Source: a virus (taxonomy: Duplodnaviria > Caudoviricetes). Taken from it: a stretch of 64,000 bases of DNA. The stretch covers positions 9,641 through 73,640 of IMG/VR virus record IMGVR_UViG_3300028534_000023. The stretch is one strand, 5' to 3'. The notes beneath the pieces were generated by a model. It saw only the letters and a list, made by a program, of their open reading frames with translations, did no database searches and was not told the origin of the DNA. Shown here piece by piece: positions 1 to 64,000 of this stretch (positions are counted from its first letter, which is position 1; every line of letters begins with the position of its first letter). The position numbers and the translations under genes are program-made.

Positions 1-519
1 GCTCGTATCATCTCCTTCTGTTTGTGGTAATCTTCTCATAAATTGCTTACAATCATCTTCAGTAATTTCATCTAACTGAATACTAATATTATCTGCTTGT
101 AGAGTTTTAAATGCTAATAATTTTGCTCTTTCTAACTCCTCTTCATATATATATTGTTTGATTTTATTCATAGCAGTGTCACACGTTTTCATAATTGCCT
201 GGTAGGCAGAATCTTTCCCTGATCCAGATGAGCTTAATACTACACCTATAAATGGAAGCCCTATGATGTCGTTACTGTAAACACTGTCATTTATACGTGG
301 TCTTAATTGTCCTATAACATGGTTAAATCCATACATAGCAGTAGTAGCTGCAGCCACTGTAGAAAATGCAGGTGATTTGGCAGTAACTAATGCTATGGCA
401 TCTTGCATCACTTTAGTAAGTCTATTAGGTTCGAATGTATTTCCTACTTTTATTACGTCTTTTAAGATTTTTTCATATTCTATTACTAGTTTTTCTGCTT
501 TTATTTTTCGTTGTTCCAT
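1..519 (-). CDS. Partial P-loop NTPase, probable primase/helicase-type replication protein (runs off the window edge)
   Basis: Manually translated open frame from ATG at 519, which overlaps the DNA pol stop (TAATG): MEQRKIKAEK...IGVVLSSSGSGKDSAYQA, a Walker-A-like SSGSGKD after a hydrophobic strand. Not in the ORF track. Confidence 0.6.
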   Translation of the reverse strand, partial: MEQRKIKAEKLVIEYEKILKDVIKVGNTFEPNRLTKVMQDAIALVTAKSPAFSTVAAATTAMYGFNHVIGQLRPRINDSVYSNDIIGLPFIGVVLSSSGSGKDSAYQAIMKTCDTAMNKIKQYIYEEELERAKLLAFKTLQADNISIQLDEITEDDCKQFMRRLPQTEGDDTS

Positions 520-3305
520 TAGTTACCTTCTTCGTTCAATAGAATTTTTAACTGTTCCAAAGATATATCGTTTTGTATTTCTTTAACATCAGCCCAGTTA
601 GAGTTTTTTGAAAAATCTACATCTAAGTTTGCATAGTTAGGTATTTTTTGTTGCACTATCCAATCCATCGTCATTAAATTTATTAATGTATTATTTACAA
701 AATACAGTATCTTAGCGTCTTTTTTTACTTCTAAATATATAGAATCGTATATTGTAGCTGTTATTTTTATGTCGTCTTGTAACCCTGCTTTATCTATCGC
801 TTTGTATAGTCTTGCATAAGCAATCGCAGTAAGTATACTCCAGAACTGCGAATTTGCATTGAATATTGTTCTAAATTCTTTATTTATATTACTGGATTTT
901 ATATAGCATCCTAAACCTAGGTATGATTCTCCAGTTTGTCTACATTCTGAAATAATACGTTCTTTCATTGTACCTATATCTTTGTATAACACATTCCAAT
1001 AATTGTCGTAAATTTCTTGTGTAATTACACCACCTTTATCACTATCTGGCATACCTAAGTATGCACATTTGAATGTAACTGGTTTAGAATTTTGTCTTAA
1101 TTTTTTTAATGTACTGTTATTTTCTACTTCATTTTTAAATCGTATTACTTTTTCGTTGTATGTTCCATCAGATCCTATTATCTTTTCAATCTGTTCTGTA
1201 TAATACCCCAATGCATTATAACAATGTGCATCTAAATTATTATCAAAAATAGCTTTTTTTCCAGCATCCCCTGACAATTCTGTAATTATTCTATCTTCTA
1301 GTTGTGCGTAATCTGAACCACACACTAAAAAATCTTTCTCTGCTGTAAAGCAAGCTTTTAACGGTTTAGCGTATTTACTATTAGATGATGGAGCATTTAA
1401 CATGTTTGGATTAGAACTTGTATATCTAAACGATTTTGCCCCAAATAAATTATAGTTTCCGTATAATCTTCCATCTACCGTATACTTTTTAAATGCTGCT
1501 ATGAAGTTTGTTTTTATAATGCTACTAAATGAAAATTCTATAAGCATTTGTGTTATTTCTCTTATATTCTCATCATTGGTAGTTTTGTTTACTATTTCTA
1601 TAGCCTCTCTACCCCACGACGGTTCACCTGTTGTTTTTGAGTATTTTTCTGGTTTGACTTCCAAGTATTTAAACAGCTCTATTTTTTGTTTTGATGATCC
1701 AGGATTAAATTTTAATTTTATATCAATATCTTCTATCTTTTTATCGTATTTCTTGTTATATATCTCTGCTTTGTCTTCTGCTAATTTTTGCATAGCTTGT
1801 TTTACGATAGTACTATCTTCGTTAAGAGTACCTTGTATCAAATCATTTAATATAGAAAGTTTTGTAGCCCTGTGTTTTTCATTTATGTTTATAAATTTTT
1901 TTATATCTGTTTTTGTCCATCGTATGGCTCCGTTTGGTAACTGTTTTTCTGGTATATACGAAAAATTTAGTGTAAGGTGTTCTAATACAGTGTTAGTTAA
2001 ATACGATATATGATCTATTTTCTTACTGTTAAATTCAGTAGGTAGGAACGCTGTTGCCTGTTTTTTCTTGTTTTGCAGTTCGTTTATTGTACAGTCGTAT
2101 AAATTTTTTTCTTTCATTTTTAGAAAGTTTTTTATTAATTCATTGTTATGAAGTGTTTCATCAACTGTATTTAATACTTTTACTATAGTATTTTCAAGCT
2201 CTTCTACTTTATTTTCGTCTATTTTAATTCCAGTCATCATAAGACGTACTGTAGGGTAAATTAGATGTTTTACTACATTTTCATAAAAATACCTTCTAGT
2301 TACTCTATTGTCTTTTTCTTTAGGGTTTGATGCAGGTAAAACACTATCTATTCCAACTGTATAATCTTCTGTATCTACTTTTTTAAAGTTTTTGTGTCTA
2401 TTTGCTTTATTAAACAAATAAAATGTAGCCATTGTATCTATACCAGCATAGTAAATCACATTTTCGTTTAATATGTTATCTACTGTAAATAGATTTGATA
2501 TACCTTCTCCCCAATTTCCGTATACTTCCTTTGCCAGTGTTTTTAGTCCTACTTCAGCTTTTTCTGAATTTGCATCATTTAATATAGTTTTCCACATTAG
2601 CATCGTATCATCTACTATAGTTTTTGGAAATTTTGAAGTTCTATCATATACTATTTTAAGATCAAATGTAGCGTTATGCCATATTTGTTTTTTGTCTGTA
2701 GTAACTAACCAATTACATATTTCTTTATCTAATGTTTCTGATGTTACTGGCAGCACATAAGATGTTTCTTCATCCACAGCTATTGATATGTGAGTAATTG
2801 TTGTAAGTTTAGGGTACGATAAACCCGTTGCTTCTATTTTTTGTACTAATTTTGTTATTTCTTTATCATCAGTACATGTACTTAATTTTGTTTTCAGTTC
2901 TTTTTGACAACTAGTTGATGAATATTTAGATGCAGTTTCAAAATCACATGCAATTGTATCGTAGTCCGATATTTTTGTAATAAGTTCGTGCAACGAATTT
3001 ACTTTAGTTACTGAAGTGTTTATTACAGCTCTGCGTATATCCAAGTGTGTTATATTAGCTATATGATCTACATAAACTATTTTTTCGTAGTTCAGCGTAT
3101 TAATATTTTTGTTATCTGTAATTAAAATTTTATTTGTAGTTATCTCTAGTAAATTATCTGTATATCCTACCAAGTGAGCTATTGATCCCCAATATTTTTT
3201 ATATGACTTTAAAGCTAACATTAAATTATTTCGATATGTACTATGCATATATACTACTACAGCAGGGTCTGCGCTTTGTTTGAACGTTGTCATATTAATC
3301 TCCAT
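519..3305 (-). CDS. polA: Family A DNA polymerase with 3'-5' exonuclease domain
   Basis: Exo motifs DFET, WHNATFDL, YAGIDT; polymerase motif A DYAQLEDR, motif B RQNSKPVTFKCAYLG, motif C TIYDSIY; GRLYGNY..GAKSFRYTSSNPNMLNAP. Confidence 0.95.
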   Translation of the reverse strand: MEINMTTFKQSADPAVVVYMHSTYRNNLMLALKSYKKYWGSIAHLVGYTDNLLEITTNKILITDNKNINTLNYEKIVYVDHIANITHLDIRRAVINTSVTKVNSLHELITKISDYDTIACDFETASKYSSTSCQKELKTKLSTCTDDKEITKLVQKIEATGLSYPKLTTITHISIAVDEETSYVLPVTSETLDKEICNWLVTTDKKQIWHNATFDLKIVYDRTSKFPKTIVDDTMLMWKTILNDANSEKAEVGLKTLAKEVYGNWGEGISNLFTVDNILNENVIYYAGIDTMATFYLFNKANRHKNFKKVDTEDYTVGIDSVLPASNPKEKDNRVTRRYFYENVVKHLIYPTVRLMMTGIKIDENKVEELENTIVKVLNTVDETLHNNELIKNFLKMKEKNLYDCTINELQNKKKQATAFLPTEFNSKKIDHISYLTNTVLEHLTLNFSYIPEKQLPNGAIRWTKTDIKKFININEKHRATKLSILNDLIQGTLNEDSTIVKQAMQKLAEDKAEIYNKKYDKKIEDIDIKLKFNPGSSKQKIELFKYLEVKPEKYSKTTGEPSWGREAIEIVNKTTNDENIREITQMLIEFSFSSIIKTNFIAAFKKYTVDGRLYGNYNLFGAKSFRYTSSNPNMLNAPSSNSKYAKPLKACFTAEKDFLVCGSDYAQLEDRIITELSGDAGKKAIFDNNLDAHCYNALGYYTEQIEKIIGSDGTYNEKVIRFKNEVENNSTLKKLRQNSKPVTFKCAYLGMPDSDKGGVITQEIYDNYWNVLYKDIGTMKERIISECRQTGESYLGLGCYIKSSNINKEFRTIFNANSQFWSILTAIAYARLYKAIDKAGLQDDIKITATIYDSIYLEVKKDAKILYFVNNTLINLMTMDWIVQQKIPNYANLDVDFSKNSNWADVKEIQNDISLEQLKILLNEEGN

Positions 3306-3403
3306 ATTGTTTTGTTATACTGCCGTGTTGTAGTTATGTTTTTTATACGGTTCAGTTTATTAAATACTGTCCATTCAAGCAGCTATGTAAAAATTTTATT
3401 TAT

Positions 3404-3613
3404 TATATATCTAGTCGGCATTTAACTTTATAGATTGTACAAGTATATTTCATAAGGAAAGATAGCTGTTAGCGTTAATTTTAATAGATATACACAATGT
3501 CTACTGAGTGAAATAACACCTGTGTTGTTTTGAATAAATGGTTGTTATGATAACGTTTAGAGAAAAATATTATCACTTGTAACAACCTAGGTTAAATGCC
3601 TACTAGATACATA
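3404..3613. repeat. 23-bp imperfect inverted repeat (21/23) bracketing ~165 bp; a 13-bp direct repeat tgtacaagtatat lies at 3436 and 3620
   Basis: 3404-3426 tatatatctagtcggcatttaac versus the reverse complement of 3591-3613, tatgtatctagtaggcatttaac. Confidence 0.8.
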
Positions 3614-3693
3614 ATTTAGTGTACAAGTATATGCTAATTCATATTAAATTAGCATTAATACTTGTTATATAATTTTTGGTATTTATTATTTTA

Positions 3694-5142
3694 TCATAGG
3701 TACGTAGCATTGTTTACTTGCACCCTTGCACGCGTCACTGCTACATAGTATGTATATAACTTTGTTATTTCTTGTTCGTCCAATTGTTCTCCTATGGAAT
3801 GTTTAAATACTACATCTTCTATCAATTCATTCATAGAGTCAGCTAAAGTTACTTTGTCAAATGTAGCACCTTTACTGGTATGAGCTGTAAGTAATACTAA
3901 TGATGCATTTGTGTTTTTGTGCTTTTTAGCGCTGTTGTACGCATTTATTATTGTTTGTGGACCATGTACACGTATAAGTTTTACTGCTTGTTGCAGTTCA
4001 ATATCATCAGGGATTTTTTCTGCTAGAAATGAAGTTTTTGGTAGTTTAGTATTTCCTAATTTATATAGGCTATGCCATTTATTTACTATTTCTTGATATT
4101 CTTTAAATCTATCTCTCAATTCTACCATACCTGGTTTTGTTGAAATTACTGCTAAAGGTACTTCAAACATTTGTTTTATTTTTGTTGCAGTGGCTAGTTT
4201 AAATTCGATGTCGTTTTTTTCACATTCTATCATCTTATTTATCAACCCTGCATTTGTGGCAGATATATAAGCCTCTGTTTTTATTTTGTAATTTTCGTCA
4301 TAGTTCGTACCAGTAAAGGTAAAAGAATTGTCAAAATACATACGTGCAAAAATTTCAACTCTTTTTGCTATAGATTTCGAACATCTAAACGATTTGCTTA
4401 GTGGTAGTGTTTTAGCTTCAGGGAAATACTTAAACGCATCTACACAGCCAATAAAATCAAATATTCGCTGTGCAGGGTCTCCAAGCAGTATTTTTTTATC
4501 TGCTGGATATTTTTTTACAATATCTAATGTAATTGGAGTAATGTCGTTTGCTTCGTCCACTATCAATAGATCTACTTGATCTAGCTTTAATTTGTCTTTC
4601 ATTACATAAATATGAAATTTTTTTAGATAAAAATCGTGAGTGCTTTGAAGTTCTCCTTTACTCATAGCGTTTAGTATTTTTTGCCCTGCACTTATTGCAA
4701 ACACGTTTTTTTCTCGTACGGCAATGCAATACTCTTTAAATGACAATTCTGTAGAAGAACAAAACCCGTCTATAAGTTGTGTAGCACTCAAAAAGTGTTT
4801 CCAAGATATTTTAAACTCTTTTGGTATACTTTTCCATTGTACAAAAGGCGTTTTTGATACAGTCATATTAGAACTTTTTACTATATAGTGATATGCTAAT
4901 TGATGTAAATTACTTACTATCGCAGTGTTTGAAAAACCTTTTTTAGCTTCATCTGCAGCCATTCTTCCATAAACAAGATAGCGTACCGTTCTTTTTGGAT
5001 ACGTATTTTTATACCTCTTTACTGCCTCAACTGATGTAGAACTTTTTGAAGTACCTGCCCGTGCTTTTATTAAAACTATTTTCTCAGTTCCGTATAAAAT
5101 TTCTTGTATAATATTTTCTTGTTCTTCTGTCCAATCGTACAT
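3694..5142 (-). CDS. Superfamily 1 (UvrD/Rep-like) DNA helicase
   Basis: Motifs ARAGTSKS (I), IVDEAND (II), GDPAQRI (III), LSKSFRC (IV), TAHTSKGATFD (V), YYVAVTRAR (VI). Confidence 0.9.
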   Translation of the reverse strand: MYDWTEEQENIIQEILYGTEKIVLIKARAGTSKSSTSVEAVKRYKNTYPKRTVRYLVYGRMAADEAKKGFSNTAIVSNLHQLAYHYIVKSSNMTVSKTPFVQWKSIPKEFKISWKHFLSATQLIDGFCSSTELSFKEYCIAVREKNVFAISAGQKILNAMSKGELQSTHDFYLKKFHIYVMKDKLKLDQVDLLIVDEANDITPITLDIVKKYPADKKILLGDPAQRIFDFIGCVDAFKYFPEAKTLPLSKSFRCSKSIAKRVEIFARMYFDNSFTFTGTNYDENYKIKTEAYISATNAGLINKMIECEKNDIEFKLATATKIKQMFEVPLAVISTKPGMVELRDRFKEYQEIVNKWHSLYKLGNTKLPKTSFLAEKIPDDIELQQAVKLIRVHGPQTIINAYNSAKKHKNTNASLVLLTAHTSKGATFDKVTLADSMNELIEDVVFKHSIGEQLDEQEITKLYTYYVAVTRARVQVNNATYL

Positions 5143-5187
5143 TATGCACCTTATATATTAATATATTTAGTTACGTTTATAGTGTAG

Positions 5188-6054
5188 TTATATTTCTTCA
5201 TTCATAGGTTTATAAAGACAATGTAATGATTTAAGTCTATTGTCTTGACCTATTATTCCACGATGTGACGGATTTTCTATATAATGTAACACTGCATCAG
5301 ATATAGTTGAAAATATGTTATCCATCATTTCTAAATCCTTTTCAGTAATGTGTTCTTCTAGTACGTACGTTTCTGATGGGTATGACTTTAGTGGTTTACC
5401 TGTTCTTTCAGATAAACCTCCATCTATATTTGTAGAAATATACACTATACGATAGTGAGTCACATCAACTCCTTCATCTCTTAATATTTTTGCATAAGTT
5501 AAAGCTTGTAACTTATAACCATATGGTATTGATTTGATACGCTGTTTTGAAGAAGTAGTTTTATAGTCTACTATACAAGTACCTGGTTGATGTAATCCAT
5601 TCACATCAATAAAATTTTTCACTGTAAGGTCTATTGAACCACCTATATACACTTGTTTATTCATTTGTTTGATAACGAATTGTTCGGAAGTAGGTGATTG
5701 TTGTAAGATACCGTTAGAATCTATATATAGTTTAGCTACTTCAACCATGAAAGGTAATTGATAATAAATGTAGTCAATATCTAAATCAGGTATTACTGCA
5801 GATTGTTCAGCTATGTATTTATCTATTTCTAGCTTTGATTCAGGTTGGTTGGTAACGTAACATTCAAGATAATAATGTACTATAGTTCCAAGTACTGATG
5901 CAGTTGATCCAATAAACCCATCTTCTCCGTGCAAATTTTCTCTAAACCACTTTGATGTAGATGTAAAGTATTTACTTATTTGCGAAGCACCTATACGTAT
6001 TGTGTTTTTTGGCATAAGATGCTTTCCGTCGTTATATTCTAGCGTTGGTTTCAT
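5188..6054 (-). CDS. PD-(D/E)XK (RecB/Cas4-like) exonuclease
   Basis: GTIVHYYLE, SEQFV, GGSIDL, IVDYKTT, YKLQALTY: typical phage exonuclease motifs. Confidence 0.85.
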   Translation of the reverse strand: MKPTLEYNDGKHLMPKNTIRIGASQISKYFTSTSKWFRENLHGEDGFIGSTASVLGTIVHYYLECYVTNQPESKLEIDKYIAEQSAVIPDLDIDYIYYQLPFMVEVAKLYIDSNGILQQSPTSEQFVIKQMNKQVYIGGSIDLTVKNFIDVNGLHQPGTCIVDYKTTSSKQRIKSIPYGYKLQALTYAKILRDEGVDVTHYRIVYISTNIDGGLSERTGKPLKSYPSETYVLEEHITEKDLEMMDNIFSTISDAVLHYIENPSHRGIIGQDNRLKSLHCLYKPMNEEI

Positions 6055-6318
6055 GTGTTCTCCTTTGTATTTATATGTACTGTTGTTTGATACTTATCTT
6101 ATTGCAATAATATATTTAATCTGTTTTTAGAATTTTATCAGCTTTTATTGTACTTTTTATTTAATTAATTGCACTTTTTATATAAATCTAATTTACAATG
6201 TATTTTATTCAGATAGTGATTTTTATAATAAATTTGAATACAAATTTTAATCTTTTTGTAAAATACGTTTTAGATCGATATACATTTGTACCACACACTG
6301 CTAACACTGTAGTTAAAT

Positions 6319-6681
6319 TTATCTAAGTAAGTTAAATTTCTGTGAATTTAGAATATCACATATTTTTTCTGCGTCTTCCTTTGTTTTAAAGTATACTTTT
6401 GTTGGAGAGCAGTATCTATAAGCATTGCTATTGTCTAAACACCAATAATCGTGATCTAAATTTTTGATTATAGAAAAATTTGTCGCTCCATGAGAATATC
6501 TAAATTCATAGCCCCTACTGTTTGGACATTCTGCATCTCTAATAGCTAACAATCGAAGAAACATTTTTATTTGCTTTATTGCTTTTTTTGTTGTCTCTAT
6601 ATCATTTCTAAAAATACCATCTTCTGTAAATATGTCAGATGAGATTAAAAATTTGTTTTCTTGTAGTTTTATTTGTTTCAT
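6319..6681 (-). CDS. Hypothetical protein
   Basis: 120-aa ORF in operon orientation, with a weak AGGA RBS upstream. Confidence 0.6.
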   Translation of the reverse strand: MKQIKLQENKFLISSDIFTEDGIFRNDIETTKKAIKQIKMFLRLLAIRDAECPNSRGYEFRYSHGATNFSIIKNLDHDYWCLDNSNAYRYCSPTKVYFKTKEDAEKICDILNSQKFNLLR

Positions 6682-6810
6682 ACTTTGTTCCTAAAATAAG
6701 TTTTCACTATTATATGAAGCTGCTAGTGTTTATAAAAAGTTCTAACACCCAATAACTAAATCTTTATTTTTATCATACTTTAAATCATCTTTCTAACCGT
6801 CTTATCATTA

Positions 6811-6942
6811 TTAATTCTCCTCTTTTTCACCATCTATAGTATTTTTCAACTCCTCTATCTCATCATTTGTTAGCATGGCTGCTCTACGCATGATAGTATC
6901 AATAGCTTCTACTGCAGAATACTTATCATATCTATTAATCAT
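6811..6942 (-). CDS. Small hypothetical protein (43 aa)
   Basis: Manual translation MINRYDKYSAVEAIDTIMRRAAMLTNDEIEELKNTIDGEKEEN, with a strong GGAGGAG RBS. Confidence 0.6.
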   Translation of the reverse strand: MINRYDKYSAVEAIDTIMRRAAMLTNDEIEELKNTIDGEKEEN

Positions 6943-6975
6943 AATCACTCCTCCAAATCTTCTATTTATACGATA

Positions 6976-7269
6976 TTATGTTAATTTCTTTTCTTTTAAA
7001 AACTCATCCGTTTTTTCCATATTATACTTATCACTATATGGATCACACTCTTCATAAAGAGCCAACTTACAACATATTTTCACAATATCTTTATACCCCT
7101 CCTCATTTGCTATAGTTGCTATTTTTAACAATTTACTATGTAAGATAATCAAAGGCTGTTTCATCGCCCACATATTTTCATTATTATGCAAAATTTCTTC
7201 AAATAGAGACTTTACGTTTATTTTCCATTCTGCTTTTTTAAATTCACTGCTCATACTGTAATTCTCCAT
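6976..7269 (-). CDS. Hypothetical protein
   Basis: 97-aa ORF in operon orientation. Confidence 0.6.
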   Translation of the reverse strand: MENYSMSSEFKKAEWKINVKSLFEEILHNNENMWAMKQPLIILHSKLLKIATIANEEGYKDIVKICCKLALYEECDPYSDKYNMEKTDEFLKEKKLT

Positions 7270-7462
7270 ATTTTACACTTACTAATACTCTTGTAAACCA
7301 GTGACTAAACATATCTAGTTTGTGTTTATCCATCTTGTATTCGTTGTTTTCTTTTCTCACAGTTTCATATTCAAGATAAAACCCCTCACCAACTTATACT
7401 TTGTCACCTACATAAATAGGAACTCCTTTGCAATCAAAATATTGTGTAAATTCTATATCCAT
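7244..7462 (-). pseudogene. YopX-like small gene interrupted by one in-frame TAA (7394-7396)
   Basis: MDIEFTQYFDCKGVPIYVGDKV*VGEGFYLEYE...; the Q..D..G..IY.GD motif is YopX-like; AGGA RBS upstream. Confidence 0.6.
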
Positions 7463-7617
7463 GTGTTATTTCCTATAAATTTATGTTGTCGTCAACACGT
7501 GTTTGAGTACTACTATTTTATAAAGTAATTTATTTCTTATATAGCGAGTAAACTATAATTTAATTATGTGGTTTATTTACTTCATAATCTGTTTTTAAAG
7601 TTGTGTTATAGTATATT

Positions 7618-7860
7618 TTAATCATTTAAGTTATTCTTTAAGCACCTGTATAGGTCGTATGGTATGCCTAACACTTGTTCAATTGTTCGACGCTTATGAT
7701 GTACAAGGTATCGTAAGATTGTAAATTCTCTCACTTCTTTACCTTGTTGTATATACCCACCGTATTTTTTACCATCTATTTCTACTGCGTACGTAAATAC
7801 GGGTAGTTCCTGTGCGAATTTAGGTAATGTTTTTATAAAAGTGTGTTTGATTTTTATCAT
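7618..7860 (-). CDS. Hypothetical protein
   Basis: 80-aa ORF with a GGA RBS, in operon orientation. Confidence 0.6.
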   Translation of the reverse strand: MIKIKHTFIKTLPKFAQELPVFTYAVEIDGKKYGGYIQQGKEVREFTILRYLVHHKRRTIEQVLGIPYDLYRCLKNNLND

Positions 7861-7880
7861 CAGTTATCCTATAATATGGT

Positions 7881-8375
7881 ATGAATTTATTAAATCAGAT
7901 GGCTCAGTCTTATGAAGGAGCTGAAGAAAGATCGGTATATATTATGAAAGTTAAATTTCGTAAAGGTAAAAGTTATAAAGTACTATACAAAATAGGAATA
8001 GCTAAAGATGCTCCAAAAAGAGCTAGTCAAATATTATTGAGCTTTTTTCAAAAAAGAAGATATTTTCCAGAACTTCAAATATTAAGATTTAGAAAAATAG
8101 CTAACTATTTTGAAATTGAGACTAAACTACATCAGATATACGCTGAGTATAGATACGATTTTAAAAAATTGCAGTTCGATGGTTCGAATGAGTTCTTTGA
8201 CGTAAATGAAAACAAACTGCTAGAACTGTATGATGAAATTATACCTACTAAGAAAAATAAAATGTATGTAGCTAAGTTACCAGAATGGGCTTATTTAGAC
8301 GAAGAGAAAGAGCAAATAAGTAACGAAGCAATACAAGAAGACTCAGATGGGTACGTTATTAACATGCATAATTAA
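7881..8375 (+). CDS. T5orf172/MUG113-type GIY-YIG domain protein
   Basis: VYIM...LYKIGIAKDAPKRASQ...EIETKLHQ...DGSNEFF pattern. Runs opposite to its neighbours; TATAAT lies 5 nt upstream of the ATG. Confidence 0.75.
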   Translation: MNLLNQMAQSYEGAEERSVYIMKVKFRKGKSYKVLYKIGIAKDAPKRASQILLSFFQKRRYFPELQILRFRKIANYFEIETKLHQIYAEYRYDFKKLQFDGSNEFFDVNENKLLELYDEIIPTKKNKMYVAKLPEWAYLDEEKEQISNEAIQEDSDGYVINMHN

Positions 8376-8390
8376 AATACTTTGTGTTTT

Positions 8391-9203
8391 TTAAAATGTA
8401 AATCCTAAAACTTCGATATCTTTTCTAAAATCTTCTATCAATTTTGGTAATCTTGCTTTTAAAAGCTCTTCGTTTTGTAATTGTTTAAGTGTAGCATCTT
8501 CCCATACTGCAGACTTTCTAGCTGCAGTTAAGTTCGGTTCAATTGCTTCACACCATTTAATAGGAATTTTTATAAATTCGTATTCATATGTTCTTAGCGC
8601 TTCTAAAAATTCTTCTGCTTCTCTTAAACTATTAAACGGTGCTTTATACCATTTACTACTTTCGTTATCTTTTATAAACCCTGTTAATGAATATCTATCT
8701 GAATAAGTACAATTATTATTTCCATCGTATTTTATTGGTTTCGCTTCTATGTTATAAAAATCACCCACACTGTTAAGATATTTCCAAAACCCTTTAGCCT
8801 GTTCTTTAAATGTAAATGGTGCTTTTTTAAATTTTAGTCTTGTGTCCCATTTTACAGCTTCTCCTATCTCTTTGCCTTGATGTGTTCTGTCTCTTGAATG
8901 GTAAAGTGTATTTGCTATATAGTGCATAGGTCCATCACTATTCATAAAATGCCATTTAATAAGATGCTTAAATTCAGGATAGTATTTAACTATTTCTTCG
9001 TGGATACATCCACAAGTTAAAAGATGTTTGTCTGCTCTTGATGTTGGGTGTTCATAAAGACTCCCTGTTATTGTAAATGTATTATGCCCATTCCTGCAGT
9101 TATCATCATATCTTATTTCAACCTCTATTCTCCCTCTTGCACCATCTACCATAACTTGCTTTGAAAACACTTTTTTTTGATCTCGTGTTAAAATTGATTT
9201 CAT
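8391..9203 (-). CDS. Phage hypothetical protein
   Basis: 270-aa ORF with AGGAG RBS; contains YDDNCRNGHNTFTITG...GCIHEEI. Confidence 0.7.
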   Translation of the reverse strand: MKSILTRDQKKVFSKQVMVDGARGRIEVEIRYDDNCRNGHNTFTITGSLYEHPTSRADKHLLTCGCIHEEIVKYYPEFKHLIKWHFMNSDGPMHYIANTLYHSRDRTHQGKEIGEAVKWDTRLKFKKAPFTFKEQAKGFWKYLNSVGDFYNIEAKPIKYDGNNNCTYSDRYSLTGFIKDNESSKWYKAPFNSLREAEEFLEALRTYEYEFIKIPIKWCEAIEPNLTAARKSAVWEDATLKQLQNEELLKARLPKLIEDFRKDIEVLGFTF

Positions 9204-9293
9204 ATTTAACTCCTTTTATTTTAGTTTTTTGTTTATCTGTAACCTATCTAGTATACCTAAGTTAAAATTTATGCAGTTACTGTGCAGTATATG

Positions 9294-9702
9294 CTATTCT
9301 AGTATACAACCTTCTATATGTTGATAACGGACTTTACGGTAGATTTCAATTCTAGTGTCTTTGTCCGAAAGTTGTTCTCTGGTGTGAGTGAGTTGTATTA
9401 TTGAATGAATAGTATGGAATATAGATATATCTTGAGATTCTTTATACAACATAATGTTTATTTTAGGTTCATAAAATATATTATTGATTTCATATATATC
9501 GATACACTTATGTCCACACGCTGAACCTCTGTAGCTTTTTTTGTTTGTACATGTATTTTTAAGATAGGTATTGTTAGCTTTAAGAAATTCGCGTAATTGT
9601 TTAGTGTCATTTATAATTATATCGTAGTCTGATTTGTCAGAATCTACTGTCAGTTAGTATTCCACCGAAGTCATTTATGAGTACATTTCTAAGTAATTTC
9701 AT
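9294..9702 (-). pseudogene. Possible frameshifted nucleotidyltransferase (pol-beta superfamily)
   Basis: MKLLRNVLINDFGGIL joined by a +1 shift near 9654 to LTVDSDKSDYDIII... (about 115 open codons) reconstitutes the hG[GS]x10DhD motif. Confidence 0.4.
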
Positions 9703-9783
9703 ACAATATCATAAATGTTTGTACATATGAGTATATGATTCATTATAGTTCTATATTTTGTCGTTTTCTGTAGAATGTTTGAT

Positions 9784-10332
9784 CTAAACATATTGTTGTA
9801 TTCCTTTTAGTATATTATCAATAAAGTATTTACCTGCTATGTTTTTGTTTATGTAGGTTGGTTTAGTCAAGGCATCTGTTTTGTGTAGGTAATTCTCTTC
9901 TAAATATGTCAGAGAAATAAGATTGTGTGCTACAGATAAGATTCGTTTAGATATTATTGTATATCCAGCCAAATCTTTACTAGACCCTGTATATGACCTC
10001 CAATTAGATTCTGTGTATGTTACGTCGAACGGAGTACGCTCTGCTTTTATACCTTGCTTGCGTGCTAAGGCTTTGTCTTTTTTAGAGACTGCTATTTTAC
10101 CATCTATTGTTATTACGTTTTTGTATATACGTTCTGAATTAGGACGAAGTTCTCCTGATTTAAGAGCAGGGAGAGTTTTCTTTGAGTATAGTCGTTTTTT
10201 ACCTATATATAAGTATGTTTTGTTATTTTTAGTTGCCGTAATCTCGTACACAAAACCGTATGGATTGGCTATGCCGGATTGTTGTTTTATATCGTCTATC
10301 GATGTAACTGGTTTGTGTAATGTCCAATACAT
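9784..10332 (-). CDS. GIY-YIG (Seg-like) endonuclease
   Basis: YGFVYEIT...YLYIGKK and YTGSS motifs. Confidence 0.75.
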   Translation of the reverse strand: MYWTLHKPVTSIDDIKQQSGIANPYGFVYEITATKNNKTYLYIGKKRLYSKKTLPALKSGELRPNSERIYKNVITIDGKIAVSKKDKALARKQGIKAERTPFDVTYTESNWRSYTGSSKDLAGYTIISKRILSVAHNLISLTYLEENYLHKTDALTKPTYINKNIAGKYFIDNILKGIQQYV

Positions 10333-10414
10333 TTTTATACATCCTTTTTAAAAGTAAATATATATATATTTAACAGTTAATTAGCTTATATTTTTATTTT
10401 ATATTGTATCTAAA

Positions 10415-10885
10415 TTATCTATCAGGTAATCCTTCACTTATTAACATTAGCGTATAAAATTTTTCGTGTAGAGGTATGTTGAATTTTTGTGATATAAATT
10501 TCATAGTACTAAGTAATTCTCGTATTTGTCGTTTATATGAACGTTTTCTAGCTCTTTTATGAATATTTATTAAATGTTTTACGTTATGTAAATATTCGTC
10601 TAAGACTTTTTCTGCAATAAATGGATGTATATATTTAGCATATAATATAGTACCATCATACGTATCTTTTAATATTTTAAGTTGTCTGTTTGTAGTTACA
10701 CTTAAACAGTTATGTGACGTAATTGCTAAAAAGTCGTTGTATAGCACTGCTACTAAAGTATTATACGAATACAGTACGTTGCCTTCAAAGTGTAATCTAT
10801 TATTTGCTGTAGTACCTTCTGTATATTTATGTGACAAATAAGCTGACAACAGTCCACGATAATCGTATGATGACCTGTATTGCAT
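10415..10885 (-). CDS. Hypothetical protein
   Basis: 156-aa ORF with AAGGA RBS. Confidence 0.65.
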   Translation of the reverse strand: MQYRSSYDYRGLLSAYLSHKYTEGTTANNRLHFEGNVLYSYNTLVAVLYNDFLAITSHNCLSVTTNRQLKILKDTYDGTILYAKYIHPFIAEKVLDEYLHNVKHLINIHKRARKRSYKRQIRELLSTMKFISQKFNIPLHEKFYTLMLISEGLPDR

Positions 10886-10967
10886 AGTTTATCCTTAGTT
10901 TATTTTGTAAAAGTTGTTTTATATTTGATTATTTGAATACATTTGTTTTCAACTGACTTTTAAGTTG

Positions 10968-11249
10968 TTAATCTACTTTTTTCATACTCTCTATGTCAAA
11001 AATATTATACACTTTTGTATCACCGAATACGTTGCTTTTATATCTAAAATCAAATATACCGTGATTCTCTATAGCTATTCTAAACTCGTTATCTAATAAC
11101 GGTTCTAACTCTTTTTCTATATAACTTAACAAATAATTGTGACTGGTAGCTCCGTCTTCACACAAGCTATTCGTATCAGGCACTGTGTTATAGCAATGTA
11201 ACAATGCTTCTATCAGTAAATCGTTATCTTTATAAGTTAGAGTTTTCAT
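10968..11249 (-). CDS. Hypothetical protein
   Basis: 93-aa ORF abutting thyX. Confidence 0.65.
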   Translation of the reverse strand: MKTLTYKDNDLLIEALLHCYNTVPDTNSLCEDGATSHNYLLSYIEKELEPLLDNEFRIAIENHGIFDFRYKSNVFGDTKVYNIFDIESMKKVD

Positions 11250-12107
11250 TCAGCTGTCCTTGATTATTAGGTTTAAATATTTTTGTGGAGTTGCATTTTT
11301 AATTTGTTTAGCAGTTTCTCTCATTAGGAAGTAAGCAGCTCCAGAATCTCTTAAAGTTAAAAAATTTTTAAGCGATCGTAAGTTAATTGTAACTACTGCA
11401 TCCACTTTCCAGTTATCTGTGACGATATGTTTGGCTGCATCTCCAACATTACGCTTTTGCTTAGATACTTCTAATGCTTTGAATATATTTTCTGGAGTTG
11501 ATTGTTCTAGTGCACCATTGGTTCTCATATCTTTGGATGTGAATGTGTTTAGGAACTCTTCACGTCCTAGTAAATTATACTGATGCATTAATTTATGATA
11601 GATCATAGAATGTTCTATTCCATTATACTCGCCAGCAGTGACTAAGTAATCAATGTTTTTATCAAGGAATATAGAAAATTCTTCTACATTTGAGCAAGCT
11701 TCCCTACTAGGAAGATGTGCTATGAATGCATTTATAATGCCTCCCATTGTGTATCTAGTTGACTGTACTGATGGTGATACCATCCTATGACGAGCCAGCT
11801 CTTGTAGTACACCTCTACTCATACCTCTTATATTGTACTGCAATACGGCATGTTCTAATATCGAGTAGTGAAAATAAGTCCAAGATAAATCATCAAGTAG
11901 GTTTGAATGTTCTATATCGTTAACTTCTAAAATATCGTCGTTAGACAGCTCAGGTTCGATGTTTAATCTACGTATGGCTTTGTTCTCACTATTATCGAAC
12001 GAGTTATAACACGTTCTTGCTCCGAACTCTGCTACGCCTAGCCCTGTTTCATTCAATAAGTATACTTGTGGTAAAGTATATTCAATACCTGCTACAATTG
12101 TTGTCAT
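11250..12107 (-). CDS. thyX: FAD-dependent thymidylate synthase
   Basis: HYSILEH, SRGVLQELARHRMVSPSVQSTRY (RHRx7S signature), NLRSLKNFLTLR. Confidence 0.95.
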   Translation of the reverse strand: MTTIVAGIEYTLPQVYLLNETGLGVAEFGARTCYNSFDNSENKAIRRLNIEPELSNDDILEVNDIEHSNLLDDLSWTYFHYSILEHAVLQYNIRGMSRGVLQELARHRMVSPSVQSTRYTMGGIINAFIAHLPSREACSNVEEFSIFLDKNIDYLVTAGEYNGIEHSMIYHKLMHQYNLLGREEFLNTFTSKDMRTNGALEQSTPENIFKALEVSKQKRNVGDAAKHIVTDNWKVDAVVTINLRSLKNFLTLRDSGAAYFLMRETAKQIKNATPQKYLNLIIKDS

Positions 12108-12146
12108 TACTGTTCCTTGTATATAAATATATTTAGTTTACTGTAG

Positions 12147-12743
12147 TTATTGATGTTCTTTTGAATAGTGTAATACTAAGTCACATGTTTTTCTAACTTT
12201 TTCTACATTTTCAAACGATTGTATTTTACTCATTGCAGTATCTGCGTAATATTTTAATAGAGTATTATTTGTGTGTTGCTGCAAATCAAAAATACACCTA
12301 CATGCTATATTTATATGACAATCTTCAAAATTGTTATATTTGTTACGTACATGAATTTTTGGCACATTAACAAAATTTAGTTCTCTATTACCATATTCAA
12401 CAATAAAATCAAAAAATATGTCATAGTTTATTAATATTTGTTCGTCGCATTTGTTAAATATATCTTCTATTAAAGGTATAGATTTTTCTTCTATATTCAA
12501 AAATATTGTATTTCTAAATATATAAAGTAAATCTACTTTTCTTTCTGTACTTATCAAAGAATTATCTACTTTCATGTAGTACGTATGTAATGCTTTTATA
12601 TTATTATACAGACTCGTATGTTTTTTGATTACTAAACTGTCTAGTGCGTCTATAGCATTATATAACATACTTTTTAACTCGTTTATAGTTACTGACGGTT
12701 TATTAGCAAGTTTTATAAAATTGATAAGTTGATCGTCTTTCAT
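12147..12743 (-). CDS. Hypothetical protein
   Basis: 198-aa ORF with AAGGA RBS. Confidence 0.65.
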   Translation of the reverse strand: MKDDQLINFIKLANKPSVTINELKSMLYNAIDALDSLVIKKHTSLYNNIKALHTYYMKVDNSLISTERKVDLLYIFRNTIFLNIEEKSIPLIEDIFNKCDEQILINYDIFFDFIVEYGNRELNFVNVPKIHVRNKYNNFEDCHINIACRCIFDLQQHTNNTLLKYYADTAMSKIQSFENVEKVRKTCDLVLHYSKEHQ

Positions 12744-12868
12744 GTAAATCCTTTGTAGACATTGTTAATTTTTCTAATTTGTTTGTATGTACTTTTGGTA
12801 GTTATTTTAAATATCAGTATTATAGTTTATACACCCCATGCTCGATAAAACAGTTATCTTATTGCCAT
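12740..12868 (-). pseudogene. Small ORF with two in-frame TAA codons, overlapping both neighbours (TAATG / ATGA)
   Basis: MAIR*LFYRAWGV*TIILIFK...GFT*; the start resembles the YopX N-terminus MREIKFRAW. Confidence 0.5.
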
Positions 12869-13560
12869 TACTTAGTTCTTATTTTAGTTTTTAAATTTTT
12901 TAAAGCTTGTTGTGTATATTCTATTTCTTGCGTATGGTCAATCGTACTTTTATCTATATTTAACATATTTTGCAAAATATCTATTATAGTATTGTTTTTA
13001 TTTGCTTTGATATGTATTTTCAGTTTTTCTAAGTACAACCATTTGTTATAATTAGCTGTACTGCTTCGACGTGTAGCGTTTTTAGTTTTAAACATATCTG
13101 TATCTAAAACAGGTGTTCTAGGTATGTTTATTAAAAATGTCTCATAGTCTATGTTTAATGTTTTGTCTTTTACTGTTAAGCATAGTATTTTTAAATCTTT
13201 AGCAAAGCAGTAACTATCTCTATATACATTTTTTTGTATTGTTAGTGGATAATACTCAAAAAGTACTTTAAGTTTTTCATAAGAAATATTATAGTTATCT
13301 ATATTTGTGAAAAATAAGTTTGAAATATATTCTACAGTATTTTCTACTCGTCTTGGCAATGCTGCTTTTGATTTACTTGTAAATAGTTTGTATGCTTTTG
13401 TCAATACTATAAATCTGAAATATATATCATCGAAATCGCTGTTACGAGAATTTTTATATTTAAGTAATTCTACATTTGTGTCTATGACTTCTTTTAAATA
13501 CTTTATAGTAGATTTCTCACTTAGTGAGTCTTTTGTAATTATAAATGTTAATTCATTCAT
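12868..13560 (-). CDS. Hypothetical protein
   Basis: 230-aa ORF in operon orientation. Confidence 0.7.
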   Translation of the reverse strand: MNELTFIITKDSLSEKSTIKYLKEVIDTNVELLKYKNSRNSDFDDIYFRFIVLTKAYKLFTSKSKAALPRRVENTVEYISNLFFTNIDNYNISYEKLKVLFEYYPLTIQKNVYRDSYCFAKDLKILCLTVKDKTLNIDYETFLINIPRTPVLDTDMFKTKNATRRSSTANYNKWLYLEKLKIHIKANKNNTIIDILQNMLNIDKSTIDHTQEIEYTQQALKNLKTKIRTK

Positions 13561-13627
13561 TTTATACCACCCTGTTCTATATATATAGTGTTTGTACTAT
13601 TATAATTAAGTACGTGATTCATATGTT

Positions 13628-15028
13628 TTATGGTAATTGTATATTTTTACCACCAAATATAGTAGTATCTATCTCTCTACAGTTTGAAGGAGCTAGCCAG
13701 AATGTTGCGATATGTTTAAGAGTTTTTTTATATTTTGGAAATTCTGTTTCTATATCTGAGTACATATCTGACATACATATATAAATATATTTTTCTGGAT
13801 TTTTTATTTTCATATCAGTAATGAACTTAAAAACTTTTGCGTGTGATGTACCACCTTTTACGTAACGAGTGCCTACCATGTTTTTAATGTCATTTTTTGA
13901 TACGTTTTCAATATTTTTTGTATTATTAGTATATACCAAATCTACATCATGGATAAGTACTGTAAGTTCATTTATACGATGTTTGTTTTGTTGTACAATA
14001 CCGTATACTTTAGCCATATCTTCTATGTGCATAGACCCAGATTGGTCAATAGATATAATAATATTTACTTTATTGTCATAATATTCATTTGAAGGAGCAT
14101 TAAATATATTACGATAAGTGTTAGATAGACGTTTCCACGTTTTAGCGAATTTTGTTGTTTTACGATGTGTCACAGAATTAAATTCAATTTTAAAGTCATC
14201 TAACCAGTATGTATTTACTTTAACTGCTTCAAAAGATTCAAGTATGGTATCTGCACCATGTACACCTTTTCCGTTCGAACGAATTACATCAAGTAAAGTT
14301 GTTGACATATTAGCTACTACGACGTTAATTTCACGTGTTTTATGTGCATCAATAGATGTTGGTGTATGGTATGTAAAACCGTTTATTTTTAATGTTACAA
14401 ATCTTTTATTGTTAAAATACGCTGTAGGTTGAGGTGTATTTGAAGCAAGATCTTTTAATATATCTATGTCTATATGTAAATTTTTGCGTGGCATAGGTAC
14501 TACAGTTTTTATCTTTTCCCACTCTTTTTTAAATGCAGATTGTTTAAATAGTTTTTCCATAAATTTATTTATAGTCATATCACATGTCAATTTTATAATA
14601 ATATGAGGATCTTTTTGCGTAGGTATCGCTCTAATCATCATAGTTTGGTATTCTGCAGTATAATGTTTACGTATAATATGTTGTACTTCTTTTATATAAT
14701 AATAAGAAGCTAGTACATAATGTTTTTTTACTAGTTTTAACATACGTTTAAGATATTTTTCTTCTTTGTATAAAAAAGTAAATACTATTTCAGGGGTTTT
14801 AGTAAAGTCTGTTCTTACTACTAAGTTATTGAATAAATCATCAAAGCCTAGTTTTTCAACTTGAATACTTTTCTCGTATTGAAATGCTTCAACTCTTATA
14901 GGGAGTTTTATAAACAACCCAATAGATAAAAATGCAGTTTTACTAGCTCCCATAAGTTGGTTATTTGCTGTTACTAGCTGTTTTTGCAGCTCGTTTGTCA
15001 TCTTATTGATAAACTCATTGTGTTTCAT
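13628..15028 (-). CDS. vWA-domain protein (DUF2201-like; N4 gp25-like)
   Basis: MIDAS motif ISIDQSGSM, IHDV, GGTSH; adjacent to an AAA+ ATPase. Confidence 0.8.
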   Translation of the reverse strand: MKHNEFINKMTNELQKQLVTANNQLMGASKTAFLSIGLFIKLPIRVEAFQYEKSIQVEKLGFDDLFNNLVVRTDFTKTPEIVFTFLYKEEKYLKRMLKLVKKHYVLASYYYIKEVQHIIRKHYTAEYQTMMIRAIPTQKDPHIIIKLTCDMTINKFMEKLFKQSAFKKEWEKIKTVVPMPRKNLHIDIDILKDLASNTPQPTAYFNNKRFVTLKINGFTYHTPTSIDAHKTREINVVVANMSTTLLDVIRSNGKGVHGADTILESFEAVKVNTYWLDDFKIEFNSVTHRKTTKFAKTWKRLSNTYRNIFNAPSNEYYDNKVNIIISIDQSGSMHIEDMAKVYGIVQQNKHRINELTVLIHDVDLVYTNNTKNIENVSKNDIKNMVGTRYVKGGTSHAKVFKFITDMKIKNPEKYIYICMSDMYSDIETEFPKYKKTLKHIATFWLAPSNCREIDTTIFGGKNIQLP

Positions 15029-15038
15029 AACATTTCCT

Positions 15039-16205
15039 TTAAAGTAGATAATTACTAAATATACGTAAAATTTCTTTTCGTTTAGTTAGTGGTGTTTTTT
15101 TAAACATGTTTAATTGTTCTCTTGTGAGCGCAAACTCATTTAACGGTTTGTCCATAATAATATTAATCAATATCTGTATTCCTTTTGTTATTGGAAGCCT
15201 TGCATTCTTACGTTGATACATAGTTACAAGCGTTGAAGCAAAAAATCCGATAAAGTTATCGCATAGATAGTTATGGTCTAAAAATTTTATCATAAATATA
15301 GTATCTTCAGGTGTTTCAATAGAAGATAGAATGTTTCCGTATAGTACCTGGTCCAGGAAAGGTCTGTCGGCTACAGTAAAAATATTGTGTGTTTTTATAT
15401 CTGACTCGAAGTTAAGTTTGTGTAAATACTCTACATGTTCAGCAAATTCTACAGCTGTTTTAGTAGACATAAACCCTTTTGCAATGAGTAATGGATCTTG
15501 TTCTAAAATACCTTTAGGCAGATTGTATAAACATGTTGATAAATATTCCCAAGTTCTTGGAGTCGCATAAGGTGAAATAGTAGATTCATTTTCTTGTACT
15601 TTATCTAATTTGTTTTTAATAAATGAAGATACTTTTGGGTGAAATTTTGAAGCTATGTTTACATACCAGTCTTCTACGTTAAACGGTATTTCTAGCCATT
15701 GTAAACGATTGATTATAGGTGACGGAAACCCTTCAAACCCTGCTTCAGATGAATTGTTAGCAGTACATACTATAGCTACTGAATCATGTAATTTATATTG
15801 TTTAAGCTTTCGTTCTAATAATAATTCATACATCGCTGTTGTTGTAGCTAAAGGCATTGCATGTAAGTCATCAAGTAGGATCACCGTAGGTGTTTTTTCT
15901 GCTAGTCTGTTTGCTTGTAAGATAAGTTCTGGAACAGACCACTGAGTCCCTGTTATAGGTCCATCAATTTCGGCGCTTGAATATTTATTGAAATTTTTTA
16001 TTTCGGTAAATTCTGGTATTCCACTAGCTTCTTCTAGTGTAAATGTAGCAGCGCTCACATCTACAATAGCATATTCTAAATTTTTTACTAAGTTTCGTAT
16101 GATAGTACTTTTGCCTATTCCAGGTAAGCCTAAACATACAATAGGAGCAGTTAATTCCCCTGTTAGCTGTGATTTTATATTTGTTTCTATGATTGTTTTA
16201 ATCAT
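15039..16205 (-). CDS. MoxR-like AAA+ ATPase (N4 gp24-like)
   Basis: Walker A GLPGIGKS, Walker B ILLDDL, CTAN, SPIINRL, ATPRTW. Confidence 0.9.
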   Translation of the reverse strand: MIKTIIETNIKSQLTGELTAPIVCLGLPGIGKSTIIRNLVKNLEYAIVDVSAATFTLEEASGIPEFTEIKNFNKYSSAEIDGPITGTQWSVPELILQANRLAEKTPTVILLDDLHAMPLATTTAMYELLLERKLKQYKLHDSVAIVCTANNSSEAGFEGFPSPIINRLQWLEIPFNVEDWYVNIASKFHPKVSSFIKNKLDKVQENESTISPYATPRTWEYLSTCLYNLPKGILEQDPLLIAKGFMSTKTAVEFAEHVEYLHKLNFESDIKTHNIFTVADRPFLDQVLYGNILSSIETPEDTIFMIKFLDHNYLCDNFIGFFASTLVTMYQRKNARLPITKGIQILINIIMDKPLNEFALTREQLNMFKKTPLTKRKEILRIFSNYLL

Positions 16206-16217
16206 TTTTATTCCTTT

Positions 16218-16430
16218 CTATGCATAAATATCTAATATAACTCTTTTTAATCTTTTTTGTTTCAACATCTCAATAACTGTTTTTAGCCCATCTGCTTGTT
16301 TTTTACAGATTTTTAACTCTCTTTCTGCTTTCTGCATCCTCTGTATAACTTTTTGAAGTTGTAGAGCACTTACTGTCACTTCGTATTCTTCTTTGTAGAG
16401 TCCAGTTAATATGTCTTGCGCAGTAATCAT
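16218..16430 (-). CDS. Hypothetical coiled-coil protein
   Basis: 70-aa ORF in a tightly packed operon. Confidence 0.6.
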   Translation of the reverse strand: MITAQDILTGLYKEEYEVTVSALQLQKVIQRMQKAERELKICKKQADGLKTVIEMLKQKRLKRVILDIYA

Positions 16431-16458
16431 TTTTAACCCCTATTTTTGAAGTAGCAGT

Positions 16459-16896
16459 CTATTTTAATGCAAAATCATGCATTTTACTGTTTTGTATATT
16501 TAAAAAAGTGTTAAGTATTGTTCTGGATTCTTTAATTGTATTTTTTTGTATGTTTTCATCAGATATTTTTATAACTACTTTAAATATGTCATCTAAAATA
16601 GTTTCTCCGAATGTGTCGATAAATATTTGTTTTTTGTCTAATGTTAACATATCTATAAAATCTGCTGGTAGTAGTTTAGCATCGTCAGCAAATTGTTGTA
16701 GCGTTTCTGTCCATGCTTCGTTTGTAATATTTACTGCAACTAATCTAACTTTTTTTGATTGTTTTGTTACAAATTTGTTTAATTTTTGTTTTAACTTTAT
16801 AACAGTGCTATACGTATGGATTTTTTTATTAGGTACTAAATTTAACATAAACAATAACATACTGATATGACTAAGTGTTTCTACATTATTTTTCAT
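16459..16896 (-). CDS. Hypothetical protein
   Basis: 145-aa ORF overlapping the upstream gene. Confidence 0.65.
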   Translation of the reverse strand: MKNNVETLSHISMLLFMLNLVPNKKIHTYSTVIKLKQKLNKFVTKQSKKVRLVAVNITNEAWTETLQQFADDAKLLPADFIDMLTLDKKQIFIDTFGETILDDIFKVVIKISDENIQKNTIKESRTILNTFLNIQNSKMHDFALK

Positions 16897-17224
16897 TATT
16901 AGTTTCCTTACTTATAAATTTTTGTAGTGTATATACATCTTTTATTGCTTTATCATAAGCTTTTAGATGTATTGCTCTTTTGTTACTCCCTGTAAATTTA
17001 GCTCCATTCATTGATGGTAGTTTTTGTTCTTGCAATTTATTTATAGCGTCTACATAATCAAAATATTTAATTAACTGTCTTGTTGCTATCCCTGCTTTAT
17101 TTATCCCTATTTTTGTTTTAAATCTATTTTTTGTACCGATTCTGGTTAAAATGTTAAATAATGAATTTGATCTTTTATATCCTAGACAGTCTTTAATGTC
17201 TTTTTTACAAAATTCGATATTCAT
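16886..17224 (-). CDS. Hypothetical basic protein
   Basis: 112-aa ORF with AGGA RBS. Confidence 0.65.
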   Translation of the reverse strand: MNIEFCKKDIKDCLGYKRSNSLFNILTRIGTKNRFKTKIGINKAGIATRQLIKYFDYVDAINKLQEQKLPSMNGAKFTGSNKRAIHLKAYDKAIKDVYTLQKFISKETNNEK

Positions 17225-17239
17225 ATACGTATCCTTTGT

Positions 17240-17428
17240 TTATAGCATTACAAGCTTATAATTTACTACTAAGTATGGTGATTTAGGTACTTCTACAGTT
17301 ACTTTAAATACGTTGTTAACAGAATTAGTATAATTGGCTATAATTCTACTTATTTCGTATACAGAGTATTTTGTAAGATCGATGAATTTTTCATCTTTTG
17401 ATATTTTGTTAGTTACTTTCAGTACCAT
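17240..17428 (-). CDS. Hypothetical protein
   Basis: 62-aa ORF in operon orientation. Confidence 0.6.
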   Translation of the reverse strand: MVLKVTNKISKDEKFIDLTKYSVYEISRIIANYTNSVNNVFKVTVEVPKSPYLVVNYKLVML

Positions 17429-17437
17429 AAGAAATTC

Positions 17438-17797
17438 CTAATACTTTGCTATTTTTTCTTCTATCAATCTGTAAGCAGCTTTAGCTACATCCTCATCTAC
17501 GAAATAGTTTTTTATATAATTTTTTAAGTCGTTTTTGCATCTAGTTAATCCATTCAATACACTGAAATTAAATGTAGCATAAGCATTATAGATAAACCAT
17601 AATCTAAACTTCAGTTCAATGATGTCTGACTTAAATTCTGTTTTATTCAAATTTTCTATAAAGACAGGTATTTCTCCTGTTTTAGGTATAGCCTTTAATT
17701 CAGCTATTGTTTTTACTATATAAAATTTTTTGTTACGTGCATTATATGCAGCGCAGTCTGCGATAAGATCTATTGCCATTCTTTCTGTTTTATTCAT
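17438..17797 (-). CDS. Hypothetical protein
   Basis: 119-aa ORF with AAGGA RBS. Confidence 0.65.
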   Translation of the reverse strand: MNKTERMAIDLIADCAAYNARNKKFYIVKTIAELKAIPKTGEIPVFIENLNKTEFKSDIIELKFRLWFIYNAYATFNFSVLNGLTRCKNDLKNYIKNYFVDEDVAKAAYRLIEEKIAKY

Positions 17798-17807
17798 TAT
17801 TATATCC

Positions 17808-18149
17808 TTATATTTTATACAAATTTAATATTTTGAATGAAGTAGGTTTTGGTTGTATTTCTAAACAGTAGTCATACTTTAGGCTCGATGCTCCTCGTTT
17901 ACGTTTAATAAGTGTTATGCTGAATATTACTACAGTTCCGTGGTTTAGTGATAGATTGTTTGATACTTGTACCCATAAATGGTCTAATTTTATGTTATCG
18001 TTGAGGATTATCACACCAGATAAACATAAGGTTCGTCCTTTGTTACCATTTATTTTTGTGATTCCGAATTTTTTTACGGTAGCACAACAGTAAATTTTTT
18101 TACCTAGCAAGTGTTTTGTTTTTTCGTATCTTTCTGTTGTTTCTATCAT
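17808..18149 (-). CDS. Hypothetical protein
   Basis: 113-aa ORF with AAGGA RBS. Confidence 0.65.
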   Translation of the reverse strand: MIETTERYEKTKHLLGKKIYCCATVKKFGITKINGNKGRTLCLSGVIILNDNIKLDHLWVQVSNNLSLNHGTVVIFSITLIKRKRGASSLKYDYCLEIQPKPTSFKILNLYKI

Positions 18150-18158
18150 TACATTTCC

Positions 18159-18326
18159 TTAATCAAAAACTTTTGTAAACACCCAATAGAACCCTAAAAT
18201 AAAGCATCCAAAGAATATTACAGGTATTAAAATTGTTGTAAATGCAATAGTAGCTGCATAAAATAAACTTATACTAAGTATAACTATTATTAACAGTGTT
18301 AGAATTGTTAATGTTGAAGCGTTCAT
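18159..18326 (-). CDS. Small membrane protein (55 aa, two hydrophobic segments)
   Basis: Manual translation MNASTLTILTLLIIVILSISLFYAATIAFTTILIPVIFFGCFILGFYWVFTKVFD, with AAGGA RBS. Confidence 0.65.
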   Translation of the reverse strand: MNASTLTILTLLIIVILSISLFYAATIAFTTILIPVIFFGCFILGFYWVFTKVFD

Positions 18327-18337
18327 AATATTCCTTA

Positions 18338-18643
18338 TTATTTTATGTTATATTTCGTTTTATAGGCTGTTAGAATTTCGTCTATGTTTTCATTATCATT
18401 TTCTTCTACTTTTTCAAACGAAGGCAATATCTTTGGTTCGCTAAATAAAAAGTAGAGAGATATTACAGCTGATGCAACAGTAGCTACCAGCATCCCACCT
18501 AACGACCCACCAAAGATAACTGTTAATGTTACTAACAGTGATCCATCAAAGAAAGCGTCTTGAAATCTCTTTTTTTCTATTTTTTTAAATATGATAAGTA
18601 CATTAAAAGCTGTAGCAAATCCCATTATCAGTGACTGGTCCAT
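18338..18643 (-). CDS. Membrane protein downstream of the RNAP gene
   Basis: Hydrophobic helices and an FGGSLGGM motif; AAGGAG RBS. Confidence 0.7.
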   Translation of the reverse strand: MDQSLIMGFATAFNVLIIFKKIEKKRFQDAFFDGSLLVTLTVIFGGSLGGMLVATVASAVISLYFLFSEPKILPSFEKVEENDNENIDEILTAYKTKYNIK

Positions 18644-18722
18644 AACAGTAAGCTCCTTAAATGTTGGTATATACGTGTTACTTTGTTAAACAAAATAACT
18701 ATGATAGGTTATTACAAATCTC

Positions 18723-18760
18723 AAATAAAAAATAAAAGAGTACCACCATATGGCAGTACC
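18723..18760 (-). terminator. Rho-independent terminator after the RNAP gene
   Basis: Minus strand GGUACUGCC-AUAU-GGUGGUACU (9-bp stem with G-U pairs) followed by CUUUUAUUUUUAUUU. Confidence 0.75.
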
Positions 18761-18769
18761 CTATATTCT

Positions 18770-20545
18770 TTATTTCAAAGCTGTATGACAGGCTTTAAAA
18801 TTTCTTATTTTATCTACGGCTTTAAAGCATGCCTCAAAGTCTTTATCAGCTTTTTCTCCTACAGCTCCTATAGATTCTCTATAATCTGTAAGTACTGCAG
18901 TTCTATTTTTATACAGTTTTGTTAAGTTGTCTGCATAAGCTTTCTTAATATGTAATGCCTTAGAAGGTAATGTTAAAAATGCGTCATGGATTGCAATGAC
19001 ATTACTACCTATATTTAAACAAACATTATCAGCTATTTTACTATCTAAATTATGTACTAACCCTGTAGCTGTAAATAGCTTAAATCTTTCATAGTCTGGC
19101 ACTTCAAGTACTTTGTGCAGATGAAACTTCTTGACAATTTTCTTTTTCTCGTCAAACACTTCATATACGTGTAGATCTGCCCCTGCAGGTACAAATTTAT
19201 TTACATACACTTCGTACTGCTCTCCCCAACCATTTACAATATACTTAGGTGTATCTATACTTGTATTCTTGATTATAGCATCTTTAAATCTTTTTACTAC
19301 ACCAAACTCACCACTACTAAAAGCCTTTCTTATAGCCAGTACTTCGTCTGGTTGAATGTCGATACCTGCATCTCTAAGTAGTTTTATAGTACTTTGACTG
19401 CTTCCGTAAAATACAGGTGTACCTACCTTCTTAGCTGATAGTCTTCTAACGCCTTCTACTTCCCAAGCATCTTTTAAATTACCTGCTCTAATTACGTTAG
19501 TTTTGTCCAACAGTCTTTCTTCTCCTAACAATACTCCAATGATCTGACCTAGCGACATCGTAGCATCTAGTTCTATCGGTATATCCCAATAAACTTGACC
19601 TACTTCTCTTAATAGATCTAATTTATCATACATGCGTTCCAACCAAATGTACTCATGTATTGTTTTTCTGTCTAAACTGTCAGGTAATTCTCTATTTAAA
19701 GAAGCTATTACACCACTAAGTACTTTTTCTGCATATCTTTTACGTTTCTTTCCAAGCAATTCTGCAATAAAAGCATAAACAGCATTTAACGAATCTTCAT
19801 CGTGGCTATGTAGTATCTCGCCCTTGTTTAATACTAGACAAGCTCTAGCTCCTTTATCAGTAATTGGGTTAAATACTCTTTTTAACCCTTTGTATACTGC
19901 CCTTCCTCTTTGGTCCAGATATAGACCTTCTAAGTTGAATACTGTGTCTTTACCAGCAGTTATGACATTTTCTACTACTTGCTCTACTACTTTGCCGAAA
20001 TGTAAAGTATTATTTATTGACGGGTACTTTTTAAGTATCTTTTTCATAGCATATACAGAATTTTCTATTAAATGTTTTTTGTACTTTACTATATAATTTT
20101 TATCGTATCTATACGAAACTTGTGAAGACATCAGAAACCCCGGTCTGTTTAACCCTGTTTCTTTTATACCGTACGGAGTTTTAACTTCTGTGCTTATATC
20201 ACTCGTAAAGTACTTAGGCATATACTTATTTACAAGTATATGTTTACGATATTCTAAAATGCTTGTTTTTCCGTAGTAATCTTCAAGAGTACTTACATTA
20301 ACACCGAACGAAGCATAAGAGTGTCTTATTTCTGTTACTAACAAGTTATAATGATCTAACACCATCATCAAATCTACTATGTATATTGTACCAAATTCGT
20401 CTTCTAACCCTGGTACTGACAATAACTTACCCGTAGCTATACTCCATTCTAATTTATGCATTACTTTGTTGAATGTATCTGATCCATAAAACAGTGTATT
20501 TAATGCTTTGTCTGAAAATACTGTTTCTATATATTGTACTAACAT
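18770..20545 (-). CDS. T7-family single-subunit RNA polymerase (N4 RNAPII position), one chain
   Basis: YLDQRGRAVY (DxxGR), IELDATMS (motif A), RRLSAKKVGTPVFYGS (motif B), LVHNLDS, IAIHDAF (motif C). Confidence 0.93.
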   Translation of the reverse strand: MLVQYIETVFSDKALNTLFYGSDTFNKVMHKLEWSIATGKLLSVPGLEDEFGTIYIVDLMMVLDHYNLLVTEIRHSYASFGVNVSTLEDYYGKTSILEYRKHILVNKYMPKYFTSDISTEVKTPYGIKETGLNRPGFLMSSQVSYRYDKNYIVKYKKHLIENSVYAMKKILKKYPSINNTLHFGKVVEQVVENVITAGKDTVFNLEGLYLDQRGRAVYKGLKRVFNPITDKGARACLVLNKGEILHSHDEDSLNAVYAFIAELLGKKRKRYAEKVLSGVIASLNRELPDSLDRKTIHEYIWLERMYDKLDLLREVGQVYWDIPIELDATMSLGQIIGVLLGEERLLDKTNVIRAGNLKDAWEVEGVRRLSAKKVGTPVFYGSSQSTIKLLRDAGIDIQPDEVLAIRKAFSSGEFGVVKRFKDAIIKNTSIDTPKYIVNGWGEQYEVYVNKFVPAGADLHVYEVFDEKKKIVKKFHLHKVLEVPDYERFKLFTATGLVHNLDSKIADNVCLNIGSNVIAIHDAFLTLPSKALHIKKAYADNLTKLYKNRTAVLTDYRESIGAVGEKADKDFEACFKAVDKIRNFKACHTALK

Positions 20546-20590
20546 CTTCTTGTCTCCTTATTTATAAATTATTTTATTGTATAAGAGAGC

Positions 20591-21193
20591 CTATACTAGC
20601 TCTCTTTGACGTTTTAATGACGCTTCTCTTTGCATCTGTACTTCTATAACTTTGTCCATAATGCGTCTTTCTTCATCTTCCCAGTCTACTTCAGGTACTT
20701 CTACAATACTCAAGTTTAACTGATCTGCAATAATTGCTATAAGTAATTGCAGTTTTTCGTAATCTTGGGGATTACCTTCTATTACAACACCTTCATCATC
20801 CAGAAAACTGTGGTATCCGTACGCACCATTAATATCCAGTAGTGTATCTACATCTACACCTTTCTTTTCAAGCAGGTCTTTTACTATTGTAAAATTTGTT
20901 TCTATAAGCTCTTGATCCCACTGACCTACTACTGGGTTGTTTGCTATTTTAGACAATAACACAAGTAAGCCAACAACTTTACCTTGTGCTGCTTTCTTTG
21001 CAGTTTTGATACGCTTTTCTACTGTTGTTACATCAGCTTCAATAGCTATTGCAACTTCTCTTACCAAGTTTTCTAATGCCTTTACATCAGCCAGCTGCAT
21101 AGATAAATCGATACCTGCAGTGCTTTCTAGTAGTGCTCTTCTTTTTTCTGCCAACTCTTGTTTTCTTTGTTCAACTCTCTCTTGAAATGTCAT
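20591..21193 (-). CDS. Early hypothetical protein, helical/acidic
   Basis: 200-aa ORF with AAAGGA RBS, directly upstream of the RNAP gene. Confidence 0.75.
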   Translation of the reverse strand: MTFQERVEQRKQELAEKRRALLESTAGIDLSMQLADVKALENLVREVAIAIEADVTTVEKRIKTAKKAAQGKVVGLLVLLSKIANNPVVGQWDQELIETNFTIVKDLLEKKGVDVDTLLDINGAYGYHSFLDDEGVVIEGNPQDYEKLQLLIAIIADQLNLSIVEVPEVDWEDEERRIMDKVIEVQMQREASLKRQRELV

Positions 21194-21265
21194 GTTCTTT
21201 CCTTTGAAATTTATTTAGAACCTGTATAGGCTCTTTAGAACAGTAGAATTTACTGCTCTAAGAGA

Positions 21266-21361
21266 CTATGTATCTATATCATTTGACACTATTACTAACG
21301 TAATAGCTACAATCAGAATAACTAAAATTTGACACATAATTATTTTACTTTGTACATCCAT
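21266..21361 (-). CDS. Small hydrophobic peptide (31 aa)
   Basis: MDVQSKIIMCQILVILIVAITLVIVSNDIDT, with AGGAG RBS. Confidence 0.5.
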   Translation of the reverse strand: MDVQSKIIMCQILVILIVAITLVIVSNDIDT

Positions 21362-21402
21362 CAGTAATCTCCTAATTCTAAATTCACACTATGTATATAG
21401 CT

Positions 21403-21418
21403 CCTATTATAATAAAAG
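21403..21418 (-). promoter_or_regulatory. 16-bp repeated motif, copy 1 (plus-strand CCTATTATAATAAAAG)
   Basis: Matches the copies at 22662 and 23023 (15/16 to each). Confidence 0.55.
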
Positions 21419-21611
21419 TTTTTGTGTATTGCAAGTAGTCACCCAATACCATAAAAATATTTACTGTCTGTTTACCAAATCGTCCAAACAATATATATAT
21501 TATATATACTATACTGCTGTATTGGTAATTAATGAATCTGTATAAAACATACAAAAACGTCCATTTCTGTACTATCGTTCTTTAATACGGATTAAATCTG
21601 GACTGATACAC

Positions 21612-21640
21612 TTGAATTATGTACAAAAATAGTATATAAT
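21612..21640 (+). promoter_or_regulatory. Sigma70-type promoter for the ParB-like gene
   Basis: TTGAAT-17 nt-TATAAT, followed by AAGGAG RBS and ATG at 21666. Confidence 0.7.
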
Positions 21641-21665
21641 ATTGAGAATTTAAAGGAGTTAAAAT

Positions 21666-22364
21666 ATGGAGTACACTATAACTAAAAAGCTTAAAGCAGG
21701 TAAAACTTTCCCTGTAAACCAAAACTTGGCTGGAATAGTACCTATGGCTACAGAAGATGAGCAAGCTTTACTTACTGATGATATAAAACAGAATGGTTTA
21801 ATACATCCTATAGTACTGTACAAAGGACAGGTTGTTGATGGAAGGTGTAGACAAAAAGCTTGTCTTACTCTTAGCATACCTGTAGAAGCCGTTGATCTTG
21901 ATGACAGTCTATCTGAGGATGATGTTAAAACATATGTCAAAGCAGTTAACACTAGAAGAAACTTGACTAAATCACAACAAGCTATGATTGCAGGTAGAGA
22001 AAGTTTAAAACCAGGACATACACTATCTGCTGAAGCCAAAGCTTGGGGAATTGGTAGATCTGTTGTAGCTAATGCTAAATGGTTATGGAAAAACTACAAT
22101 GATGTAGCACAACAGCTATTTGATGGCAAGGTAGTGCCTATAGGAGATAAACTTACTACTTCTAGGGTTACTGTTGCCTATGCTTATTATAAGTCATTGT
22201 CTGAAAATGTTAAAGAAAACATTGAGCACGGTTTTGAAGAAGGTACAGTAATTAAAACACAGGCTGGAAAAGAGTGGTACTATAAACAAGTAAAAAACTT
22301 ACATGATGATGTTAGAGTAAAAATACTTTTAGCTGAACTAGCTAACTATAAGTTCAGTAGGTAA
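21666..22364 (+). CDS. ParB/Srx N-terminal domain protein with a possible HTH
   Basis: LTDDIKQNGLIHPIVLYKGQVVDGRCRQKAC and NTRRNLT are ParB-like; LSAEAKAWGIGRSVV is HTH-like. Confidence 0.8.
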   Translation: MEYTITKKLKAGKTFPVNQNLAGIVPMATEDEQALLTDDIKQNGLIHPIVLYKGQVVDGRCRQKACLTLSIPVEAVDLDDSLSEDDVKTYVKAVNTRRNLTKSQQAMIAGRESLKPGHTLSAEAKAWGIGRSVVANAKWLWKNYNDVAQQLFDGKVVPIGDKLTTSRVTVAYAYYKSLSENVKENIEHGFEEGTVIKTQAGKEWYYKQVKNLHDDVRVKILLAELANYKFSR

Positions 22365-22379
22365 GTTCTTTGTTACACA

Positions 22380-22414
22380 AAAATAAATAAGTACCCGACT
22401 TTAATCGAGTACTT
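22380..22414 (-). terminator. Hairpin terminator between convergent genes
   Basis: aagtac-ccga-ctttaa-tcga-gtactt stem, followed by a U-rich tail on the minus strand. Confidence 0.6.
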
Positions 22415-22634
22415 GTAGTTTTTTACGTTTGGTTGGAGCTGCAATCTCTAACCCTAACATTATGTTTACTATCGCAGTTGCAGTAACTGCATATGTTTTG
22501 TCGTTTATTTTTACTTTATACCCATTTTGTTTTAGGTTGTTTAGTACATCTGTTCTGCTAAGACCTTCTCTAAACCATCTTATAGCTAACCATTGGTGTA
22601 ATGCATCACCTGCTTCTGTTTTTATTATAGTCAT
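22401..22634 (-). CDS. Early hypothetical protein
   Basis: 77-aa ORF with AAGGAG RBS. Confidence 0.7.
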   Translation of the reverse strand: MTIIKTEAGDALHQWLAIRWFREGLSRTDVLNNLKQNGYKVKINDKTYAVTATAIVNIMLGLEIAAPTKRKKLQVLD

Positions 22635-22661
22635 AACTATCTCCTTATTTATAAATTTTAT

Positions 22662-22677
22662 CCTATTCTAATAAAAG
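22662..22677 (-). promoter_or_regulatory. 16-bp repeated motif, copy 2 (plus-strand CCTATTCTAATAAAAG)
   Basis: Intergenic, 28 nt upstream of the leftward ATG at 22634. Confidence 0.55.
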
Positions 22678-22724
22678 CTAGTTCTTTCTTATTTGTGTAA
22701 TGTGTAAAAAATAAACTAGACTCC

Positions 22725-22985
22725 CTACAGGGAATCTAATAAGTCTTTCATGAATTGTTCTTTTACAGCTTTCTGCAATTCTTTTTTATTTGCCGTCAAT
22801 ACTTCTAACTCTGCTTCTCGAATTAGTCTTGACTTAACAAGCTCATGCTCTGCATCCTCTTCGAAGTTTTTAGCGTATTTACTAACCCCTAACACTACAC
22901 TATCTACCATTCCTACAGTTGTATCTACTGCACCTAAACCTTTTACCAGCGTATTCTCTACGCTTTTAGTTAATTTGTTTGCCAT
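22725..22985 (-). CDS. First early gene, hypothetical
   Basis: 86-aa ORF with AAGGA RBS. Confidence 0.7.
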   Translation of the reverse strand: MANKLTKSVENTLVKGLGAVDTTVGMVDSVVLGVSKYAKNFEEDAEHELVKSRLIREAELEVLTANKKELQKAVKEQFMKDLLDSL

Positions 22986-23022
22986 TACAGGTCCTTATTT
23001 TTAATGTACATATTTTTATATG

Positions 23023-23038
23023 CCTGTTATAATAAAAG
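23023..23038 (-). promoter_or_regulatory. 16-bp repeated motif, copy 3 (plus-strand CCTGTTATAATAAAAG)
   Basis: Intergenic, 38 nt upstream of the leftward ATG at 22985; adjacent to a G7 run. Confidence 0.55.
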
Positions 23039-23098
23039 TGGGGGGGCTATTGTGTAATGTGTATTGTGTGGTGTGTACTACAAAACCCTCAGAAAATT

Positions 23099-23107
23099 TG
23101 TTATAAT
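23099..23107 (+). promoter_or_regulatory. Extended -10 promoter TGTTATAAT
   Basis: 6 nt upstream of the ATG at 23114. Confidence 0.65.
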
Positions 23108-23113
23108 TCCTAT

Positions 23114-23542
23114 ATGAATTGCAAAAAATGTGAAGAACTGTTAAATAAGTACAGGTATGACTCGCTTACTGGTATGAAGTTAAGACATGACTATGAAGAG
23201 GAGATACAGAAACTATTAGATAACGATATAAAGTTTTATTATGTTCTATGGGATGTAAATAACTTACATAAAGTTAATCGTGATCTTGGGTATTCTGCTG
23301 GTGATAAGTTAATAAAAATGTGTTCTAATATAATAAAAGATACAGATTTTCTGATAGAGTGTTACCGTATAGGTGGTGATGAGTTTGTTTCTACTCACAG
23401 TAACAACCCTGTACTAATACCTAACAAATTGATGACATCTGTAACTGTGTTAAGTGGTACAGCTAACTCTGTATCTGAGTTAGTTGACATAGCAGATGTA
23501 CTGCTTACTAAAAGTAAATACCGTAGACGTAGTGATAGGTAA
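23114..23542 (+). CDS. Stand-alone GGDEF domain protein (putative diguanylate cyclase)
   Basis: YDSLTG, LWDVNNLHKVNRDLGYSAGD, YRIGGDEFV, ELVDIADVLL. Start placed at the ATG at 23114 (MNCKKC) rather than 23057. Confidence 0.9.
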   Translation: MNCKKCEELLNKYRYDSLTGMKLRHDYEEEIQKLLDNDIKFYYVLWDVNNLHKVNRDLGYSAGDKLIKMCSNIIKDTDFLIECYRIGGDEFVSTHSNNPVLIPNKLMTSVTVLSGTANSVSELVDIADVLLTKSKYRRRSDR

Positions 23543-23545
23543 ATA

Positions 23546-23554
23546 TGCTATAAT
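23546..23554 (+). promoter_or_regulatory. Extended -10 promoter TGCTATAAT
   Basis: Upstream of a GGAGG RBS and the ATG at 23584. Confidence 0.65.
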
Positions 23555-23583
23555 TGACTTAATATAAATATTGGAGGTATTTT

Positions 23584-24324
23584 ATGGCAGGTAGTGACTA
23601 TATACCAATGTCTAAAATTATAGCACCTAAACCACTTGGGATAACTAGAGAAGAGCTACAGAGTCGTATGCCTAAAGGATCTAGTGCTAAAATAACTGAT
23701 GAAATAATTGCATTGCTTAATTCTATGGAAGATGACACTGGACTAGATCAAGGATTGCTTGAGGAACAGTTTCTATCTAACTTACATCTTATAGAAAATA
23801 CTACGTTTAAGAAACTTATAGCTGCAGTAAAATTCGTAAACTTGAAAAGATTTATGGAAAACAAAGATGCTTACTCTATAGTGTTTAGAGAAAAATATAA
23901 TAGGTTGATAGCAGAAGGCAGGGATGTAAACAATTATGTATCTATGTATAATAGATCTCCACTTATTGTAGAAATAGAAAAAAAGACAATACTACCTGCT
24001 CATTTAGAGTATAGTAAAACTAGGCACAATATGATAATGAGACTAGAGTCTCTAGCCAATGGTGTGTGTGCTAATGGAGGAAAAGTCAGTCCTATGGTGC
24101 AAGCAACTGCAGCGTCTAAATTATTAGACCAGCTAGCAATCCCTGCTGAACATACAGTAAACTTAAATTTCGGGCTTACTGATAAAGCAGTTAGTGTACA
24201 AGAACGTCTTATAGAACAACTAAATACAATGACAGAGAAACAATACAATGAACTTATAAGTGGGGCTGATTTGAACGATGTGCAGCAGTTAGGTATTAAT
24301 GTTATTGATACAGAAACAGTGTAA
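23584..24324 (+). CDS. Putative terminase small subunit (N4 gp69 position)
   Basis: Directly upstream of the large terminase, helical sequence. Assignment mainly by synteny. Confidence 0.6.
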   Translation: MAGSDYIPMSKIIAPKPLGITREELQSRMPKGSSAKITDEIIALLNSMEDDTGLDQGLLEEQFLSNLHLIENTTFKKLIAAVKFVNLKRFMENKDAYSIVFREKYNRLIAEGRDVNNYVSMYNRSPLIVEIEKKTILPAHLEYSKTRHNMIMRLESLANGVCANGGKVSPMVQATAASKLLDQLAIPAEHTVNLNFGLTDKAVSVQERLIEQLNTMTEKQYNELISGADLNDVQQLGINVIDTETV

Positions 24325-24338
24325 CTGGTGATACGCAT

Positions 24339-26258
24339 ATGAGTAATAATATTACGGCAATCGCTGACGACGACACACTTTATAGTACGTTGTCTGACGA
24401 TGTAAATCCTAGTGACATAGAAAGAGTCAATAATACAATAAAAAATAATGAAAATTCTTATACTTTTGACTTAGACAAAGCGCTTGACACTTATGATCCT
24501 ACATTTCCTAGATACACTCCTAGCAAAAATGCACTAGAATACTTTAACATAATGCGTCTAGTACAAGGCAAGGATTTTGAGTTCAACACACCAAAAGCCC
24601 ATTACTTTATGGCTGATTTATTACTAAATGAGATTACTGATCCTATGGTGTTTCCATACAGTGAAGAAGTCTGTAAGACAATATCTATAGATACGTTACG
24701 TCTAGCTTTTATGGAGAGCAGGGGTATGTCTAAATCAACTGTAGTAGTGTCTTTCTTTGGTGTATACAGTGCCATAAAAGGAGAACTACCTAACGGTATA
24801 GGAAAAGTATATTTTTATCTTGTTGTAGCAGCAGCAAGTAAAGGTGGTGCTAGAGTAAATGCCTTAGCCGTAAGAGCTATGTGTGAAGACAGTCCTTTTA
24901 TAAAGGAATACTTTGAAGAAGTACGATTTACTGAAAGTGAAAGTGAGTTTGTACGTAGAGGATCTTCACCAAAAAAAGATCGTAGCTTCTTGTTAAGATA
25001 CCAAGGTATAAGTACAGGTATCCGTGGTGTTAGGTACGGTGAACGTAGACCATGTGCGATAATATTTGACGACATTATACTTAATGAGGCTGCAGCTTAT
25101 TCAGTAACTGTGTCAAAGGCTCTTAAAACAGCTGTAGCATCTGACGCAGTATCTGCGCTAAAAGGTGGAGGTAAAGGAAGGATAATAAACTGTTTTACCC
25201 CTTTTCATTATGAAGATGTTAATACTTCTCTTATTATGACAGGTGCTTATACTCCTTGTGTTATACCTATAGCAAAGACGTTCGATATACCTAAAACTGT
25301 TTTTGCAGCTAGAAAAAATCTACTATCGTCAAACATAGAGAGCAGCTGGGAGTCGATGCATCCAAGCAATAGTATACGTGCTATGGTAATATCAGCTATG
25401 CAAGCAAAAGAGTTACGAAGTTTTTTACAAGAAAGAATGTTACGGTTATCATCAGATTCTGATAGGCTTGTTTCAGACTCGTCTATACAGTACTTCGACT
25501 TAAATGATGTATTAAGAAAAAAAGAAAACTACCACATATACATTACTACTGACTTCACTACTACTTCAGGTACTGCTAGTGACTTTAGTGGAACTGCGTC
25601 ATGGGCTGTAGGTAGTGATGACAAGTGGTATTTACTTAATGTAATATTGTCAAAGCGTGACATGAAAACTCAGTATGAAGATACACTTAACGAAGCTATC
25701 AGATGGAGCAGCTATGGGTCACATACAGAAATAGGTATTGAAGTAGACGGCAATCAAAGAGCGCATTTATACAGCATGCGTAAATTGATGGAAGAGCGTA
25801 ATACAGTATTTCCTTTATCAAGAGACAAATACACAAAACATCCAGAAGGTGGTGTATTGAGTAGAGGGTCTGGTGTAGGCAAACATGAGAGGTTCCGTAT
25901 AGCTGTTCACCAATTATTCAATACACGTAGAATATTTTTTGCAAGACAGTTAATAGATACTCAAGATTTTACGGAGTTTCTTGCACAAATAAGGGGAGCT
26001 ACTCACGCAACATTTACAAGATCTGATGATGCCCCTGACCTTATAACAATGCTAACAGTAATAGATTATATACTCCCTGACAAAAAAGGCAATGTATTAT
26101 CTGATATGAGTTATACAGGTTCTTCATACATGTATGAAAAAGATGACGAAGAAGATGTTTTAAATTCTAACAATCCGTACGGTATGTATGGTGACACCGA
26201 TAATATTAATGAAGCTACTAATTTTGACGATGATTTTTCTAATAATTACTGGTTTTAG
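24339..26258 (+). CDS. terL: Terminase large subunit (N4 gp68-like)
   Basis: ESRGMSKST Walker A, GIRGVR, IIFDDII Walker B, TDFTT..SDFS nuclease motif, DDAPDLI. Confidence 0.9.
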   Translation: MSNNITAIADDDTLYSTLSDDVNPSDIERVNNTIKNNENSYTFDLDKALDTYDPTFPRYTPSKNALEYFNIMRLVQGKDFEFNTPKAHYFMADLLLNEITDPMVFPYSEEVCKTISIDTLRLAFMESRGMSKSTVVVSFFGVYSAIKGELPNGIGKVYFYLVVAAASKGGARVNALAVRAMCEDSPFIKEYFEEVRFTESESEFVRRGSSPKKDRSFLLRYQGISTGIRGVRYGERRPCAIIFDDIILNEAAAYSVTVSKALKTAVASDAVSALKGGGKGRIINCFTPFHYEDVNTSLIMTGAYTPCVIPIAKTFDIPKTVFAARKNLLSSNIESSWESMHPSNSIRAMVISAMQAKELRSFLQERMLRLSSDSDRLVSDSSIQYFDLNDVLRKKENYHIYITTDFTTTSGTASDFSGTASWAVGSDDKWYLLNVILSKRDMKTQYEDTLNEAIRWSSYGSHTEIGIEVDGNQRAHLYSMRKLMEERNTVFPLSRDKYTKHPEGGVLSRGSGVGKHERFRIAVHQLFNTRRIFFARQLIDTQDFTEFLAQIRGATHATFTRSDDAPDLITMLTVIDYILPDKKGNVLSDMSYTGSSYMYEKDDEEDVLNSNNPYGMYGDTDNINEATNFDDDFSNNYWF

Positions 26259-26267
26259 CTTGCAATA

Positions 26268-26276
26268 TGCTATAAT
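26268..26276 (+). promoter_or_regulatory. Extended -10 promoter TGCTATAAT
   Basis: Intergenic, upstream of the tail operon. Confidence 0.65.
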
Positions 26277-26307
26277 ACTAAATCTAATATTATAGGTGTA
26301 AATAAGT

Positions 26308-26937
26308 ATGACATACCAACAATTTATAGACATGGCAAAAGCAGGTGAATTAAAATCTTTAGCTATTAAAACAGATACTGAAGCTATATTATCATTTGTT
26401 AATTTAGGTCTTTTAGAGTTATATAAAAGATTTCCTATAAAAACTGTAGAACATATAGTTGAGTATGACGAGAATAATATTACACAAGAATATAAAATGC
26501 CTGCTGATTACATGTGGTTAGTAGCTGCTTATTGTGAAGTACCTTCAAATTATTCTGACAACACTATGTCACTTCCTATTAACAGTGTAGACGATCCTTA
26601 CACTGTAAACACTGTAAGTTATAATACAATACAGATACCTATGATGGCTTCGCAGGAACGTGTATCGCTAATATACGCTGCTTCTCCAGACATTGTTACA
26701 GAAACTGACATATTATCTGAGTTAGATTTACCTATACCACCTCAACTTATAGACTCGCTAATGTTATATGTAGCGTATAAAGCAAATGATACTGTTGCTG
26801 GCAATAAAACAGATATAGAAAGCAATGTACATTATACTAGATACGAATTAAGTATAAAACGTGTAGTGGCTGAAGGTATGTTTAATGAAGAGAGCTTAGA
26901 TATGTCTGGAAGACTTTATCAAAAAGGATTTATATAA
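26308..26937 (+). CDS. Virion structural/adaptor protein (N4 gp67-like)
   Basis: ILSFVNLGLLELYKRF and LMLYVAYKA patterns; position after terL. Confidence 0.7.
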   Translation: MTYQQFIDMAKAGELKSLAIKTDTEAILSFVNLGLLELYKRFPIKTVEHIVEYDENNITQEYKMPADYMWLVAAYCEVPSNYSDNTMSLPINSVDDPYTVNTVSYNTIQIPMMASQERVSLIYAASPDIVTETDILSELDLPIPPQLIDSLMLYVAYKANDTVAGNKTDIESNVHYTRYELSIKRVVAEGMFNEESLDMSGRLYQKGFI

Positions 26938-29900
26938 TGGGAAGAAGTTCTACATTCTGCAATTCGTCTACTATCCCTATATCTCAGTTTATAGGAAGCA
27001 AGTACGACGATGTAAAAGAAGTTGCAGACAAGCTCGACATGCTAACAGAAATAGCAAATATTGATTATAATGCTTTATTAAGTGCTTTAGAAGAAGCTCA
27101 AGATTTTACAGGTATAGTTGTAGTTCCTACTACTACAGAATCTAGGTGGGATGCAGAAACAAAAACACTGTATGTAAAAACAGTTGAAGGTATACAAGGC
27201 GAGAAAGGTATACAAGGAGAGAGAGGAGAGAAAGGAGAAAGAGGAGAACGTGGGTTACAAGGATTACAAGGATTAAAGGGCGACACTGGTGACAAGGGTG
27301 ATAAAGGTGATAAAGGCGATGACGGGAAACCTGGAGTAAGTATCCATCACATAAAACCTGTAGGCACTACAGAACCTAATGGTCAGTTTACTACCCCTGG
27401 ATACGTAGATACTTATAATTTATTTGCAGATGCAGATGAGACTTTGGTTCTTGGAAGTTTTTCTGTAGCAAACCCTGACCTTTCAATAGCACCTGAAGTT
27501 ATGACTAAGAGTACATATGACTCTAACAGCAGTGGCGTTGTAGACAATGCAGAAAAACTTGACGGAAATACTGTAGATGATGTTATAAATGCAGTAGTAG
27601 AAAAAGTACCTACAAGCTACGCTGCATCTAACATTACGTTAGATACGTCAGAATTTGATGGAAACTTTGATAATAGCGTAACTGACGTACAGGCAGCTAT
27701 AAATTATTTAGATAATCTTATAACATCTGGTGGTAACGTGACTATAGAATCTGGTGATACTCCTCCAGTAACTGCTGAAGATGCTACGTTGTGGCTAAAC
27801 ACTAAAAACAATAGTGTGTATATTTACGTCAACGGTGTATGGGTAAATGCTACAACTAGTTTATCAGTAACTACAATATCTACTGTACTGTCAGTTATAT
27901 TAGACACTGCTCCTTTTTCTGCAACTTCTACCACACATGTAGACACTGTAAAAGTATGTGTAGTAAGAAATGAGAACTTGTTTACAGATATTACGTTAAA
28001 TGGAAACGTACTTACCTTCAACAAAGCTACTGAATATACAAACATGATTAAAAAAATAGTACCGTGTTATAGAAGTTCTGTATTACTGACTAATGATGGT
28101 ACAATCATGGAAGCAGGGTATGATGTCTCTTCGAATGTGTTTGTACCTGTAAATGTAAATGGCTTCGTGCGTGATATTTTCTATGGACATGAGGCTGTAT
28201 GGTTATTGATGTACGACGGAAGTGTAATGTACAAAGGACTGAACACATCGTACACTGCAGGTCTTGGACATTCATCAGAAGTTGCTTCTTTTACAAAAGT
28301 TCCTTATATAGAAAACATTAAAAAAATAGCTAGTACTAGAGATTTTTCTGTAGCACTCACTGAAAGTGGTAACGTATTTGTTGTAGGAGATGCTGAAAAA
28401 AACAGTACGTACCTTCTTAATGGAGATAGTTCTATTACAAGTAGATTTACATATGTAGACAATTTAGGACATACAGTCATTGATATAGCTGTATCTAGTA
28501 TGTCTACGTTTATTTTAACATCTAGTAATGAAGTATACGGGATAGGTCTTGCTTACGGTCTTTACGAAAATCTTACCGACGCGTACAATCTAGGGTTAGT
28601 AAATAACATGGCAGTGTCTAACAAACTTGTAAAAGCTGTAGGAATACCTAACGGAGACATAGTAAGCATACATGGTCCATCATATGTAGGCTCTGTAAGT
28701 ATAGCGTGCATTGACAGCAGTAATATTATATACGGTAATAAAGAAGACAGCTCGTATAACGAGCTAGGTGGACTAAAAGATACAAGCACGCATGGATTTT
28801 CTAACTTGCATATAACAGGCACTGACATAGTTATAGGGTACTATTGTTCGTTTTATATAGATTTAGATGGTATTGTATGGGCTAGTGGTCTGGATTATGG
28901 AGGTCAGTTAGGTACTTCTGGTAGTGTTACTGAATATACAAATACTGGTATAAGTAATGTTTCTTATATCTCAAGTATTCAGTACAACTCGTTTATGGTA
29001 TTAAATACCGATACCTTTTTATGTGTAGGAGACAACTCATCAGGCGAACTCGGTATAGCAAGTGATGACTCATCTACAAATGAATGGTCTCAGTATTCTG
29101 TAGATATTGCTAACTCGTCAGGGTATATAGCATGCACTGACGTTATTAAAGTAGATATGGGTGTAGACTTTGAAGTATCTACAGTATCTGGTGACACTGC
29201 AGGTATAGATGAAGTGCGTATATTAGGATACGTAGTTACAGATGACAATATACATACTGTAGATACTACAGACTACTTAAAAATTGACGGTAGTAGAAAT
29301 CTTGACAGTAGCTATACTCCAGTAGACGATTATTCAGTTGCTACAAAACTGTACGTAGATTCTATTAGCAAAGTAATAGAAGTGTCAAATGTAACTGATT
29401 TAGACTCTATTGATGGCAATATTGTACACTCTGTATGTGTAACATCTTCAACATTAGGTGGCATATACGTATATGATCCATACTATACTGGAACAGCTTA
29501 TAGTTATAATGGGTGGGTACGGCAAAGTAACTCTGGAAACAAACCTGCAGTAGACGTTTATGTTGATACAACAAATTTTGGAGGAGAAGTTTTAAGTAGT
29601 GAAGATACAAATCTACAACTAGCGTTAAACACGCTAGACAAACTTGTAAACACTGGAGGGTCGGTAGAAGTAGTAAAACAAGATTACCCACCAGCGTCGT
29701 TAAAAGAAGGTAGTATATGGTATGATACTAAAAATAACATGATATTTTTCAGTATAAATGGTTCTTGGGTAAATGCTAGCAAGACAGTAAAAGTACCTTT
29801 TTATAACAATATTCTAACTACTATATTAGAAAACAGTACTGAATATCCTTTGAGTATCAAAAGTGACACTGCTGTTGGAGCTGTCAGATTACTTGTAAGA

Positions 29901-31310
29901 CGTACAGAAGATAAGTTTACAGATATAACCATAAATGGCAGTTTGGTAGAGTTTAAAACGTCTGAGCAGGATATTCCAAGCATAGTAAATATAGCATCAG
30001 GCAATAAAGAAACTGTTATATTACTAAATGACGGAACTGTGTTTACGTCTGGAGATTTTTCAGACAGTGCAGTATTCGTTCAAGATACTACCGTTACTGA
30101 CTTTATAACTGATTTGTTTGACGGTGTAAGAGGTGTATGGATAAAGAAAGTAGATGGAACTGTTTTATATAGAGGTGCAAATTATAATTTTACTGCAGGG
30201 CTTGGTCATAGAAGCACTGTTTATCAGTGGACAGAAATACCGTACTTGAAAAACGTAAAAAAGATAGTAAGTACTACAAACTTCTCTGTAGCATTAACTG
30301 ATTTAGGGTTTGTACACACTGTAGGATATGTAGTATCTGCAGACAGCTATCTACCTAACGGTACTACTGCGACAACAGATAAATTTACTTTAGTTGACGG
30401 CATAGATAACGTAATAGATATAGCAGTATCTTCTACTTCAACATTCATGCTAAAAGCAGACGGAAGTGTGTACGGCGTAGGTAAGGCTTATGGTTTGTTT
30501 GAATCTATATCAGATGCACATCAAAGTGGTTTAGTTAACGATTATTCAGCTGTGCTAAAACCTACTAAAGCTGTAGGACTTCCTAACGACATAGTTAAGA
30601 TATTCGGAGGTTCAAGTTCTTCAGAATCAATAGTATGTGTTTCAGCTGACGGAAGTATGTACTGTAACTATGAGAATACTACGTATAACGATATAGGTGG
30701 TTTGAAAGATTTATCTACTGATGCTTTTACTTACTTAGGTATTAAAGGAAAATATTTTACTACTGGGTATCACTGTTCGTTCTACATAGACGTTGACGGC
30801 AACTCGTTTGCAAGTGGTTATAACTACGGAAATCAATTAGGGCTTTCATCTAGTGTAGACTCGTATACTGAAATAGATGTACCTACAGGTGTATCTAAAA
30901 TAGTTACAGCCTATAATCAATCATTGTGTATAACAGATACAGATATTATAGGAGTAGGCGAAAATAGTGTAGGTGAGTTAGGTGTTGATGATACAACTGA
31001 TAAAGATACATGGGCAACTGCTACCATAAGTATAGACTCTAACTTTAACGGATTTAGGGCTTTATCAGAATATATTCCGTTAAACAACATTACTGACATA
31101 TTTATAGATGTGATAGGTAGTAATAGTATTGATAGTATATACGTGTCTTTGTATAACATTACAGAAGAATATGTTTTTATGGAAGATACTACTTCGTACC
31201 TATACTCTAACGGCTCTGTTCTTCTTGACGAGGATTATACACCGTTTACTGAAAGAAGTATAGCAACTAAAAAATACGCAGATGATTTAGTATCTGTTGT
31301 AGAGTGGTAA
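26937..31310 (+). CDS. Tail fibre / receptor-binding protein with collagen-like stalk and two RCC1-like beta-propeller modules
   Basis: GXY repeats; repeated FSVALT..G.V, IAVS..STF.L...G.VYG.G and V.CVG.N..GELG RCC1-like blades; internal duplication. Confidence 0.85.
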   Translation: MGRSSTFCNSSTIPISQFIGSKYDDVKEVADKLDMLTEIANIDYNALLSALEEAQDFTGIVVVPTTTESRWDAETKTLYVKTVEGIQGEKGIQGERGEKGERGERGLQGLQGLKGDTGDKGDKGDKGDDGKPGVSIHHIKPVGTTEPNGQFTTPGYVDTYNLFADADETLVLGSFSVANPDLSIAPEVMTKSTYDSNSSGVVDNAEKLDGNTVDDVINAVVEKVPTSYAASNITLDTSEFDGNFDNSVTDVQAAINYLDNLITSGGNVTIESGDTPPVTAEDATLWLNTKNNSVYIYVNGVWVNATTSLSVTTISTVLSVILDTAPFSATSTTHVDTVKVCVVRNENLFTDITLNGNVLTFNKATEYTNMIKKIVPCYRSSVLLTNDGTIMEAGYDVSSNVFVPVNVNGFVRDIFYGHEAVWLLMYDGSVMYKGLNTSYTAGLGHSSEVASFTKVPYIENIKKIASTRDFSVALTESGNVFVVGDAEKNSTYLLNGDSSITSRFTYVDNLGHTVIDIAVSSMSTFILTSSNEVYGIGLAYGLYENLTDAYNLGLVNNMAVSNKLVKAVGIPNGDIVSIHGPSYVGSVSIACIDSSNIIYGNKEDSSYNELGGLKDTSTHGFSNLHITGTDIVIGYYCSFYIDLDGIVWASGLDYGGQLGTSGSVTEYTNTGISNVSYISSIQYNSFMVLNTDTFLCVGDNSSGELGIASDDSSTNEWSQYSVDIANSSGYIACTDVIKVDMGVDFEVSTVSGDTAGIDEVRILGYVVTDDNIHTVDTTDYLKIDGSRNLDSSYTPVDDYSVATKLYVDSISKVIEVSNVTDLDSIDGNIVHSVCVTSSTLGGIYVYDPYYTGTAYSYNGWVRQSNSGNKPAVDVYVDTTNFGGEVLSSEDTNLQLALNTLDKLVNTGGSVEVVKQDYPPASLKEGSIWYDTKNNMIFFSINGSWVNASKTVKVPFYNNILTTILENSTEYPLSIKSDTAVGAVRLLVRRTEDKFTDITINGSLVEFKTSEQDIPSIVNIASGNKETVILLNDGTVFTSGDFSDSAVFVQDTTVTDFITDLFDGVRGVWIKKVDGTVLYRGANYNFTAGLGHRSTVYQWTEIPYLKNVKKIVSTTNFSVALTDLGFVHTVGYVVSADSYLPNGTTATTDKFTLVDGIDNVIDIAVSSTSTFMLKADGSVYGVGKAYGLFESISDAHQSGLVNDYSAVLKPTKAVGLPNDIVKIFGGSSSSESIVCVSADGSMYCNYENTTYNDIGGLKDLSTDAFTYLGIKGKYFTTGYHCSFYIDVDGNSFASGYNYGNQLGLSSSVDSYTEIDVPTGVSKIVTAYNQSLCITDTDIIGVGENSVGELGVDDTTDKDTWATATISIDSNFNGFRALSEYIPLNNITDIFIDVIGSNSIDSIYVSLYNITEEYVFMEDTTSYLYSNGSVLLDEDYTPFTERSIATKKYADDLVSVVEW
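27189..27335 (+). repeat. Collagen-like Gly-X-Y repeat (about 16 triplets)
   Basis: GIQGEKGIQGERGEKGERGERGLQGLQGLKGDTGDKGDKGDKGDDGKPG. Confidence 0.95.
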
Positions 31311-31334
31311 TTAACACTATATTGGAGAATATAA

Positions 31335-34300
31335 ATGAGTATTATTAGAAAACAAGACACTGACGGAGAAAAAACAAGTAATTTAGGTGTAGGCGAGTTT
31401 GGGTTTGATGCAAACACGGACAGTTACGATAAAAATAGAGTATATATAGGTACGTTAGAGGCTAATGATGTAAAGCTAGCTACTTTATCTGACGCTATTG
31501 CACATAACCGTGACAGTATAAACAATACTATTGCTTATGGTATGGTAGCTGCAGAAAAATCGAAAAACAACTACTTTATAGATGTAAACGATGGAGGTAT
31601 CTGTACAGTCGACCCTGCATCGAGTAAGTTTTTTGAACTCGACAGCAATGGAAATATGTTAGGAGAGTGCATACATATACTCGGCACTGATGGTGACGAA
31701 CTCAATACATTTTCATGTGAATCTGGTTTAGGTGTAATAACATTAAGAAATACAGAAGTTGATGATACATCAGTGTACGGTTTAAAACTTAACAGTGTTT
31801 CCAACGTAGGAGTTGTGTCAAACATTAACGATAATTATCCAACAGAATGTACTAGACAAGGTGATATGTTAATTATAGATGATGTAGATGTAGAGTTATC
31901 TCCAGACCCCGATTTTGACAATGGGATATATACTTGGAGCACATCTACTCCAGTTACATCTGTCAATTACGACAGTGATAACAAAATGCTTGTCGTACGT
32001 TCTGATGGAGAAGATAGTACGTATTTCCCTGCTATAGCAGTACTACAGTCACTTTCAGGTGACATGCCAGGTAAGTACGAAATAACTGTATCATACAATA
32101 GTGGAGACGCTGGTGGTATAAAAATATATTGTGGAGATAGCGATGTTATCGTAGATACTGACAACGACAACGAAGAGGCTACTGTAACAAAGGTAGTAAG
32201 TTCTGCTTCTGTATACCTAGAATTTAAAACAGTAGGTAATACTGACAAGTATGCAGAAATATCATACATGTCTATAAAACGCGTAGAACCTTTATTCTTG
32301 ATACGTAACACATCAGACACATCTTCTAGTATTTTATCAAATTACTCTCCTGACACTTTAAACTACAGTCCTAAAATATTCACAGAAACAAAGAATGCAG
32401 TTAGAGAAGATTTTGTATTTTTAGAAATTTTTGAAGAGGATGTAATCGACAAAGATTTTGTACACGTGTTTGGGAACGTTTCTTTTGAAGGTAGTTATTG
32501 TGGTAGTTTTCCAACTCTTGAAACACCTACATTCGATGGCTATGATACATACTCGTTGCCTAGTGTTAATGCTGACACCAATGTAATAGGAAAAGGCGTA
32601 CGTTGGAGTTCTATCAGTGATGACGATAGATTACGAATTGTGTCAGACAAAAGAAATAACATTACAATTTCAGATAACGGTAGATACATACAAACTAAAT
32701 TTAGGCTTCGTACTGTATCAGGTAACGGAAGTTCATGGAGTAACGTAGAGTATAGCACTGGTACGAACCTGTCTTACAACTATGCGTATGGGTATAACGG
32801 ACGTATAATGTCTCAAGGCTCTAAAACTACACCGTACTATGAAGCAGATCTGTACGGTGTCGATACCGGTAGTTATAGTATACATTCAAGTAATAGTAAA
32901 TTGTTAGGGTCTTTTTCTCCTAAATACGGTACTGAAATAGATACAGTAGCTGTTCCTATAGCTCTAGTTCAACGCAGAAATATAGGTGTGTATCATGTAA
33001 AATACAATCCACATGGCACTGCAAAGTATTGCTACATAAATGATGATGGTACATTTTCAATGATAGAATGGTATGAACTAGGCTCAAACTCGTATCCTGA
33101 AAACTCGTTGAACAATATAAGTAAATCTGCTATGTTTAGCCCTGACCATATTTCTTGTATAAATGACGATGGGTCTGTAATAGGAAATCTAAATAGTAAT
33201 GACAGTAGTTTAACAAGAACTGGTAGTGTTAAATCTACAGTGTGTGGAAGACCTGACGGTATGTTTTACGACGGTGTGTATGATTGTGATATTACAGACC
33301 TAAGAAAGTATGCTACAGATATAGACTTTGAACGTGTAATGGATGATTATCATACAAAGGTAAGAAATGGCAGTGTAAGAGGTAAAGAAAAAGCAATAGT
33401 AGTAAACGACTATACAAGTATAGATTCTATAAATGAACGATATACAGATGCTTATGGAAGACTAAACACTGGTACGTACACTGAAAGTGATTATACGTAC
33501 AATAATTACGGAACTGCGTGTAGTATTTTAGGCGATCCTAGAAAACTTTCAGACAGAGTATCTATAGTTACAGTATCTGGCGATGGTCTATCATATGATG
33601 TATTTAAAGGCATGTATATCAAAGCTGATGAAGAATACTATAGAAGTTTGTCAGACAGAGGATTAATAACAGTTGACCCTGACACAGAAGATTACACAGA
33701 TATAACTAACTGGATTTCTTTAGGCTCTGATGGTACTATTGGGTCTATGCCTATAAACCTTTCTAATGGTACTGAGTGTATGTATGACTTTATACTTGAT
33801 GATGTAAATAAATCATATAACGGGTTTTCTACCAAAGTATCTGGACATGCTTCTTATAGAGGGTATTTTAAAGTATGTAAAAAAATATACAATAACATAA
33901 CTGCATACTATCAAGTAGTATACGAAGTTTTAGCCATACTCCCTGACGGAGAAGTACGAAAACTGACATTTGATGCAAATTACGGCAATGCTATTACAGG
34001 TGACTACGACATTTACTGGACCAGAAATTATGATAACAGCATATCATTCGGAATAAGTGGTGTAGACGAAAAAGATTGGGATCTTATAAAAATACTGGTA
34101 TTTTATAAGACTAAAGTATCTACAGCTATACCTACAAAAAATTCTAAAGTTATATCATACAGCAATATTGCGATGACAGAATGTTCATCGTTTAAAGATT
34201 CTTTCCCAAGAAATAATATAGTATACCCTCTATTAGGCAAGGTAAATACCTCAACTATAAACGGAAATTATGGAATAGCTTTGTATAATCTAGGTTTTGA

Positions 34301-34613
34301 TGCCAATAGAATTATTGACCCTACATACGGAATACCTTTTACAAATACGTTTTTTTCTTACATGGTAAATTTCAATCTTCTTGAAAATGCTTCTAGCCCT
34401 ACTTTGAAATACATACACTATCTATCTGAAAATAACGGCGTGCTACAACTTGTTTTATTGTTCAAAGAACTTGCTTTTACTAACGGTAGTTGGGGAGAGG
34501 ATGTTCTAATACCTGTTACTGATTATGTGGATTTAATAGCAGATACTAATGGTACTTATGTGATGTTTGGTCAAAAATCTATAGAACTTCCATACTATTT
34601 TAAAGGAGATTAA
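31335..34613 (+). CDS. Tail/virion protein
   Basis: N-terminal LGVGEFGFD...RVYIG tail-fibre motif; beta-rich; GRPDGMFYD..Y..DITDLR segment. Confidence 0.75.
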   Translation: MSIIRKQDTDGEKTSNLGVGEFGFDANTDSYDKNRVYIGTLEANDVKLATLSDAIAHNRDSINNTIAYGMVAAEKSKNNYFIDVNDGGICTVDPASSKFFELDSNGNMLGECIHILGTDGDELNTFSCESGLGVITLRNTEVDDTSVYGLKLNSVSNVGVVSNINDNYPTECTRQGDMLIIDDVDVELSPDPDFDNGIYTWSTSTPVTSVNYDSDNKMLVVRSDGEDSTYFPAIAVLQSLSGDMPGKYEITVSYNSGDAGGIKIYCGDSDVIVDTDNDNEEATVTKVVSSASVYLEFKTVGNTDKYAEISYMSIKRVEPLFLIRNTSDTSSSILSNYSPDTLNYSPKIFTETKNAVREDFVFLEIFEEDVIDKDFVHVFGNVSFEGSYCGSFPTLETPTFDGYDTYSLPSVNADTNVIGKGVRWSSISDDDRLRIVSDKRNNITISDNGRYIQTKFRLRTVSGNGSSWSNVEYSTGTNLSYNYAYGYNGRIMSQGSKTTPYYEADLYGVDTGSYSIHSSNSKLLGSFSPKYGTEIDTVAVPIALVQRRNIGVYHVKYNPHGTAKYCYINDDGTFSMIEWYELGSNSYPENSLNNISKSAMFSPDHISCINDDGSVIGNLNSNDSSLTRTGSVKSTVCGRPDGMFYDGVYDCDITDLRKYATDIDFERVMDDYHTKVRNGSVRGKEKAIVVNDYTSIDSINERYTDAYGRLNTGTYTESDYTYNNYGTACSILGDPRKLSDRVSIVTVSGDGLSYDVFKGMYIKADEEYYRSLSDRGLITVDPDTEDYTDITNWISLGSDGTIGSMPINLSNGTECMYDFILDDVNKSYNGFSTKVSGHASYRGYFKVCKKIYNNITAYYQVVYEVLAILPDGEVRKLTFDANYGNAITGDYDIYWTRNYDNSISFGISGVDEKDWDLIKILVFYKTKVSTAIPTKNSKVISYSNIAMTECSSFKDSFPRNNIVYPLLGKVNTSTINGNYGIALYNLGFDANRIIDPTYGIPFTNTFFSYMVNFNLLENASSPTLKYIHYLSENNGVLQLVLLFKELAFTNGSWGEDVLIPVTDYVDLIADTNGTYVMFGQKSIELPYYFKGD

Positions 34614-34614
34614 A

Positions 34615-35562
34615 TTGAACAAGTATGAACATTTGCGAGATATGGCGTATGAAACTTTAGTAAATATGCCAACAACAAAAAACTTTTCTGCTACACTGCA
34701 TGTGTCTGTAGATTACATAAAAAACAAACTTATTGCAAAAAATGTACGCTCTTTATCTACTTTTTACGACGTAAACTATTCAGTAGATCAAGTTACAGAT
34801 ATAAAAGATAGAACAGGGGCTACAATATTTACAACAACTACTAAATTACCTTGTATAGAATACTCTGTAAATTCCGAAGGCAGCAAAGTGTATGATAAGT
34901 ATTCGTTTACTATTGATGGTACAGAGTATGTATGTGATAGTCATTCAAATAAATTAGATGACACTGTTATGGATTTAATAAACACTGATAGAGTTGTTGT
35001 ACGCATGTCCAAAAATAGTTTTATAACAGAGAAGATAAGTTCAGTACGTGTAAATTACGTAGATTTTGCTGATGATACTCTTATAGATGTGTTACTTAAT
35101 ACAGTAATACCAGCAATGGCTGATGAAAGTACTGACAAAGCATTAGCATACATAGCCAGCAAGCCTAAGGTATCAGAGCAGCAAAGGTATAGATATACAG
35201 TAAAAGCCAAAATAGCAGAAAAAGCAATATCAGGAGATAAGCAGTGTTATTCTATGTTAGACCTAGAAGCCAAAATAAAAGAAATAGATACAGATGTGTA
35301 TATAAACGACATAATCAAAATGTCGTCAATATGGAGTACTACTGCAGATGAGTTGGTAGTAAAAATAGAAGCAGTGCGTACAGCAGTGTGTGAACTTTTA
35401 AAGTACGATAGCGCAAAATCGCAAGATGCAGCATATGTTACAAACGTAGGTAAACGTGTGCATAAAGCAATAAATATAATATCTTTGGGATCGAATTTAA
35501 CAGCATACTCGTCTGTTGACAGTATACTTAAATTGTTCGATAACGACTATAACATACAATAA
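34615..35562 (+). CDS. Putative tail-fibre assembly chaperone
   Basis: Follows the tail genes; C-terminal ..LEAKIKE..IIKMSSIW....VKIEAVR pattern; TTG start with AAGGAG RBS. Confidence 0.55.
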   Translation: MNKYEHLRDMAYETLVNMPTTKNFSATLHVSVDYIKNKLIAKNVRSLSTFYDVNYSVDQVTDIKDRTGATIFTTTTKLPCIEYSVNSEGSKVYDKYSFTIDGTEYVCDSHSNKLDDTVMDLINTDRVVVRMSKNSFITEKISSVRVNYVDFADDTLIDVLLNTVIPAMADESTDKALAYIASKPKVSEQQRYRYTVKAKIAEKAISGDKQCYSMLDLEAKIKEIDTDVYINDIIKMSSIWSTTADELVVKIEAVRTAVCELLKYDSAKSQDAAYVTNVGKRVHKAINIISLGSNLTAYSSVDSILKLFDNDYNIQ

Positions 35563-35578
35563 TAGAGGAATTTAGCGT

Positions 35579-35917
35579 ATGAGCAGTAAGAAATTTTCAG
35601 ACCTCAGTTTAGAATAAAGAAACAACATATGTAACGGATGTGGTGGAAAAGGGTCAATTATAAATGTGCCAGATTTCTTGTTCAAAGTAAGTTGCGATCA
35701 TCACGATTATTTGTACTACGTAGGTGGTACTTAAAAAGATAGAGCAGTGGCAGATAAAAAGTTTTTAAGATACATGCTTGAAGACGCTAGTAGTAGTATA
35801 TGCACTATAGATGTAATATATTATAAAATTTGGGAGTATTCTTACTATTATGCAGTTAGGTTGTTTGGTAAAAAGTATTTTAACTATAAACAATTTACAT
35901 TAAGTACTGTATTATGA
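35579..35917 (+). pseudogene. Phospholipase A2-like gene with two in-frame TAA codons
   Basis: MSSKKFSDLSLE*RNNICNGCGGKG...CDHHDYLYYVGGT*KDRAVADKKF...YYYAVRLFG; TAA at 35615 and 35732; AGAGGA RBS. Confidence 0.75.
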
Positions 35918-35923
35918 TATAAT
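35915..35923 (+). promoter_or_regulatory. Extended -10 promoter TGATATAAT
   Basis: Upstream of the lysis genes. Confidence 0.6.
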
Positions 35924-35971
35924 CACAGCATTTAATATATTATTTAGGCTACTAAAAAGGAAATTTTGTTT

Positions 35972-36367
35972 ATGGTAGAAAGTTGGATGGTAAGTGCAAT
36001 AATTGCAATCACTGGTGTTATAGCTACATACGCTACAACAAGAACGACATTAAGTAAGCAAGTAGAGGATTTTAAAGATCATCTAAAAGACGATAGTACA
36101 TATCACAGAGACATGGACCAAAAGTTGAATGCACAATTTAAACGTATAGATGATCTTACAAATAGATGTACAGTACTTGAACAAGAAAATAAAGCATTGC
36201 TTGACCTTGCTACAGCTGAAGCAAAGTTTGTTTCAAGAAAGGAATTTGACCTTCATTTAAAAACTATAGAGTATGTATCTAAAAATACACAGAAATCGGT
36301 AGAAAGGGTGGAGGGAAAGTTAGAGGACATAGCAGACGCTATAAACACATTAAGCAACAAGAGGTAA
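35972..36367 (+). CDS. Single-TM coiled-coil lysis-module protein
   Basis: N-terminal hydrophobic helix followed by a coiled coil; sits in the lysis cassette. Confidence 0.65.
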   Translation: MVESWMVSAIIAITGVIATYATTRTTLSKQVEDFKDHLKDDSTYHRDMDQKLNAQFKRIDDLTNRCTVLEQENKALLDLATAEAKFVSRKEFDLHLKTIEYVSKNTQKSVERVEGKLEDIADAINTLSNKR

Positions 36368-36370
36368 AAA

Positions 36371-36760
36371 ATGTTTGGATCATTATTTAAAATTTTTTCA
36401 GGAAGTGCGTTAAACTCTATAGAAAATATTGCTAAAGAGTGGATAGAAACAGACACTGAAAAAGCAGAAGCAGGTAAAATCGATGCAGAGGCTAAATCGC
36501 TTTTTATAAAAACGTTAGATCCTAACGGTCTTATGAGACGTGAACTGTCTAGGTTTGCAAGCAAAATGTATGGAGTATATTTGATTACTACTTTATCGTT
36601 ACTTATAGTTGTATATTTTGGGTACGGTGATAGTAACGCTGCACAACTTGTTACTGACAAAATAACAAAGTTGTTCATGCCTATAACAACTGCATGGGGT
36701 GCTATAGTATCTGCATCTTTTGGAGTAAATGCAGCAAACACTATAAAAGGAATTAAATGA
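36371..36760 (+). CDS. Putative holin
   Basis: Hydrophobic segments YLITTLSLLIVVYFG and AWGAIVSASFGV; directly upstream of the endolysin. Confidence 0.7.
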   Translation: MFGSLFKIFSGSALNSIENIAKEWIETDTEKAEAGKIDAEAKSLFIKTLDPNGLMRRELSRFASKMYGVYLITTLSLLIVVYFGYGDSNAAQLVTDKITKLFMPITTAWGAIVSASFGVNAANTIKGIK

Positions 36761-36840
36761 TTAAGAATCTTGTATATACTTATGTAATATGTTACACTAC
36801 ATATTTAAAAGACACTATATAAAATACAATAGGAGATTTA

Positions 36841-37263
36841 ATGAAAAATTATTTTGAAAAAGAGTTGCAAGATAAACGACTCAGTTGTCCTTGTGGTTGT
36901 GGTGCAAAGGTATCTGATGAGCTACTAGAAAAACTAAACAAGTTACGTAACCTGTATGGAAAACCTGTATACATAGTTCAAGGTGCTACTTGTAAAGATT
37001 ATAGTGTTAATCATGTAGGAAGAAAACCTACCAGTACTCATATCAGTACAGAAGAAGAGAATGCCGTTGGTGTAGATATATCGAGTAAGACATTTGACTC
37101 CAAAGAAGATTACTTTAAATTCATAGCATGTGCTGTACAAGTAGGGTTTACAGGGTTTGGTCAAGGGTCTAAATGGGTAGGAGCAGGTAGTGATACTAGA
37201 TTACATTTAGATATTAAAAGAAGTAATGCAGGTGATTTTAGAAGCTGGTGCTATGGCTGTTAA
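36841..37263 (+). CDS. Peptidase M15A-type endolysin
   Basis: CPCGCG, LEKLNKLR...GKPV, STH...AVGVDI, GFTGFG, LHLDI zinc-peptidase motifs. Confidence 0.88.
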   Translation: MKNYFEKELQDKRLSCPCGCGAKVSDELLEKLNKLRNLYGKPVYIVQGATCKDYSVNHVGRKPTSTHISTEEENAVGVDISSKTFDSKEDYFKFIACAVQVGFTGFGQGSKWVGAGSDTRLHLDIKRSNAGDFRSWCYGC

Positions 37264-37295
37264 ACCTGTACTAATACTGATGTGAGTGGTTTACC

Positions 37296-39263
37296 ATGAA
37301 AATAAATAAAAATAAAGTGCTTAAAGATCTTCAAAGCGATTACGAAAACTCTAAGACTCATCAGGAAGCGTGGGTAGGCAAACGTGATTGTTGGATAAGA
37401 GAGACTTACGGAAAGCCTTACGGAAATGAAGTAAAAGGAAGATCGTCTATAGTAAGTAAAGATATAAAACGTCAACTAGAATGGCTTATACCTTCAATGA
37501 CTGATCCGTTTCTAAGCACTCCAGATGTAATAAAATGTAACCCTGTTACTTATGAAGATACTAACGCAGCTAAGCAAAATGAGCTATTGTTGAACACTCA
37601 ATTTGCTAGATTTTTTGATAGGTACAATTTTATAAATAAAGCAGCTAGAGTACTAGCTACTGAAGGTACATGCGTAGTGCAGACTGGGTGGGACTATAAA
37701 TATGAAGAGGTTGAGGTAGAAACGGATGTTATGACTACTGATAATGAAGGAAATTCTATAGTATCAGTAGAAAAAACTACTCAATATAAAACGATAAAAA
37801 ATAGACCTACTGCTAGAGTGTGTAGAGGCGAAGATGTGTTTATAGACCCTACTGCTATGGGAGAGTTTGATGATGCGCAGTTTATAATATATAGATACGA
37901 AACTACGCCTAGTAGTTTGCTTGAAGATGGAAGATATAAAAATATAAAAAAAGTACTACAAAAAATAGTAAGTAAGTATGATGATGATTATGACCCTGAA
38001 GATAGTACAGATTTCGAGTTTAACGACGCTGCTAGAAAGAAATTAGTAGTATATGAGTATTGGGGAAACTATGACTTAAATGGTGACGGTATAGCTGAAC
38101 CTATAGTATGTGTATGGACTGATAGCAATATCATAATACGTTTAGAAGAAAATCCTTTCCCTGATAAAAAACCACCTTTTATAGTAGTTCCGTTTACTCC
38201 TATACCTTTCCAAATGGAGGGCGAAGCTTTAGCAGAAAATATAAGCGATAATCAAAAAATAAAAACTGCTATTGTACGTGGCATGATAGATAATATGGCA
38301 AGATCTAACAACGGTCAAGTAGGTATTCGTAAAGGTGCGTTAAGTCTTGCTGACAAGAAAAAGTTTATCAGTGGTAAAAATTTCGAGTTTAATGGTACTC
38401 CTAACGATTTCTGGCAAGGTAGCTTCAATCACCTCCCTGCCAGTGCTTTCAATATGCTAGAACTTATGAATCATGACATAGAAAGCCAAACAGGTGTGAG
38501 CAGTTTTAGTGGAGGTATCAACTCTAACAGTTTAGGCAGCACTGCCACAGGTGCTAGACTTGCTATGGACTCAACATCTATGAGAAAACTTAATCTTATA
38601 AGAAACATATCAGAAAATCTTGTTAAACCTCTTATGAGAAAATGGATGTCATATAACGCAGAATTTCTCGATGAAGAAGAAGTAATAAGAATAACAAACA
38701 ACGAGTTTATTCCTATTAAACGTGACGACCTTGAAGGCAAGATAGATATTGACATAAGCATCAGTACTACAGAAGATAACAGTGCAAAAGCACAGCAGTT
38801 AAGTTTCTTGTTGCAAACTATAGGTAATAGTATGGGCACAGAACTTATGCAAATAATCTTGTCTGATATAGCGTCATTACAAAAAATGCCTGAACTTGCT
38901 TATAAAATATCTAACTATAAACCACAGGAAGACCCTAATGCTAACACTGCCCGACAACTAGAAATGCAACGACTGCAACTAGAAAACGAAATGCTAAAAG
39001 CACGTATTGCAGATACTTATTCGAGAGCAGAGGAAAACTCTGTAGATGAAGAGCTTAAACATGCTAGAGCTAGGTTAGAAAATGCAAAAGCAGACAAATT
39101 GCTAAGTGACAGGGATTATGTAGATCTTAAGTTTGTTAAAGAAAATATAGGCATCGATCACCAAAACCGTCTTGAGCTAGAAGACTTAAAAGCAAGACTA
39201 AACCTGCTTAGTATGCAGTATCAACATAAGGCAGGTGATACTAACATAGGAGTAATACAATGA
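37296..39263 (+). CDS. Portal protein (N4 gp59-like)
   Basis: GRSSIVSKDIKRQLEW, EGTCVVQTGWDY, VYEYWG, ENPFPDKKPPF, GSTATG motifs. Confidence 0.9.
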   Translation: MKINKNKVLKDLQSDYENSKTHQEAWVGKRDCWIRETYGKPYGNEVKGRSSIVSKDIKRQLEWLIPSMTDPFLSTPDVIKCNPVTYEDTNAAKQNELLLNTQFARFFDRYNFINKAARVLATEGTCVVQTGWDYKYEEVEVETDVMTTDNEGNSIVSVEKTTQYKTIKNRPTARVCRGEDVFIDPTAMGEFDDAQFIIYRYETTPSSLLEDGRYKNIKKVLQKIVSKYDDDYDPEDSTDFEFNDAARKKLVVYEYWGNYDLNGDGIAEPIVCVWTDSNIIIRLEENPFPDKKPPFIVVPFTPIPFQMEGEALAENISDNQKIKTAIVRGMIDNMARSNNGQVGIRKGALSLADKKKFISGKNFEFNGTPNDFWQGSFNHLPASAFNMLELMNHDIESQTGVSSFSGGINSNSLGSTATGARLAMDSTSMRKLNLIRNISENLVKPLMRKWMSYNAEFLDEEEVIRITNNEFIPIKRDDLEGKIDIDISISTTEDNSAKAQQLSFLLQTIGNSMGTELMQIILSDIASLQKMPELAYKISNYKPQEDPNANTARQLEMQRLQLENEMLKARIADTYSRAEENSVDEELKHARARLENAKADKLLSDRDYVDLKFVKENIGIDHQNRLELEDLKARLNLLSMQYQHKAGDTNIGVIQ

Positions 39264-39484
39264 CAGTATTAGAAAGAGCTGCCAGAACAGAAAAAAATGC
39301 AAGCACTTTAAGAAGCATTGAGGAATATAAAAATGCTATGGCTAGAATTGGTGAGCAATTACTAGCATCAAGATCAATTAAAAGTGTAGAAGTAGACCCT
39401 CGTACAGAAATTAGCTATAACAGTACTAGTTATGGCAGTGACTACAATAATGATGGTCTAGCTTCTATGTTAATGCCTAACTAA
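39260..39484 (+). CDS. Hypothetical protein
   Basis: ATGA overlap with the portal gene; AGGAG RBS. Confidence 0.65.
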   Translation: MTVLERAARTEKNASTLRSIEEYKNAMARIGEQLLASRSIKSVEVDPRTEISYNSTSYGSDYNNDGLASMLMPN

Positions 39485-39502
39485 AATAATAAGGAATACG
39501 AT

Positions 39503-39799
39503 ATGATTAATAACACTAACAACGGTCTTGCTGAACAACTTACTGCACCTACTGCAAACAATGTAACTACTGCTGGTAATTACACTAACACAAAAGAAAA
39601 TATTTCACAGCAGCAGATGATGGAATTTATTATGCAGATTGTAGAACTACTCAAACAAGGCGTTACAGAACAAGAGTTGATAAATAACGGAATACCTACA
39701 GAGTTTATAGATATAGCTAAAGAACAGATAGGAACATATAACAATGAAGTAAAACGCAGTGATGAAGGCATAGGACTAGCAGAATTAAGTACTATGTAA
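39503..39799 (+). CDS. Hypothetical protein
   Basis: AAGGA RBS; 98 aa. Confidence 0.65.
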   Translation: MINNTNNGLAEQLTAPTANNVTTAGNYTNTKENISQQQMMEFIMQIVELLKQGVTEQELINNGIPTEFIDIAKEQIGTYNNEVKRSDEGIGLAELSTM

Positions 39800-39808
39800 G
39801 CTTAAGTT

Positions 39809-39828
39809 AAGTTTAAGTTAAATATAAT
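39809..39828 (+). promoter_or_regulatory. Sigma70-like promoter, TATAAT preceded by TTAAG repeats
   Basis: cttaagttaagtttaagttaaatataattt upstream of the head genes. Confidence 0.5.
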
Positions 39829-39881
39829 TTCGTATTGATTACATTTTCTGTGTGTCGATACAACATTTAAAGGATTCATTT

Positions 39882-40187
39882 ATGAACAACCAAAAACCAA
39901 CTGAAGAACTGTTTACAGTTGATAATGAAAAGTATGTAAAACTTAACGAAGCATTATCACGACTTAAAGAAAATGAAGATTTTCAAACTTTGATACTTAA
40001 TGGTTACTTTAAGGATAAAGCTATAAGTAGTGTTAGTATGCTAGCAGCTCCTTACACGATGCAAACAGGTGCACGTAAAGATGTTCTTGAGCAATTAATT
40101 GCTATTAGTTACTTAGAAGATTACTTTATCACTATCGAAAATCTAGGTGCTGTTACACCTGATGAAGATGAAGATGGAGATAGTTAA
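39882..40187 (+). CDS. Conserved head-region protein (N4 gp58 position)
   Basis: EALSRLKENEDFQTLILNGYF pattern; AAGGA RBS before the ATG at 39882. Confidence 0.7.
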   Translation: MNNQKPTEELFTVDNEKYVKLNEALSRLKENEDFQTLILNGYFKDKAISSVSMLAAPYTMQTGARKDVLEQLIAISYLEDYFITIENLGAVTPDEDEDGDS

Positions 40188-41332
40188 TGGCTAAGCAATA
40201 TACAGACGACGAACTATTTACAATGAGTGATGAAGAGTTTGAACAAGTTTTAGCTGAAGATGCTTCTGGTGTTGATGAGTTTATTGATGATTCTACAGAT
40301 ACGGAACAACCTGATGGTGTACAGGATTCCGACAATAATGCTGATTATGAAACTGATATTACTGATGACTCAGATTCTAGGAGTACTGACGATATTGAAG
40401 ACAACCCTGCTGAAGAGGGCTCTGATGTCTCTGAAGACCACCCTACAGAAACTGAAACTGATGATGTCGATGAACAAACAGAAGAAAGTACTGATATTAA
40501 TGAAGAAACCACTGCTGCTGAAAACACTAAATCTGACAAAAAAGTATTTAGAGCTAACGGAGTAGATTACGAGTTTACTCCTGAAGAGATTATGGAGAAG
40601 TTTCCTATAGTATTTGCTCAAGCTATGGATTATACTAAAAAAACACAACGTATAAAACCATACAGTAAAACTATTGATGCTATAGAGCAGGCTGGTTTAA
40701 CTCATGATGACATAAATTTGGCTATTGATGTACTTAAAGGAGACAAAGATGCTCTTACTGAGGTATTAAAAAGAACAGGTGTAGATGCCCTCGATTTAGA
40801 CCCAGATAATAGTAAATACACTCCTAATGATTATGGTCGTGATGAACATACTCAAGCTCTTGAAGAGACAATTAAACAGATAAGTTTAGACCCTGAATAC
40901 TCAGTTACGCAACGAGTACTTACTCAAGATTGGGATGAAACATCGTTTAACACTGTTACTCAAGATCCTAACATGTTACGTGGATTGCATATCGATGTTA
41001 AGACAGGTACGTATGCCAAACTCTTACCTGTAGCAGAGAAGCTTAAAGTATATGATAATGGTAGAAAACCGTTTATCGAGTATTATAAAGAAGCTGCTTC
41101 TAAGGTACTTAACAACACTGCAAAAGATGTACATGTAAATACAACACAAAAAGCCCCTGTACAACGTACAGCAGTTGTAAACAAAAGTAAGGCACAGGCT
41201 AGAATTAAAGCAGCTCCTACACGTAAGGCTGTTACTAATTCAAACAACTCTAGCAATAACGGTTTTGACTATATCAATGGATCAGACGAAGAGTTTGAAA
41301 AATGGTATAACAACATAAGAAAGAATAGCTAG
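40187..41332 (+). CDS. Scaffold-like acidic protein (N4 gp57 position)
   Basis: Very acidic N-terminus, FRANG...AMDYTKK; directly upstream of the capsid gene. Confidence 0.75.
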   Translation: MAKQYTDDELFTMSDEEFEQVLAEDASGVDEFIDDSTDTEQPDGVQDSDNNADYETDITDDSDSRSTDDIEDNPAEEGSDVSEDHPTETETDDVDEQTEESTDINEETTAAENTKSDKKVFRANGVDYEFTPEEIMEKFPIVFAQAMDYTKKTQRIKPYSKTIDAIEQAGLTHDDINLAIDVLKGDKDALTEVLKRTGVDALDLDPDNSKYTPNDYGRDEHTQALEETIKQISLDPEYSVTQRVLTQDWDETSFNTVTQDPNMLRGLHIDVKTGTYAKLLPVAEKLKVYDNGRKPFIEYYKEAASKVLNNTAKDVHVNTTQKAPVQRTAVVNKSKAQARIKAAPTRKAVTNSNNSSNNGFDYINGSDEEFEKWYNNIRKNS

Positions 41333-41357
41333 GTTCTTTCTGTAAAGGATATAAATT

Positions 41358-42524
41358 ATGGCAACTAACTTTTATGGTGATGGTACTAACGCAAGTGCTG
41401 GCTCTAATGTAAACTTACACTTTTATGACCGTGTAGGTATCAAAGCAGCTAACAGATCTAGTATTTATTCTCAATTCGCTTCTCGTAAATACATGCCACA
41501 AAAACTCGGCAATGTTTATAAAATTAGTAAGTACTTACATATGTATGATAGATCTGTAACAGATGCAGATTTTGCTTCAAAAGGTTATTTAACTGCTCGT
41601 ACAGCTGCAGAGGTTTCTGCTTCATTGTCGTCTGCATTACTTGCTGAAGGCGCTGGCGCAGTAAATAAAAGAAAACTTCAAAAAGTTACTATGGAAACTC
41701 AACTCGCTCACTATGGAGAGATGGTTGATTATACTGATGAAGTAATTCTTTTCTCTAACGATGATATGCAGGTGAAATATCATGAAGAACTTGGTGAGTT
41801 AGCAAACTCAAGGATAGAAGATCTTATCCAACTAGATATGTTGTCTACTGGTACTGTACTTTATGCTGGTACTGCTACGTCGTTAAGTACAGTAGGTAAG
41901 GACATCGCTGCTGATGGTTCTGAAGACGCTAACTGGATTGCTAACTATGATCTTATGCGTAAAGCTGTTCGTAAACTTGTTCGTAACCGTGCTAACAAAA
42001 ATACAGAAATCGTAACAGGGTCAACAAAAGTGGACACTTCTACTGTACCAAAATCGTACTATGCTATTATTGGTGCAGATGTTAAAGCAGATTTAGAGAC
42101 AGCTACTCGTGGTTCTGGTTCTGAGACTGAATATGTGTTTACCCCTGCTTCACGTTACGCATCTGCACGTACACTTGTTGATGGAGAAGTTGGTGCAATG
42201 CACGAGATTATTTTTATCGAGTCTGAAGGTGCAGTAGTTTATCGTGGTGAAGGTGCTGATGTCCCTGCTGATTATGCAGGTACTTTACAAAACGATGGAT
42301 CTAAGTTCGATGTATTCCCTATTCTTTTCCCTACTAAAGATGCTTTTGCGACAGTCGGTCTAAAAGGTCGTGGAAGAATCAAATTCAACAAACAATCACC
42401 TGAACAAGTTGATAGCAACAATCCTTATGGAACAAACGGGTTCTTCTCGTACAATATGTATTACGGTGGTATCATCCTTGAAGAGGAAAAACTACTTAAA
42501 GTTCTAGTAGCTGCACGTAAATAA
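41358..42524 (+). CDS. Major capsid protein, N4-gp56 family
   Basis: FYDRVGI..A, MPQKLG, LAEGAGAVN, YGEMVDYTDE, GEVGAMHEIIFIES, FDVFPIL, DPYG-like NPYGTNGF. Confidence 0.9.
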   Translation: MATNFYGDGTNASAGSNVNLHFYDRVGIKAANRSSIYSQFASRKYMPQKLGNVYKISKYLHMYDRSVTDADFASKGYLTARTAAEVSASLSSALLAEGAGAVNKRKLQKVTMETQLAHYGEMVDYTDEVILFSNDDMQVKYHEELGELANSRIEDLIQLDMLSTGTVLYAGTATSLSTVGKDIAADGSEDANWIANYDLMRKAVRKLVRNRANKNTEIVTGSTKVDTSTVPKSYYAIIGADVKADLETATRGSGSETEYVFTPASRYASARTLVDGEVGAMHEIIFIESEGAVVYRGEGADVPADYAGTLQNDGSKFDVFPILFPTKDAFATVGLKGRGRIKFNKQSPEQVDSNNPYGTNGFFSYNMYYGGIILEEEKLLKVLVAARK

Positions 42525-42541
42525 TAGAGTTATGCACAACC

Positions 42542-42571
42542 TAACCCATGCACAGCAGTGTGCTAGGGTTA
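42542..42571 (+). terminator. Hairpin downstream of the capsid gene
   Basis: taaccc-at-gcaca-gcag-tgtgc-ta-gggtta. Confidence 0.55.
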
Positions 42572-42616
42572 TGTAACGTATTTCTCACACACTACTCTTT
42601 CATACTCAATTGACAC

Positions 42617-42645
42617 TTGATCTATATTTATTTTTACGGTATACT
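42617..42645 (+). promoter_or_regulatory. Sigma70-type promoter
   Basis: TTGATC-17 nt-TATACT upstream of the ORF at 42683. Confidence 0.55.
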
Positions 42646-42682
42646 TCATTATTACATAACATAGATAAAGGACAATACTAAC

Positions 42683-43195
42683 ATGAGTAAAGTAGAACAA
42701 TCATTAGAAACATTGAAGCAAGAGGCTGATGAATTAGGTATTAAATATAGTGGTAACATAGGAGTTACAGCTTTGCAAGCTAAGATTGACGCACACTATA
42801 AGAAAATAGAAGAAGGAGACTCTTCTAATAGTGTTAACGAAATCCCTGGAGTACCTACAAACAATACAACTTTACCTACAAAAGCAAAGTCATTTTTAGA
42901 AAAAGCCAGAGATGCTGAAAAAGCAGCTCGTAAAACTCTTGTAGTTCGCATTCTTGATAACGATCAAAGACAAAATAACCATACTACTACAGTTACTGCC
43001 CATTGTAGTAATGCTATGTTTGATCTTGGGTCTGTAGTACTTCCATTAAACATGCCTGTAGAAGTTATGCAAGGTCATATTGACACTCTCAAAGAAGTTC
43101 AGATACCTGCTCACGTAAAAGACTACAAAACTGGACTTGCTACAACAGAACTTCGTCCTAGATATACTATTTCTGTTGTTTCAGATACTAAGTAA
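42683..43195 (+). CDS. Conserved late protein (N4 gp55 position)
   Basis: LKQEADELGIKYSGNIG..LQAKI N-terminus; synteny. Confidence 0.7.
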   Translation: MSKVEQSLETLKQEADELGIKYSGNIGVTALQAKIDAHYKKIEEGDSSNSVNEIPGVPTNNTTLPTKAKSFLEKARDAEKAARKTLVVRILDNDQRQNNHTTTVTAHCSNAMFDLGSVVLPLNMPVEVMQGHIDTLKEVQIPAHVKDYKTGLATTELRPRYTISVVSDTK

Positions 43196-43227
43196 ATATA
43201 CTTACAAACACAATATAGTAGTGTAAA

Positions 43228-43581
43228 ATGCCTGTAAATATCGATTCACTTACGTCTAATGTTACTGAAGATGTTTCTACATTCGAAGTTACTGGAGATG
43301 GTATTTTTGACAAATTAATGGAAACTATAACTAAACATATAAGTATTCAATACAAAGCAGGTAGAATATCTGGTAACGATTATGCTACAGTATACGTAAC
43401 ATCGTTACAAGCTGCTTTACAGCAGTCTATGGAATTTGTTCTTAAAGAGGAACTTACTAATTTAGAGATAGAAAAAGCTATAAAAAGCAATGCTTTATTA
43501 GACTGCGAGTTAGATAAGTGTAAAAAATTACTATTCAAAGAAATGCGTGGTATTAATTATACAGATAGTACAGATGTTTAG
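43228..43581 (+). CDS. Virion structural protein
   Basis: GDGIFDKLM...GRISGNDYATVY motif, resembling N4 gp54-type N-termini. Confidence 0.7.
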   Translation: MPVNIDSLTSNVTEDVSTFEVTGDGIFDKLMETITKHISIQYKAGRISGNDYATVYVTSLQAALQQSMEFVLKEELTNLEIEKAIKSNALLDCELDKCKKLLFKEMRGINYTDSTDV

Positions 43582-43602
43582 CGATAAGGAGTATAATAAA
43601 TT

Positions 43603-44454
43603 ATGGCAGTTGTATACAACAAAGAAGTAGTAGGTTCTTTAGATGTAATTCCTACATTTATAGCAATTATGCAAGAGTCTACTGGAAAAGATTCTGTTTA
43701 TATTAGGGCTAAAGAGACTATGCAAAATTTCTTAGACTCTGCTAATATGTCTGACGTAGAGAAAGCTTCACAACTACAGCAAACACTTGTAAGCATAACT
43801 GCAAATCTTACAGACGCTGCATTAAACGCTTCTATACAAATAGCTAAAGAAGATAGAGAAGCTCCTTATAAATTGGCTGAACAGCGTGAGTCTACTTTAC
43901 TAAAACAACAACAAAGAGAAAATCTTGCAAAAGAATATGATAACATGGTACTGCAAGGCGATGCTATGGAGATTGATACACAGTTGAAAGTAGTTAAAGG
44001 GTGGGCAGAACAAGCTGCTATGGAGAAAGACTACGGCATTGACTTGTCTAATCTTCCTACTACATCTACTGTAAAACTACCTGAAACAGCTATACGTGAT
44101 AGGGGTACTAGATGGGAACAGATGCAGCAAACCAAAATGTCTGTGTATGCTACGTTAGCTAAATCGTATAGGGAGAACGGTGTGGTATCTTGGACTGTAG
44201 ATGATGAAACAAACAAAATCAACACTATAACTGACTTAGCTCCAAACACACCTGGTCTAACTAAAAGACAAGAAGACGTAGCTATACGACAAAAACAGTC
44301 ATTTAATGATAATATGGCTCAACATGCTGCAAATTCAAGCGCTAATATGATAGGATTGTTACTATCTGCAGCTGATGCAGGTGCTATCACTGATAATGAC
44401 GTAGATAGATGGCGTAGAGCTTTAGATTACTTACTGTCAGGAACTACAAACTAA
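43603..44454 (+). CDS. Virion structural protein
   Basis: Helical 283-aa ORF in the late operon. Confidence 0.7.
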   Translation: MAVVYNKEVVGSLDVIPTFIAIMQESTGKDSVYIRAKETMQNFLDSANMSDVEKASQLQQTLVSITANLTDAALNASIQIAKEDREAPYKLAEQRESTLLKQQQRENLAKEYDNMVLQGDAMEIDTQLKVVKGWAEQAAMEKDYGIDLSNLPTTSTVKLPETAIRDRGTRWEQMQQTKMSVYATLAKSYRENGVVSWTVDDETNKINTITDLAPNTPGLTKRQEDVAIRQKQSFNDNMAQHAANSSANMIGLLLSAADAGAITDNDVDRWRRALDYLLSGTTN

Positions 44455-44456
44455 TC

Positions 44457-44819
44457 ATGATTACTGATTTTGTTGTACCTAAGGGAAAATATTTTCAATT
44501 TTACTTAAATATAAGAGAGGCAGATAGTTTTATCGCACAGAATTTAGATTCTTGCGACTCTGCTAACTTTACGTTGCTAGAATCTGATACGTTAAATAAT
44601 GTATTTACAGAGGCGTTAGAAATAGTCGATTCTGCAAATGGTAAAGTAAAAGGGTCTATAGATTCTGCAGTTACTGATACATTAAAAGTAGATAGGGGAA
44701 ATAAAGAAGATAACTATTACTTAAAGCCTACATATAAGCTTAACATATATCTAACTTTTTCAGATGACACTCCACCTATAACTGCATCTATAGACAAGGT
44801 TTACATACTACCTACATAA
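44457..44819 (+). CDS. Beta-rich virion protein
   Basis: 120-aa ORF in the late operon. Confidence 0.65.
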   Translation: MITDFVVPKGKYFQFYLNIREADSFIAQNLDSCDSANFTLLESDTLNNVFTEALEIVDSANGKVKGSIDSAVTDTLKVDRGNKEDNYYLKPTYKLNIYLTFSDDTPPITASIDKVYILPT

Positions 44820-44854
44820 GTTAATTCTTATGTATTGTGAAAAGGCATAAATAA

Positions 44855-47800
44855 ATGGATACAACTGTACACGTTGACGGCACACCAACAGTTAGCGTAG
44901 AATCTGCTAGTATAATAGATGCAGCTATACCAACTACATACAGTTCCAACAAGGCTATGCACACTGTAGAATCTTCTACAAATGTATTTAGCGTAGTTCC
45001 TAAAGGGTTTTATTCTGGTAATTTGTCAGGTAATATACCTACATGGCTTGATGAAGCAGTTACTCAAGCAGTTGCTAATGGAACTGTGTCACTGTCGCAG
45101 GCTATAGCAGACCTTAACACATATGTAAACTCGATAGATGAGGGTGTACGTCAAAGTATCTCAAACATAAACAACGCAACTGAGAAACTTAACGGACTCA
45201 TAACTACAGTGAAGACCGAATCTGAAGAAGGTATAGCTGCTATATCGGATGTGCTAGTAACTAAAGTTACTGCAGACGAAGCCTCTGCTATATCGCAAAC
45301 TGTAGTAGGCTCTGTTTTTTCTGGAGATGGTAATGAGATTGTAAACAGTTGGCTTATTAATAGTATGAAAACATACACTGACGCTACTACTGCAAATACT
45401 ACAACAACTAATATGTTAGTATCTGCTATAAACAACCCTAACACAGGGTTGGAAGCAACTGCAGCTAATATTGCTGCTGGGTATGCAACTGTAGGGCTAA
45501 ACTCTGACGGTACTCTTAATTCTATGGCTGGAGAGCTTGGTAGATTGACTGCTACAGCGTACGGAATAGAGGCTAGGCTTATTACATCTGACGGAGTAGC
45601 TTCAGGTAAATTTGAAGAATGGGATGAAACGTCAGACCCTAAAATAGGTATGATACACACAGAGCCTGACGGTACTATATTTCAATATTTTGGTGGATCT
45701 TACGATGAAGGGTATCAAATAGGTTGGAAAAAGCTGGATAAAAATATATTTAGAATTACATCTGATCTTAACGGTAAGATAGATGCTATAGCAGACGGTC
45801 TACAAAATCAGCTTGACGGTAATATAACTACTTGGTTTTTTTCTGGCTCTCCTGAATTTTCTGAAAATGATGCAGATTTTGTATCATCTAACAACGAAGC
45901 TGATTTAACTGCTGGATCTTTGATATGGAGTCTTGTTGATAGATGTATGTTTGTGTACAACGGTGATGACAATACCGTTGATCTTACTACTGTAACCTTT
46001 GTTACTGATACTGACTATACACCTGTGTACAAGTTAAATAATGCAGATAAAGACTGGTATGCTGATGACAACGTCGATACATCGTACGGGTACGTGTGGT
46101 ATGTAGATGACTCTATACAACCAGTACTTGATACCACTGTTGACGTGTCTATTGTTACAAGGGTGCAACATGTAGGTGATTTGTACTACGATAGAATTAC
46201 AGGATATGCTTATAGGTTTGCGTACGAAGATTTACCTGATGATACACCAGACAGAGGTACTTATTTCAGTTGGATAAAAATAACTGACGTAGATATAACT
46301 AAAGCACTTGCTGACGCAGCTCAAGCTCAAGATACTGCTGATAGCAAGCGTAGAGTATTTGGTGGTTCATATTTAGTTGACGGACATCCTTATACTCCAT
46401 ACGACGAAGGCGATTTGTGGGCTAGAGAATTTACTGAAGGCACTGAGATGTGGAAGTCTACTGTAAACAGGGCTAGTGGAGAGTCATTTAATGAAGTAGA
46501 TTGGGTAAAAGTCAGTACTGATACAGTTGTTGCTGTATGGGCTGCTGGAGCTAGTAAACTTATTACTGACCCCAATACAGGTGCTATAACAGGTTGGAGT
46601 TTTGCTGACGGTAGTGCTATAGCTAGTGAATTTGTTATAAACGCAGATACTTTTTACATCAACAGCTCGTCAAACCCTTCTTATAAACCGTTTGTTGTTG
46701 ATGGAGATCTGATTAAATTTAATGGATACGTGTCATTTGACGGTCTTGGAATAAATTCTTACAGTACTACAATAGACGGTGGTCTCATTGAAACCAATAC
46801 ACTAAATGCTGATACAATAAAAGCAGGTAGTACAATAACTTCACCTGTTGTAGTAGGTGGTAAGTTTATAGGTGGTGTTGTGTCTGGAACTATACTTCAA
46901 ACATCATATAAAGATTATAGAACATCCTTGTTACAAAGTTCACTTACTAATCACCAATTTTCAGAAATACCTAATTCGTTCGGATGGAAAGAAGAGTTAG
47001 AACGTTACGTATTCGCTAAAGATACTGAAGGCAACTTGTTAAAAGATTATGATGATATGTTTAGAATACCTACTACAGAATCATTTACAGCTCACGGTAG
47101 GAATATTGATGTTATCAGATCTCTATCCGAAGACAACGAAGGAACTGTTGTAGGTATTTTAGCTGGAATATACTCAAGCAGTGCTCTGTATCACTCTGGT
47201 ATAGACGAAGATACTGAATTTTTTGAAGGTGCTATATTCGGAAATAGATTAATACATAACAATCTATGCTATTTATCAAACTTTCCTACGTCTACATATA
47301 TAGAACTGCAAGCAAATACCGGTAATGGAGAATATCAAGAACTTGAAACAGATGTAGTTCTAAACATTTTTGGTAAAACCTTGCACATACACTGTTTTGT
47401 AGAAAAAAAGCATTATGCAGACTTGACTACAAACAACGATACTGGATTTTCTATAAGTATTGATGATTCTGTTATACATTCATATACTGTACAAGGCGAT
47501 GAAACTGCTAATGAACATTTCGACCTAACTATAAATATTTCTGAATATTTAGCGTGTACTATAAATGTTTCTGTACAAAACTATACTAGTACAGACGGTT
47601 CTACAAAAAACTGCGTTGTTATACTAGACATGAAATTTGCTGATATGGATTCAATTAGAGAAATTGAAGTTTATGGAGATGATTCAGAACTCTGTACATA
47701 TTACTCATATAGTAGAGTTAAACGTGGTTCTGGAGATGCTCCGTTAGCATGCGTTCATTCAATAAATTGTGATGACTTTCTTGTTACAAACATAATATAG
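44855..47800 (+). CDS. Tail protein
   Basis: Coiled-coil N-terminal half; AQDTADSKRRVF..PYDEGDLW and ITGWSFADG..SEFVINADTF tail-tip-like segments. Confidence 0.75.
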   Translation: MDTTVHVDGTPTVSVESASIIDAAIPTTYSSNKAMHTVESSTNVFSVVPKGFYSGNLSGNIPTWLDEAVTQAVANGTVSLSQAIADLNTYVNSIDEGVRQSISNINNATEKLNGLITTVKTESEEGIAAISDVLVTKVTADEASAISQTVVGSVFSGDGNEIVNSWLINSMKTYTDATTANTTTTNMLVSAINNPNTGLEATAANIAAGYATVGLNSDGTLNSMAGELGRLTATAYGIEARLITSDGVASGKFEEWDETSDPKIGMIHTEPDGTIFQYFGGSYDEGYQIGWKKLDKNIFRITSDLNGKIDAIADGLQNQLDGNITTWFFSGSPEFSENDADFVSSNNEADLTAGSLIWSLVDRCMFVYNGDDNTVDLTTVTFVTDTDYTPVYKLNNADKDWYADDNVDTSYGYVWYVDDSIQPVLDTTVDVSIVTRVQHVGDLYYDRITGYAYRFAYEDLPDDTPDRGTYFSWIKITDVDITKALADAAQAQDTADSKRRVFGGSYLVDGHPYTPYDEGDLWAREFTEGTEMWKSTVNRASGESFNEVDWVKVSTDTVVAVWAAGASKLITDPNTGAITGWSFADGSAIASEFVINADTFYINSSSNPSYKPFVVDGDLIKFNGYVSFDGLGINSYSTTIDGGLIETNTLNADTIKAGSTITSPVVVGGKFIGGVVSGTILQTSYKDYRTSLLQSSLTNHQFSEIPNSFGWKEELERYVFAKDTEGNLLKDYDDMFRIPTTESFTAHGRNIDVIRSLSEDNEGTVVGILAGIYSSSALYHSGIDEDTEFFEGAIFGNRLIHNNLCYLSNFPTSTYIELQANTGNGEYQELETDVVLNIFGKTLHIHCFVEKKHYADLTTNNDTGFSISIDDSVIHSYTVQGDETANEHFDLTINISEYLACTINVSVQNYTSTDGSTKNCVVILDMKFADMDSIREIEVYGDDSELCTYYSYSRVKRGSGDAPLACVHSINCDDFLVTNII

Positions 47801-47805
47801 GATGT

Positions 47806-49584
47806 TTGATGTATTTAGAGATAGACCTATACACTCCTAAACTTAATGAATACACTAGAGCTCTTAAAGTTAAAAACACTGTATTAAAATACTTTCCTAA
47901 AAAAGTACTAGATAATGGAGATACTGTGTTTGACAAACTTTATGTGTGGAAAGGGTATGTACCTGACGATACTGGAAGTAAAGAGTTGTATAAGTTGTTT
48001 GGAACATCTGTAGATGAACTAAAGTCTAATAACTGGGACCATGTAGAATCTGCTTGGATGTATTTTAAACCATTCCATTTAGAATCTCCTACTCTGTCTA
48101 CGTACAATGTAAATAATTTTATAGATACCAATATAGATACTGAACAAGAATATAAAGTAAAACTTCTATATACACAAGAGTTTATGACAGATCAAGTATC
48201 ATCAGTAAATATATCAGACGAAGAAATACTAAAAATGTGCTCTTCTGGTTATACATCTAGCACATTATTCAATACTACTGTAAACCCATTTAAGTCTGGT
48301 ATGATTTCTTTTGATAAAGAGGTATCTGCTTGTATTTTTATAGCATTGTTAGATTTGAATAATGATATGTTTGACACGTCGTTTAGTATTCTTAGTAGAA
48401 CAGTCACCGAAACAAGTAATAGACAAGCAAAACTAGGTAGAGGCAACTATAGACCTAACATGCCAAACTCTGTAACACATACAGTGAAAGCTTCTGTTAT
48501 TTTTAAATTTAGAATAAAAAATACTTCAAATAACGATAAGTTCTTGTCAAACGTAATAGATATATCATTAACTGCATATAATGACAAATTTGACTTCGGT
48601 GCTCAATGTTCTAATTTAGTGCACAAATTTAACCCAGTTACTGATGATGAACTACTTACTGAATACAGTAGCTCTCCTATATTTTCTACAAGTTCTGATT
48701 CGTCTACCTATATAAGGTATGACGCTGCTAAAGAACTAAAACCACAAGACTTTTCCAGTATGGTACTCAATAGTTTAGATACTGATTTTGAACAAGAATC
48801 TTGTCATGGGTTTAAATGTGCTTTAGGTGCTTTACTTATGATAATAGTCATTGTAGTATCTGTAGTACTTGCTGCCCCAACTGGAGGAGCTTCGTTAGCT
48901 AGCATACCTGCAGCAGCAGCATTCTTTGGTATGCTATCTCTGTATCTTACAGTAGGAATACTTGCATTATCTTTAACTGCTAAGTGGTTGTCAAACCACG
49001 GTGAATATCAGATAGCTATAAGCTTCGGTAATAGTATAGTAGTGTTAAACAAGCTCGCTCAAATTACTGGAATACTTGCAATGGTTACTGGAGTATACGC
49101 TACTATAAAAACACTAACCGACAAAGTCATTCAGCTTGCTACTGAACGTGCGTTAAATACTGAAGGTATTACTGTCTCAAATGCAGTTGTACAAGGTCAG
49201 GTGACAGCAGTAGATGCTGTAGTTAAACCTACCATAGTAAACTATACTGAAGCAGTTGTAGAACTATCTGTAGATTCTATTACATCCGTTTTTAGTAATT
49301 TTAGTTCTAATCCGTTAGCTGCTATAAATAGAATTACCGATATTGTTAATTACGGATTTAATATATACACTAAATATATAAACCCTACAAATAATATTCC
49401 AGCAGGGTCTACAGAAGATTCGCAGGTTCTTGATACTAGTTCTACTTTTGAAATAGAGTTTAGACAAAAATTTAACGATGATTACATATACGCAGAACTC
49501 ACTGACCAAATAGATATACAAATAGACAATATGTCTACACCTGGAGTTATTAGAAGTACACTTGATAGATACTTTAAAGCCTAA
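47806..49584 (+). CDS. Virion protein with several TM helices (N4 gp53 position; putative ejection protein)
   Basis: Long hydrophobic stretch CALGALLMIIVIVVSVVLAAPTGG...ILALSLTAKW. Confidence 0.7.
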   Translation: MMYLEIDLYTPKLNEYTRALKVKNTVLKYFPKKVLDNGDTVFDKLYVWKGYVPDDTGSKELYKLFGTSVDELKSNNWDHVESAWMYFKPFHLESPTLSTYNVNNFIDTNIDTEQEYKVKLLYTQEFMTDQVSSVNISDEEILKMCSSGYTSSTLFNTTVNPFKSGMISFDKEVSACIFIALLDLNNDMFDTSFSILSRTVTETSNRQAKLGRGNYRPNMPNSVTHTVKASVIFKFRIKNTSNNDKFLSNVIDISLTAYNDKFDFGAQCSNLVHKFNPVTDDELLTEYSSSPIFSTSSDSSTYIRYDAAKELKPQDFSSMVLNSLDTDFEQESCHGFKCALGALLMIIVIVVSVVLAAPTGGASLASIPAAAAFFGMLSLYLTVGILALSLTAKWLSNHGEYQIAISFGNSIVVLNKLAQITGILAMVTGVYATIKTLTDKVIQLATERALNTEGITVSNAVVQGQVTAVDAVVKPTIVNYTEAVVELSVDSITSVFSNFSSNPLAAINRITDIVNYGFNIYTKYINPTNNIPAGSTEDSQVLDTSSTFEIEFRQKFNDDYIYAELTDQIDIQIDNMSTPGVIRSTLDRYFKA

Positions 49585-49585
49585 C

Positions 49586-49616
49586 GTTTCAATAATTATG
49601 TTATAATTATTGAAAC
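49586..49616. repeat. Perfect 14-bp inverted repeat with 3-nt loop overlapping the extended -10 TGTTATAAT (49599-49607)
   Basis: gtttcaataattat-gtt-ataattattgaaac. Confidence 0.85.
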
Positions 49617-49642
49617 AATACACTATTTATGAGGTGCTTATT

Positions 49643-50092
49643 ATGCAAAACCCTTACAGTAACCTATATAAAGTCGATCCACTTACAGGGTTCAATACTC
49701 CTAAGACTGATTATGACAATTTTGTAGACGGCGTAAACAATGAATTAGATTTATACGATAAAGGTATTCCTACAGTAAAAAACGCCAGCAACTTACACAG
49801 TGGTACTCAACTAAGTTTAGATGATTTAGATTTCAGTGTTAATGGACTTGGTGGCACATTACTAGGTGTTGGACAACTCGGTCTTGGAGTAGCCAGTTAT
49901 TTGAACAGTAAGAAAACTGCTGACGCTCAACGTAATCTCATGCAGCAGCAATACGACACTAATAAATATGCTTTGGACAAAACTAAAGCAGATAATCAAC
50001 ACTTATTGGAAGTATTCAATCCGTCACAAGCAAAACAGTCGAGCAATGGTATAGTTGCTACTGGTGGTCTTGCTTCTATGTTATCAAAATAA
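49643..50092 (+). CDS. Putative ejection protein (N4 gp52 position)
   Basis: Gly-rich hydrophobic segment GLGGTLLGVGQLGLGVA followed by a Q-rich coil; GAGGT RBS before the ATG at 49643. Confidence 0.65.
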   Translation: MQNPYSNLYKVDPLTGFNTPKTDYDNFVDGVNNELDLYDKGIPTVKNASNLHSGTQLSLDDLDFSVNGLGGTLLGVGQLGLGVASYLNSKKTADAQRNLMQQQYDTNKYALDKTKADNQHLLEVFNPSQAKQSSNGIVATGGLASMLSK

Positions 50093-50105
50093 AAGGTTTA
50101 TCGCT

Positions 50106-51344
50106 ATGGCAACACCAAGATTTAATTTTAATACACAGCGAGTAGAAGACCCTACTAAAGGTGCTACTGCAGCGTTAGGAAATATCGCTGCAGTTATGAA
50201 AGCAGCTAACGATAGTACATTAAAACAGCGAGAGGCTGATAATTCTGATATGTTACTTGCTTCAAACATTGCTTACACTGATAGTAAAAATAGTAGAGAA
50301 CAGCAATTATTCGATCTAAAAATGAAAGAAGCTGCAGACAATGCTGACAGACAAGTAAAAAAGGACACTGCAAATGATGCAGTATTACAGCTTTATGCTA
50401 AATTCAACCCAAATAATATAGGAAGTAGTAAAGGTCTTGAAAAAGTTAGCGACAGAATATCTGCATTTTATAACAAAGGTGTCAACAAAGCTGAACAAAG
50501 AATAGCAGAGCTTGGGTTAAACGCTGATAACGGAGATGGAGATGCTATAGCAAAAATTTACCGTGAGTCTATATGGGGAGACGGGACTACAGAAGCCGAA
50601 GCATCTACAAAAAGGCAACAACTGCAAAAAATTTATGACTCTAACACACTAGGTAAGAATGAAGCGTCTGCATACATTAGAGAAATGCTAGCATCAGCTG
50701 GCGCTGGTCCAAATGTTATAAACACTACTATCAGAGATCTCGCTGCAGGGTTACATGATTACGACAAAGAAGATTCATTAACTGCAGATAGAGTAAACAA
50801 ACAAAACGATAAACTAGCAAAGTTGGCTTTAGATGTAGCTAAAGTTAATATGACTGCTGCAAATAAACGTGGTAATATACTAGCTAAAAAGAAAAGATCT
50901 GGTGTAAGCAATTCAATAAAAACATCAGACTACCAGAAAATATTTAAAACTCTTAACGATGATAGATACAGACTATCTGAAGATGCTACATCTACTCTAA
51001 AAAATCAGCTACTTAAAATGCAAGCTGCTGGGGTACCTTCGTACGAAGTCTCATCATTGCTAGAAGGTGTAATAAAACCTGGAAAAGAAGGAGTTTTATT
51101 TGATGATGCAGGTGGGTATCAGACAAAAACATTTTCATCTTATGCTAAACATCTTATAAATAAATACGGAAGTAATAGAGGCAGATCTTCTAACGTTCAC
51201 GTACCTGTAGTTCGTACACTAAACCCTGCAAACTTTATGCCTAAACATGTTACTAGTACTGACATCGCAGACGCTCGTAATACTGGCACAGAAGCTCGTG
51301 GTAACATGCTACTTGACATGATTCTGCGTAGAAAAAATAAGTAG
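50106..51344 (+). CDS. Putative ejection protein (N4 gp51 position)
   Basis: Helical ~412-aa protein; likely start MATPRF at 50106; directly upstream of the vRNAP locus. Confidence 0.65.
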   Translation: MATPRFNFNTQRVEDPTKGATAALGNIAAVMKAANDSTLKQREADNSDMLLASNIAYTDSKNSREQQLFDLKMKEAADNADRQVKKDTANDAVLQLYAKFNPNNIGSSKGLEKVSDRISAFYNKGVNKAEQRIAELGLNADNGDGDAIAKIYRESIWGDGTTEAEASTKRQQLQKIYDSNTLGKNEASAYIREMLASAGAGPNVINTTIRDLAAGLHDYDKEDSLTADRVNKQNDKLAKLALDVAKVNMTAANKRGNILAKKKRSGVSNSIKTSDYQKIFKTLNDDRYRLSEDATSTLKNQLLKMQAAGVPSYEVSSLLEGVIKPGKEGVLFDDAGGYQTKTFSSYAKHLINKYGSNRGRSSNVHVPVVRTLNPANFMPKHVTSTDIADARNTGTEARGNMLLDMILRRKNK

Positions 51345-51360
51345 CTTACAAGGATATACC

Positions 51361-54300
51361 ATGGAGTACGATATTTCACAAGCAGGTTCTGCTGCTGTAG
51401 ACAATTTTACTACTGCTGTAGAAAATGATTATTCGTCTTCTGCAACAGAAGAATACAAAACAAATAAATTGTCTTCTGTTGCGCAAGATAAAGTATCAAG
51501 ACTTTCTGGCAGATCTGTCGCACCTGACATATCTCCAGAAGCTGCATACGCTTTAAGCTCGTTTGACGAAGTACCAGAAGGTACATCTTTTTCTGATGAC
51601 TACTCTTCTAACCTATCTGCACTCACTAATACTGTAAGGGGTGGTGTTGGAGCATTTGCAAGTACAGTAGTAAATCTTCCATTGCAGTTAGCTTCTACAT
51701 TAGAATCTGCTGCTACTTACGGATCGTCTAAATACTTATATGGAAAATCTGATGAAGATGCTTACAAAGATGCGCAAGTCGCTAGTTTTTATTCTGCTGA
51801 TACAGCTAACGATCTTACACATATGTTACAAGGAGAGCAATTTACTAGACACCATGCTGCTAAACAATCCGAGTTTGACAAGACATTCAAAGAGTCTGGG
51901 CTATCCGATTTTGACATTTTTAACCCATCAGAATCGTTAGATAAATTAGACGGAGGTAAGGTAGTAGATACTGTAAAAACTGCCTTTAGTGATGTAGATT
52001 CTACTGTGGATTCTTTAGGACATGTTGCAGGGTTTTTACTAGGTATACCTGAAAAAGGTTTAAGATACTTAATGTCATCATCTGTTGGAAAAGTCACAGC
52101 TCACCAAGCTGCTAAAAAAGAATTGTCTAAACTCATTGATAAAGCTGCAAAAACAGAAACTAAAATAAGTACTGGTTCAATCAGTAAAAGTGATGTCCTT
52201 AACAAGGGTATTGTCATAAACTCTATAGATGATTTAAGTAAAGCAGCTAAAGCTAAATATATCACATTCGCAAACCCGTCTGTAGAAAAAGAGGTTACTA
52301 AACAATTAGCCAAGTCTACAAGAGTTTTAGATAATGTAGGTACAGGTTTAAAAACTAGGGCTTGGATTCTTAATAATTCAAACAACCTAGCACTAGCTTC
52401 TGATATGTCTTTACAAGATCTTGATGAATACCAGAAAAAATATGGTGACATGCCTACACTCACACACGCTTTACTTGGTTACGGCGCTAACTTTGTAGGA
52501 GCTAAGTTAGAGCTATGGAGTGATAAACTTGCTTTAGCAGGTACTCCACAAGGAGTATCAGAACTTGTTGCAGGTATGGGTAAAACGAAGGCTAAAAAAT
52601 TCGTAACAGGGCTTGTTGCAGGTAGTCTTAGCATGCTTGAAGGTGGTATAGCTGAATTTCCTGCAGAATTTGTACAAAGTGCTATACAGAGTTTTGACTC
52701 TAGCTATAAAGACGAAAGTACTTTTACAGAAAGCGTAAAAAAGGCATTTAACGACGGTTTAAAAGGTTCTATATATGGACTATCTTCAGGTGTACATATG
52801 TCTACACCTAGAGCATCTATTAAACCATTTACTAACATGATAAATAGTGGTACATCAAATACGTATGATGCTGTAAATACTATAACTTCCGACAACGGAG
52901 TTTCACTTAAGCAGTCAATAGCCAACGAGACAGGTGTCCCTGCAGAAGACCATAATGTAGTTATAAATAGTATTGAAACTGCTATGAATACTGCTGACAC
53001 ACCTGTCAACGAACTGTTTACGCCAGATGAACTTAAAGCAAATCGAAATCTTGTTGATAACTATGTGCTTACTCTAGGAGATGAAGTAAAGCGCATAGAC
53101 TCTATTATTAGTGATGACAACAACGAGCTTACAGAAGAAGATAAAACCAATCTACTAAGTAAAAGAAACGATTACAGTGCAGGTATTGCCAAATTTATGG
53201 AAATGCGCGAATACCTAGAAGATCCAGATACAGGATATACGTTAAATAGTAGACCTGTCAGCTCTATAGAAAAAGATCTAATGTCAGTATCTGAGCAGTT
53301 GAAAGAAAGTCCATCAGACAACAAACTTAACAAGCTTAAAAGATACCTTGAAATCGAGAAATATGTTGCAGAACACCCTGCTGTAAAATCTACAGGTGTA
53401 ATTGGAGATAGTGGCGTAGATACTGTAGGAGATGACATAAAGTCTAGTATTAACACTACTCGTATTCAAGGATTGTTTGGTGGGTACACTGATGACGGAT
53501 ACCGTACAGGTATTATGCATATGATTAAACCGTTGCTTAATCAAGATAATACAAAAGAGCAAACTACAGCAGCTGTAAACAATATAAATAGATTTATAGG
53601 ATCACAAGTAGCTAAATACGATGCTCTTATTAAGTCTAAAGATAAGTACGAGTCTAATGGGAATGTCCCTGTAAAGGTAAACTATAAAACACCAAAAGGT
53701 ACTGTACATAACGTCGTATACAACGGAAAACAGTCTGATAGTTTTTTAAAAAATATAAAAACAGATATAGATTTATACAACAACATACTTGAGATGGCGT
53801 TAGGCAAGCCTTCTAGCAATGGCATAGATAATAATACACGTACCAGTAGTACAGTACAAGCTACTAAATCAGTTGACAATTATGACAGTATACCAGATAA
53901 TGAGAAAAATTCTATAAAACAGCTTTTGACTGAATCAGCTAACAACAACTCTTCATTATCGTTAAACAGTTTACTTACAAAATCAGCTGTGCATAGAAAA
54001 TACACCAGAGAGCTAGCTAACAAACTTGGCATTAAGCTAAGTGTACGTGACGGTTCTATATTTGTGAATACAGAAAAACCTACGTCTGGTAATACTGCAA
54101 CTAAACCTGCTAATAATATTGTACAAAACAGTAGTAAAGACAAACCTAAGTCTGTTACAGACAAAATAAGTACTTCCAATGTACAGTCATCCAATAAATT
54201 ATCATCTCATGACGCTAAAGCAATTGAACAAGTTATTGATAACTTACTTAACGGTGGAGAAGATGTAGACGTAAAAAACAGCATAGTAGCAAAGACAAAA

Positions 54301-55269
54301 TTACATAAAAATTATACAAAAAAAGTCGCTGATAAACGTGGTATAAAACTTTTTATTAATAAAGGTAAACTAAAAGCAAGGAATGGTGGTAAGCATGAAA
54401 CCTCAAATAAAGGCATTAAAAGAAAGACTAAAGAAGGTACAACAAATGAAAAAAGAAGGAAATCAGTTACTGTCAAAGACGAAAGTAGCTATGAAAAAGA
54501 TTCATTAAACAATGCCGTAACTCGTAGTAACAATTTATTGAATCTAAACATGTCTACACAAGAATTGATTGATGTTTTAATTGATGAATCTTATACGCAG
54601 TCAAACCTAGTTGAAAGTGCTAGAGTAATTGAAATAACTGCTAATAAACTACTTGATACTGATAACAGTATATCAATTGATGAAAAAACGCAGCTAAATT
54701 TACTAGTAGATTTAGCTAATGAGCTTATTTCATTACACAATGTAAAAAAAGAGCTAACTGCTTCTGCAAATAAACTCAACAATGTGCGTAACTTTTATGT
54801 AAAACTTCATCTAAATAACATCAATAAATGGCTTAATAAGTATACTGACACTTATAAAAAACTATCTACAAGTAGTAAAAGAAAAGCTACAAAAACATTT
54901 AATACGCTTGCAGGTAGTAGGATAGTTTCTTCAGGCAGGTTAAAAAATACCAAGAACAAAGATGCTGTACTGCTTGGTGACATAACAGACAATAAAGAAC
55001 TGTTTAATACTGCCATGCAATTATCTGGTAATGAATATTTTAACCTTGTATCTGATACTGAATCATACAGTAAAAGAAAATCTAGCATAGAAAGTCGCAT
55101 TAAACGATTTAGGAATGAGGCATCGTTTTATAGTAGTAAACGTAATAAACAAGTAGCAAATCTTACTTCTGTAAAAGATAGTGTAGCTAGTAAGGACCTT
55201 GTTGATAAGTATAACGTATCTACCGATACACTAGAGTCTTTACACGAATTTTTAGGGGGTTGTAAATAG
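51361..55269 (+). CDS. vRNAP locus part 1: large virion/ejection protein without polymerase motifs
   Basis: 1302 aa with amphipathic/hydrophobic N-terminal segments; abuts the RNAP ORF in the same frame. Confidence 0.75.
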   Translation: MEYDISQAGSAAVDNFTTAVENDYSSSATEEYKTNKLSSVAQDKVSRLSGRSVAPDISPEAAYALSSFDEVPEGTSFSDDYSSNLSALTNTVRGGVGAFASTVVNLPLQLASTLESAATYGSSKYLYGKSDEDAYKDAQVASFYSADTANDLTHMLQGEQFTRHHAAKQSEFDKTFKESGLSDFDIFNPSESLDKLDGGKVVDTVKTAFSDVDSTVDSLGHVAGFLLGIPEKGLRYLMSSSVGKVTAHQAAKKELSKLIDKAAKTETKISTGSISKSDVLNKGIVINSIDDLSKAAKAKYITFANPSVEKEVTKQLAKSTRVLDNVGTGLKTRAWILNNSNNLALASDMSLQDLDEYQKKYGDMPTLTHALLGYGANFVGAKLELWSDKLALAGTPQGVSELVAGMGKTKAKKFVTGLVAGSLSMLEGGIAEFPAEFVQSAIQSFDSSYKDESTFTESVKKAFNDGLKGSIYGLSSGVHMSTPRASIKPFTNMINSGTSNTYDAVNTITSDNGVSLKQSIANETGVPAEDHNVVINSIETAMNTADTPVNELFTPDELKANRNLVDNYVLTLGDEVKRIDSIISDDNNELTEEDKTNLLSKRNDYSAGIAKFMEMREYLEDPDTGYTLNSRPVSSIEKDLMSVSEQLKESPSDNKLNKLKRYLEIEKYVAEHPAVKSTGVIGDSGVDTVGDDIKSSINTTRIQGLFGGYTDDGYRTGIMHMIKPLLNQDNTKEQTTAAVNNINRFIGSQVAKYDALIKSKDKYESNGNVPVKVNYKTPKGTVHNVVYNGKQSDSFLKNIKTDIDLYNNILEMALGKPSSNGIDNNTRTSSTVQATKSVDNYDSIPDNEKNSIKQLLTESANNNSSLSLNSLLTKSAVHRKYTRELANKLGIKLSVRDGSIFVNTEKPTSGNTATKPANNIVQNSSKDKPKSVTDKISTSNVQSSNKLSSHDAKAIEQVIDNLLNGGEDVDVKNSIVAKTKLHKNYTKKVADKRGIKLFINKGKLKARNGGKHETSNKGIKRKTKEGTTNEKRRKSVTVKDESSYEKDSLNNAVTRSNNLLNLNMSTQELIDVLIDESYTQSNLVESARVIEITANKLLDTDNSISIDEKTQLNLLVDLANELISLHNVKKELTASANKLNNVRNFYVKLHLNNINKWLNKYTDTYKKLSTSSKRKATKTFNTLAGSRIVSSGRLKNTKNKDAVLLGDITDNKELFNTAMQLSGNEYFNLVSDTESYSKRKSSIESRIKRFRNEASFYSSKRNKQVANLTSVKDSVASKDLVDKYNVSTDTLESLHEFLGGCK

Positions 55270-58200
55270 ATGGGTAAATGTAATATGAAAGTATCCAATG
55301 AGGATATAGCAAAGTTTTTACAAAATAGGTATAAAAGTATTGACGCCAAAGATGTTACAGCTTTACATAAAGCAGTTGTCGATAATGTTTCACTATCTAC
55401 TCATTTTACTGCAAATCCAAACACAAGGTCTAATCTAAATAACGTAGATCACACAACAGACCCTCATATAAAGATAATATTTGACAATATCCATAGCCTT
55501 ATAAACAATATCTCTGTTAATGACAATTTTGATAAAACCTTTATAAATCCTTCTTCTGGGTATAGTGTAACTACTGGTTGGCAAAGTTTTATAACTACTA
55601 CGTTTACTGACGTAACATCGCTCGACAGCAATGGAAACAATATAAAACATAGACAGTTTGTTGATGTAAATATTCCTAAAGCTATTGCACTTGCTACAGC
55701 TAGTGTGCTTTCTGATTACGTAGTCCCACTACTACCTGGTAACAGAAGTGACGAAGCTGTACGAGCACTTACTTTCAAAGATAAAAAATCTTACATATCT
55801 CCATCATTACGTAAATCTGTTGGAAATTTTGACGCTCTATATAATCCAACAGTACAAGAAATAGGTATAAAAGCCTTTAAGCTACTAGGACTTAAACCTG
55901 CTGACAGTGATGTTTTTAATAACGATAACATAATGGAAACTTTTATAGCAGAACTAGGTATGATAGGGTTGCATTCAATCCCTGGATTTAGTGTAATGTA
56001 CCTGCGTGAAGTTGATAAAAATAACATGCTTACTAATGTAACGTTACTTAATCCAGACACTAAAGTTGTCATATTTCCTAAACAATATTATAAGAACGAC
56101 GACAGTGTTACTAATACTGTAAAAATAGTTTCTCAATACAACAATAAATTGCATGTCAATATAGGAGATAAGAACTCTGTATCTAGTATAAGGTCACAAA
56201 TGGAGCTTGCTACTCATACTGCTGAAGATAAGTATGGTATGTATAAATATCCTGTTACAGACTATAAAAACTTAAATATTAAAGGAGCTACGTCAGTAAT
56301 TGGTGACAATGAGGTTAGTACTGTACATAGAAATGCTTTAAAACGTCTAGGTACTACTGGAATGTATCATAAACCAGGATACGTAAAAGCCATAGAATCT
56401 CTCAACTCAATAGTATATGATGACGGTTCAACACATCTTACGAAGCTTCTTGGGTATATAGATCCATCTACAGTGATTAAAGGTCTTAAAGAAAAAGTCA
56501 ACGGCAAAAACAAAATGATAACTGATCTTGTTGACAATTACTTTGACGCCGTATCAGAATTTGGTGTAAATAATCCTATGTACGCTAAATTTGATATTGT
56601 TGCAAACGGAAGATTTTACTTAGACAGCAACAAGTTTAACTATCAAGATAAAAAACTACATCGTATGGGAGTATACGCAAAAACAACACCTGTCAACAGT
56701 GCTAATATAAATACTTTTAAAATTGCTATCGCACAGTCTTTTGGTGTTAAAACTGACAAAATGCTTCCATCTGACTCTATAAATAGTTACAAACGTATTT
56801 CCGATGATATACTAAATAACGTAACTGACGAATTATCTGATGTATATAATATTATTAAAGAAAGTGATGATAATACTACTATAGACAGTGTTAGAAATAC
56901 TGCAGAGTACGTTAACGCGTTAGTCTCTATTATAGATTATGTCACTAGTAAATATAATAAAGAAGATCCTGAACTTGCTATATCAGGTTCAGTAGAATTT
57001 TTAGATTATGTTATAAATACTGACATGTTAAACAGTTCTCACGAATCTTCAATAATGCCTGAAGGTGACGGTAAAACTTCTGGTAGAGGTATTAAACTTG
57101 TACTATTTCCATTGTTTGACACATTTGACGAATATGTTAAAGAACTTGAGCGAGTAGGTGTATACGTTGAAGGAAAATCTGGATTCAAAAACGTAGCTGA
57201 GTTTGAAACAGACAGCAGTACTTACGATGCTTATAACTATCCAGCCAAAATATTTACAGATACTTTAAAATCGTTTTCAAATATACCAGAAGCTTTAAAA
57301 GTACTCATAGATCCTGACTTCAATGGTGGTGTCATAAGCAGATCGTTCATGAAATCACCTGTAATGGTAGCTGATTATGGCGCTGGTATAAAAAGCATTG
57401 TAGACAATATCATACAGTCTGCAGAAATAAATTTTTATGACTTAGTTAACAATTACTACCAAGACACTGTTGACAATAGTATTGACAATACTACACTACC
57501 TATATACATAAAAGATAAACTGTTTTTATTTGCCGATACTCAACATAGTATTATAGATAGGCTTATGTCAGATCCGTCTAATTTTGAATTAACTTCTAAA
57601 GAACTGTCACGTCTTAAATCTTATATTATGTACAACTCTCCGTACCCTTTAAAAGATTCTAAAGGCAATATACTAAGTCCGTCTTCTGGTGCAGTTGAAT
57701 CTGCATACAAGGCTTTAGAGGTTACATTTGATAAATTTCTTGGTAAATATATTTCTCTTAATAATAACCTTAACAGTGCTATAGTTACTCAGTTTAAACT
57801 AGGAAAACTTTTGTTAGATAATAAACTACAAAAAAGATATAATTACTTAGTAAACAAATATGGCAGTGCTACACTAGTGCCACCAGTCACTAAAAAAGAA
57901 CTATACGGTATGATAGCTGACTTATCTGATGTATTTCCTGTAATCAATACAGCTTTAAATAAATCAGACGGTAACAAAGCAAGAATGTTGATAGCTTCAT
58001 TTGAAAAGGCGCGTAAAGGTTCTAAAGAATTGCTAGGAAACGTTTCTCCTACAGGTGCTATACGTATTGCAGGTAAAATGCATAACTCAGCTATAGAAGT
58101 ATATTCTTTAGTAGAGGCAGTTTCTTCTGGAATGGTTTTACCTGTACACTTTTTTGATTCTGGTGTTATAGCCCATCCACTATCCGTGTTTGATGGTATA

Positions 58201-59385
58201 GGTATCCACGATGGTTTAATGACATCTATAGATGATATTGTAGACAGTGTTTCACTTTATAACAAGGCTTGGATTACTATGGCTAAAGACTATAGTCCAC
58301 TTCAAGAAGTAATAAAAAGTAGTTTACGCACCTTAAAAGAAGTTACTGAATTTACAAATTCTTCTGACTTAAACGCATTACCAATCGAAGATTTAATGTC
58401 TTTTAGTAACCTACTCCAATCATTAATTACGTCCATAAAAACTCTTGACGGTTATGATTCCACTGCTTCTAAATTAAAAGAAAAATTATTTAATTCTGAC
58501 TTATATGTATCTCAGATGTACTTTCAGTCAGTAGATCCTGGAGGAAACCTACTAGACGGTTCATATAAGTACAATTCTTCTAAAGATTCTAAATTGCATT
58601 ATACTACTGTTTTGAAAGGTTATGATGGTTATGGTACAATTTTATCTGCTGCTAACACAGCTGTAGGTATGTTGAGCAATATACTTGAACCCAGTGATAA
58701 AAATACATCATCGTTAAAAGCTTTTGATGATTATTTGCATGAAGTAGACCTTACTATAGAACAGGTGTACGAAATTCAGAAAGCAAATGCACTATACCTA
58801 CAACATACTGATGCTAAAGTTTTTAGAGGGTCATTGTTTGAATATGATCCACAAAAAGACGTGATTACTACTATACCTAAAGAGTATATGGATGAATCAG
58901 AATACGAAGTCTATTTAGCGCATGAAATTCGTCATAGAATTACATATGATTACTTATCACGTAATATACACAGTAATGAAGTAAAGTATTTACTAAAAGC
59001 TGTAAAGAAAATAGCTAAAGATTTTGACGTTACAGGTAATATTACTTTTGATGATATGGCTCTTTTTAATAGGCTTAAATATATGACTAGTAAAGGAACT
59101 GATTTAGAAAATGTTGCAGAAATTGTAGCTATTTTAAGTTCTGAGCCTAATGTTAGAAATGCTTTTATTAAGCATTTTCCACAAAAAACTCGTAGCAAAT
59201 TACATGAATTATTCGATAAACTAAAAGAGTATTTAGGCATCTATAGCGATCCTGCTTACATTATACCAGTAATCGATAATATTGTTGAAGAAAATTTACC
59301 TAAAACTTTACGCAAAACGTTTTCATACAACAATTTAAGTGATGCTACTGTACAATTTATAACAGATTTAGTAAAGGAGTGTTAA
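55270..59385 (+). CDS. vRNAP locus part 2: N4-like virion RNA polymerase catalytic domain plus C-terminal zincin motif
   Basis: DIVANGRFY..NYQDKKLHR, EGDGKTSG (motif A, ~57061), RSFMKSPVMVADYG (motif B), GIHDG (motif C, ~58201), AHEIRH. Confidence 0.9.
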   Translation: MGKCNMKVSNEDIAKFLQNRYKSIDAKDVTALHKAVVDNVSLSTHFTANPNTRSNLNNVDHTTDPHIKIIFDNIHSLINNISVNDNFDKTFINPSSGYSVTTGWQSFITTTFTDVTSLDSNGNNIKHRQFVDVNIPKAIALATASVLSDYVVPLLPGNRSDEAVRALTFKDKKSYISPSLRKSVGNFDALYNPTVQEIGIKAFKLLGLKPADSDVFNNDNIMETFIAELGMIGLHSIPGFSVMYLREVDKNNMLTNVTLLNPDTKVVIFPKQYYKNDDSVTNTVKIVSQYNNKLHVNIGDKNSVSSIRSQMELATHTAEDKYGMYKYPVTDYKNLNIKGATSVIGDNEVSTVHRNALKRLGTTGMYHKPGYVKAIESLNSIVYDDGSTHLTKLLGYIDPSTVIKGLKEKVNGKNKMITDLVDNYFDAVSEFGVNNPMYAKFDIVANGRFYLDSNKFNYQDKKLHRMGVYAKTTPVNSANINTFKIAIAQSFGVKTDKMLPSDSINSYKRISDDILNNVTDELSDVYNIIKESDDNTTIDSVRNTAEYVNALVSIIDYVTSKYNKEDPELAISGSVEFLDYVINTDMLNSSHESSIMPEGDGKTSGRGIKLVLFPLFDTFDEYVKELERVGVYVEGKSGFKNVAEFETDSSTYDAYNYPAKIFTDTLKSFSNIPEALKVLIDPDFNGGVISRSFMKSPVMVADYGAGIKSIVDNIIQSAEINFYDLVNNYYQDTVDNSIDNTTLPIYIKDKLFLFADTQHSIIDRLMSDPSNFELTSKELSRLKSYIMYNSPYPLKDSKGNILSPSSGAVESAYKALEVTFDKFLGKYISLNNNLNSAIVTQFKLGKLLLDNKLQKRYNYLVNKYGSATLVPPVTKKELYGMIADLSDVFPVINTALNKSDGNKARMLIASFEKARKGSKELLGNVSPTGAIRIAGKMHNSAIEVYSLVEAVSSGMVLPVHFFDSGVIAHPLSVFDGIGIHDGLMTSIDDIVDSVSLYNKAWITMAKDYSPLQEVIKSSLRTLKEVTEFTNSSDLNALPIEDLMSFSNLLQSLITSIKTLDGYDSTASKLKEKLFNSDLYVSQMYFQSVDPGGNLLDGSYKYNSSKDSKLHYTTVLKGYDGYGTILSAANTAVGMLSNILEPSDKNTSSLKAFDDYLHEVDLTIEQVYEIQKANALYLQHTDAKVFRGSLFEYDPQKDVITTIPKEYMDESEYEVYLAHEIRHRITYDYLSRNIHSNEVKYLLKAVKKIAKDFDVTGNITFDDMALFNRLKYMTSKGTDLENVAEIVAILSSEPNVRNAFIKHFPQKTRSKLHELFDKLKEYLGIYSDPAYIIPVIDNIVEENLPKTLRKTFSYNNLSDATVQFITDLVKEC

Positions 59386-59387
59386 CC

Positions 59388-62300
59388 ATGCAATGTAGCA
59401 CACATCTTACAAAGGAACAGATAGATAAGGTAATTAGTATGAACCCTGATACTGATCCAAGCATTATCGTAAAAGAGGCTAATGCAGCCTATTATGACAG
59501 AATTAAAAACAAATCTGTACTAAATCGTAGTAATAGTTCTGATACTCTTTTTAATTTTAGTGATGTAGATAGTACTGTTTTGCATGAACTTATATCAGGT
59601 AAAGAGTTGTTTAAAGGTGATGTTAATACTATAATTACTCAGCTAAATAAATTAGACAGAGAGTCTGCTTACTACGATGAAGACCATAGTAAGTACTTAC
59701 ATGATGTACTATCTCAATTTCAAAGTACTGTAAAAGAACTTAGATCTTATTCTGTCAACGTTACTAAAGACTTTATTGAAGGTTTAACAGAACCTGTAGG
59801 AGAACATAGTAAAAATAAGATATCGATTGCAACTGCAAAAGGTATAGCGTCCAGTATCTTAAATCTTACAAACGAAGAAACTTTAGTACATGAGTATACT
59901 CATGCATTTACCAGTGTAGTGTTCAACAAAGAGCTAGGTATTTATGCTACTGATATCAAGAATCAATTACGAAGTTTGTATGAAACAGCCAAAGACAATC
60001 TTACATATAAAGACTTGCTTGATGGTATCAGTAATCATTCTAGTACTGATGTACAACTTGCTAAACGTATGTATGATTATATATTTAACGGAAACATACT
60101 AGACTATTCTATACAAGATGCTAATGCCAGATATGCAGAGTTTTTAGCTTACGCCATGACAAACAAACAATTTAAAAAAGCTTTATCAAAAATCGAAGCG
60201 TATCCTAATGAAACTGACATTATGGATAATAATGTAAAATCTACTTTGTATAAATTGTTTATGAGAGTAGTTAATTTTGTTAACAATATAACTAATAAAA
60301 AGTTTAAAGTAAGTAAAGACAAGACTGCTACCGTAGATTTAGAAGTTGGTAGACTACTTCTTGAAATAGGTAAGATAAATCAAAAATATGGGTACAAAGC
60401 AGTAGAAACAATAAACGAACCGTTAGACCAAAGAGTATCAAAAACTGTTATAAACAATTTAGAAAAGTTAGATAACAAGCTTTTTAAGTTTACTACAAAA
60501 AGTACTGAAAAGTTTTTTAACAGTATTGATATCAACGTATCTCCAGATGATAAAGAACAGTTTGCTAAAGTCGCTAAAAAGTTGAATAACAATATCAATA
60601 AACTGCGTAAAGATATTACGTCCAAAGATTTAAGTTTGTTTAAAAAATCCTATGCCTACGCTGATATTATATACAATATCAATAAATTATATTATCTATC
60701 TAAAAAGACAAAAAATAAAGAATTTTACAAAAAGTTAAATGAGTTTATGCACCAGTTCGATGCTTTAGGTTTGCATTATTTAACAGATGTTATAAAAGAC
60801 TTCAAAACAGGTAGTAGCACATTTGTAGAAATTAGTGATAAAGCTATGCAGTTTAAAACACATTTAGATAGAGTTAGAGATATTTATTATAAAGGTACGT
60901 TAAAATTTTTACTTGAAGAATTTAAACATTTTGATATGAAACATAATCGTAATATCGAGTATAATAAAGTACTAGATAGGGTAATACTTCGTACAGATAT
61001 ACAAAGCGTTACTACTAGTGTTAACGAACTTAAAAAACTATTGTCTAATGCAGATTATAGAAGAAATAAAATAGCATCTATTGAAGATGAATTAAAAACT
61101 GCTATCGCTACTACACTACTTGATGAGATAACTATAGGAGATGGAATTGTAAATGACTGCAAAAGTTTAGCTTCATATATGACAACAGGTGTAGGACATA
61201 GAACAAATGCTGTAAACATAGCTAGACGCTTTGGGTCATTTAATGTTATAACTTCTGATGAATTTCCTAACATACAAGAAGCATATAATATCAATGACAT
61301 AGTTAAAAAAATAGATAAGCTTACAAGCTTATATGCTCTTGACAACAACACTGAAAAAGACTTTAAAATGATGCTAGATCTTATAGCTAAAGATCGTAAC
61401 GGAGTTGAAAAATTTATTAACACAGCGTTTGGAGCTGCTGTTGCACATTACGAAGATTTTTATACTGCAGATAATTTACACAATCTTGTCAAGGGGCAAG
61501 GACATATACGTTATGATAGAGACAAAGAGCTTATATTTGCTCCATTGTCTGATTTAACAGAACTTAAAAATGCTGGATACCATTTTGTTAGAAAGATGAA
61601 ACAAGATTCTATGGATACCGATGATACTCCTTACGGTGTTTTTTATACTACTGATCGTATGAGTAACAAAAGAGTTGACGGTACACTAGGCTTGCAGCAA
61701 TTAAAAGTTCACGGTCTTTTATTAAGTCAAAAAATAATGTATTCAAATCCACACTTAACTGGCAAAAAATTAGGTGATAGGATAACAACTGCTATAGCAG
61801 AAGCAAGATACTCTAAAAGTGGATTGTATGAACACATGTATCCAGTGTACAACTCAGAAGGTGAGATAATAGATTTCAGGTATGAGTTCCCTATCAACGA
61901 AAGAGAGGAGTTACAAGGTATAGAAGTACGTGGTATTGAAAATCTATCTCGTAGCATAGGACAGAAAGAATCGCAATTACGTACAAATACGCATAATAGG
62001 GAAATCATAGATATAATACTAGAAGATACTGATAAGCACGTAGATGAACCTGACTATGAGTTTTTAGTACTTCACGCACCTGAAAAAATTATTACACCTG
62101 AAGGTAAGGTTGTCGATAACGGTGCACGTACTGAAGGTGAAGAATTGTGGGGACTATTACCTGACGATGCTAAAAACTATATAATAGACATCAACAAATC
62201 TTCTGATAATAAATACGGAAAAAATGGTACGTATAGACATATAAAAATACGTAAAGAGTTACTTACTCAGCTGTTCGGATATGATGAACCAAGTATTACT

Positions 62301-63266
62301 GAACTACCTATATTTAAAAAAATATCAATGAAACGTGTAAAACAGTTCAAAACTATTGAAAGATATTGGATAGATCTTATTAGCATAGCTAAAAGCAATG
62401 TTGTAGTTAAAACATTAGAAACGCAATGGAATAACATAATGTCTAATGCTAAATTTTTCTTTTTTTCTGGAGTACCTCCAAGAGATGCAGGTAGATATTT
62501 AGCATCCAGTAAATTGTATCTTGAAGACTGGAAAAAGCTTGAGCGTAATATTAGGCTATTAGAAATAAGAGCAGACTCAGAAAAAACCAGTTCTCGTAAA
62601 CACAGCATAGAAAAACGTATAGCAATGCTTAAAGCAAAGCAAAACGATAATCCCTTAATGCCGTTATTTGATGCAGGATTGTATCAGGTTATTTCTGAAG
62701 ATATAGATGTAGAAGAAGACAACAACACTATTACTAAAGCTATTACAAGCAAGTTTGATAACTTATTATCTAAAAACACTACTCTTGAATCCGTCATAAA
62801 TACTATCTTTTTGACAAGAAAATCTACAGCAGGTAAAATCTTAATACATACTATGCAAGAATCTGATTTTCACTTTAGAGCTGCTATATACCTTCATGGT
62901 ATAGCTAATGGTAAAACTAAAAAAGAAATGCTTCGTAAAGTAACAGATAACTTTATAAATTACTCTAAAGTAACATCGAGCAGATTTATCAGATACCTTA
63001 ACAATACAGCTCCTGAAGCTTTCTGGACATATTTTGCTAATATTCAAAGAGTTAATTGGGACCTGATTAAAGAAAAACCTGTACGAGTTATTATAGATAC
63101 TTTAGGAAAAAATTTCACTGATTATGTACCTACTGATACTCTTGACAGTTCTTTTATATCTGAGCTAGGAAAACGCGCTAACCCTGTATATTGGGTCACT
63201 AACACTTCTAACCTGTTTGTAAGATCTTTCGATATACCTATTTTACACGTATTGCGAGGTTTTTAG
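59388..63266 (+). CDS. vRNAP locus part 3: large virion protein with zincin HExxH motif
   Basis: VHEYTHA...AEFLAYA; AAGGAG RBS inside the upstream ORF before the ATG at 59388. Confidence 0.75.
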   Translation: MQCSTHLTKEQIDKVISMNPDTDPSIIVKEANAAYYDRIKNKSVLNRSNSSDTLFNFSDVDSTVLHELISGKELFKGDVNTIITQLNKLDRESAYYDEDHSKYLHDVLSQFQSTVKELRSYSVNVTKDFIEGLTEPVGEHSKNKISIATAKGIASSILNLTNEETLVHEYTHAFTSVVFNKELGIYATDIKNQLRSLYETAKDNLTYKDLLDGISNHSSTDVQLAKRMYDYIFNGNILDYSIQDANARYAEFLAYAMTNKQFKKALSKIEAYPNETDIMDNNVKSTLYKLFMRVVNFVNNITNKKFKVSKDKTATVDLEVGRLLLEIGKINQKYGYKAVETINEPLDQRVSKTVINNLEKLDNKLFKFTTKSTEKFFNSIDINVSPDDKEQFAKVAKKLNNNINKLRKDITSKDLSLFKKSYAYADIIYNINKLYYLSKKTKNKEFYKKLNEFMHQFDALGLHYLTDVIKDFKTGSSTFVEISDKAMQFKTHLDRVRDIYYKGTLKFLLEEFKHFDMKHNRNIEYNKVLDRVILRTDIQSVTTSVNELKKLLSNADYRRNKIASIEDELKTAIATTLLDEITIGDGIVNDCKSLASYMTTGVGHRTNAVNIARRFGSFNVITSDEFPNIQEAYNINDIVKKIDKLTSLYALDNNTEKDFKMMLDLIAKDRNGVEKFINTAFGAAVAHYEDFYTADNLHNLVKGQGHIRYDRDKELIFAPLSDLTELKNAGYHFVRKMKQDSMDTDDTPYGVFYTTDRMSNKRVDGTLGLQQLKVHGLLLSQKIMYSNPHLTGKKLGDRITTAIAEARYSKSGLYEHMYPVYNSEGEIIDFRYEFPINEREELQGIEVRGIENLSRSIGQKESQLRTNTHNREIIDIILEDTDKHVDEPDYEFLVLHAPEKIITPEGKVVDNGARTEGEELWGLLPDDAKNYIIDINKSSDNKYGKNGTYRHIKIRKELLTQLFGYDEPSITELPIFKKISMKRVKQFKTIERYWIDLISIAKSNVVVKTLETQWNNIMSNAKFFFFSGVPPRDAGRYLASSKLYLEDWKKLERNIRLLEIRADSEKTSSRKHSIEKRIAMLKAKQNDNPLMPLFDAGLYQVISEDIDVEEDNNTITKAITSKFDNLLSKNTTLESVINTIFLTRKSTAGKILIHTMQESDFHFRAAIYLHGIANGKTKKEMLRKVTDNFINYSKVTSSRFIRYLNNTAPEAFWTYFANIQRVNWDLIKEKPVRVIIDTLGKNFTDYVPTDTLDSSFISELGKRANPVYWVTNTSNLFVRSFDIPILHVLRGF

Positions 63267-63282
63267 ACCTCGTTTTTGTTTT
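63255..63282 (+). terminator. Terminator at the convergent junction
   Basis: cgaggt-ttttag-acctcg followed by tttttgtttt; the hairpin contains both stop codons. Confidence 0.75.
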
Positions 63283-63442
63283 CTAATTCTTCTATACGTT
63301 TATCTATCTTTGTAAGCAAGTCATGTTTTAATGCCAAAGGCAATTGTTTAGAATTGTTTATCTTATTTTTATATTTTAGTATATCTGTCTTATCCATTGT
63401 ATCTAGCATATGTAGTTGTACGTATGTTGTTTGTGTTTTCAT
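63263..63442 (-). CDS. Hypothetical protein (59 aa)
   Basis: MKTQTTYVQLHMLD...EELENKNEV, with AAGGA RBS. Confidence 0.6.
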   Translation of the reverse strand: MKTQTTYVQLHMLDTMDKTDILKYKNKINNSKQLPLALKHDLLTKIDKRIEELENKNEV

Positions 63443-63502
63443 ATTACTTGTATTTCCTTGTTTGTTTATTTGTACTCTTATTATACATAAGTTTTTATAA
63501 AC

Positions 63503-63607
63503 TTATTCATCATTTTTATCTTTATATCTACTAGTATGTTTGATAACATTACCCTCACAAAAGCCAAGATTGTTAGCAAGTATGTATTCAATGGGCTGTA
63601 TCTTCAT
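63503..63607 (-). pseudogene. DUF3310-like remnant
   Basis: MKIQPIEYILANNLGFCEGNVIKHTSRYKDKNDE* matches the IQPIEY...FCEGNVIKY..RY..K pattern and is truncated. Confidence 0.7.
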
Positions 63608-63824
63608 ACCCTTATGTAGGTTAAAGTGGCTTATAATCAATACCCATATGTATTACTTCATATCTTAATTGATTATCTTTATATCTGTCAATCTTAACAA
63701 TCCCAACATTTTCAGCTGTTTGTGGCTGATATGATGTTTCATATTTTACAGCTTCTGAAAACTCTTGAAGTGGTTTAAACGTATGACTGTTGATGTTGAT
63801 ACATACTTTACTATGCCTTACATT

Positions 63825-64000
63825 TTACACTCCAGTACTACCAAACCCATCGACACGCTCTTCATCTGTATCAATATCAAAGAGATATGACTTGTGTTCT
63901 AGTAGTGTTATTTGTCCTATTTTGTCATTTTTGTTAATAGTGTATCGAACTTCTTTGTTTGCAGCACTGTAGTTGTGTGTTTCCAACAACTTGAAAGAAA
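63825..64000 (-). CDS. dut: dUTPase, C-terminal part (starts beyond the window)
   Basis: ...YTINKNDKIGQITLL...EERVDGFGSTGV*, containing motif 5 GFGSTG. Confidence 0.85.
   Translation of the reverse strand, partial: SFKLLETHNYSAANKEVRYTINKNDKIGQITLLEHKSYLFDIDTDEERVDGFGSTGV

Follow-up and report, generated by a model that had tools for sequence, protein, structure and literature searches.

T7 RNA polymerase (RNAP) is a single chain of 883 aa and needs no cofactor. Bacteriophage N4 uses more than one such enzyme; it carries a virion RNAP (vRNAP) besides a second polymerase, RNAPII, which consists of gp15 (269 aa; phrog_2166) and gp16 (404 aa; phrog_2051) (PDB entry 6DT7) and has as cofactors gp1 and gp2, the latter an ssDNA-binding recruiter. 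In the literature, phages with a virion RNAP are held to have a heterodimeric second polymerase, and the reason for the split has been asked (PMC4496689). The cofactors are non-homologous between N4-like genera, as for Drc and gp2 (PMC7145618). In Alteromonas phage AD45 the virion RNAP is split, and the paper on this phage reported finding no RNAPII genes (PMC3821669).

The window analysed here is a 64-kb stretch of phage DNA, and its features are collected in Table 1. The reading frame of P0001 starts with ATG and continues on the minus strand as one ORF of 591 aa. All catalytic motifs (T/DxxGR, A, B and C) are seen in this one ORF, as the sequence-only reading had stated, and the description of a minimal, single-chain enzyme also holds: the protein is shorter than T7 RNAP and shorter than the 269+404 aa of N4 RNAPII. 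A contig from an independent study spans 18000-21700 with 79 substitutions and zero indels and keeps the P0001 frame. Sequencing runs X3, X5 and X6 span parts of the 64-kb stretch. A 246-nt contig from an RNA library lies at 19896-20140 with 3 differences; its source may be carried-over DNA.

Table 1. Features of the P0001 locus and of the virion RNAP genes in the window.
Feature	Position	Strand	Basis or remark
P0001 gene, 591-aa single-chain T7-fold RNAP	18770..20545	-	Motifs, AlphaFold2 model, fold matches, 33-row alignment
Motif C, residues 517-523, IAIHDAF; H520/D521 = T7 H811/D812	18977..18997	-	Alignment, conservation
Long β-hairpin, residues 451-483, putative counterpart of the T7 specificity loop	19097..19195	-	DSSP strands 451-465 and 470-483
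Motif B / O-helix, residues 367-382; R368/K372/Y380/G381 = T7 R627/K631/Y639/G640	19400..19447	-	Alignment
Motif A, residues 323-337; catalytic D327 = T7 D537	19535..19579	-	Alignment, conservation; group I intron site in relatives
Surface loop, residues 241-250, unbroken in P0001	19796..19825	-	Alignment mapping, split loci; gp16 residue 4 corresponds to model residue 250
T/DxxGR, D211-Q-R-G-R215 = T7 D421-R425	19901..19915	-	Columns aligned with T7, N4 and vRNAP
Shine-Dalgarno AAGGAG, 8 nt 5' of the P0001 ATG	20554..20559	-	Read from sequence
Hairpin, 7-bp stem AGAGAGC / GCTCTCT, across the P0002 stop codon	20584..20605	-	Read from sequence
P0002 gene, 200-aa acidic (pI 4.7), mostly helical protein	20591..21193	-	Candidate cofactor; synteny, model
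16-nt promoter-like motif CTTTTATTAtAAtAGG, nearest of three copies	21403..21418	-	5' of early leftward genes
Virion RNAP as three ORFs, 1302, 1371 and 1295 aa	51361..63266	+	phrog_2206 profile

Sequence profiles recognize P0001 poorly. No Pfam family matches it at E<=0.01, and PF00940 (RNA_pol) scores 12.6 bits in a six-frame search with a cut-off of 22. The PF00940 model misses the protein, and the placement in the superfamily stands because of fold and motifs. Among PHROGs, phrog_2051 matches over residues 513-547 only (E 3.4e-5), T7-type phrog_414 gives a weak match (2.4e-6) and phrog_2166, the gp15 family, none. A phmmer search with P0001 alone against PDB sequences returned a chance NIF3 match and nothing else, so the family profile was needed to reach a PDB relative. 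The single solved relative of the family detected by sequence is N4 RNAP2 (6dt7_B, E 2.1e-5).

The AlphaFold2 model of P0001 has a mean pLDDT of 93.3 and a pTM of 0.90. With confidence, the protein is predicted to have the right-hand, Pol I-like fold of T7-like single-subunit RNAPs, with palm, fingers, thumb and N-terminal domain. T7 RNAP chains are the top Foldseek (E 5.8e-13) and VIA matches; the superposition gives Z 24.7 and rmsd 4.3 with 434 aligned residues and covers T7 residues 52-883. Mitochondrial RNAPs match over residues 1-591 with Z 22-24, the yeast enzyme with Z 24.1 and 528 aligned residues over 2-591. For gp16 of N4 RNAPII, Z is 19.7 with 305 of 404 residues aligned to model residues 250-591, and for N4 mini-vRNAP it is 15.7. 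The higher Z for T7 RNAP than for gp16 is an effect of chain length, since gp16 alone reaches its score over 305 residues.

Catalytic columns were matched to T7 RNAP in the 33-row alignment. Residues D211, R213, G214, R215, D327, Y380, G381, H520 and D521 are invariant across 37 family members, and the whole T/DxxGR, A, B and C set, including both catalytic aspartates, the O-helix Arg/Lys and the discriminating Tyr, is invariant or nearly so in the same 37. The two aspartates, D327 and D521, are predicted to carry out catalysis. R368 and K372 would bind the NTP, while Y380 would select ribonucleotides. The hairpin of residues 451-483, which may correspond to the specificity loop of T7 RNAP, has a net charge of 0 and a Lys-rich tip in P0001 and is net basic in most of the 37 members.

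P0001 belongs to a large family of 449 clusters (50% identity) at E<=1e-3, or 204 at E<=1e-30. The family carries the PHROG label "unknown function" and has no Pfam match, and is thus unannotated. It comprises polymerases of ~560-660 aa; their phages are N4-related, of AD45-like type and roughly 75-125 kb, and carry a virion RNAP. P0001 is typical of this family, not unique. A fused RNAPII that was already common in N4-like phages would have counted against the sequence-only reading, and this applies in part: the one-piece form is the family majority, a full single chain in 126 of 212 retrieved members (median 597.5 aa), yet none is annotated. Literature searches found no relevant ssRNAP smaller than this family. 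About 14 of 32 IMG/VR loci are split at a loop that matches P0001 residues 241-243. The N4 gp15|gp16 boundary, which lies after DxxGR, maps to 249|250, in the same surface loop as this AD45-like split. Judged from the sequence tree, the AD45-like split clade is derived within the family. Where the gene seems broken elsewhere, a group I intron accounts for it.

The phage of P0001 carries a virion RNAP, as N4 does. The vRNAP was described as split, and it is: the ORF at 55270-59385 corresponds to positions 1054-1894 of phrog_2206 and the ORF at 59379-63266 to positions 2250-3380. The phrog_2206 vRNAP is present in all five records searched (the source record, three relatives and AD45-P1). The 1371-aa vRNAP ORF used as a query found nothing in five relatives, which is a sensitivity failure, since the profile matched all five records. 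The statement that this arrangement inverts the architecture of N4 is true of the phage itself, with P0001 fused and the vRNAP split, but AD45-like relatives split both. Outside the P0001-family gene, no canonical gp16 (phrog_2051) or PF00940 match was found in the source record, two relatives, G002 or AD45-P1, in a search where N4 served as positive control (6e-174). CheckV estimates completeness at 94% and 91% for the two relatives, 85% for G002 and 73% for the source record. The part missing from the source record might encode a canonical RNAPII, but the near-complete relatives are without one.

The 16-nt motif stands in three copies at the head of the leftward block, 5' of the P0001 gene; the two copies beyond the nearest one are at 22662-22677 and 23023-23038. 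On the same strand, 3' of P0001, are genes for an ATPase, thymidylate synthase, exonuclease, helicase and DNA polymerase A. A T7-style promoter word was not found, either as an exact 11-14-nt k-mer repeated at least 4 times, beyond short AT-rich words, or as a conserved word repeated through the middle genes. Inverted repeats in 21100-21720 are AT-rich palindromes only. We put a probability of about three in four on the reading that P0001 is an active, single-chain, DNA-dependent T7-fold RNAP of a deep-branching lineage, which plays the part of N4 RNAPII, is made early and transcribes the replication and middle genes, probably with P0002. P0001 would be expressed from the leftward operon behind the three repeated promoter-like motifs; its templates, the replication and middle genes, share its strand and would be transcribed next, with P0002 probably acting together with it. 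The RNAPII role, the template set and the binding of the partner are what we infer for this enzyme, and the early and middle timing is proposed by analogy with N4.

P0002 is the candidate partner. A homolog lies directly 5' of the polymerase gene, on the same strand, in 32 of 32 loci. Its model is of high quality (pLDDT 95.6) and resembles little else: there is no Pfam or PHROG match, no Foldseek match at E<=0.001, no usable match in the ESM Atlas and no recognizable DNA-binding fold, and an all-against-all VIA search gives generic helical bundles (best Z 6.8). P0002 had been suggested as a gp2-like cofactor. The strict synteny agrees with a cofactor, but no homology to gp2 or gp1 is detected (hhalign probability 0.2% and 0.1%). 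The idea that P0002 is an N-terminal domain detached from a T7-like RNAP was rejected, because the P0001 model already covers T7 residues 52-883 and no RNAP chain is matched by P0002. Complex prediction for P0001 and P0002 gives a score of 0.54, against 0.26 for the best of 3 controls. Of 80 solved complexes, 58 attain that mark, as do 2 of 110 mismatched pairs; scores <=0.60 among those passing come from 7 of the 80 solved complexes and both passing mismatches. Contacts agree 100% between runs and the partner pLDDT is at least 81. These models hint that P0002 may bind P0001.

The origin of P0001 has several readings. In a maximum-likelihood tree (LG+C20, 32 rows × 520 columns, S-CBP3 RNAP omitted as a 471-aa fragment) the P0001 family is monophyletic (100/100), and N4 RNAPII joins the T7-like RNAPs (99/97), apart from the family. 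The sequence-only reading saw in P0001 an unsplit, ancestral-like RNAPII; the single chain is there, but this grouping speaks against the ancestry. On the sequence-only reading P0001 would be a true ortholog of gp15+gp16 that was never split and diverged fast. Such an ortholog would explain the shared niche of a small non-virion ssRNAP whose phage also carries a virion RNAP, the position of gp16 as the single solved relative by sequence, and the phrog_2051 match of 15 of 37 members versus 10 of 37 for phrog_414. Both lineages also have a reduced N-terminus and a short A-to-B spacing (45 and 63 residues versus 94 in T7), some family members split in N4's loop, and single-chain forms stand at or near the base of both (P0192; basal family rows). 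However, when the P0001 family and N4 RNAPII are constrained as one clade the tree is worse by a delta lnL of 12.8 (p-AU 0.032), a marginal rejection, since the long branches of the P0001 family and vRNAP could distort the quartet. In profile-profile comparison gp16 matches T7-like RNAPs at E 4e-19, far more closely than the family matches either gp16 (E 2.4e-11) or T7 (E 4.3e-9); hhalign probability for the family and gp16 is 88.7% with a single sequence and 97.3% profile to profile. Pfam RNA_pol is passed by gp16 (3.9e-14) and failed by the family. The sequence-only reading had proposed aligning the halves of P0001 to gp15 and gp16; gp16 matches residues 250-591, but gp15 matches the family at DxxGR only (E 0.27). 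We consider orthology unlikely, and favour the reading that the family is a deep lineage of its own that fills the RNAPII niche.

A secondary re-fusion, from a family ancestor split like N4, is a distinctly poorer account. The split loci at the N4 loop would fit it, as would the large-subunit-only proteins P0295, P0287/P0289 and P0256 near the base of, or inside, single-chain clades and the at least 6-8 changes between split and single-chain states that the family tree needs. Yet the deepest-branching rows, large-subunit rows excepted, are mostly single-chain (on an insecure family root), the isolated large-subunit rows may be contig-end fragments, split forms are concentrated in the one AD45-like clade, and the starred clade of P0001 holds 20 single chains among 22 rows. 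Horizontal acquisition of a T7/Autographiviridae RNAP followed by trimming is very improbable. The best structural matches and the weak phrog_414 hit point that way, but the former reflect chain length, the T7 clade (97/94) does not include the family, so that P0001 does not cluster with Autographiviridae enzymes, PF00940 fails to match, hhalign with a single T7 sequence gives a probability of 2.9%, and 211 residues precede DxxGR versus 421 in T7, whose type has a large promoter-binding N-terminal domain of ~300 aa. A bolder form of the separate-lineage reading is tentative and falls somewhat short of an even chance. By it, the family would be a third, ancient lineage of phage non-virion ssRNAPs beside the T7 and N4 RNAPII types, would include the smallest full-length T7-fold RNAPs found (~557-600 aa), would work only when paired with an acidic 200-aa protein that is a fold orphan, and would have undergone an independent fission in the gp15|gp16 loop. 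If true, that fission would mark a structural fault line in the T7 fold.

The P0001 family adds a large sister group whose second polymerase is, as a rule, a single chain. Because neither Pfam nor PHROGs names this family, and because RNAPII was reported as not found in AD45, it had escaped notice. The N4-style split seems to have arisen again at the same loop, so that natural variants offer a test of the split-versus-fused question. At ~590 aa P0001 is roughly two thirds of T7 RNAP and, if active and promoter-specific, could serve as a compact transcription tool. The cultured relative AD45-P1 opens access to the group I introns in the polymerase gene and to the role of the partner.

Canonical fused enzymes of the N4 type also exist. 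P0192, a 648-aa metagenomic single chain, is collinear with the P0001 family over 333 columns that run between DxxGR and motif C (hhalign E 6.6e-6). Unlike P0001, it shares 33% identity with gp15 and 42% with gp16, matches Pfam RNA_pol and falls inside the N4 RNAPII clade. At least 2 proteins over 471 aa stand against 1827 gp16-like clusters, and the best 120 of 1827 gp16 matches are all ~400 aa. Fusions among true N4-type RNAPII thus appear rare, an indication only, since it comes from those best 120 matches and from a gp15 search for longer proteins that depends on shared 5-residue words.

N4 RNAPII also has a minimal T7 fold with a reduced N-terminal region and all four motifs, but in two chains of 673 aa in total, where P0001 has one chain of 591 aa. 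Motif spacing in P0001 is shorter, 45 versus 63 residues from A to B and 149 versus 204 from B to C. In the position of a cofactor the P0001 phage has the conserved acidic P0002 as a candidate, and no gp1 or gp2 homolog was detected. T7 RNAP (PF00940, phrog_414) is a single chain like P0001 with identical catalytic residues, and the spacing from DxxGR to motif A is 116 in both. P0001 is 292 residues shorter; it lacks ~210 residues ahead of DxxGR and keeps half the length of the T7 fingers insertion that separates motifs A and B. Between motifs B and C, P0001 has its β-hairpin where T7 RNAP has the specificity loop. The nearest named proteins are gp044, gp046 and gp048 of Alteromonas phage vB_AmaP_AD45-P1 (phrog_27203, phrog_22493 and phrog_22720; "unknown function"), which belong to the P0001 family with 32% identity. 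There the polymerase consists of a 247-aa small subunit and a large subunit, the gene of the latter broken by a group I intron with a GIY-YIG endonuclease gene, whereas P0001 is one chain. AD45-P1 gp041 is a P0002-type partner, as in the P0001 phage.

The ATG start codon of P0001, a T7-fold RNA polymerase, is preceded by an AAGGAG ribosome-binding site 8 nt to its 5' side. The protein has no Pfam match. Its PHROGs matches are to families of "unknown function", namely phrog_27203 (residues 76–239), phrog_22493 (residues 318–496) and phrog_22720 (residues 496–568), and the RNAP families phrog_414 and phrog_2051 (the N4 gp16 family) make weak local matches near motif C. Residues D211, R213, G214, R215, D327, Y380, G381, H520 and D521 are invariant in A1, a 37-member alignment of P0001 and its homologs (the family). 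In a 33-row alignment of the family with T7-like RNAPs, N4 RNAPII and two virion RNAPs, conserved P0001 residues share columns with T7 D421/R425, D537, R627/K631/Y639/G640 and H811/D812. The AlphaFold2 model on A1 (pLDDT 93.3, pTM 0.90) matches T7 RNAP (Foldseek E 5.8e-13; VIA Z 24.7, rmsd 4.3, 434 residues aligned), yeast and human mitochondrial RNAPs (Z 22–24, residues 1–591), N4 RNAPII gp16 (Z 19.7, 305 of 404 residues aligned, model residues 250–591) and N4 mini-vRNAP (Z 15.7). The ORF, the shared columns and the fold matches confirm the sequence-only reading that all catalytic motifs lie in one 591-aa ORF. P0001 is well supported as a real single-chain minimal ssRNAP, and at the level of sequence its catalytic centre is intact. 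Between motifs B and C, the model shows a long β-hairpin (residues 451–483), which we infer to be the counterpart of the T7 specificity loop. Its net charge is zero in P0001, where the tip is Lys-rich, and basic in most family members. The N4 RNAPII loop, in contrast, is described as too acidic for DNA reading (PMC7145618), so P0001 may contact DNA more directly than N4 RNAPII does.

Features of the polymerase region, of the source phage genome and of related loci
Feature	Position	Strand	Remarks
P0001 ORF	18770–20545	-	ATG start, 591 aa
P0002 gene	20591–21193	-	200 aa, just upstream of polymerase gene
16-nt motif CTTTTATTAtAAtAGG, three copies	21403–21418, 22662–22677, 23023–23038	-	
Hairpin, 7-bp stem AGAGAGC...GCTCTCT	20584–20605		
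31-aa ORF	21266–21361	-	strong SD
1457-aa protein	26937–31310		collagen and RCC1-like β-propeller repeats
Virion RNAP, three ORFs	51361–63266		
Virion RNAP ORF1	51361–55269		
Virion RNAP ORF2	55270–59385		same frame as ORF1
Group I intron, L005	7433–7726		Rfam
Group I intron, L033	6855–7101		Rfam
Group I introns, L036	6764–7062, 7694–7955		Rfam
Group I intron, L001 (AD45-P1)	5713–5967		Rfam; GIY-YIG/NUMOD endonuclease gene follows

In the phage collection, only four Alteromonas AD45 phages match P0001, at 32% identity and in three pieces. Metagenomes hold 70 word-sharing homologs, and an exhaustive profile search there gives 449 clusters (50% identity) at E<=1e-3 and 204 at E<=1e-30, with no named member among them. 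The family is a new, deep and unannotated lineage within a known kind of enzyme, and is frequent among uncultured phages related to N4. Classed against the family profile, 126 of 212 retrieved proteins are full single chains (median 597.5 aa, mostly 557–657); the others comprise 15 large subunits that begin around position 250 of the profile, 26 pieces with a break at ~337 in motif A, 9 that end at ~503 and 36 other fragments. The polymerase is single-chain at ~17 of 32 IMG/VR loci and split at P0001 239–243/253 at ~14, giving ~248 and ~370 aa with short spacers. The remaining breaks are not protein-level splits, since Rfam shows group I introns (RF00028, 56–84 bits) at these sites, which are motif A and a point shortly upstream of motif C. 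AD45-P1 thus encodes gp044 as the small subunit, and gp046 plus gp048 as one intron-interrupted large subunit. In its annotation each exon is a hypothetical protein of its own, and the AD45 authors reported finding no RNAPII genes (PMC3821669).

The sequence-only reading took P0001 as perhaps the unsplit, ancestral-like form of N4 RNAPII. Among all PDB sequences, the family profile matches only N4 RNAP2 (6dt7_B, E 2.1e-5). With hhalign, the family aligns to N4 gp16 (88.7%, E 2.5e-6, single sequence) and to N4 gp15 at DxxGR only (E 0.27). The single T7 RNAP sequence reaches 2.9%, and P0192, a fused N4-type enzyme, 84.8% over 333 columns from DxxGR to motif C. Profile–profile comparison gives E 2.4e-11 for the family with gp16, 4.3e-9 for the family with T7-like RNAPs and 4e-19 for gp16 with T7-like RNAPs, placing N4 RNAPII much nearer to the T7-like enzymes than the family is to either. 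In a superfamily tree (IQ-TREE, LG+C20 PMSF, 32 rows x 520 columns), the family (100/100), N4 RNAPII (100/100), T7-like RNAPs (97/94) and vRNAPs (91/82) form separate groups. The family lies outside the T7-like clade and does not cluster with T7/Autographiviridae RNAPs, in keeping with that reading. The tree joins N4 RNAPII with the T7-like RNAPs at 99/97, and constraining the family with N4 RNAPII costs 12.8 lnL (p-AU 0.032). Simple orthology is therefore not supported by the tree, although this evidence is only marginal because long branches are involved.

By alignment mapping, the gp15/gp16 boundary of N4 falls at P0001 249/250 (T7 453/454) and the family split at P0001 241–243 (T7 448–450), in one shared loop C-terminal to the strand that follows DxxGR. 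With N4-type sequences as the root of a family tree of 83 rows, most clades and the majority of the deepest-branching rows consist of single chains. Split forms gather mainly in an AD45-like clade in derived position. Near the base there are also a small number of rows with the large subunit alone (P0295, P0287/P0289), and the history needs at least 6–8 state changes. P0192, a rare one-piece canonical N4-type enzyme of 648 aa from a 10-kb metagenome contig (33% identity to gp15, 42% to gp16), branches outside the four split N4-type rows of the 32-row tree. Only 2 proteins above 471 aa share gp15 words, versus 1827 gp16-like clusters. The phrog_2166 profile (505 positions) spans gp15 and continues for ~125 residues into gp16, whereas phrog_20599 (149 positions) is limited to the gp16 N-terminus; with P0192, these extents show that the RNAPII cut position varies in Schitoviridae too. 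Most simply, a single chain would be the ancestral state of both the family and the N4-type lineage, with independent fission in the same loop.

An iterative HMM seeded with P0002 finds a homolog of 175–237 aa in 32 of 32 loci, each time in the polymerase's orientation and immediately 5' of its gene; in AD45 this homolog is gp041. These partners are acidic (pI mostly 4.6–5.7) and the polymerases basic (pI ~9). The P0002 model (pLDDT 95.6) gave no informative fold match, and P0002 has no similarity to N4 gp2 or gp1. The predicted P0001–P0002 complex scores 0.54 against 0.26 for the best of three controls, which is weak support: 58 of 80 solved complexes reach the mark, as do 2 of 110 mismatched pairs, but with scores up to 0.60 it is reached by just 7 of the 80 and by both of those mismatched pairs. 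Contact agreement between runs is 100%, with partner pLDDT >=81. Given the strict synteny, we rate it about as likely as not that the two proteins bind or are functionally coupled; P0002 may be a cofactor, chaperone or regulator.

The polymerase gene lies downstream of the three CTTTTATTAtAAtAGG copies, at the head of the leftward block. ACAC-rich repeats precede each copy, and leftward early ORFs follow. With no other good copy elsewhere, the three are candidate early promoters. By analogy with the three early promoters of N4, the P0001 gene would be expressed early behind them, and P0001 would then transcribe the downstream replication genes. The 31-aa ORF, with a hydrophobic core (MDVQSKIIMCQILVILIVAITLVIV...), lies between the third copy and the P0002 gene. 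The hairpin spans the P0002 stop codon 40 nt before the polymerase start and could be an attenuator, processing site or promoter element. DNA nearly identical to this is present in metagenomes of epibionts and hydrothermal vents from several studies. An independent 9.6-kb contig spans 18000–21700 with 79 substitutions and no indel. Over this segment, DNA of an independent study from 2025 is ~98% identical, and a hydrothermal-vent metagenome has pieces at >=99%. One vent metatranscriptome library holds a 246-nt contig inside the P0001 gene (19896–20140), which may be DNA carry-over.

The stretches from N-terminus to DxxGR, DxxGR to motif A, A to B, B to C and C to end measure 211, 116, 45, 149 and 70 residues in P0001, 236, 108, 63, 204 and 62 in N4 RNAPII and 421, 116, 94, 181 and 71 in T7 RNAP. 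Our literature search, of limited coverage and hence no proof, found no description of a smaller T7-fold RNAP. Family members are shorter than both N4 RNAPII (673 aa) and the one-piece P0192.

The source record (73.6 kb, estimated 73% complete by CheckV) also encodes DNA polymerase A and a large terminase subunit, with helicase, exonuclease and ATPase genes on the polymerase's strand. The 1457-aa protein is probably a tail fibre. Only TAG and then directly ATG (55267–55272) separate virion RNAP ORF1 and ORF2, and the junction lies between cysteine codons (TGT AAA TAG ATG GGT AAA TGT). The C-terminal virion RNAP ORF is 20–25% identical to Schitoviridae vRNAPs, and the virion RNAP family phrog_2206 matches this record, three relatives and AD45-P1; the source is a distant N4-like phage. 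Outside the P0001 gene, the record has no phrog_2051 or PF00940 match, and neither AD45-P1 nor the relatives with an estimated completeness of 94%, 91% and 85% yielded a canonical gp16 (phrog_2051; positive control N4, 6e-174). Lenneman and Rothman-Denes reported heterodimeric RNAPII in all vRNAP phages but two (PMC4496689), and the P0001 lineage is an unrecognised exception to that arrangement.

Follow-up and report, generated by a model that had tools for sequence, protein, structure and literature searches.

Does an N4-like phage carry its own diguanylate cyclase, and what would such an enzyme do in the infected cell? These questions are raised by a small GGDEF gene (Table 1) in the window, by which we mean the whole stretch of 64,000 nucleotides analysed. 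This stretch comes from a longer IMG/VR virus record (73,640 bp) obtained from hydrothermal-vent/epibiont metagenomes, and the run that probably yielded it bears the label of an epibiont metagenome.

The gene and its carrier phage

The carrier is an N4-like phage. Its portal (phrog_1216 at 4e-188), major head protein (phrog_1357) and other N4-type genes stand in N4 order, and the virion RNA polymerase is split across three ORFs at 51361-63266 (phrog_2206 at 1e-113 and 1e-48). The major capsid protein matches 473 phage records, mostly N4-like, and by this protein the nearest cultured phages are Alteromonas podophages (63% and 54% identity). A megablast search of deposited phages with 6 kb gave no match, and a scan for tRNA genes found none. 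The GGDEF gene is placed between the early region and the gp69-like and TerL genes, at the junction of two transcription arms. It lies directly upstream of the gp69-like gene, whose homologue in DSS3phi2 is annotated 'N4 gp69-like', and the large terminase gene follows.

Table 1. Positions in the window of the GGDEF gene, its motifs and the features around it
Feature	Position	Strand	Basis or remark
Promoter-like site, TGTACA-17 nt-TATAAT with TG extension (TGTACA-17-TGTTATAAT)	23005..23033	+	consensus scan, 10/12 plus TG; putative
Two tandem copies of TG-rich 14-nt motif	23050..23077	+	first copy includes alternative ATG 23057
Second TGTTATAAT box	23099..23107	+	pattern search; ends 7 nt 5' of the A of ATG 23114
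GGDEF gene (P0001)	23114..23542	+	ORF and translation; ATG to TAA (23540-23542), 142 aa
N-terminal helix, residues 3-14	23120..23155	+	model; leads into DxLT turn; holds non-conserved C3-x-x-C6
D16-S-L-T19, DxLT wide-turn motif	23159..23170	+	aligns to DALTG of PA0861
Substrate/metal segment, D47-V-N-N-L-H52-K-V-N55-R-D-L-G-Y-S-A-G-D64	23252..23305	+	alignment to solved cyclases
Active-site hairpin, R85-I-G87-G-D-E-F91	23366..23386	+	R85 two residues before G87; no RxxD upstream
C-terminal helix, residues 120-141	23471..23536	+	model; D128, K135 and basic R137-R139 tail
N4 gp69-like gene	23584..24324	+	phrog_2109 at 3e-27; tblastn matches in 314 N4-like phage records
Terminase large subunit	24339..26258	+	phrog_38 at 2.7e-45

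The record is listed as 'linear', with an estimated completeness of 73%, and at a junction of transcription arms assemblies may be misjoined. A chance ORF, or host DNA misassembled into the phage contig, was considered. Two runs of a second study yielded independent contigs of 9.6 kb and 37.6 kb that span the region and the junction with the gene order unchanged, which refutes this explanation. Over 5.5 kb the 37.6-kb contig differs from the window by 222 substitutions; the sole indel among the variants listed lies in the intergenic gap at 21491, and the GGDEF gene is free of indels. The GC content of the gene (32.4%, with GC3 of 26.6%) is similar to that of its neighbours and matches the phage (window GC 32.7%), N4-type genes flank it on both sides, and its domain match is highly significant. 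The probability of an artefact is thus negligible. Contamination by a host contig is excluded, and the GGDEF ORF is a phage gene, as the initial annotation had supposed.

A related phage fragment carries a gp69-like gene (43% identity) and a terminase gene, with other small ORFs upstream. The GGDEF gene is absent from this fragment and from the Alteromonas phages, and is therefore accessory and dispensable.

The gene call in the database starts at ATG 23057 and gives a product of 161 aa. This form would have 19 additional residues, including three Cys and one Trp, and five Cys in all. An exact copy of the TG-rich 14-nt motif that holds ATG 23057 occurs in another intergenic gap, at 22693, and the copy at 23064 is degenerate. 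In both gaps the TG-rich motif stands after an AT-rich motif of 17 nt (at 22662 and 23023), a direct-repeat family with copies at 21403, 22662 and 23023. We judged the 161-aa reading unlikely, as its Cys, Val and Trp codons derive from the repeated, non-coding TG-rich motif. Because ATG 23057 is inside this repeat, the stretch 23057-23113 would be regulatory rather than coding. The same position within the repeat, together with the family's modal length of 19 residues before the Asp of DxLT, favours ATG 23114 as the more likely start.

The promoter-like site upstream, a putative element recognised by consensus match only, overlaps the copy of the 17-nt motif at 23023-23039. When the upstream regions of 42 starts in the window were compared, most had AAGGA or GGAG 6-10 nt upstream, and no Shine-Dalgarno sequence was found 5' of ATG 23114. 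Given this, and the second TGTTATAAT box so close to the start codon, a transcript from that box could possibly be leaderless. A metatranscriptome contig matches 22766-22935 only, and the GGDEF gene lies outside that span.

The GGDEF domain and its predicted fold

Residues 15-92 match the Pfam GGDEF domain (PF00990) at 34.9 bits (E 1.6e-8), above the gathering cut-off of 23.8 bits, and the domain scored 31.6 bits in a six-frame search of the genome. It is the only domain found in the 142-aa protein. The initial annotation had described the product as a stand-alone cyclase with neither a sensor domain nor a canonical RxxD inhibitory site (I-site) and with its catalytic motifs intact, and the domain search and alignments support the stand-alone GGDEF domain, the intact motifs and the lack of sensor and I-site. 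The DxLT motif, the metal-binding Asp (D47), the guanine contacts (N55 and D64) and GGDEF itself are all seen in the ORF and align with those of solved cyclases. The spacing of D47, N55 and D64 in these alignments is identical to that of the canonical DxDxFKxxNDxxGHxxGD, with H52 in place of the usual Lys; we take the three residues to correspond to D327, N335 and D344 of PleD. Five residues upstream of GGDEF, where RxxD would stand, the protein reads D-F-L-I. At the other end of the domain, the C-terminal helix aligns to the ADxxLYxAK helix of DgcR (6zxb), with K135 at the Lys of YEAK, and R137-R139 would supply the phosphate-binding Arg of the last helix.

An AF2 model built with an alignment of 35 sequences had a pLDDT of 94.2 and a pTM of 0.85; a single-sequence model (pLDDT 54) was unusable. 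The elements of the model follow in the order α0-α1-β1-α2-β2-β3-β4-α4, with helices at residues 3-14 and 24-36, a strand at 42-48, helices at 51-75, the hairpin strands at 80-85 and 90-95, and then a loop, a strand at 107-113 and a helix that ends the protein at 120-141. Helix α3 and the C-terminal strand of the canonical GGDEF fold are absent from the model. When the family profile was aligned to DgcR, the latter showed two insertions, one of about 13 residues and one of about 11, where the phage fold is trimmed. This loss of a helix and the terminal strand is a feature that counts against reading the protein as a cyclase.

A Foldseek search with the model gave 91 PDB matches at E <= 0.001. 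The matches listed were GGDEF-domain proteins throughout and nearly all diguanylate cyclases, led by DgcB (coiled coil plus GGDEF, 6ttr), SadC, a T. maritima GGDEF protein, GCN4-WspR (3i5c), DgcR and DgcZ, with TM scores of 0.65-0.80. The family profile matched 49 solved GGDEF proteins, DgcR over its full length at 3e-17. The phage protein shares the palm fold and the half-site residues with DgcB, GCN4-WspR, DgcR of L. biflexa and DgcZ of E. coli (4h54). In DgcB of C. crescentus and other cyclases linked by a coiled coil or stalk, the helix before DxLT positions two GGDEF domains, and the phage protein also has such a helix. It differs from these cyclases in being about 25-30 residues shorter, lacking α3 and the last strand, in having no RxxD, sensor or receiver, in the His that replaces the Lys of FK, and in being encoded by a phage.

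A family of small stand-alone GGDEF proteins

An exhaustive HMMER search of 1.84 billion protein representatives gave 7,546 matches at E <= 0.001 and 88 at E <= 1e-10. Among the best 90 of the 7,546, 66 were no longer than 230 aa, and the closest were mostly stand-alone proteins of 135-215 aa; the top matches aligned over their full length at 31-41% identity. About 80 small proteins were present among the 152 nearest representatives. A word-indexed homology search returned the protein itself and two weak matches only. No match was obtained when IMG/VR was scanned for close relatives with the single protein as query, and an alignment-based scan identified 26 viral contigs, 5-501 kb in length, each with a gene for a stand-alone relative of small size (133-216 aa). 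This survey of phage homologues, which the initial annotation had called for, thus uncovered a phage-borne family.

The accompanying statement that GGDEF genes are rare in phages survives in part. In about 50,000 deposited phage records, the deposited N4-like genomes among them, no close relative is present. As a general statement it is overstated: besides the 26 contigs, six PHROG families match the GGDEF protein, BFVD holds nine viral GGDEF folds, with entries for CN1 (152 aa), Bacillus phage SP-15 (183 aa) and phage G gp350, and GGDEF proteins are annotated in Yuavirus and Vojvodinavirus.

The genes near the relatives on viral contigs include those for DNA polymerase, helicase, T4-type topoisomerase II, ribonucleotide reductase, NAMPT, RtcB, gp32 and PhoH. 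A conserved-neighbour analysis found no neighbour common to the subfamily loci or shared with the window. When bacterial genomes were searched with a degenerate DNA pattern, the matches listed were mostly canonical multidomain GGDEF proteins of Clostridia and Janthinobacterium, and one of them was a true family member, in a Thiomicrorhabdus MAG. The GC content of this chromosomal copy (32.8%) is well below that of its flanks (40.0%), which suggests that it was acquired horizontally.

In a quick maximum-likelihood tree a split with 95% SH-aLRT support placed the window protein together with 34 small proteins, 15 proteins from viral contigs and the Thiomicrorhabdus protein, and on the other side the GGDEF domains from long cellular proteins with several domains. 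The window gene belongs to a distinct, largely uncultured lineage of small stand-alone phage GGDEF proteins. Eight viral-contig proteins and a Yuavirus protein fell on the cellular side. Support in this quick tree is limited. With viral proteins on both sides of it, uptake and shortening of GGDEF domains by phages seems to have happened repeatedly.

Conservation was counted over 60 non-identical family members with 30-45% identity (n=60). Catalytic and substrate-binding residues are kept in 93-100% of them. Asn at position 55, Gly at 63 and Lys at 135 are found in all 60, D47 and each of G88, D89, E90 and F91 in 59, H52 and D128 in 57, and D64 in 56. R85 is present in 48, with His in eight more. 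Within DxLT, T19 is the most constant residue (59/60), followed by D16 (49/60) and L18 (46/60). None of the 60 has RxxD at the canonical spacing. Compared with canonical cyclases, the family has L-H where F-K is usual, mostly N-R in place of N-D, mostly G-Y in place of G-H, and either Asn or Asp at the second acidic site. The His that replaces the near-universal Lys of DxDxFK counts against the cyclase reading, yet it is a trait of the whole family (57/60) and is also found in some cellular multidomain GGDEF proteins. Retention of the active-site residues at an overall identity of 30-45% points to selection on catalysis, a pattern that an enzyme under selection would show.

In 58 of the 60 a helical segment of 13-53 aa, mostly 17-35 residues, precedes DxLT, and the helix is amphipathic with a heptad-like pattern. 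A few members, such as the Thiomicrorhabdus copy, have a membrane helix in its place. With 15 residues before the Asp of DxLT the phage protein is among the family's shortest. The initial annotation had noted C3-x-x-C6 in this segment and had proposed that it could serve for dimerisation through zinc or a disulfide. The motif is present, but it occurs in one of the 60 sequences, that of the phage protein itself, and a zinc or disulfide device was rejected as a feature of the family. CxxC is probably incidental, and the conserved feature is the helix that contains it.

From these observations we consider it rather likely that the gene encodes a constitutive diguanylate cyclase, lacking an I-site, that raises c-di-GMP in the host. 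Each monomer would form one GGDEF half-site, with the base of GTP at N55 and D64, metal at D47 and D89-E90, and the phosphates held by K135 and the Arg tail. Since a single GGDEF chain supplies just one half of the active site, two copies must meet, and on pairing they would join two GTP molecules into c-di-GMP. By analogy with the coiled-coil and stalk-linked cyclases, the most plausible pairing element would be the short helix at the N-terminus. Because this helix is among the shortest in the family, self-association is uncertain; a homodimer prediction for two copies with GTP and Mg gave a score of 0.28 (mark 0.42), which weighs neither way on pairing. In PleD, helix α3 bears a secondary inhibitory Arg. 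Having neither sensor domain, RxxD nor helix α3, the enzyme would be constitutively active once expressed, and its product would not inhibit it. The fold, the conserved residues, the location in a phage and the existence of the family are shown, whereas catalysis, pairing, when the gene is expressed and what the phage gains are parts of this scheme that we infer.

The same residues bear on two other explanations. In one, the protein is catalytically silent and acts as a binder of GTP or c-di-GMP, or as an adaptor or decoy that titrates a GGDEF partner of the host. Degenerate GGDEF proteins with non-enzymatic roles exist, among them S. aureus GdpS, which is reported to recruit DgkB (PMC11962490). 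The fold of the phage protein is trimmed, and a lone half-site could form inactive heterodimers with host cyclases. In non-catalytic GGDEF proteins, however, either the motif or the residues that bind metal and base are as a rule lost, whereas here these are kept in 56-60 of the 60, and the protein has no I-site with which to bind c-di-GMP. We regard a silent protein as unlikely.

In the other explanation the protein is an active cyclase or polymerase whose product is not 3'3'-c-di-GMP but cGAMP, c-di-AMP or only linear pppGpG. Hypr GGDEF proteins, which are cGAMP synthases, differ in product, and in them the base-reading Asp is replaced by Ser. In the family this column holds Asp in 56 members, Asn in four and Ser in none, so that a Hypr-type Ser was not found. 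The products of GGDEF-fold enzymes do vary, as with the Panoptes mCpol OptS, which makes 2'3'-c-di-AMP (PMC12657218), and near the substrate pocket the family has a signature of its own (L-H, N-R and G-Y). Against this, the OptS study associates Ser with recognition of adenine and Asn with that of guanine (PMC12657218), the guanine-reading N55 and D64 are retained, and the protein scores as a GGDEF domain and not as a Cas10-like palm. A different product therefore seems quite improbable, and the conserved Asn and Asp fit GTP as the substrate of the cyclase that we favour.

Possible roles in infection and comparison with known systems

In an infected cell the predicted rise in c-di-GMP would lead to a sessile, exopolysaccharide-producing, non-motile host, or to another state under c-di-GMP control. 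The benefit to the phage might be an immobile host, an altered host surface, a block to superinfection or interference with cyclic-nucleotide immunity. Searches of the phage genome found no PilZ or EAL domain, and an Rfam scan found no c-di-GMP riboswitch in the window; any target of c-di-GMP would therefore be the host's. This want of phage-borne PilZ, EAL and riboswitch, and the dispensability of the gene in relatives, are further points that count against the cyclase reading.

The initial annotation had also raised a decoy nucleotide against cyclic-nucleotide immunity, and the results speak neither for nor against this. The c-di-GMP might instead be made for counter-defence, competing at immune effectors or sponges, or quieting guard systems that sense the loss of a signal. 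The authors of the Panoptes study expect phages to have answers to guard systems (PMC12657218), and elsewhere family genes stand among nucleotide-metabolism and RNA-repair genes (RtcB, NAMPT) that are often linked to counter-defence. On the other side, no neighbour or partner is conserved across the subfamily loci, no known sponge or nuclease was identified beside the gene, and the strategy would be self-defeating in hosts whose CBASS alarm signal is c-di-GMP (PMC13725321). We hold this role to be of low probability. A broader proposal, that minimal phage GGDEF proteins are a widespread takeover and counter-defence class making a cyclic dinucleotide to jam, pre-empt or exploit host signalling, is doubtful. 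Such a class might compete at CBASS- or STING-type effectors, silence guards that sense sponges, or block superinfection through exopolysaccharide and loss of motility. It would span N4-like podophages of 70 kb to contigs of more than 200 kb and, if real, would comprise the first phages that make a bacterial second messenger and do not degrade or sequester it.

OptS resembles the window protein as a minimal, constitutively active palm cyclase of similar size that is related to GGDEF and Cas10 proteins (PMC12657218). In OptS the GGDEF motif is largely missing and the substrate is ATP, and its gene is part of a host defence operon, beside that for the 2TM effector with which it is paired (PMC12657218), whereas the window protein has the full motif and the guanine-reading residues, has no effector neighbour and is viral.

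For N4-like phages a link to c-di-GMP is already documented. Adsorption of E. coli phage N4 needs host c-di-GMP through the NfrB/NGR receptor (PMC8669472, PMC8669469), and Erwinia phage S6, which is N4-like, uses c-di-GMP-dependent cellulose (PMC9544554). In both cases adsorption relies on host exopolysaccharides under c-di-GMP control and the signal comes from host cyclases; none of the deposited N4-like genomes has a GGDEF gene. For the window phage the connection to NfrB drawn in the initial annotation is suggestive, by analogy only.

Small stand-alone phage GGDEF proteins are already known by annotation, and the window gene adds one member to them. They have been annotated in Pseudomonas Yuavirus and in Bordetella Vojvodinavirus LK3 and CN1 and proposed to alter the host biofilm; these phages encode an integrase and lysogenise their hosts, and hyper-biofilm formation is seen in lysogens of LK3 (PMC8471281). 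Yuavirus Epa38 gp75 (154 aa) and the LK3/CN1 protein (152 aa), like those of Bacillus phage SP-15 and phage G, share with the window protein a phage location, a stand-alone domain and (A/G)GDEF. Epa38 gp75 scores 60 bits against the family profile. Unlike the window protein it keeps the canonical L-K, N-D and G-H, and it groups with the cellular multidomain GGDEF proteins across the 95% split; tblastn with the window protein did not find the Yuavirus and Vojvodinavirus genes at E <= 1e-3. The two settings also differ in that the Yuavirus and Vojvodinavirus phages are lysogenic, whereas N4-like phages are a lytic group.

Phages are known that break down bacterial cyclic nucleotides or sequester them, and in one group a cyclase of the host is activated. 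We found no assay of any phage-encoded diguanylate cyclase in the literature searched, and the 142-aa gene offers a compact test case that points to a conserved, mostly phage-borne family and could give the first biochemical proof of a bacterial second messenger made by a phage. If active, it would be a naturally minimal cyclase without feedback inhibition, of use as a tool for raising c-di-GMP, and lytic phages would be able to reprogram host behaviour directly through c-di-GMP. A precedent for a gain to lytic phages is given by the YIP peptides of Pbunavirus, which raise c-di-GMP through YfiN, a cyclase of the host (PMC8085984). Both would have one outcome, a lytic phage that raises host c-di-GMP during infection. 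The means would differ: YIPs are short peptides, unrelated in sequence, that activate YfiN, whereas the window phage would bring its own enzyme.

A repeated module at the arm junction

Repeat analysis of the window identified a two-part module, in which a 17-nt AT-rich motif is followed about 30 nt downstream by a TG-rich 14-nt motif. The module sits in intergenic gaps near the point where two transcription arms meet, and is probably regulatory. It overlaps TATAAT boxes on the plus strand as well as the GGDEF gene's alternative ATG. RNA-library coverage within the compared region of the window was limited to a single 170-nt contig from a hydrothermal-vent metatranscriptome. This contig is identical to positions 22766-22935, inside a leftward 86-aa ORF (22725-22985), and may stem from DNA carry-over.

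Positions of the features described (L-numbered loci are IMG/VR viral contigs, except L065)
Feature	Location	Strand	Detail
17-nt AT-rich motif	window 21403-21419, 22662-22678, 23023-23039		repeat analysis
TG-rich 14-nt motif	window 22693-22706, 23050-23077		repeat analysis
591-aa protein	window 18770-20545	-	PHROG matches
1457-aa tail-fibre-like protein	window 26937-31310		PHROG matches
Split virion RNA polymerase	window 51361-63266		three consecutive ORFs (1302, 1371 and 1295 aa)
Radical SAM enzyme	L024 5006-5995; L026 5013-5996; L027 4698-5684; L029 1000-1986; L030 1371-2399; L031 5012-5998
183-aa GGDEF family member	L065 2791-3342	-	Thiomicrorhabdus MAG chromosome; 143 bits vs family profile

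GGDEF genes on other contigs

The second group, placed with cellular GGDEF proteins in a quick tree, comprises eight minimal GGDEFs of 133-167 aa on IMG/VR contigs with a GC content of 22-32%. A radical SAM enzyme of about 329 aa is encoded immediately 5′ of the GGDEF gene in six of the eight loci, and abuts or overlaps it in L024, L026, L029 and L031. The two genes could be a functional pair, or their association could simply reflect the common descent of related phages.

The small stand-alone GGDEF family to which the window protein belongs also has a chromosomal member, in Thiomicrorhabdus. This protein carries an N-terminal membrane helix, and its gene is surrounded by ordinary cellular genes. 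The GC content of the gene is 32.8%, against 40.0% for its flanks, a hint that the gene was acquired horizontally and that vent sulfur-oxidisers are a host pool.

A search of phage records showed that MT839200.1, MT836160.1, MT837137.1 and about 27 further human-gut 'Bacteriophage sp.' records encode stretches resembling GGDEF, 26-42% identical to the window protein. These records are unannotated and mostly 4-27 kb long (the largest 91 kb); phage fragments, satellites and plasmid-like elements are all candidates for their nature.

Tail-fibre-like protein and RNA polymerases

The tail-fibre-like protein has collagen-like tail-fibre matches close to its N-terminus, together with several regions of RCC1-type ('regulator of chromosome condensation') repeats. 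The 591-aa protein matched three PHROG families of unknown function strongly, and showed weak similarity to the phage RNA polymerase families phrog_414 and phrog_2051; this protein may correspond to N4 RNAPII in single-chain form. In the PHROG search, the second virion RNA polymerase ORF matched positions 1054-1894 of the phrog_2206 profile and the third matched positions 2250-3380, and no match was found for the first. The virion RNA polymerase of N4 is one protein of about 3,500 aa, whereas that of the window phage is divided among three ORFs.

Follow-up and report, generated by a model that had tools for sequence, protein, structure and literature searches.

Three adjoining genes encode an N4-type virion RNA polymerase and carry paired cysteines at their broken ends

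The locus and its gene calls

The window, the whole 64,000-nucleotide stretch analysed here, belongs to a 73.6-kb N4-like viral contig in which three abutting plus-strand genes, encoding proteins of 1302, 1371 and 1292 aa, terminate the structural operon at the position of N4 gp50. ORF1 (51361–55269, +; 1302 aa) specifies the N-terminal, NTD-like module of a virion RNA polymerase (vRNAP), ORF2 (55270–59385, +; 1371 aa) the RNA polymerase module and ORF3 (59388–63266, +; 1292 aa) the C-terminal, CTD- or IVP-D-like module. ORF3 was at first called as 59379–63266, but the ATG at 59388 is the likelier start, with a Shine-Dalgarno AAGGAG (59374–59379, +; read directly from the sequence) 8 nt before it. 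At the ORF1|ORF2 junction, TGT-AAA-TAG is followed at once by the ORF2 ATG in the same frame; at the ORF2|ORF3 junction, TGT-TAA is followed by 2 nt and then by the ORF3 ATG in another frame. Neither junction contains a terminator-like site, and a terminator-like hairpin with a T-run at 63254–63273 (+) overlaps the ORF3 stop at the operon end. With 66 promoter-like sites against 72 expected, there is no enrichment of such sites. The upstream gene order is that of N4 (portal, gp57-like, major capsid and gp53/52/51-sized genes), and by order and sizes relative to N4 the vRNAP genes are the last of the structural/ejection operon, behind gp53-, gp52- and gp51-like genes. Both the coordinates and this gene order agree with the initial annotation, which had placed three abutting ORFs at the gp50 position. 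We conclude that ORF1–3 are co-transcribed and that the N4-type virion RNA polymerase is here genuinely encoded in three genes.

Module identities and the reality of the split

Judged by its sequence, ORF2 is a T7-like polymerase core with motifs A, B and C intact. Residues 159–1040 match positions 1054–1894 of the 3406-position profile of PHROG 2206, the vRNAP family (E 1.3e-48), and BLASTP aligns ORF2 with N4 gp50 1377–1991 (E 4e-9). Motif A, E598-x-D600-x-x-T-S-G605 with the catalytic Asp (57061–57084, +), aligns to N4 EADGVTNG, motif B, S690-R691-x-F-M-K695-x-P697 (57337–57360, +), to N4 KRGIAKNP, and motif C, H980-D981 with the second catalytic Asp (58207–58212, +), to N4 IFDGM; all three are invariant in the A2 alignment. 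No ORF but ORF2 matches the polymerase region of the PHROG vRNAP profile, in keeping with the earlier claim that RNAP motifs are confined to the middle ORF, and the proposal of a natural 'mini-vRNAP' is likewise borne out by PHROG, BLASTP and motif evidence for a stand-alone RNAP core. None of the Pfam vRNAP domains PF21867, PF21894, PF21769 and PF21624 exceeds threshold in ORF2; N4 matches all four, and the middle genes of relatives have weak or threshold-level matches to PF21894 and PF21867. A phmmer search of the PDB with ORF2 did not reach N4, a related-locus search with ORF2 alone yielded no relative, and the A2 profile search returned three proteins only. We also considered an HEIRH sequence in ORF2 (residue 1218) and rejected it as a meaningful motif, as it sits in a lineage-specific tail missing from relatives.

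ORF3 is a vRNAP CTD with a conserved HExxH motif. Its residues 70–1265 match PHROG 2206 profile positions 2250–3380 (E 1.2e-113), and BLASTP aligns it with N4 gp50 2478–3456 (E 5e-12). The motif, H168-E-Y-T-H172 (59889–59903, +), lies in a C1-like subdomain and is invariant in the family alignment; the N4 C1 subdomain has the same HExxH motif (PMC13434306). The AF2 model of ORF3 consists of a disordered tail (1–61), an HExxH domain (62–270) and then a large helical C2-like part. Its closest PDB structure is N4 gp50 (9PNT, Z 10.0) in an uncertain register, residues 71–343 of the model being superposed on N4 2373–2592 and not over the N4 HExxH at ~2229. The PDB phmmer search with ORF3 did not reach N4, and four-sequence family HMMs gave no match to N4 gp50 itself.

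ORF1 has a conserved core at ~90–815, with Gly/Ala-rich, moderately hydrophobic helices in the protein, and its C-terminal half is S/N/K-rich and of low complexity. Single-sequence searches with ORF1 against Pfam, PHROG, phages (tblastn) and the PDB (phmmer) gave no match, BLASTP against N4 gp50 found no direct match to the N4 NTD, and a word-indexed search retrieved only ORF1 itself. A language-model atlas search led to unannotated viral clusters only, and the A1 profile found nothing among longer proteins, which is weak evidence. In relatives the first gene is a homologue of ORF1 (E 2e-104 and 2e-29), and the ORF1 family aligns with the N-terminal region of fused vRNAPs, both by hhalign against the fused protein P0046 (probability 99.2, E 8.8e-20) and by iterated HMM search (E 1.2e-54). 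These profile alignments indicate that ORF1 is a true vRNAP NTD homologue, connected through fused intermediates. Thus both flanking ORFs prove to be related to gp50, ORF3 through PHROG and BLASTP and ORF1 through hhalign and HMM comparison with the fused intermediates.

N4 gp50 has flexible linkers at 907–1006 and 2102–2123 (PMC13434306), and in the fused P0046 the ORF2-family HMM stops at 2372 and the ORF3-family HMM begins at 2396. The gene breaks fall exactly at the two flexible linkers of N4 gp50; the earlier suggestion that they match domain boundaries holds on both lines of evidence.

An originally single gp50-like ORF might have been broken by an error of sequencing or assembly, or by gene decay; a published survey read split vRNAP annotations in this way (PMC10654107), and the annotated split of phage pSb-1 does look artefactual. 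Here, the order NTD gene, RNAP gene, CTD gene (N|R|C) recurs in relatives at 19–44% identity from other samples, the split is common to more than seven diverged lineages, and the breaks lie precisely at linkers and are provided with proper starts. Contigs of a strain from an independent study cross both junctions with 2–4% substitutions and zero indels, and in ORF2 27 of 39 listed substitutions fall on third codon positions. The artefact reading is effectively refuted, the possibility raised at the outset that the stops are errors falls with it, and the three-gene split is confirmed as real. The clade of split-vRNAP phages occurs in vent and other metagenomes, and architecture has changed at least 11 times on an unrooted tree.

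Programmed recoding, with TAG readthrough from ORF1 to ORF2 and a frameshift from ORF2 to ORF3, would likewise make the three genes only apparent and yield a fused gp50-like protein. We consider this highly improbable. ORF1 and ORF2 do share a frame with a single TAG between them, but in relatives the same junctions differ in frame, have overlaps of 1–10 nt or gaps of 9–25 nt and use all three stop codons, which leaves no conserved readthrough or frameshift. TAG is an ordinary stop in the window (8 of 33 ORFs) and the contig lacks tRNA genes, a suppressor tRNA included; ORF3 has a strong Shine-Dalgarno sequence and an ATG of its own; no slippery heptamer is evident in 59360–59390; and reading through the ORF2 TAA would meet a TAG 13 codons beyond. 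Instead of the single giant polypeptide of ~2,800–3,800 aa, the phage has three ORFs, each provided with a start and a stop and conserved in this form.

Paired terminal cysteines and a putative re-linking of the modules

ORF1–3 contain five Cys in 3,965 aa, compared with ~34 expected from the phage background of 0.85%, and four of the five lie within four residues of a junction terminus. Cys1301 of ORF1 (TGT, 55261–55263, +; ..GGCK*) is the only Cys of that protein and its penultimate residue, and is invariant in the A1 alignment. ORF2 carries one at each broken end, Cys4 (TGT, 55279–55281, +; MGKC..) and, as its last residue, Cys1371 (TGT, 59380–59382, +; ..VKEC*), both invariant in the A2 alignment. 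Cys3 of ORF3 (TGT, 59394–59396, +; MQC..) marks the remaining broken end and is invariant in alignments of 20 and 23 CTD sequences, with a strictness equal to that of HExxH. ORF3 Cys591 is the one extra, internal Cys, and gene 2 of one relative (L007) has an additional Cys close to its C-terminus.

The same pattern extends to all split forms (N|R|C, NR|C, N|RC and NR|x|C), which have one Cys per broken end and hardly any elsewhere. Fused vRNAPs contain none (0 Cys in 41 representatives and N4 gp50), a complete absence that does not hold for ORF1–3. An N-terminal Cys is present in 84 split representatives and in no fused one, although the positions of N-terminal Cys hinge on start-codon choice. 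Among 48 abutting junctions in IMG/VR, spanning four break architectures, 32 are flanked by Cys on both sides, 16 have no terminal Cys and none has it on a single side; the 16 Cys-free junctions represent the natural boundary of the gp51-like gene with the NTD. A two-part lineage encodes the partner ending ..ECG* at a distance of 6.6 kb. Phylogenetically independent pairs support the association of splitting with Cys by ~7 to 0 (p ~0.016), and the pSb-1 split, serving as a negative control, has no Cys, which also sets the true splits apart from artefacts. Ejected Schitovirus proteins are likewise nearly cysteine-free; the DEV paper gives 0.00075% Cys for gp71 homologues, and such suppression is commonly attributed to avoiding periplasmic oxidation (PMC11445570). 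Paired terminal Cys at the broken ends of split vRNAPs, set against Cys-free fused forms, are at the level of sequence a new feature.

These data suggest that the modules are probably not free-standing but re-linked. We lean, by a small margin over even, towards the view that they are joined end-to-end in the virion through their terminal Cys, most likely by disulfides, and are freed by reduction. The C-terminal Cys of each module would bond with the N-terminal Cys of the next, and the rebuilt, quasi-linear 'beads-on-a-string' chain of 1:1:1 stoichiometry would be packaged as such and would pass through the tail in sequence. The reducing cytoplasm would then cut the links between modules, so that the membrane-associating NTD module (ORF1) would remain at the membrane and the polymerase (ORF2) would be set free from an autoinhibitory CTD (ORF3). 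Matched Cys on the chains to be joined are a hallmark of disulfide-tethered multi-chain proteins that ORF1–3 appear to share, and disulfides do occur in phage virions (PMC10172136, PMC13576161). A CxxC scan for phage redox enzymes revealed no obvious motif of a thioredoxin, glutaredoxin or thiol oxidase, which counts against a disulfide. So do the assembly of virions in the reducing cytoplasm, the extra Cys in ORF3 and in L007 gene 2, the dependence of N-terminal Cys positions on start-codon choice and the habitat, apparently a vent or an epibiont, which may be low in oxygen. Since Cys suppression is attributed to periplasmic oxidation, a disulfide formed beforehand would need to survive periplasmic passage.

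A possible alternative, to which we assign clearly less weight, is that the split modules assemble non-covalently, as N4 RNAP and CTD do weakly, and that the terminal Cys serve in some other paired role, such as docking onto a different virion protein or the sharing of a Zn/Fe clasp by chain ends or by copies. The N4 RNAP binds the CTD tightly via a modest interface (PMC13434306), and the both-or-neither pairing of Cys would suit any mutual interaction of ends; in addition, the C-terminal Cys is often preceded by Glu or Gly, and Glu could be an extra metal ligand. There is, on the other hand, a single thiol per end with no conserved His or second Cys near it, so that a tetrahedral metal site would require oligomerisation, and in the AF2 model ORF3 Cys3 is placed on the predicted 61-residue disordered tail, distant from the HExxH site. 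The position of the Cys, 0–6 residues from the end, would be best explained by a covalent joint thin enough for threading.

That joint could in principle be a peptide bond, with the Cys driving a true protein ligation (native-chemical-ligation-like or intein-like) into one polypeptide of ~3,960 aa. The C-terminal Gly/Glu-Cys and the near-N-terminal Cys superficially resemble splice-junction residues, and an HExxH domain of unknown activity adjoins one junction, but the ORF1|ORF2 junction has no such neighbour, Pfam scans found no intein or Hint domain, and with Cys 0–6 residues from the termini there is no room for an intein. Moreover, the N-terminal Cys is at position 3–6 and not residue 1, and residue 2 is highly variable, so that a free alpha-amino Cys is not expected; we regard ligation as improbable. 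Returning to the disulfide-linked chain, we see evenly balanced prospects for the wider proposition that phages can distribute a giant ejected protein over separate genes and reconnect the translated pieces. Such a 'disulfide splice' would apply to all break positions observed (N|R|C, NR|C, N|RC, NR|x|C) and would have been gained or lost at least ~11 times.

Significance and comparison with known systems

For N4, it is an open problem how some four copies of the 383-kDa polymerase are ordered and packed into the virion and pass through a ~35 Å channel (PMC13434306). Natural split vRNAPs supply ready domain boundaries together with a natural mini-vRNAP, and their paired terminal Cys make the beads-on-a-string model concretely and cheaply testable. 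The main census of N4-like phages left out vRNAP hits shorter than 2,500 aa and, presuming error, joined split ones together (PMC10654107), a survey bias corrected by the nearest CTD relatives in our search, most of which are stand-alone (88 of 141 tips). The terminal-Cys signature offers a simple discriminator of real splits versus broken assemblies. Redox release, if true, would be a new coupling of protein delivery to activation in phages and possibly a design principle for delivering large multi-part cargo.

Among cultured phages, adjacent ORFs gp101–103 of Shigella phage pSb-1 jointly cover a vRNAP, but its pieces are Cys-free, one break interrupts the folded C1 subdomain, and one of the pieces would have to start at GTG. 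For Alteromonas phage AD45-P1, with a reported two-ORF vRNAP, the linear record begins directly with an incomplete CDS, and the split may stem from the place of the cut; both cases have been handled as errors in the literature (PMC10654107). The vRNAP gene of Alteromonas phage PT15-A5 is fused, and none of these three cultured phages provided an example of a true split.

The closest counterpart is N4 gp50 (Schitoviridae; 9PNR, 9PNT, 2PO4), which has the three modules in the same order and ejection-operon place, T7-like catalytic motifs, an HExxH-bearing CTD subdomain, almost no Cys and linkers at the break sites. It differs in being one Cys-free chain of 3,500 aa, as opposed to three polypeptides with Cys at each broken end, and identity to the window proteins is only ~20–23%, ORF1 being tied to the NTD through fused intermediates. 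Enzymes of the N4 type travel in the virion, are ejected and transcribe early genes from hairpin promoters, a putative role for ORF1–3. The N4 CTD has been placed in the IVP-D family (PMC4819975). Ejection proteins of the T7 gp14/gp15/gp16 type, Hardies' IVP-D family, resemble ORF1–3 as separate head-packaged proteins ejected in order through the tail. Stand-alone ORF3 is presumably about as long as T7 gp16; the T7 virion carries no polymerase, and we know of no end-to-end Cys pairing in proteins of this type. The crassvirus PhicrAss001 also delivers a transcription machine from its virion as three large proteins (gp47, gp49 and gp50), its enzyme being a two-barrel RNAP and not T7-like. How such crassvirus cargo proteins relate to NTD, core and CTD is a question asked in the N4 structure paper (PMC13434306).

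Two-chain toxins with a single interchain disulfide provide a functional analogy only, with no homology. The proposed logic would be shared: one disulfide ties a cargo enzyme to a membrane-inserting module, and the enzyme is threaded unfolded through a narrow channel and released by cytosolic reduction. Proteolytic nicking of a single precursor gives rise to the toxin chains; those described here are encoded by separate genes and their linkage is putative.

Three genes at the position of N4 gp50

The window spans bases 9641–73640 of a 73,640-bp IMG/VR viral contig and carries three abutting plus-strand genes, ORF1 (51361–55269, 1302 aa), ORF2 (55270–59385, 1371 aa) and ORF3 (open frame 59379–63266), which share one terminator and encode the NTD, RNAP and CTD modules of an N4-type virion RNA polymerase (vRNAP), broken at linkers. 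They are the last genes of a structural arm in which terminase, tail fibre, portal (PHROG 1216), gp57-like (PHROG 2120) and major capsid protein (PHROG 1357) genes are followed by genes sized like gp55/54/53/52/51; this is the N4 order, where gp50 comes last, which confirms the position assigned to the three ORFs in the initial annotation. The other arm carries DNA polymerase, helicase and a small T7-like RNAP. A 591-aa ORF on the minus strand (18770–20545), with weak hits to the T7-like RNAP PHROGs 414 and 2051 and to three PHROGs of unknown function, may be a single-chain counterpart of the heterodimeric RNAPII of N4. Positions 26937–31310 encode a 1,457-aa tail-fibre-like protein with collagen-like tail-fibre segments and RCC1-type repeats (PHROGs 7220, 16766, 4219).

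ORF1 ends in ..GGT TGT AAA TAG, directly followed in the same frame by the ATG of ORF2; a GGGGG run lies 10 nt before that ATG. The last codons of ORF2 are ..GAG TGT TAA and, two bases further on, comes an ATG at 59388 with AAGGAG 8 nt ahead of it, making it the likely start of ORF3 (1292 aa), whose frame differs from that of ORF2. A hairpin with T-run, resembling a terminator, extends across the ORF3 stop; at the ORF1–ORF2 and ORF2–ORF3 junctions nothing comparable was found, so the three genes close one operon.

The polymerase module is the most readily recognized: ORF2 matches the PHROG virion-RNAP family (profile positions 1054–1894 of 3406, E 1.3e-48), and its residues 410–1025 align with N4 gp50 1377–1991 (E 4e-9). 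Motifs A (EGDGKTSG; N4, EADGVTNG), B (SRSFMKSP; N4, KRGIAKNP) and C (IHDG; N4, IFDG) are all present, and since their Asp, Arg/Lys and Asp residues are unchanged throughout the ORF2 family, the module looks catalytically competent. ORF2 also has an HExxH motif of its own (HEIRH, residues 1218–1222, window 58921–58935), aligning weakly with the N4 C1 motif and located in a C-terminal extension of ~170–200 aa that is absent from relatives; it is probably a chance occurrence or a lineage-specific addition.

ORF3 matches the same PHROG family further downstream (2250–3380, E 1.2e-113), and its residues 195–1252 align with N4 gp50 2478–3456 (E 5e-12). Its HEYTH (168–172), a motif invariant in 20 diverged CTDs, corresponds to the HExxH of N4 subdomain C1 (residues 2124–2375; PMC13434306). 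In an AlphaFold2 model of ORF3 1–450 (23-sequence alignment, mean pLDDT 68), a disordered tail (1–61) precedes a confident domain (62–270) with the HExxH helix. The best whole-PDB match of this model was N4 gp50 (Foldseek probability 0.90; VIA Z 10.0 over 183 residues, in an aligned register, chain 2373–2592, that is uncertain).

ORF1 gave no match in the PHROG search and no direct match to the N4 NTD. In relatives, the first gene encodes its homologue (E 2e-104 and 2e-29), and an iterated profile of this family matches the N-terminal region of the fused vRNAP P0046 (residues 211–691, E 1.2e-54), then the fused P0033, P0123 and P0146 as well as fusions of NTD and RNAP; every one of these matches precedes the polymerase domain. 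With independent confirmation by hhalign of the ORF1 family against the N-terminal region of fused vRNAP (probability 99.2%, E 8.8e-20), ORF1 is a true NTD homologue, too diverged for a direct match to that of N4. Its helices are Gly/Ala-rich and moderately hydrophobic, and its C-terminal half is long and of low complexity; in N4 the NTD binds lipid, and a low-complexity linker of 100 residues comes after it (PMC13434306).

In N4 gp50, linkers at 907–1006 and 2102–2123 separate NTD (1–906), RNAP (1007–2101) and CTD (2124–3500; PMC13434306). Extrapolation from alignment anchors puts the ORF2 start at about N4 residue 900–970. In fused relatives only a few tens of residues lie between the end of the ORF2-family HMM and the start of the ORF3-family HMM (2372 and 2396 in P0046, 1938 and 1967 in P0111, 1934 and 1950 in P0074), and the HExxH lies 167 residues from the ORF3 start versus 105 from the C1 start in N4. 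By these criteria both breaks fall at what would be the flexible linkers of gp50. The initial annotation had read the three ORFs as gp50 modules separated at domain boundaries, with RNAP motifs in the middle one; each module assignment and the boundaries themselves are thus borne out.

Reality and distribution of the split

An exhaustive HMMER search with ORF3 returned 1,440 relatives, of which the nearest ~30 are all stand-alone proteins of 1,200–1,530 aa. Relatives' contigs from several independent samples have the same three-gene layout (1541/1165/1363, 1526/1199/1402 and at least 1232/1302/1384 aa), and more distant relatives retain at least the RNAP–CTD break. A 2023 survey of N4-like phages joined its two split vRNAP cases, proposing miscalls or readthrough (PMC10654107). 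Among our loci, genes end at the junctions in any of the three stop codons, neighbours overlap by 1–10 nt or stand 0–25 nt apart, and their frame relation varies, a sequence pattern that excludes a conserved readthrough or frameshift. TAG terminates 8 of 33 ORFs in this phage, and the contig has no tRNA genes.

As to an artefact, contigs from an independent 2025 study span both junctions at ~2–4% divergence without a single indel, arguing, together with the relatives that share the split, against the stops being errors. Of the ORF2 substitutions listed against these contigs, 27 of 39 by our count fall at third codon positions, which indicates purifying selection. Shigella phage pSb-1, whose vRNAP is annotated as three ORFs, served as a control for what an artefact looks like: Cys is absent from its pieces, C1 is interrupted by one of the breaks (N4 residues 2250–2263) and one piece requires a GTG start, whereas the window's breaks lie at linkers and are flanked by terminal Cys. 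The initial observation and its interpretation hold: the split is a real variant of the N4 vRNAP, widespread yet missed by surveys. The 2023 survey dropped every vRNAP hit below 2,500 aa (PMC10654107), and we found no description of such a clade in the searchable literature.

DNA of window 54800–59900, besides its occurrence in the 2025 study, is found in an epibiont metagenome that is its likely source and, to a small extent, in metagenomes from hydrothermal vents; this distribution, low GC and SD-site use fit a vent-associated host.

Like architectures group together on a CTD tree (23 changes versus 46.7 with shuffled labels), with at least 11 changes once likely fragments are removed. The window lies in a large, almost purely split clade with a few fused forms (P0046, P0033) nested inside, and proteins with only the NTD separate occur here and there in fused clades. 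Both fusion and fission seem to have taken place on this unrooted tree.

Cysteines at the module ends

The cysteines of the split modules are paired, terminal, conserved and elsewhere purged. ORF1 has one, at 1301 (..GGCK at the C-terminus), ORF2 two, at 4 (MGKC) and 1371 (..KEC at the C-terminus), and ORF3 two, at 3 (MQC) and, internally, 591; the rest of the phage proteins, at 0.85% Cys, would predict ~34 in ORF1–3. Relatives' modules show the same placement. Fully fused vRNAPs have none in 3,000–4,700 residues (41 representatives and N4 gp50), in agreement with the Cys suppression published for Schitovirus ejection proteins and attributed to crossing the oxidising periplasm (PMC11445570). 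Exactly one Cys, at position 3–5, occurs in ~85 stand-alone CTD representatives, and mostly one, at 3–7, in two-part RNAP+CTD proteins. The ORF3 Cys3 column is as invariant as the HExxH residues. No fused protein on the CTD tree has the N-terminal Cys, and ~7 phylogenetically independent pairs follow the expected direction against 0 that go the other way (p ~0.016); stand-alone tips within fused clades, mostly with 0 Cys, are probably truncated fragments.

Across 55 IMG/VR loci, 48 junctions between abutting large ORFs were counted: both sides carry terminal Cys in 32, neither side does in 16, and in no case is it confined to one side. The 16 are the natural boundary between a gp51-like gene and the first module. 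The rule was seen in four architectures, N/R/C, NR/C, N/RC and NR/x/C (N, NTD; R, RNAP; C, CTD; x, extra middle piece; slashes, gene breaks). In the last (L018:1339-13933, L045:3-12229), a small module of 360 or 641 aa between NTD+RNAP fusion and CTD has exactly two Cys, one per end: a different break, the same rule. At L012, a locus of a two-part lineage (879–3356; 10001–17311), the 2,436-aa RNAP+CTD protein starts MAC, and the only upstream protein with the signature is one of 825 aa ending in ..YKECG, its sole Cys, from a gene at a distance of 6.6 kb, beyond eight others; the presumed partner gene therefore need not adjoin.

The Gly/Glu codon preceding the C-terminal Cys often also serves as SD. 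Nucleotide context does not explain the Cys codons, as they are kept even with the SD placed downstream of the stop, and even with kilobases separating the partner genes. We regard the paired terminal Cys as a new rule, strongly supported at the sequence level, whose mechanistic reading is testable.

The 160- and 429-aa genes just upstream of ORF1 (49610–51344; N4 gp52/gp51 positions), without PHROG match, encode 0 and 1 Cys, as expected of ejection proteins. Immediately before the portal gene, a 140-aa ORF (36841–37263) ends in a C-terminal Cys pair, CYGC (137–140). Terminal cysteines in another ejection protein (gp51/gp72-like), which the DEV paper reports but dismisses, could be further cases of the rule (PMC11445570).

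A possible linkage of the modules

We infer that successive modules are bonded through their Cys, C-terminal in the one and N-terminal in the one that follows. A clasp that is metal-bridged or non-covalent would be a less likely alternative, and true peptide ligation an improbable one; for one thiol per end a disulfide would be the simplest chemistry, and structural disulfides are known in phage virions (PMC10172136, PMC13576161). With Cys 0–6 residues from the chain end, a disulfide joint would be little thicker than a continuous chain, suiting threading through the tail and ejection-protein channel as beads on a string, as proposed for N4 (PMC13434306), and the linkage would also impose 1:1:1 packaging and order. 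A weak point is the vent or epibiont habitat, which makes the route and timing of oxidation especially questionable; a CxxC scan brought up no obvious redox enzyme of the phage. Once inside the cell, reduction in the cytoplasm would release the polymerase both from the NTD at the membrane and from the CTD, whose N4 counterpart is autoinhibitory to the enzyme (PMC13434306). The logic proposed for the split vRNAP would resemble, by analogy only, that of two-chain toxins, which are released by reduction after translocation.
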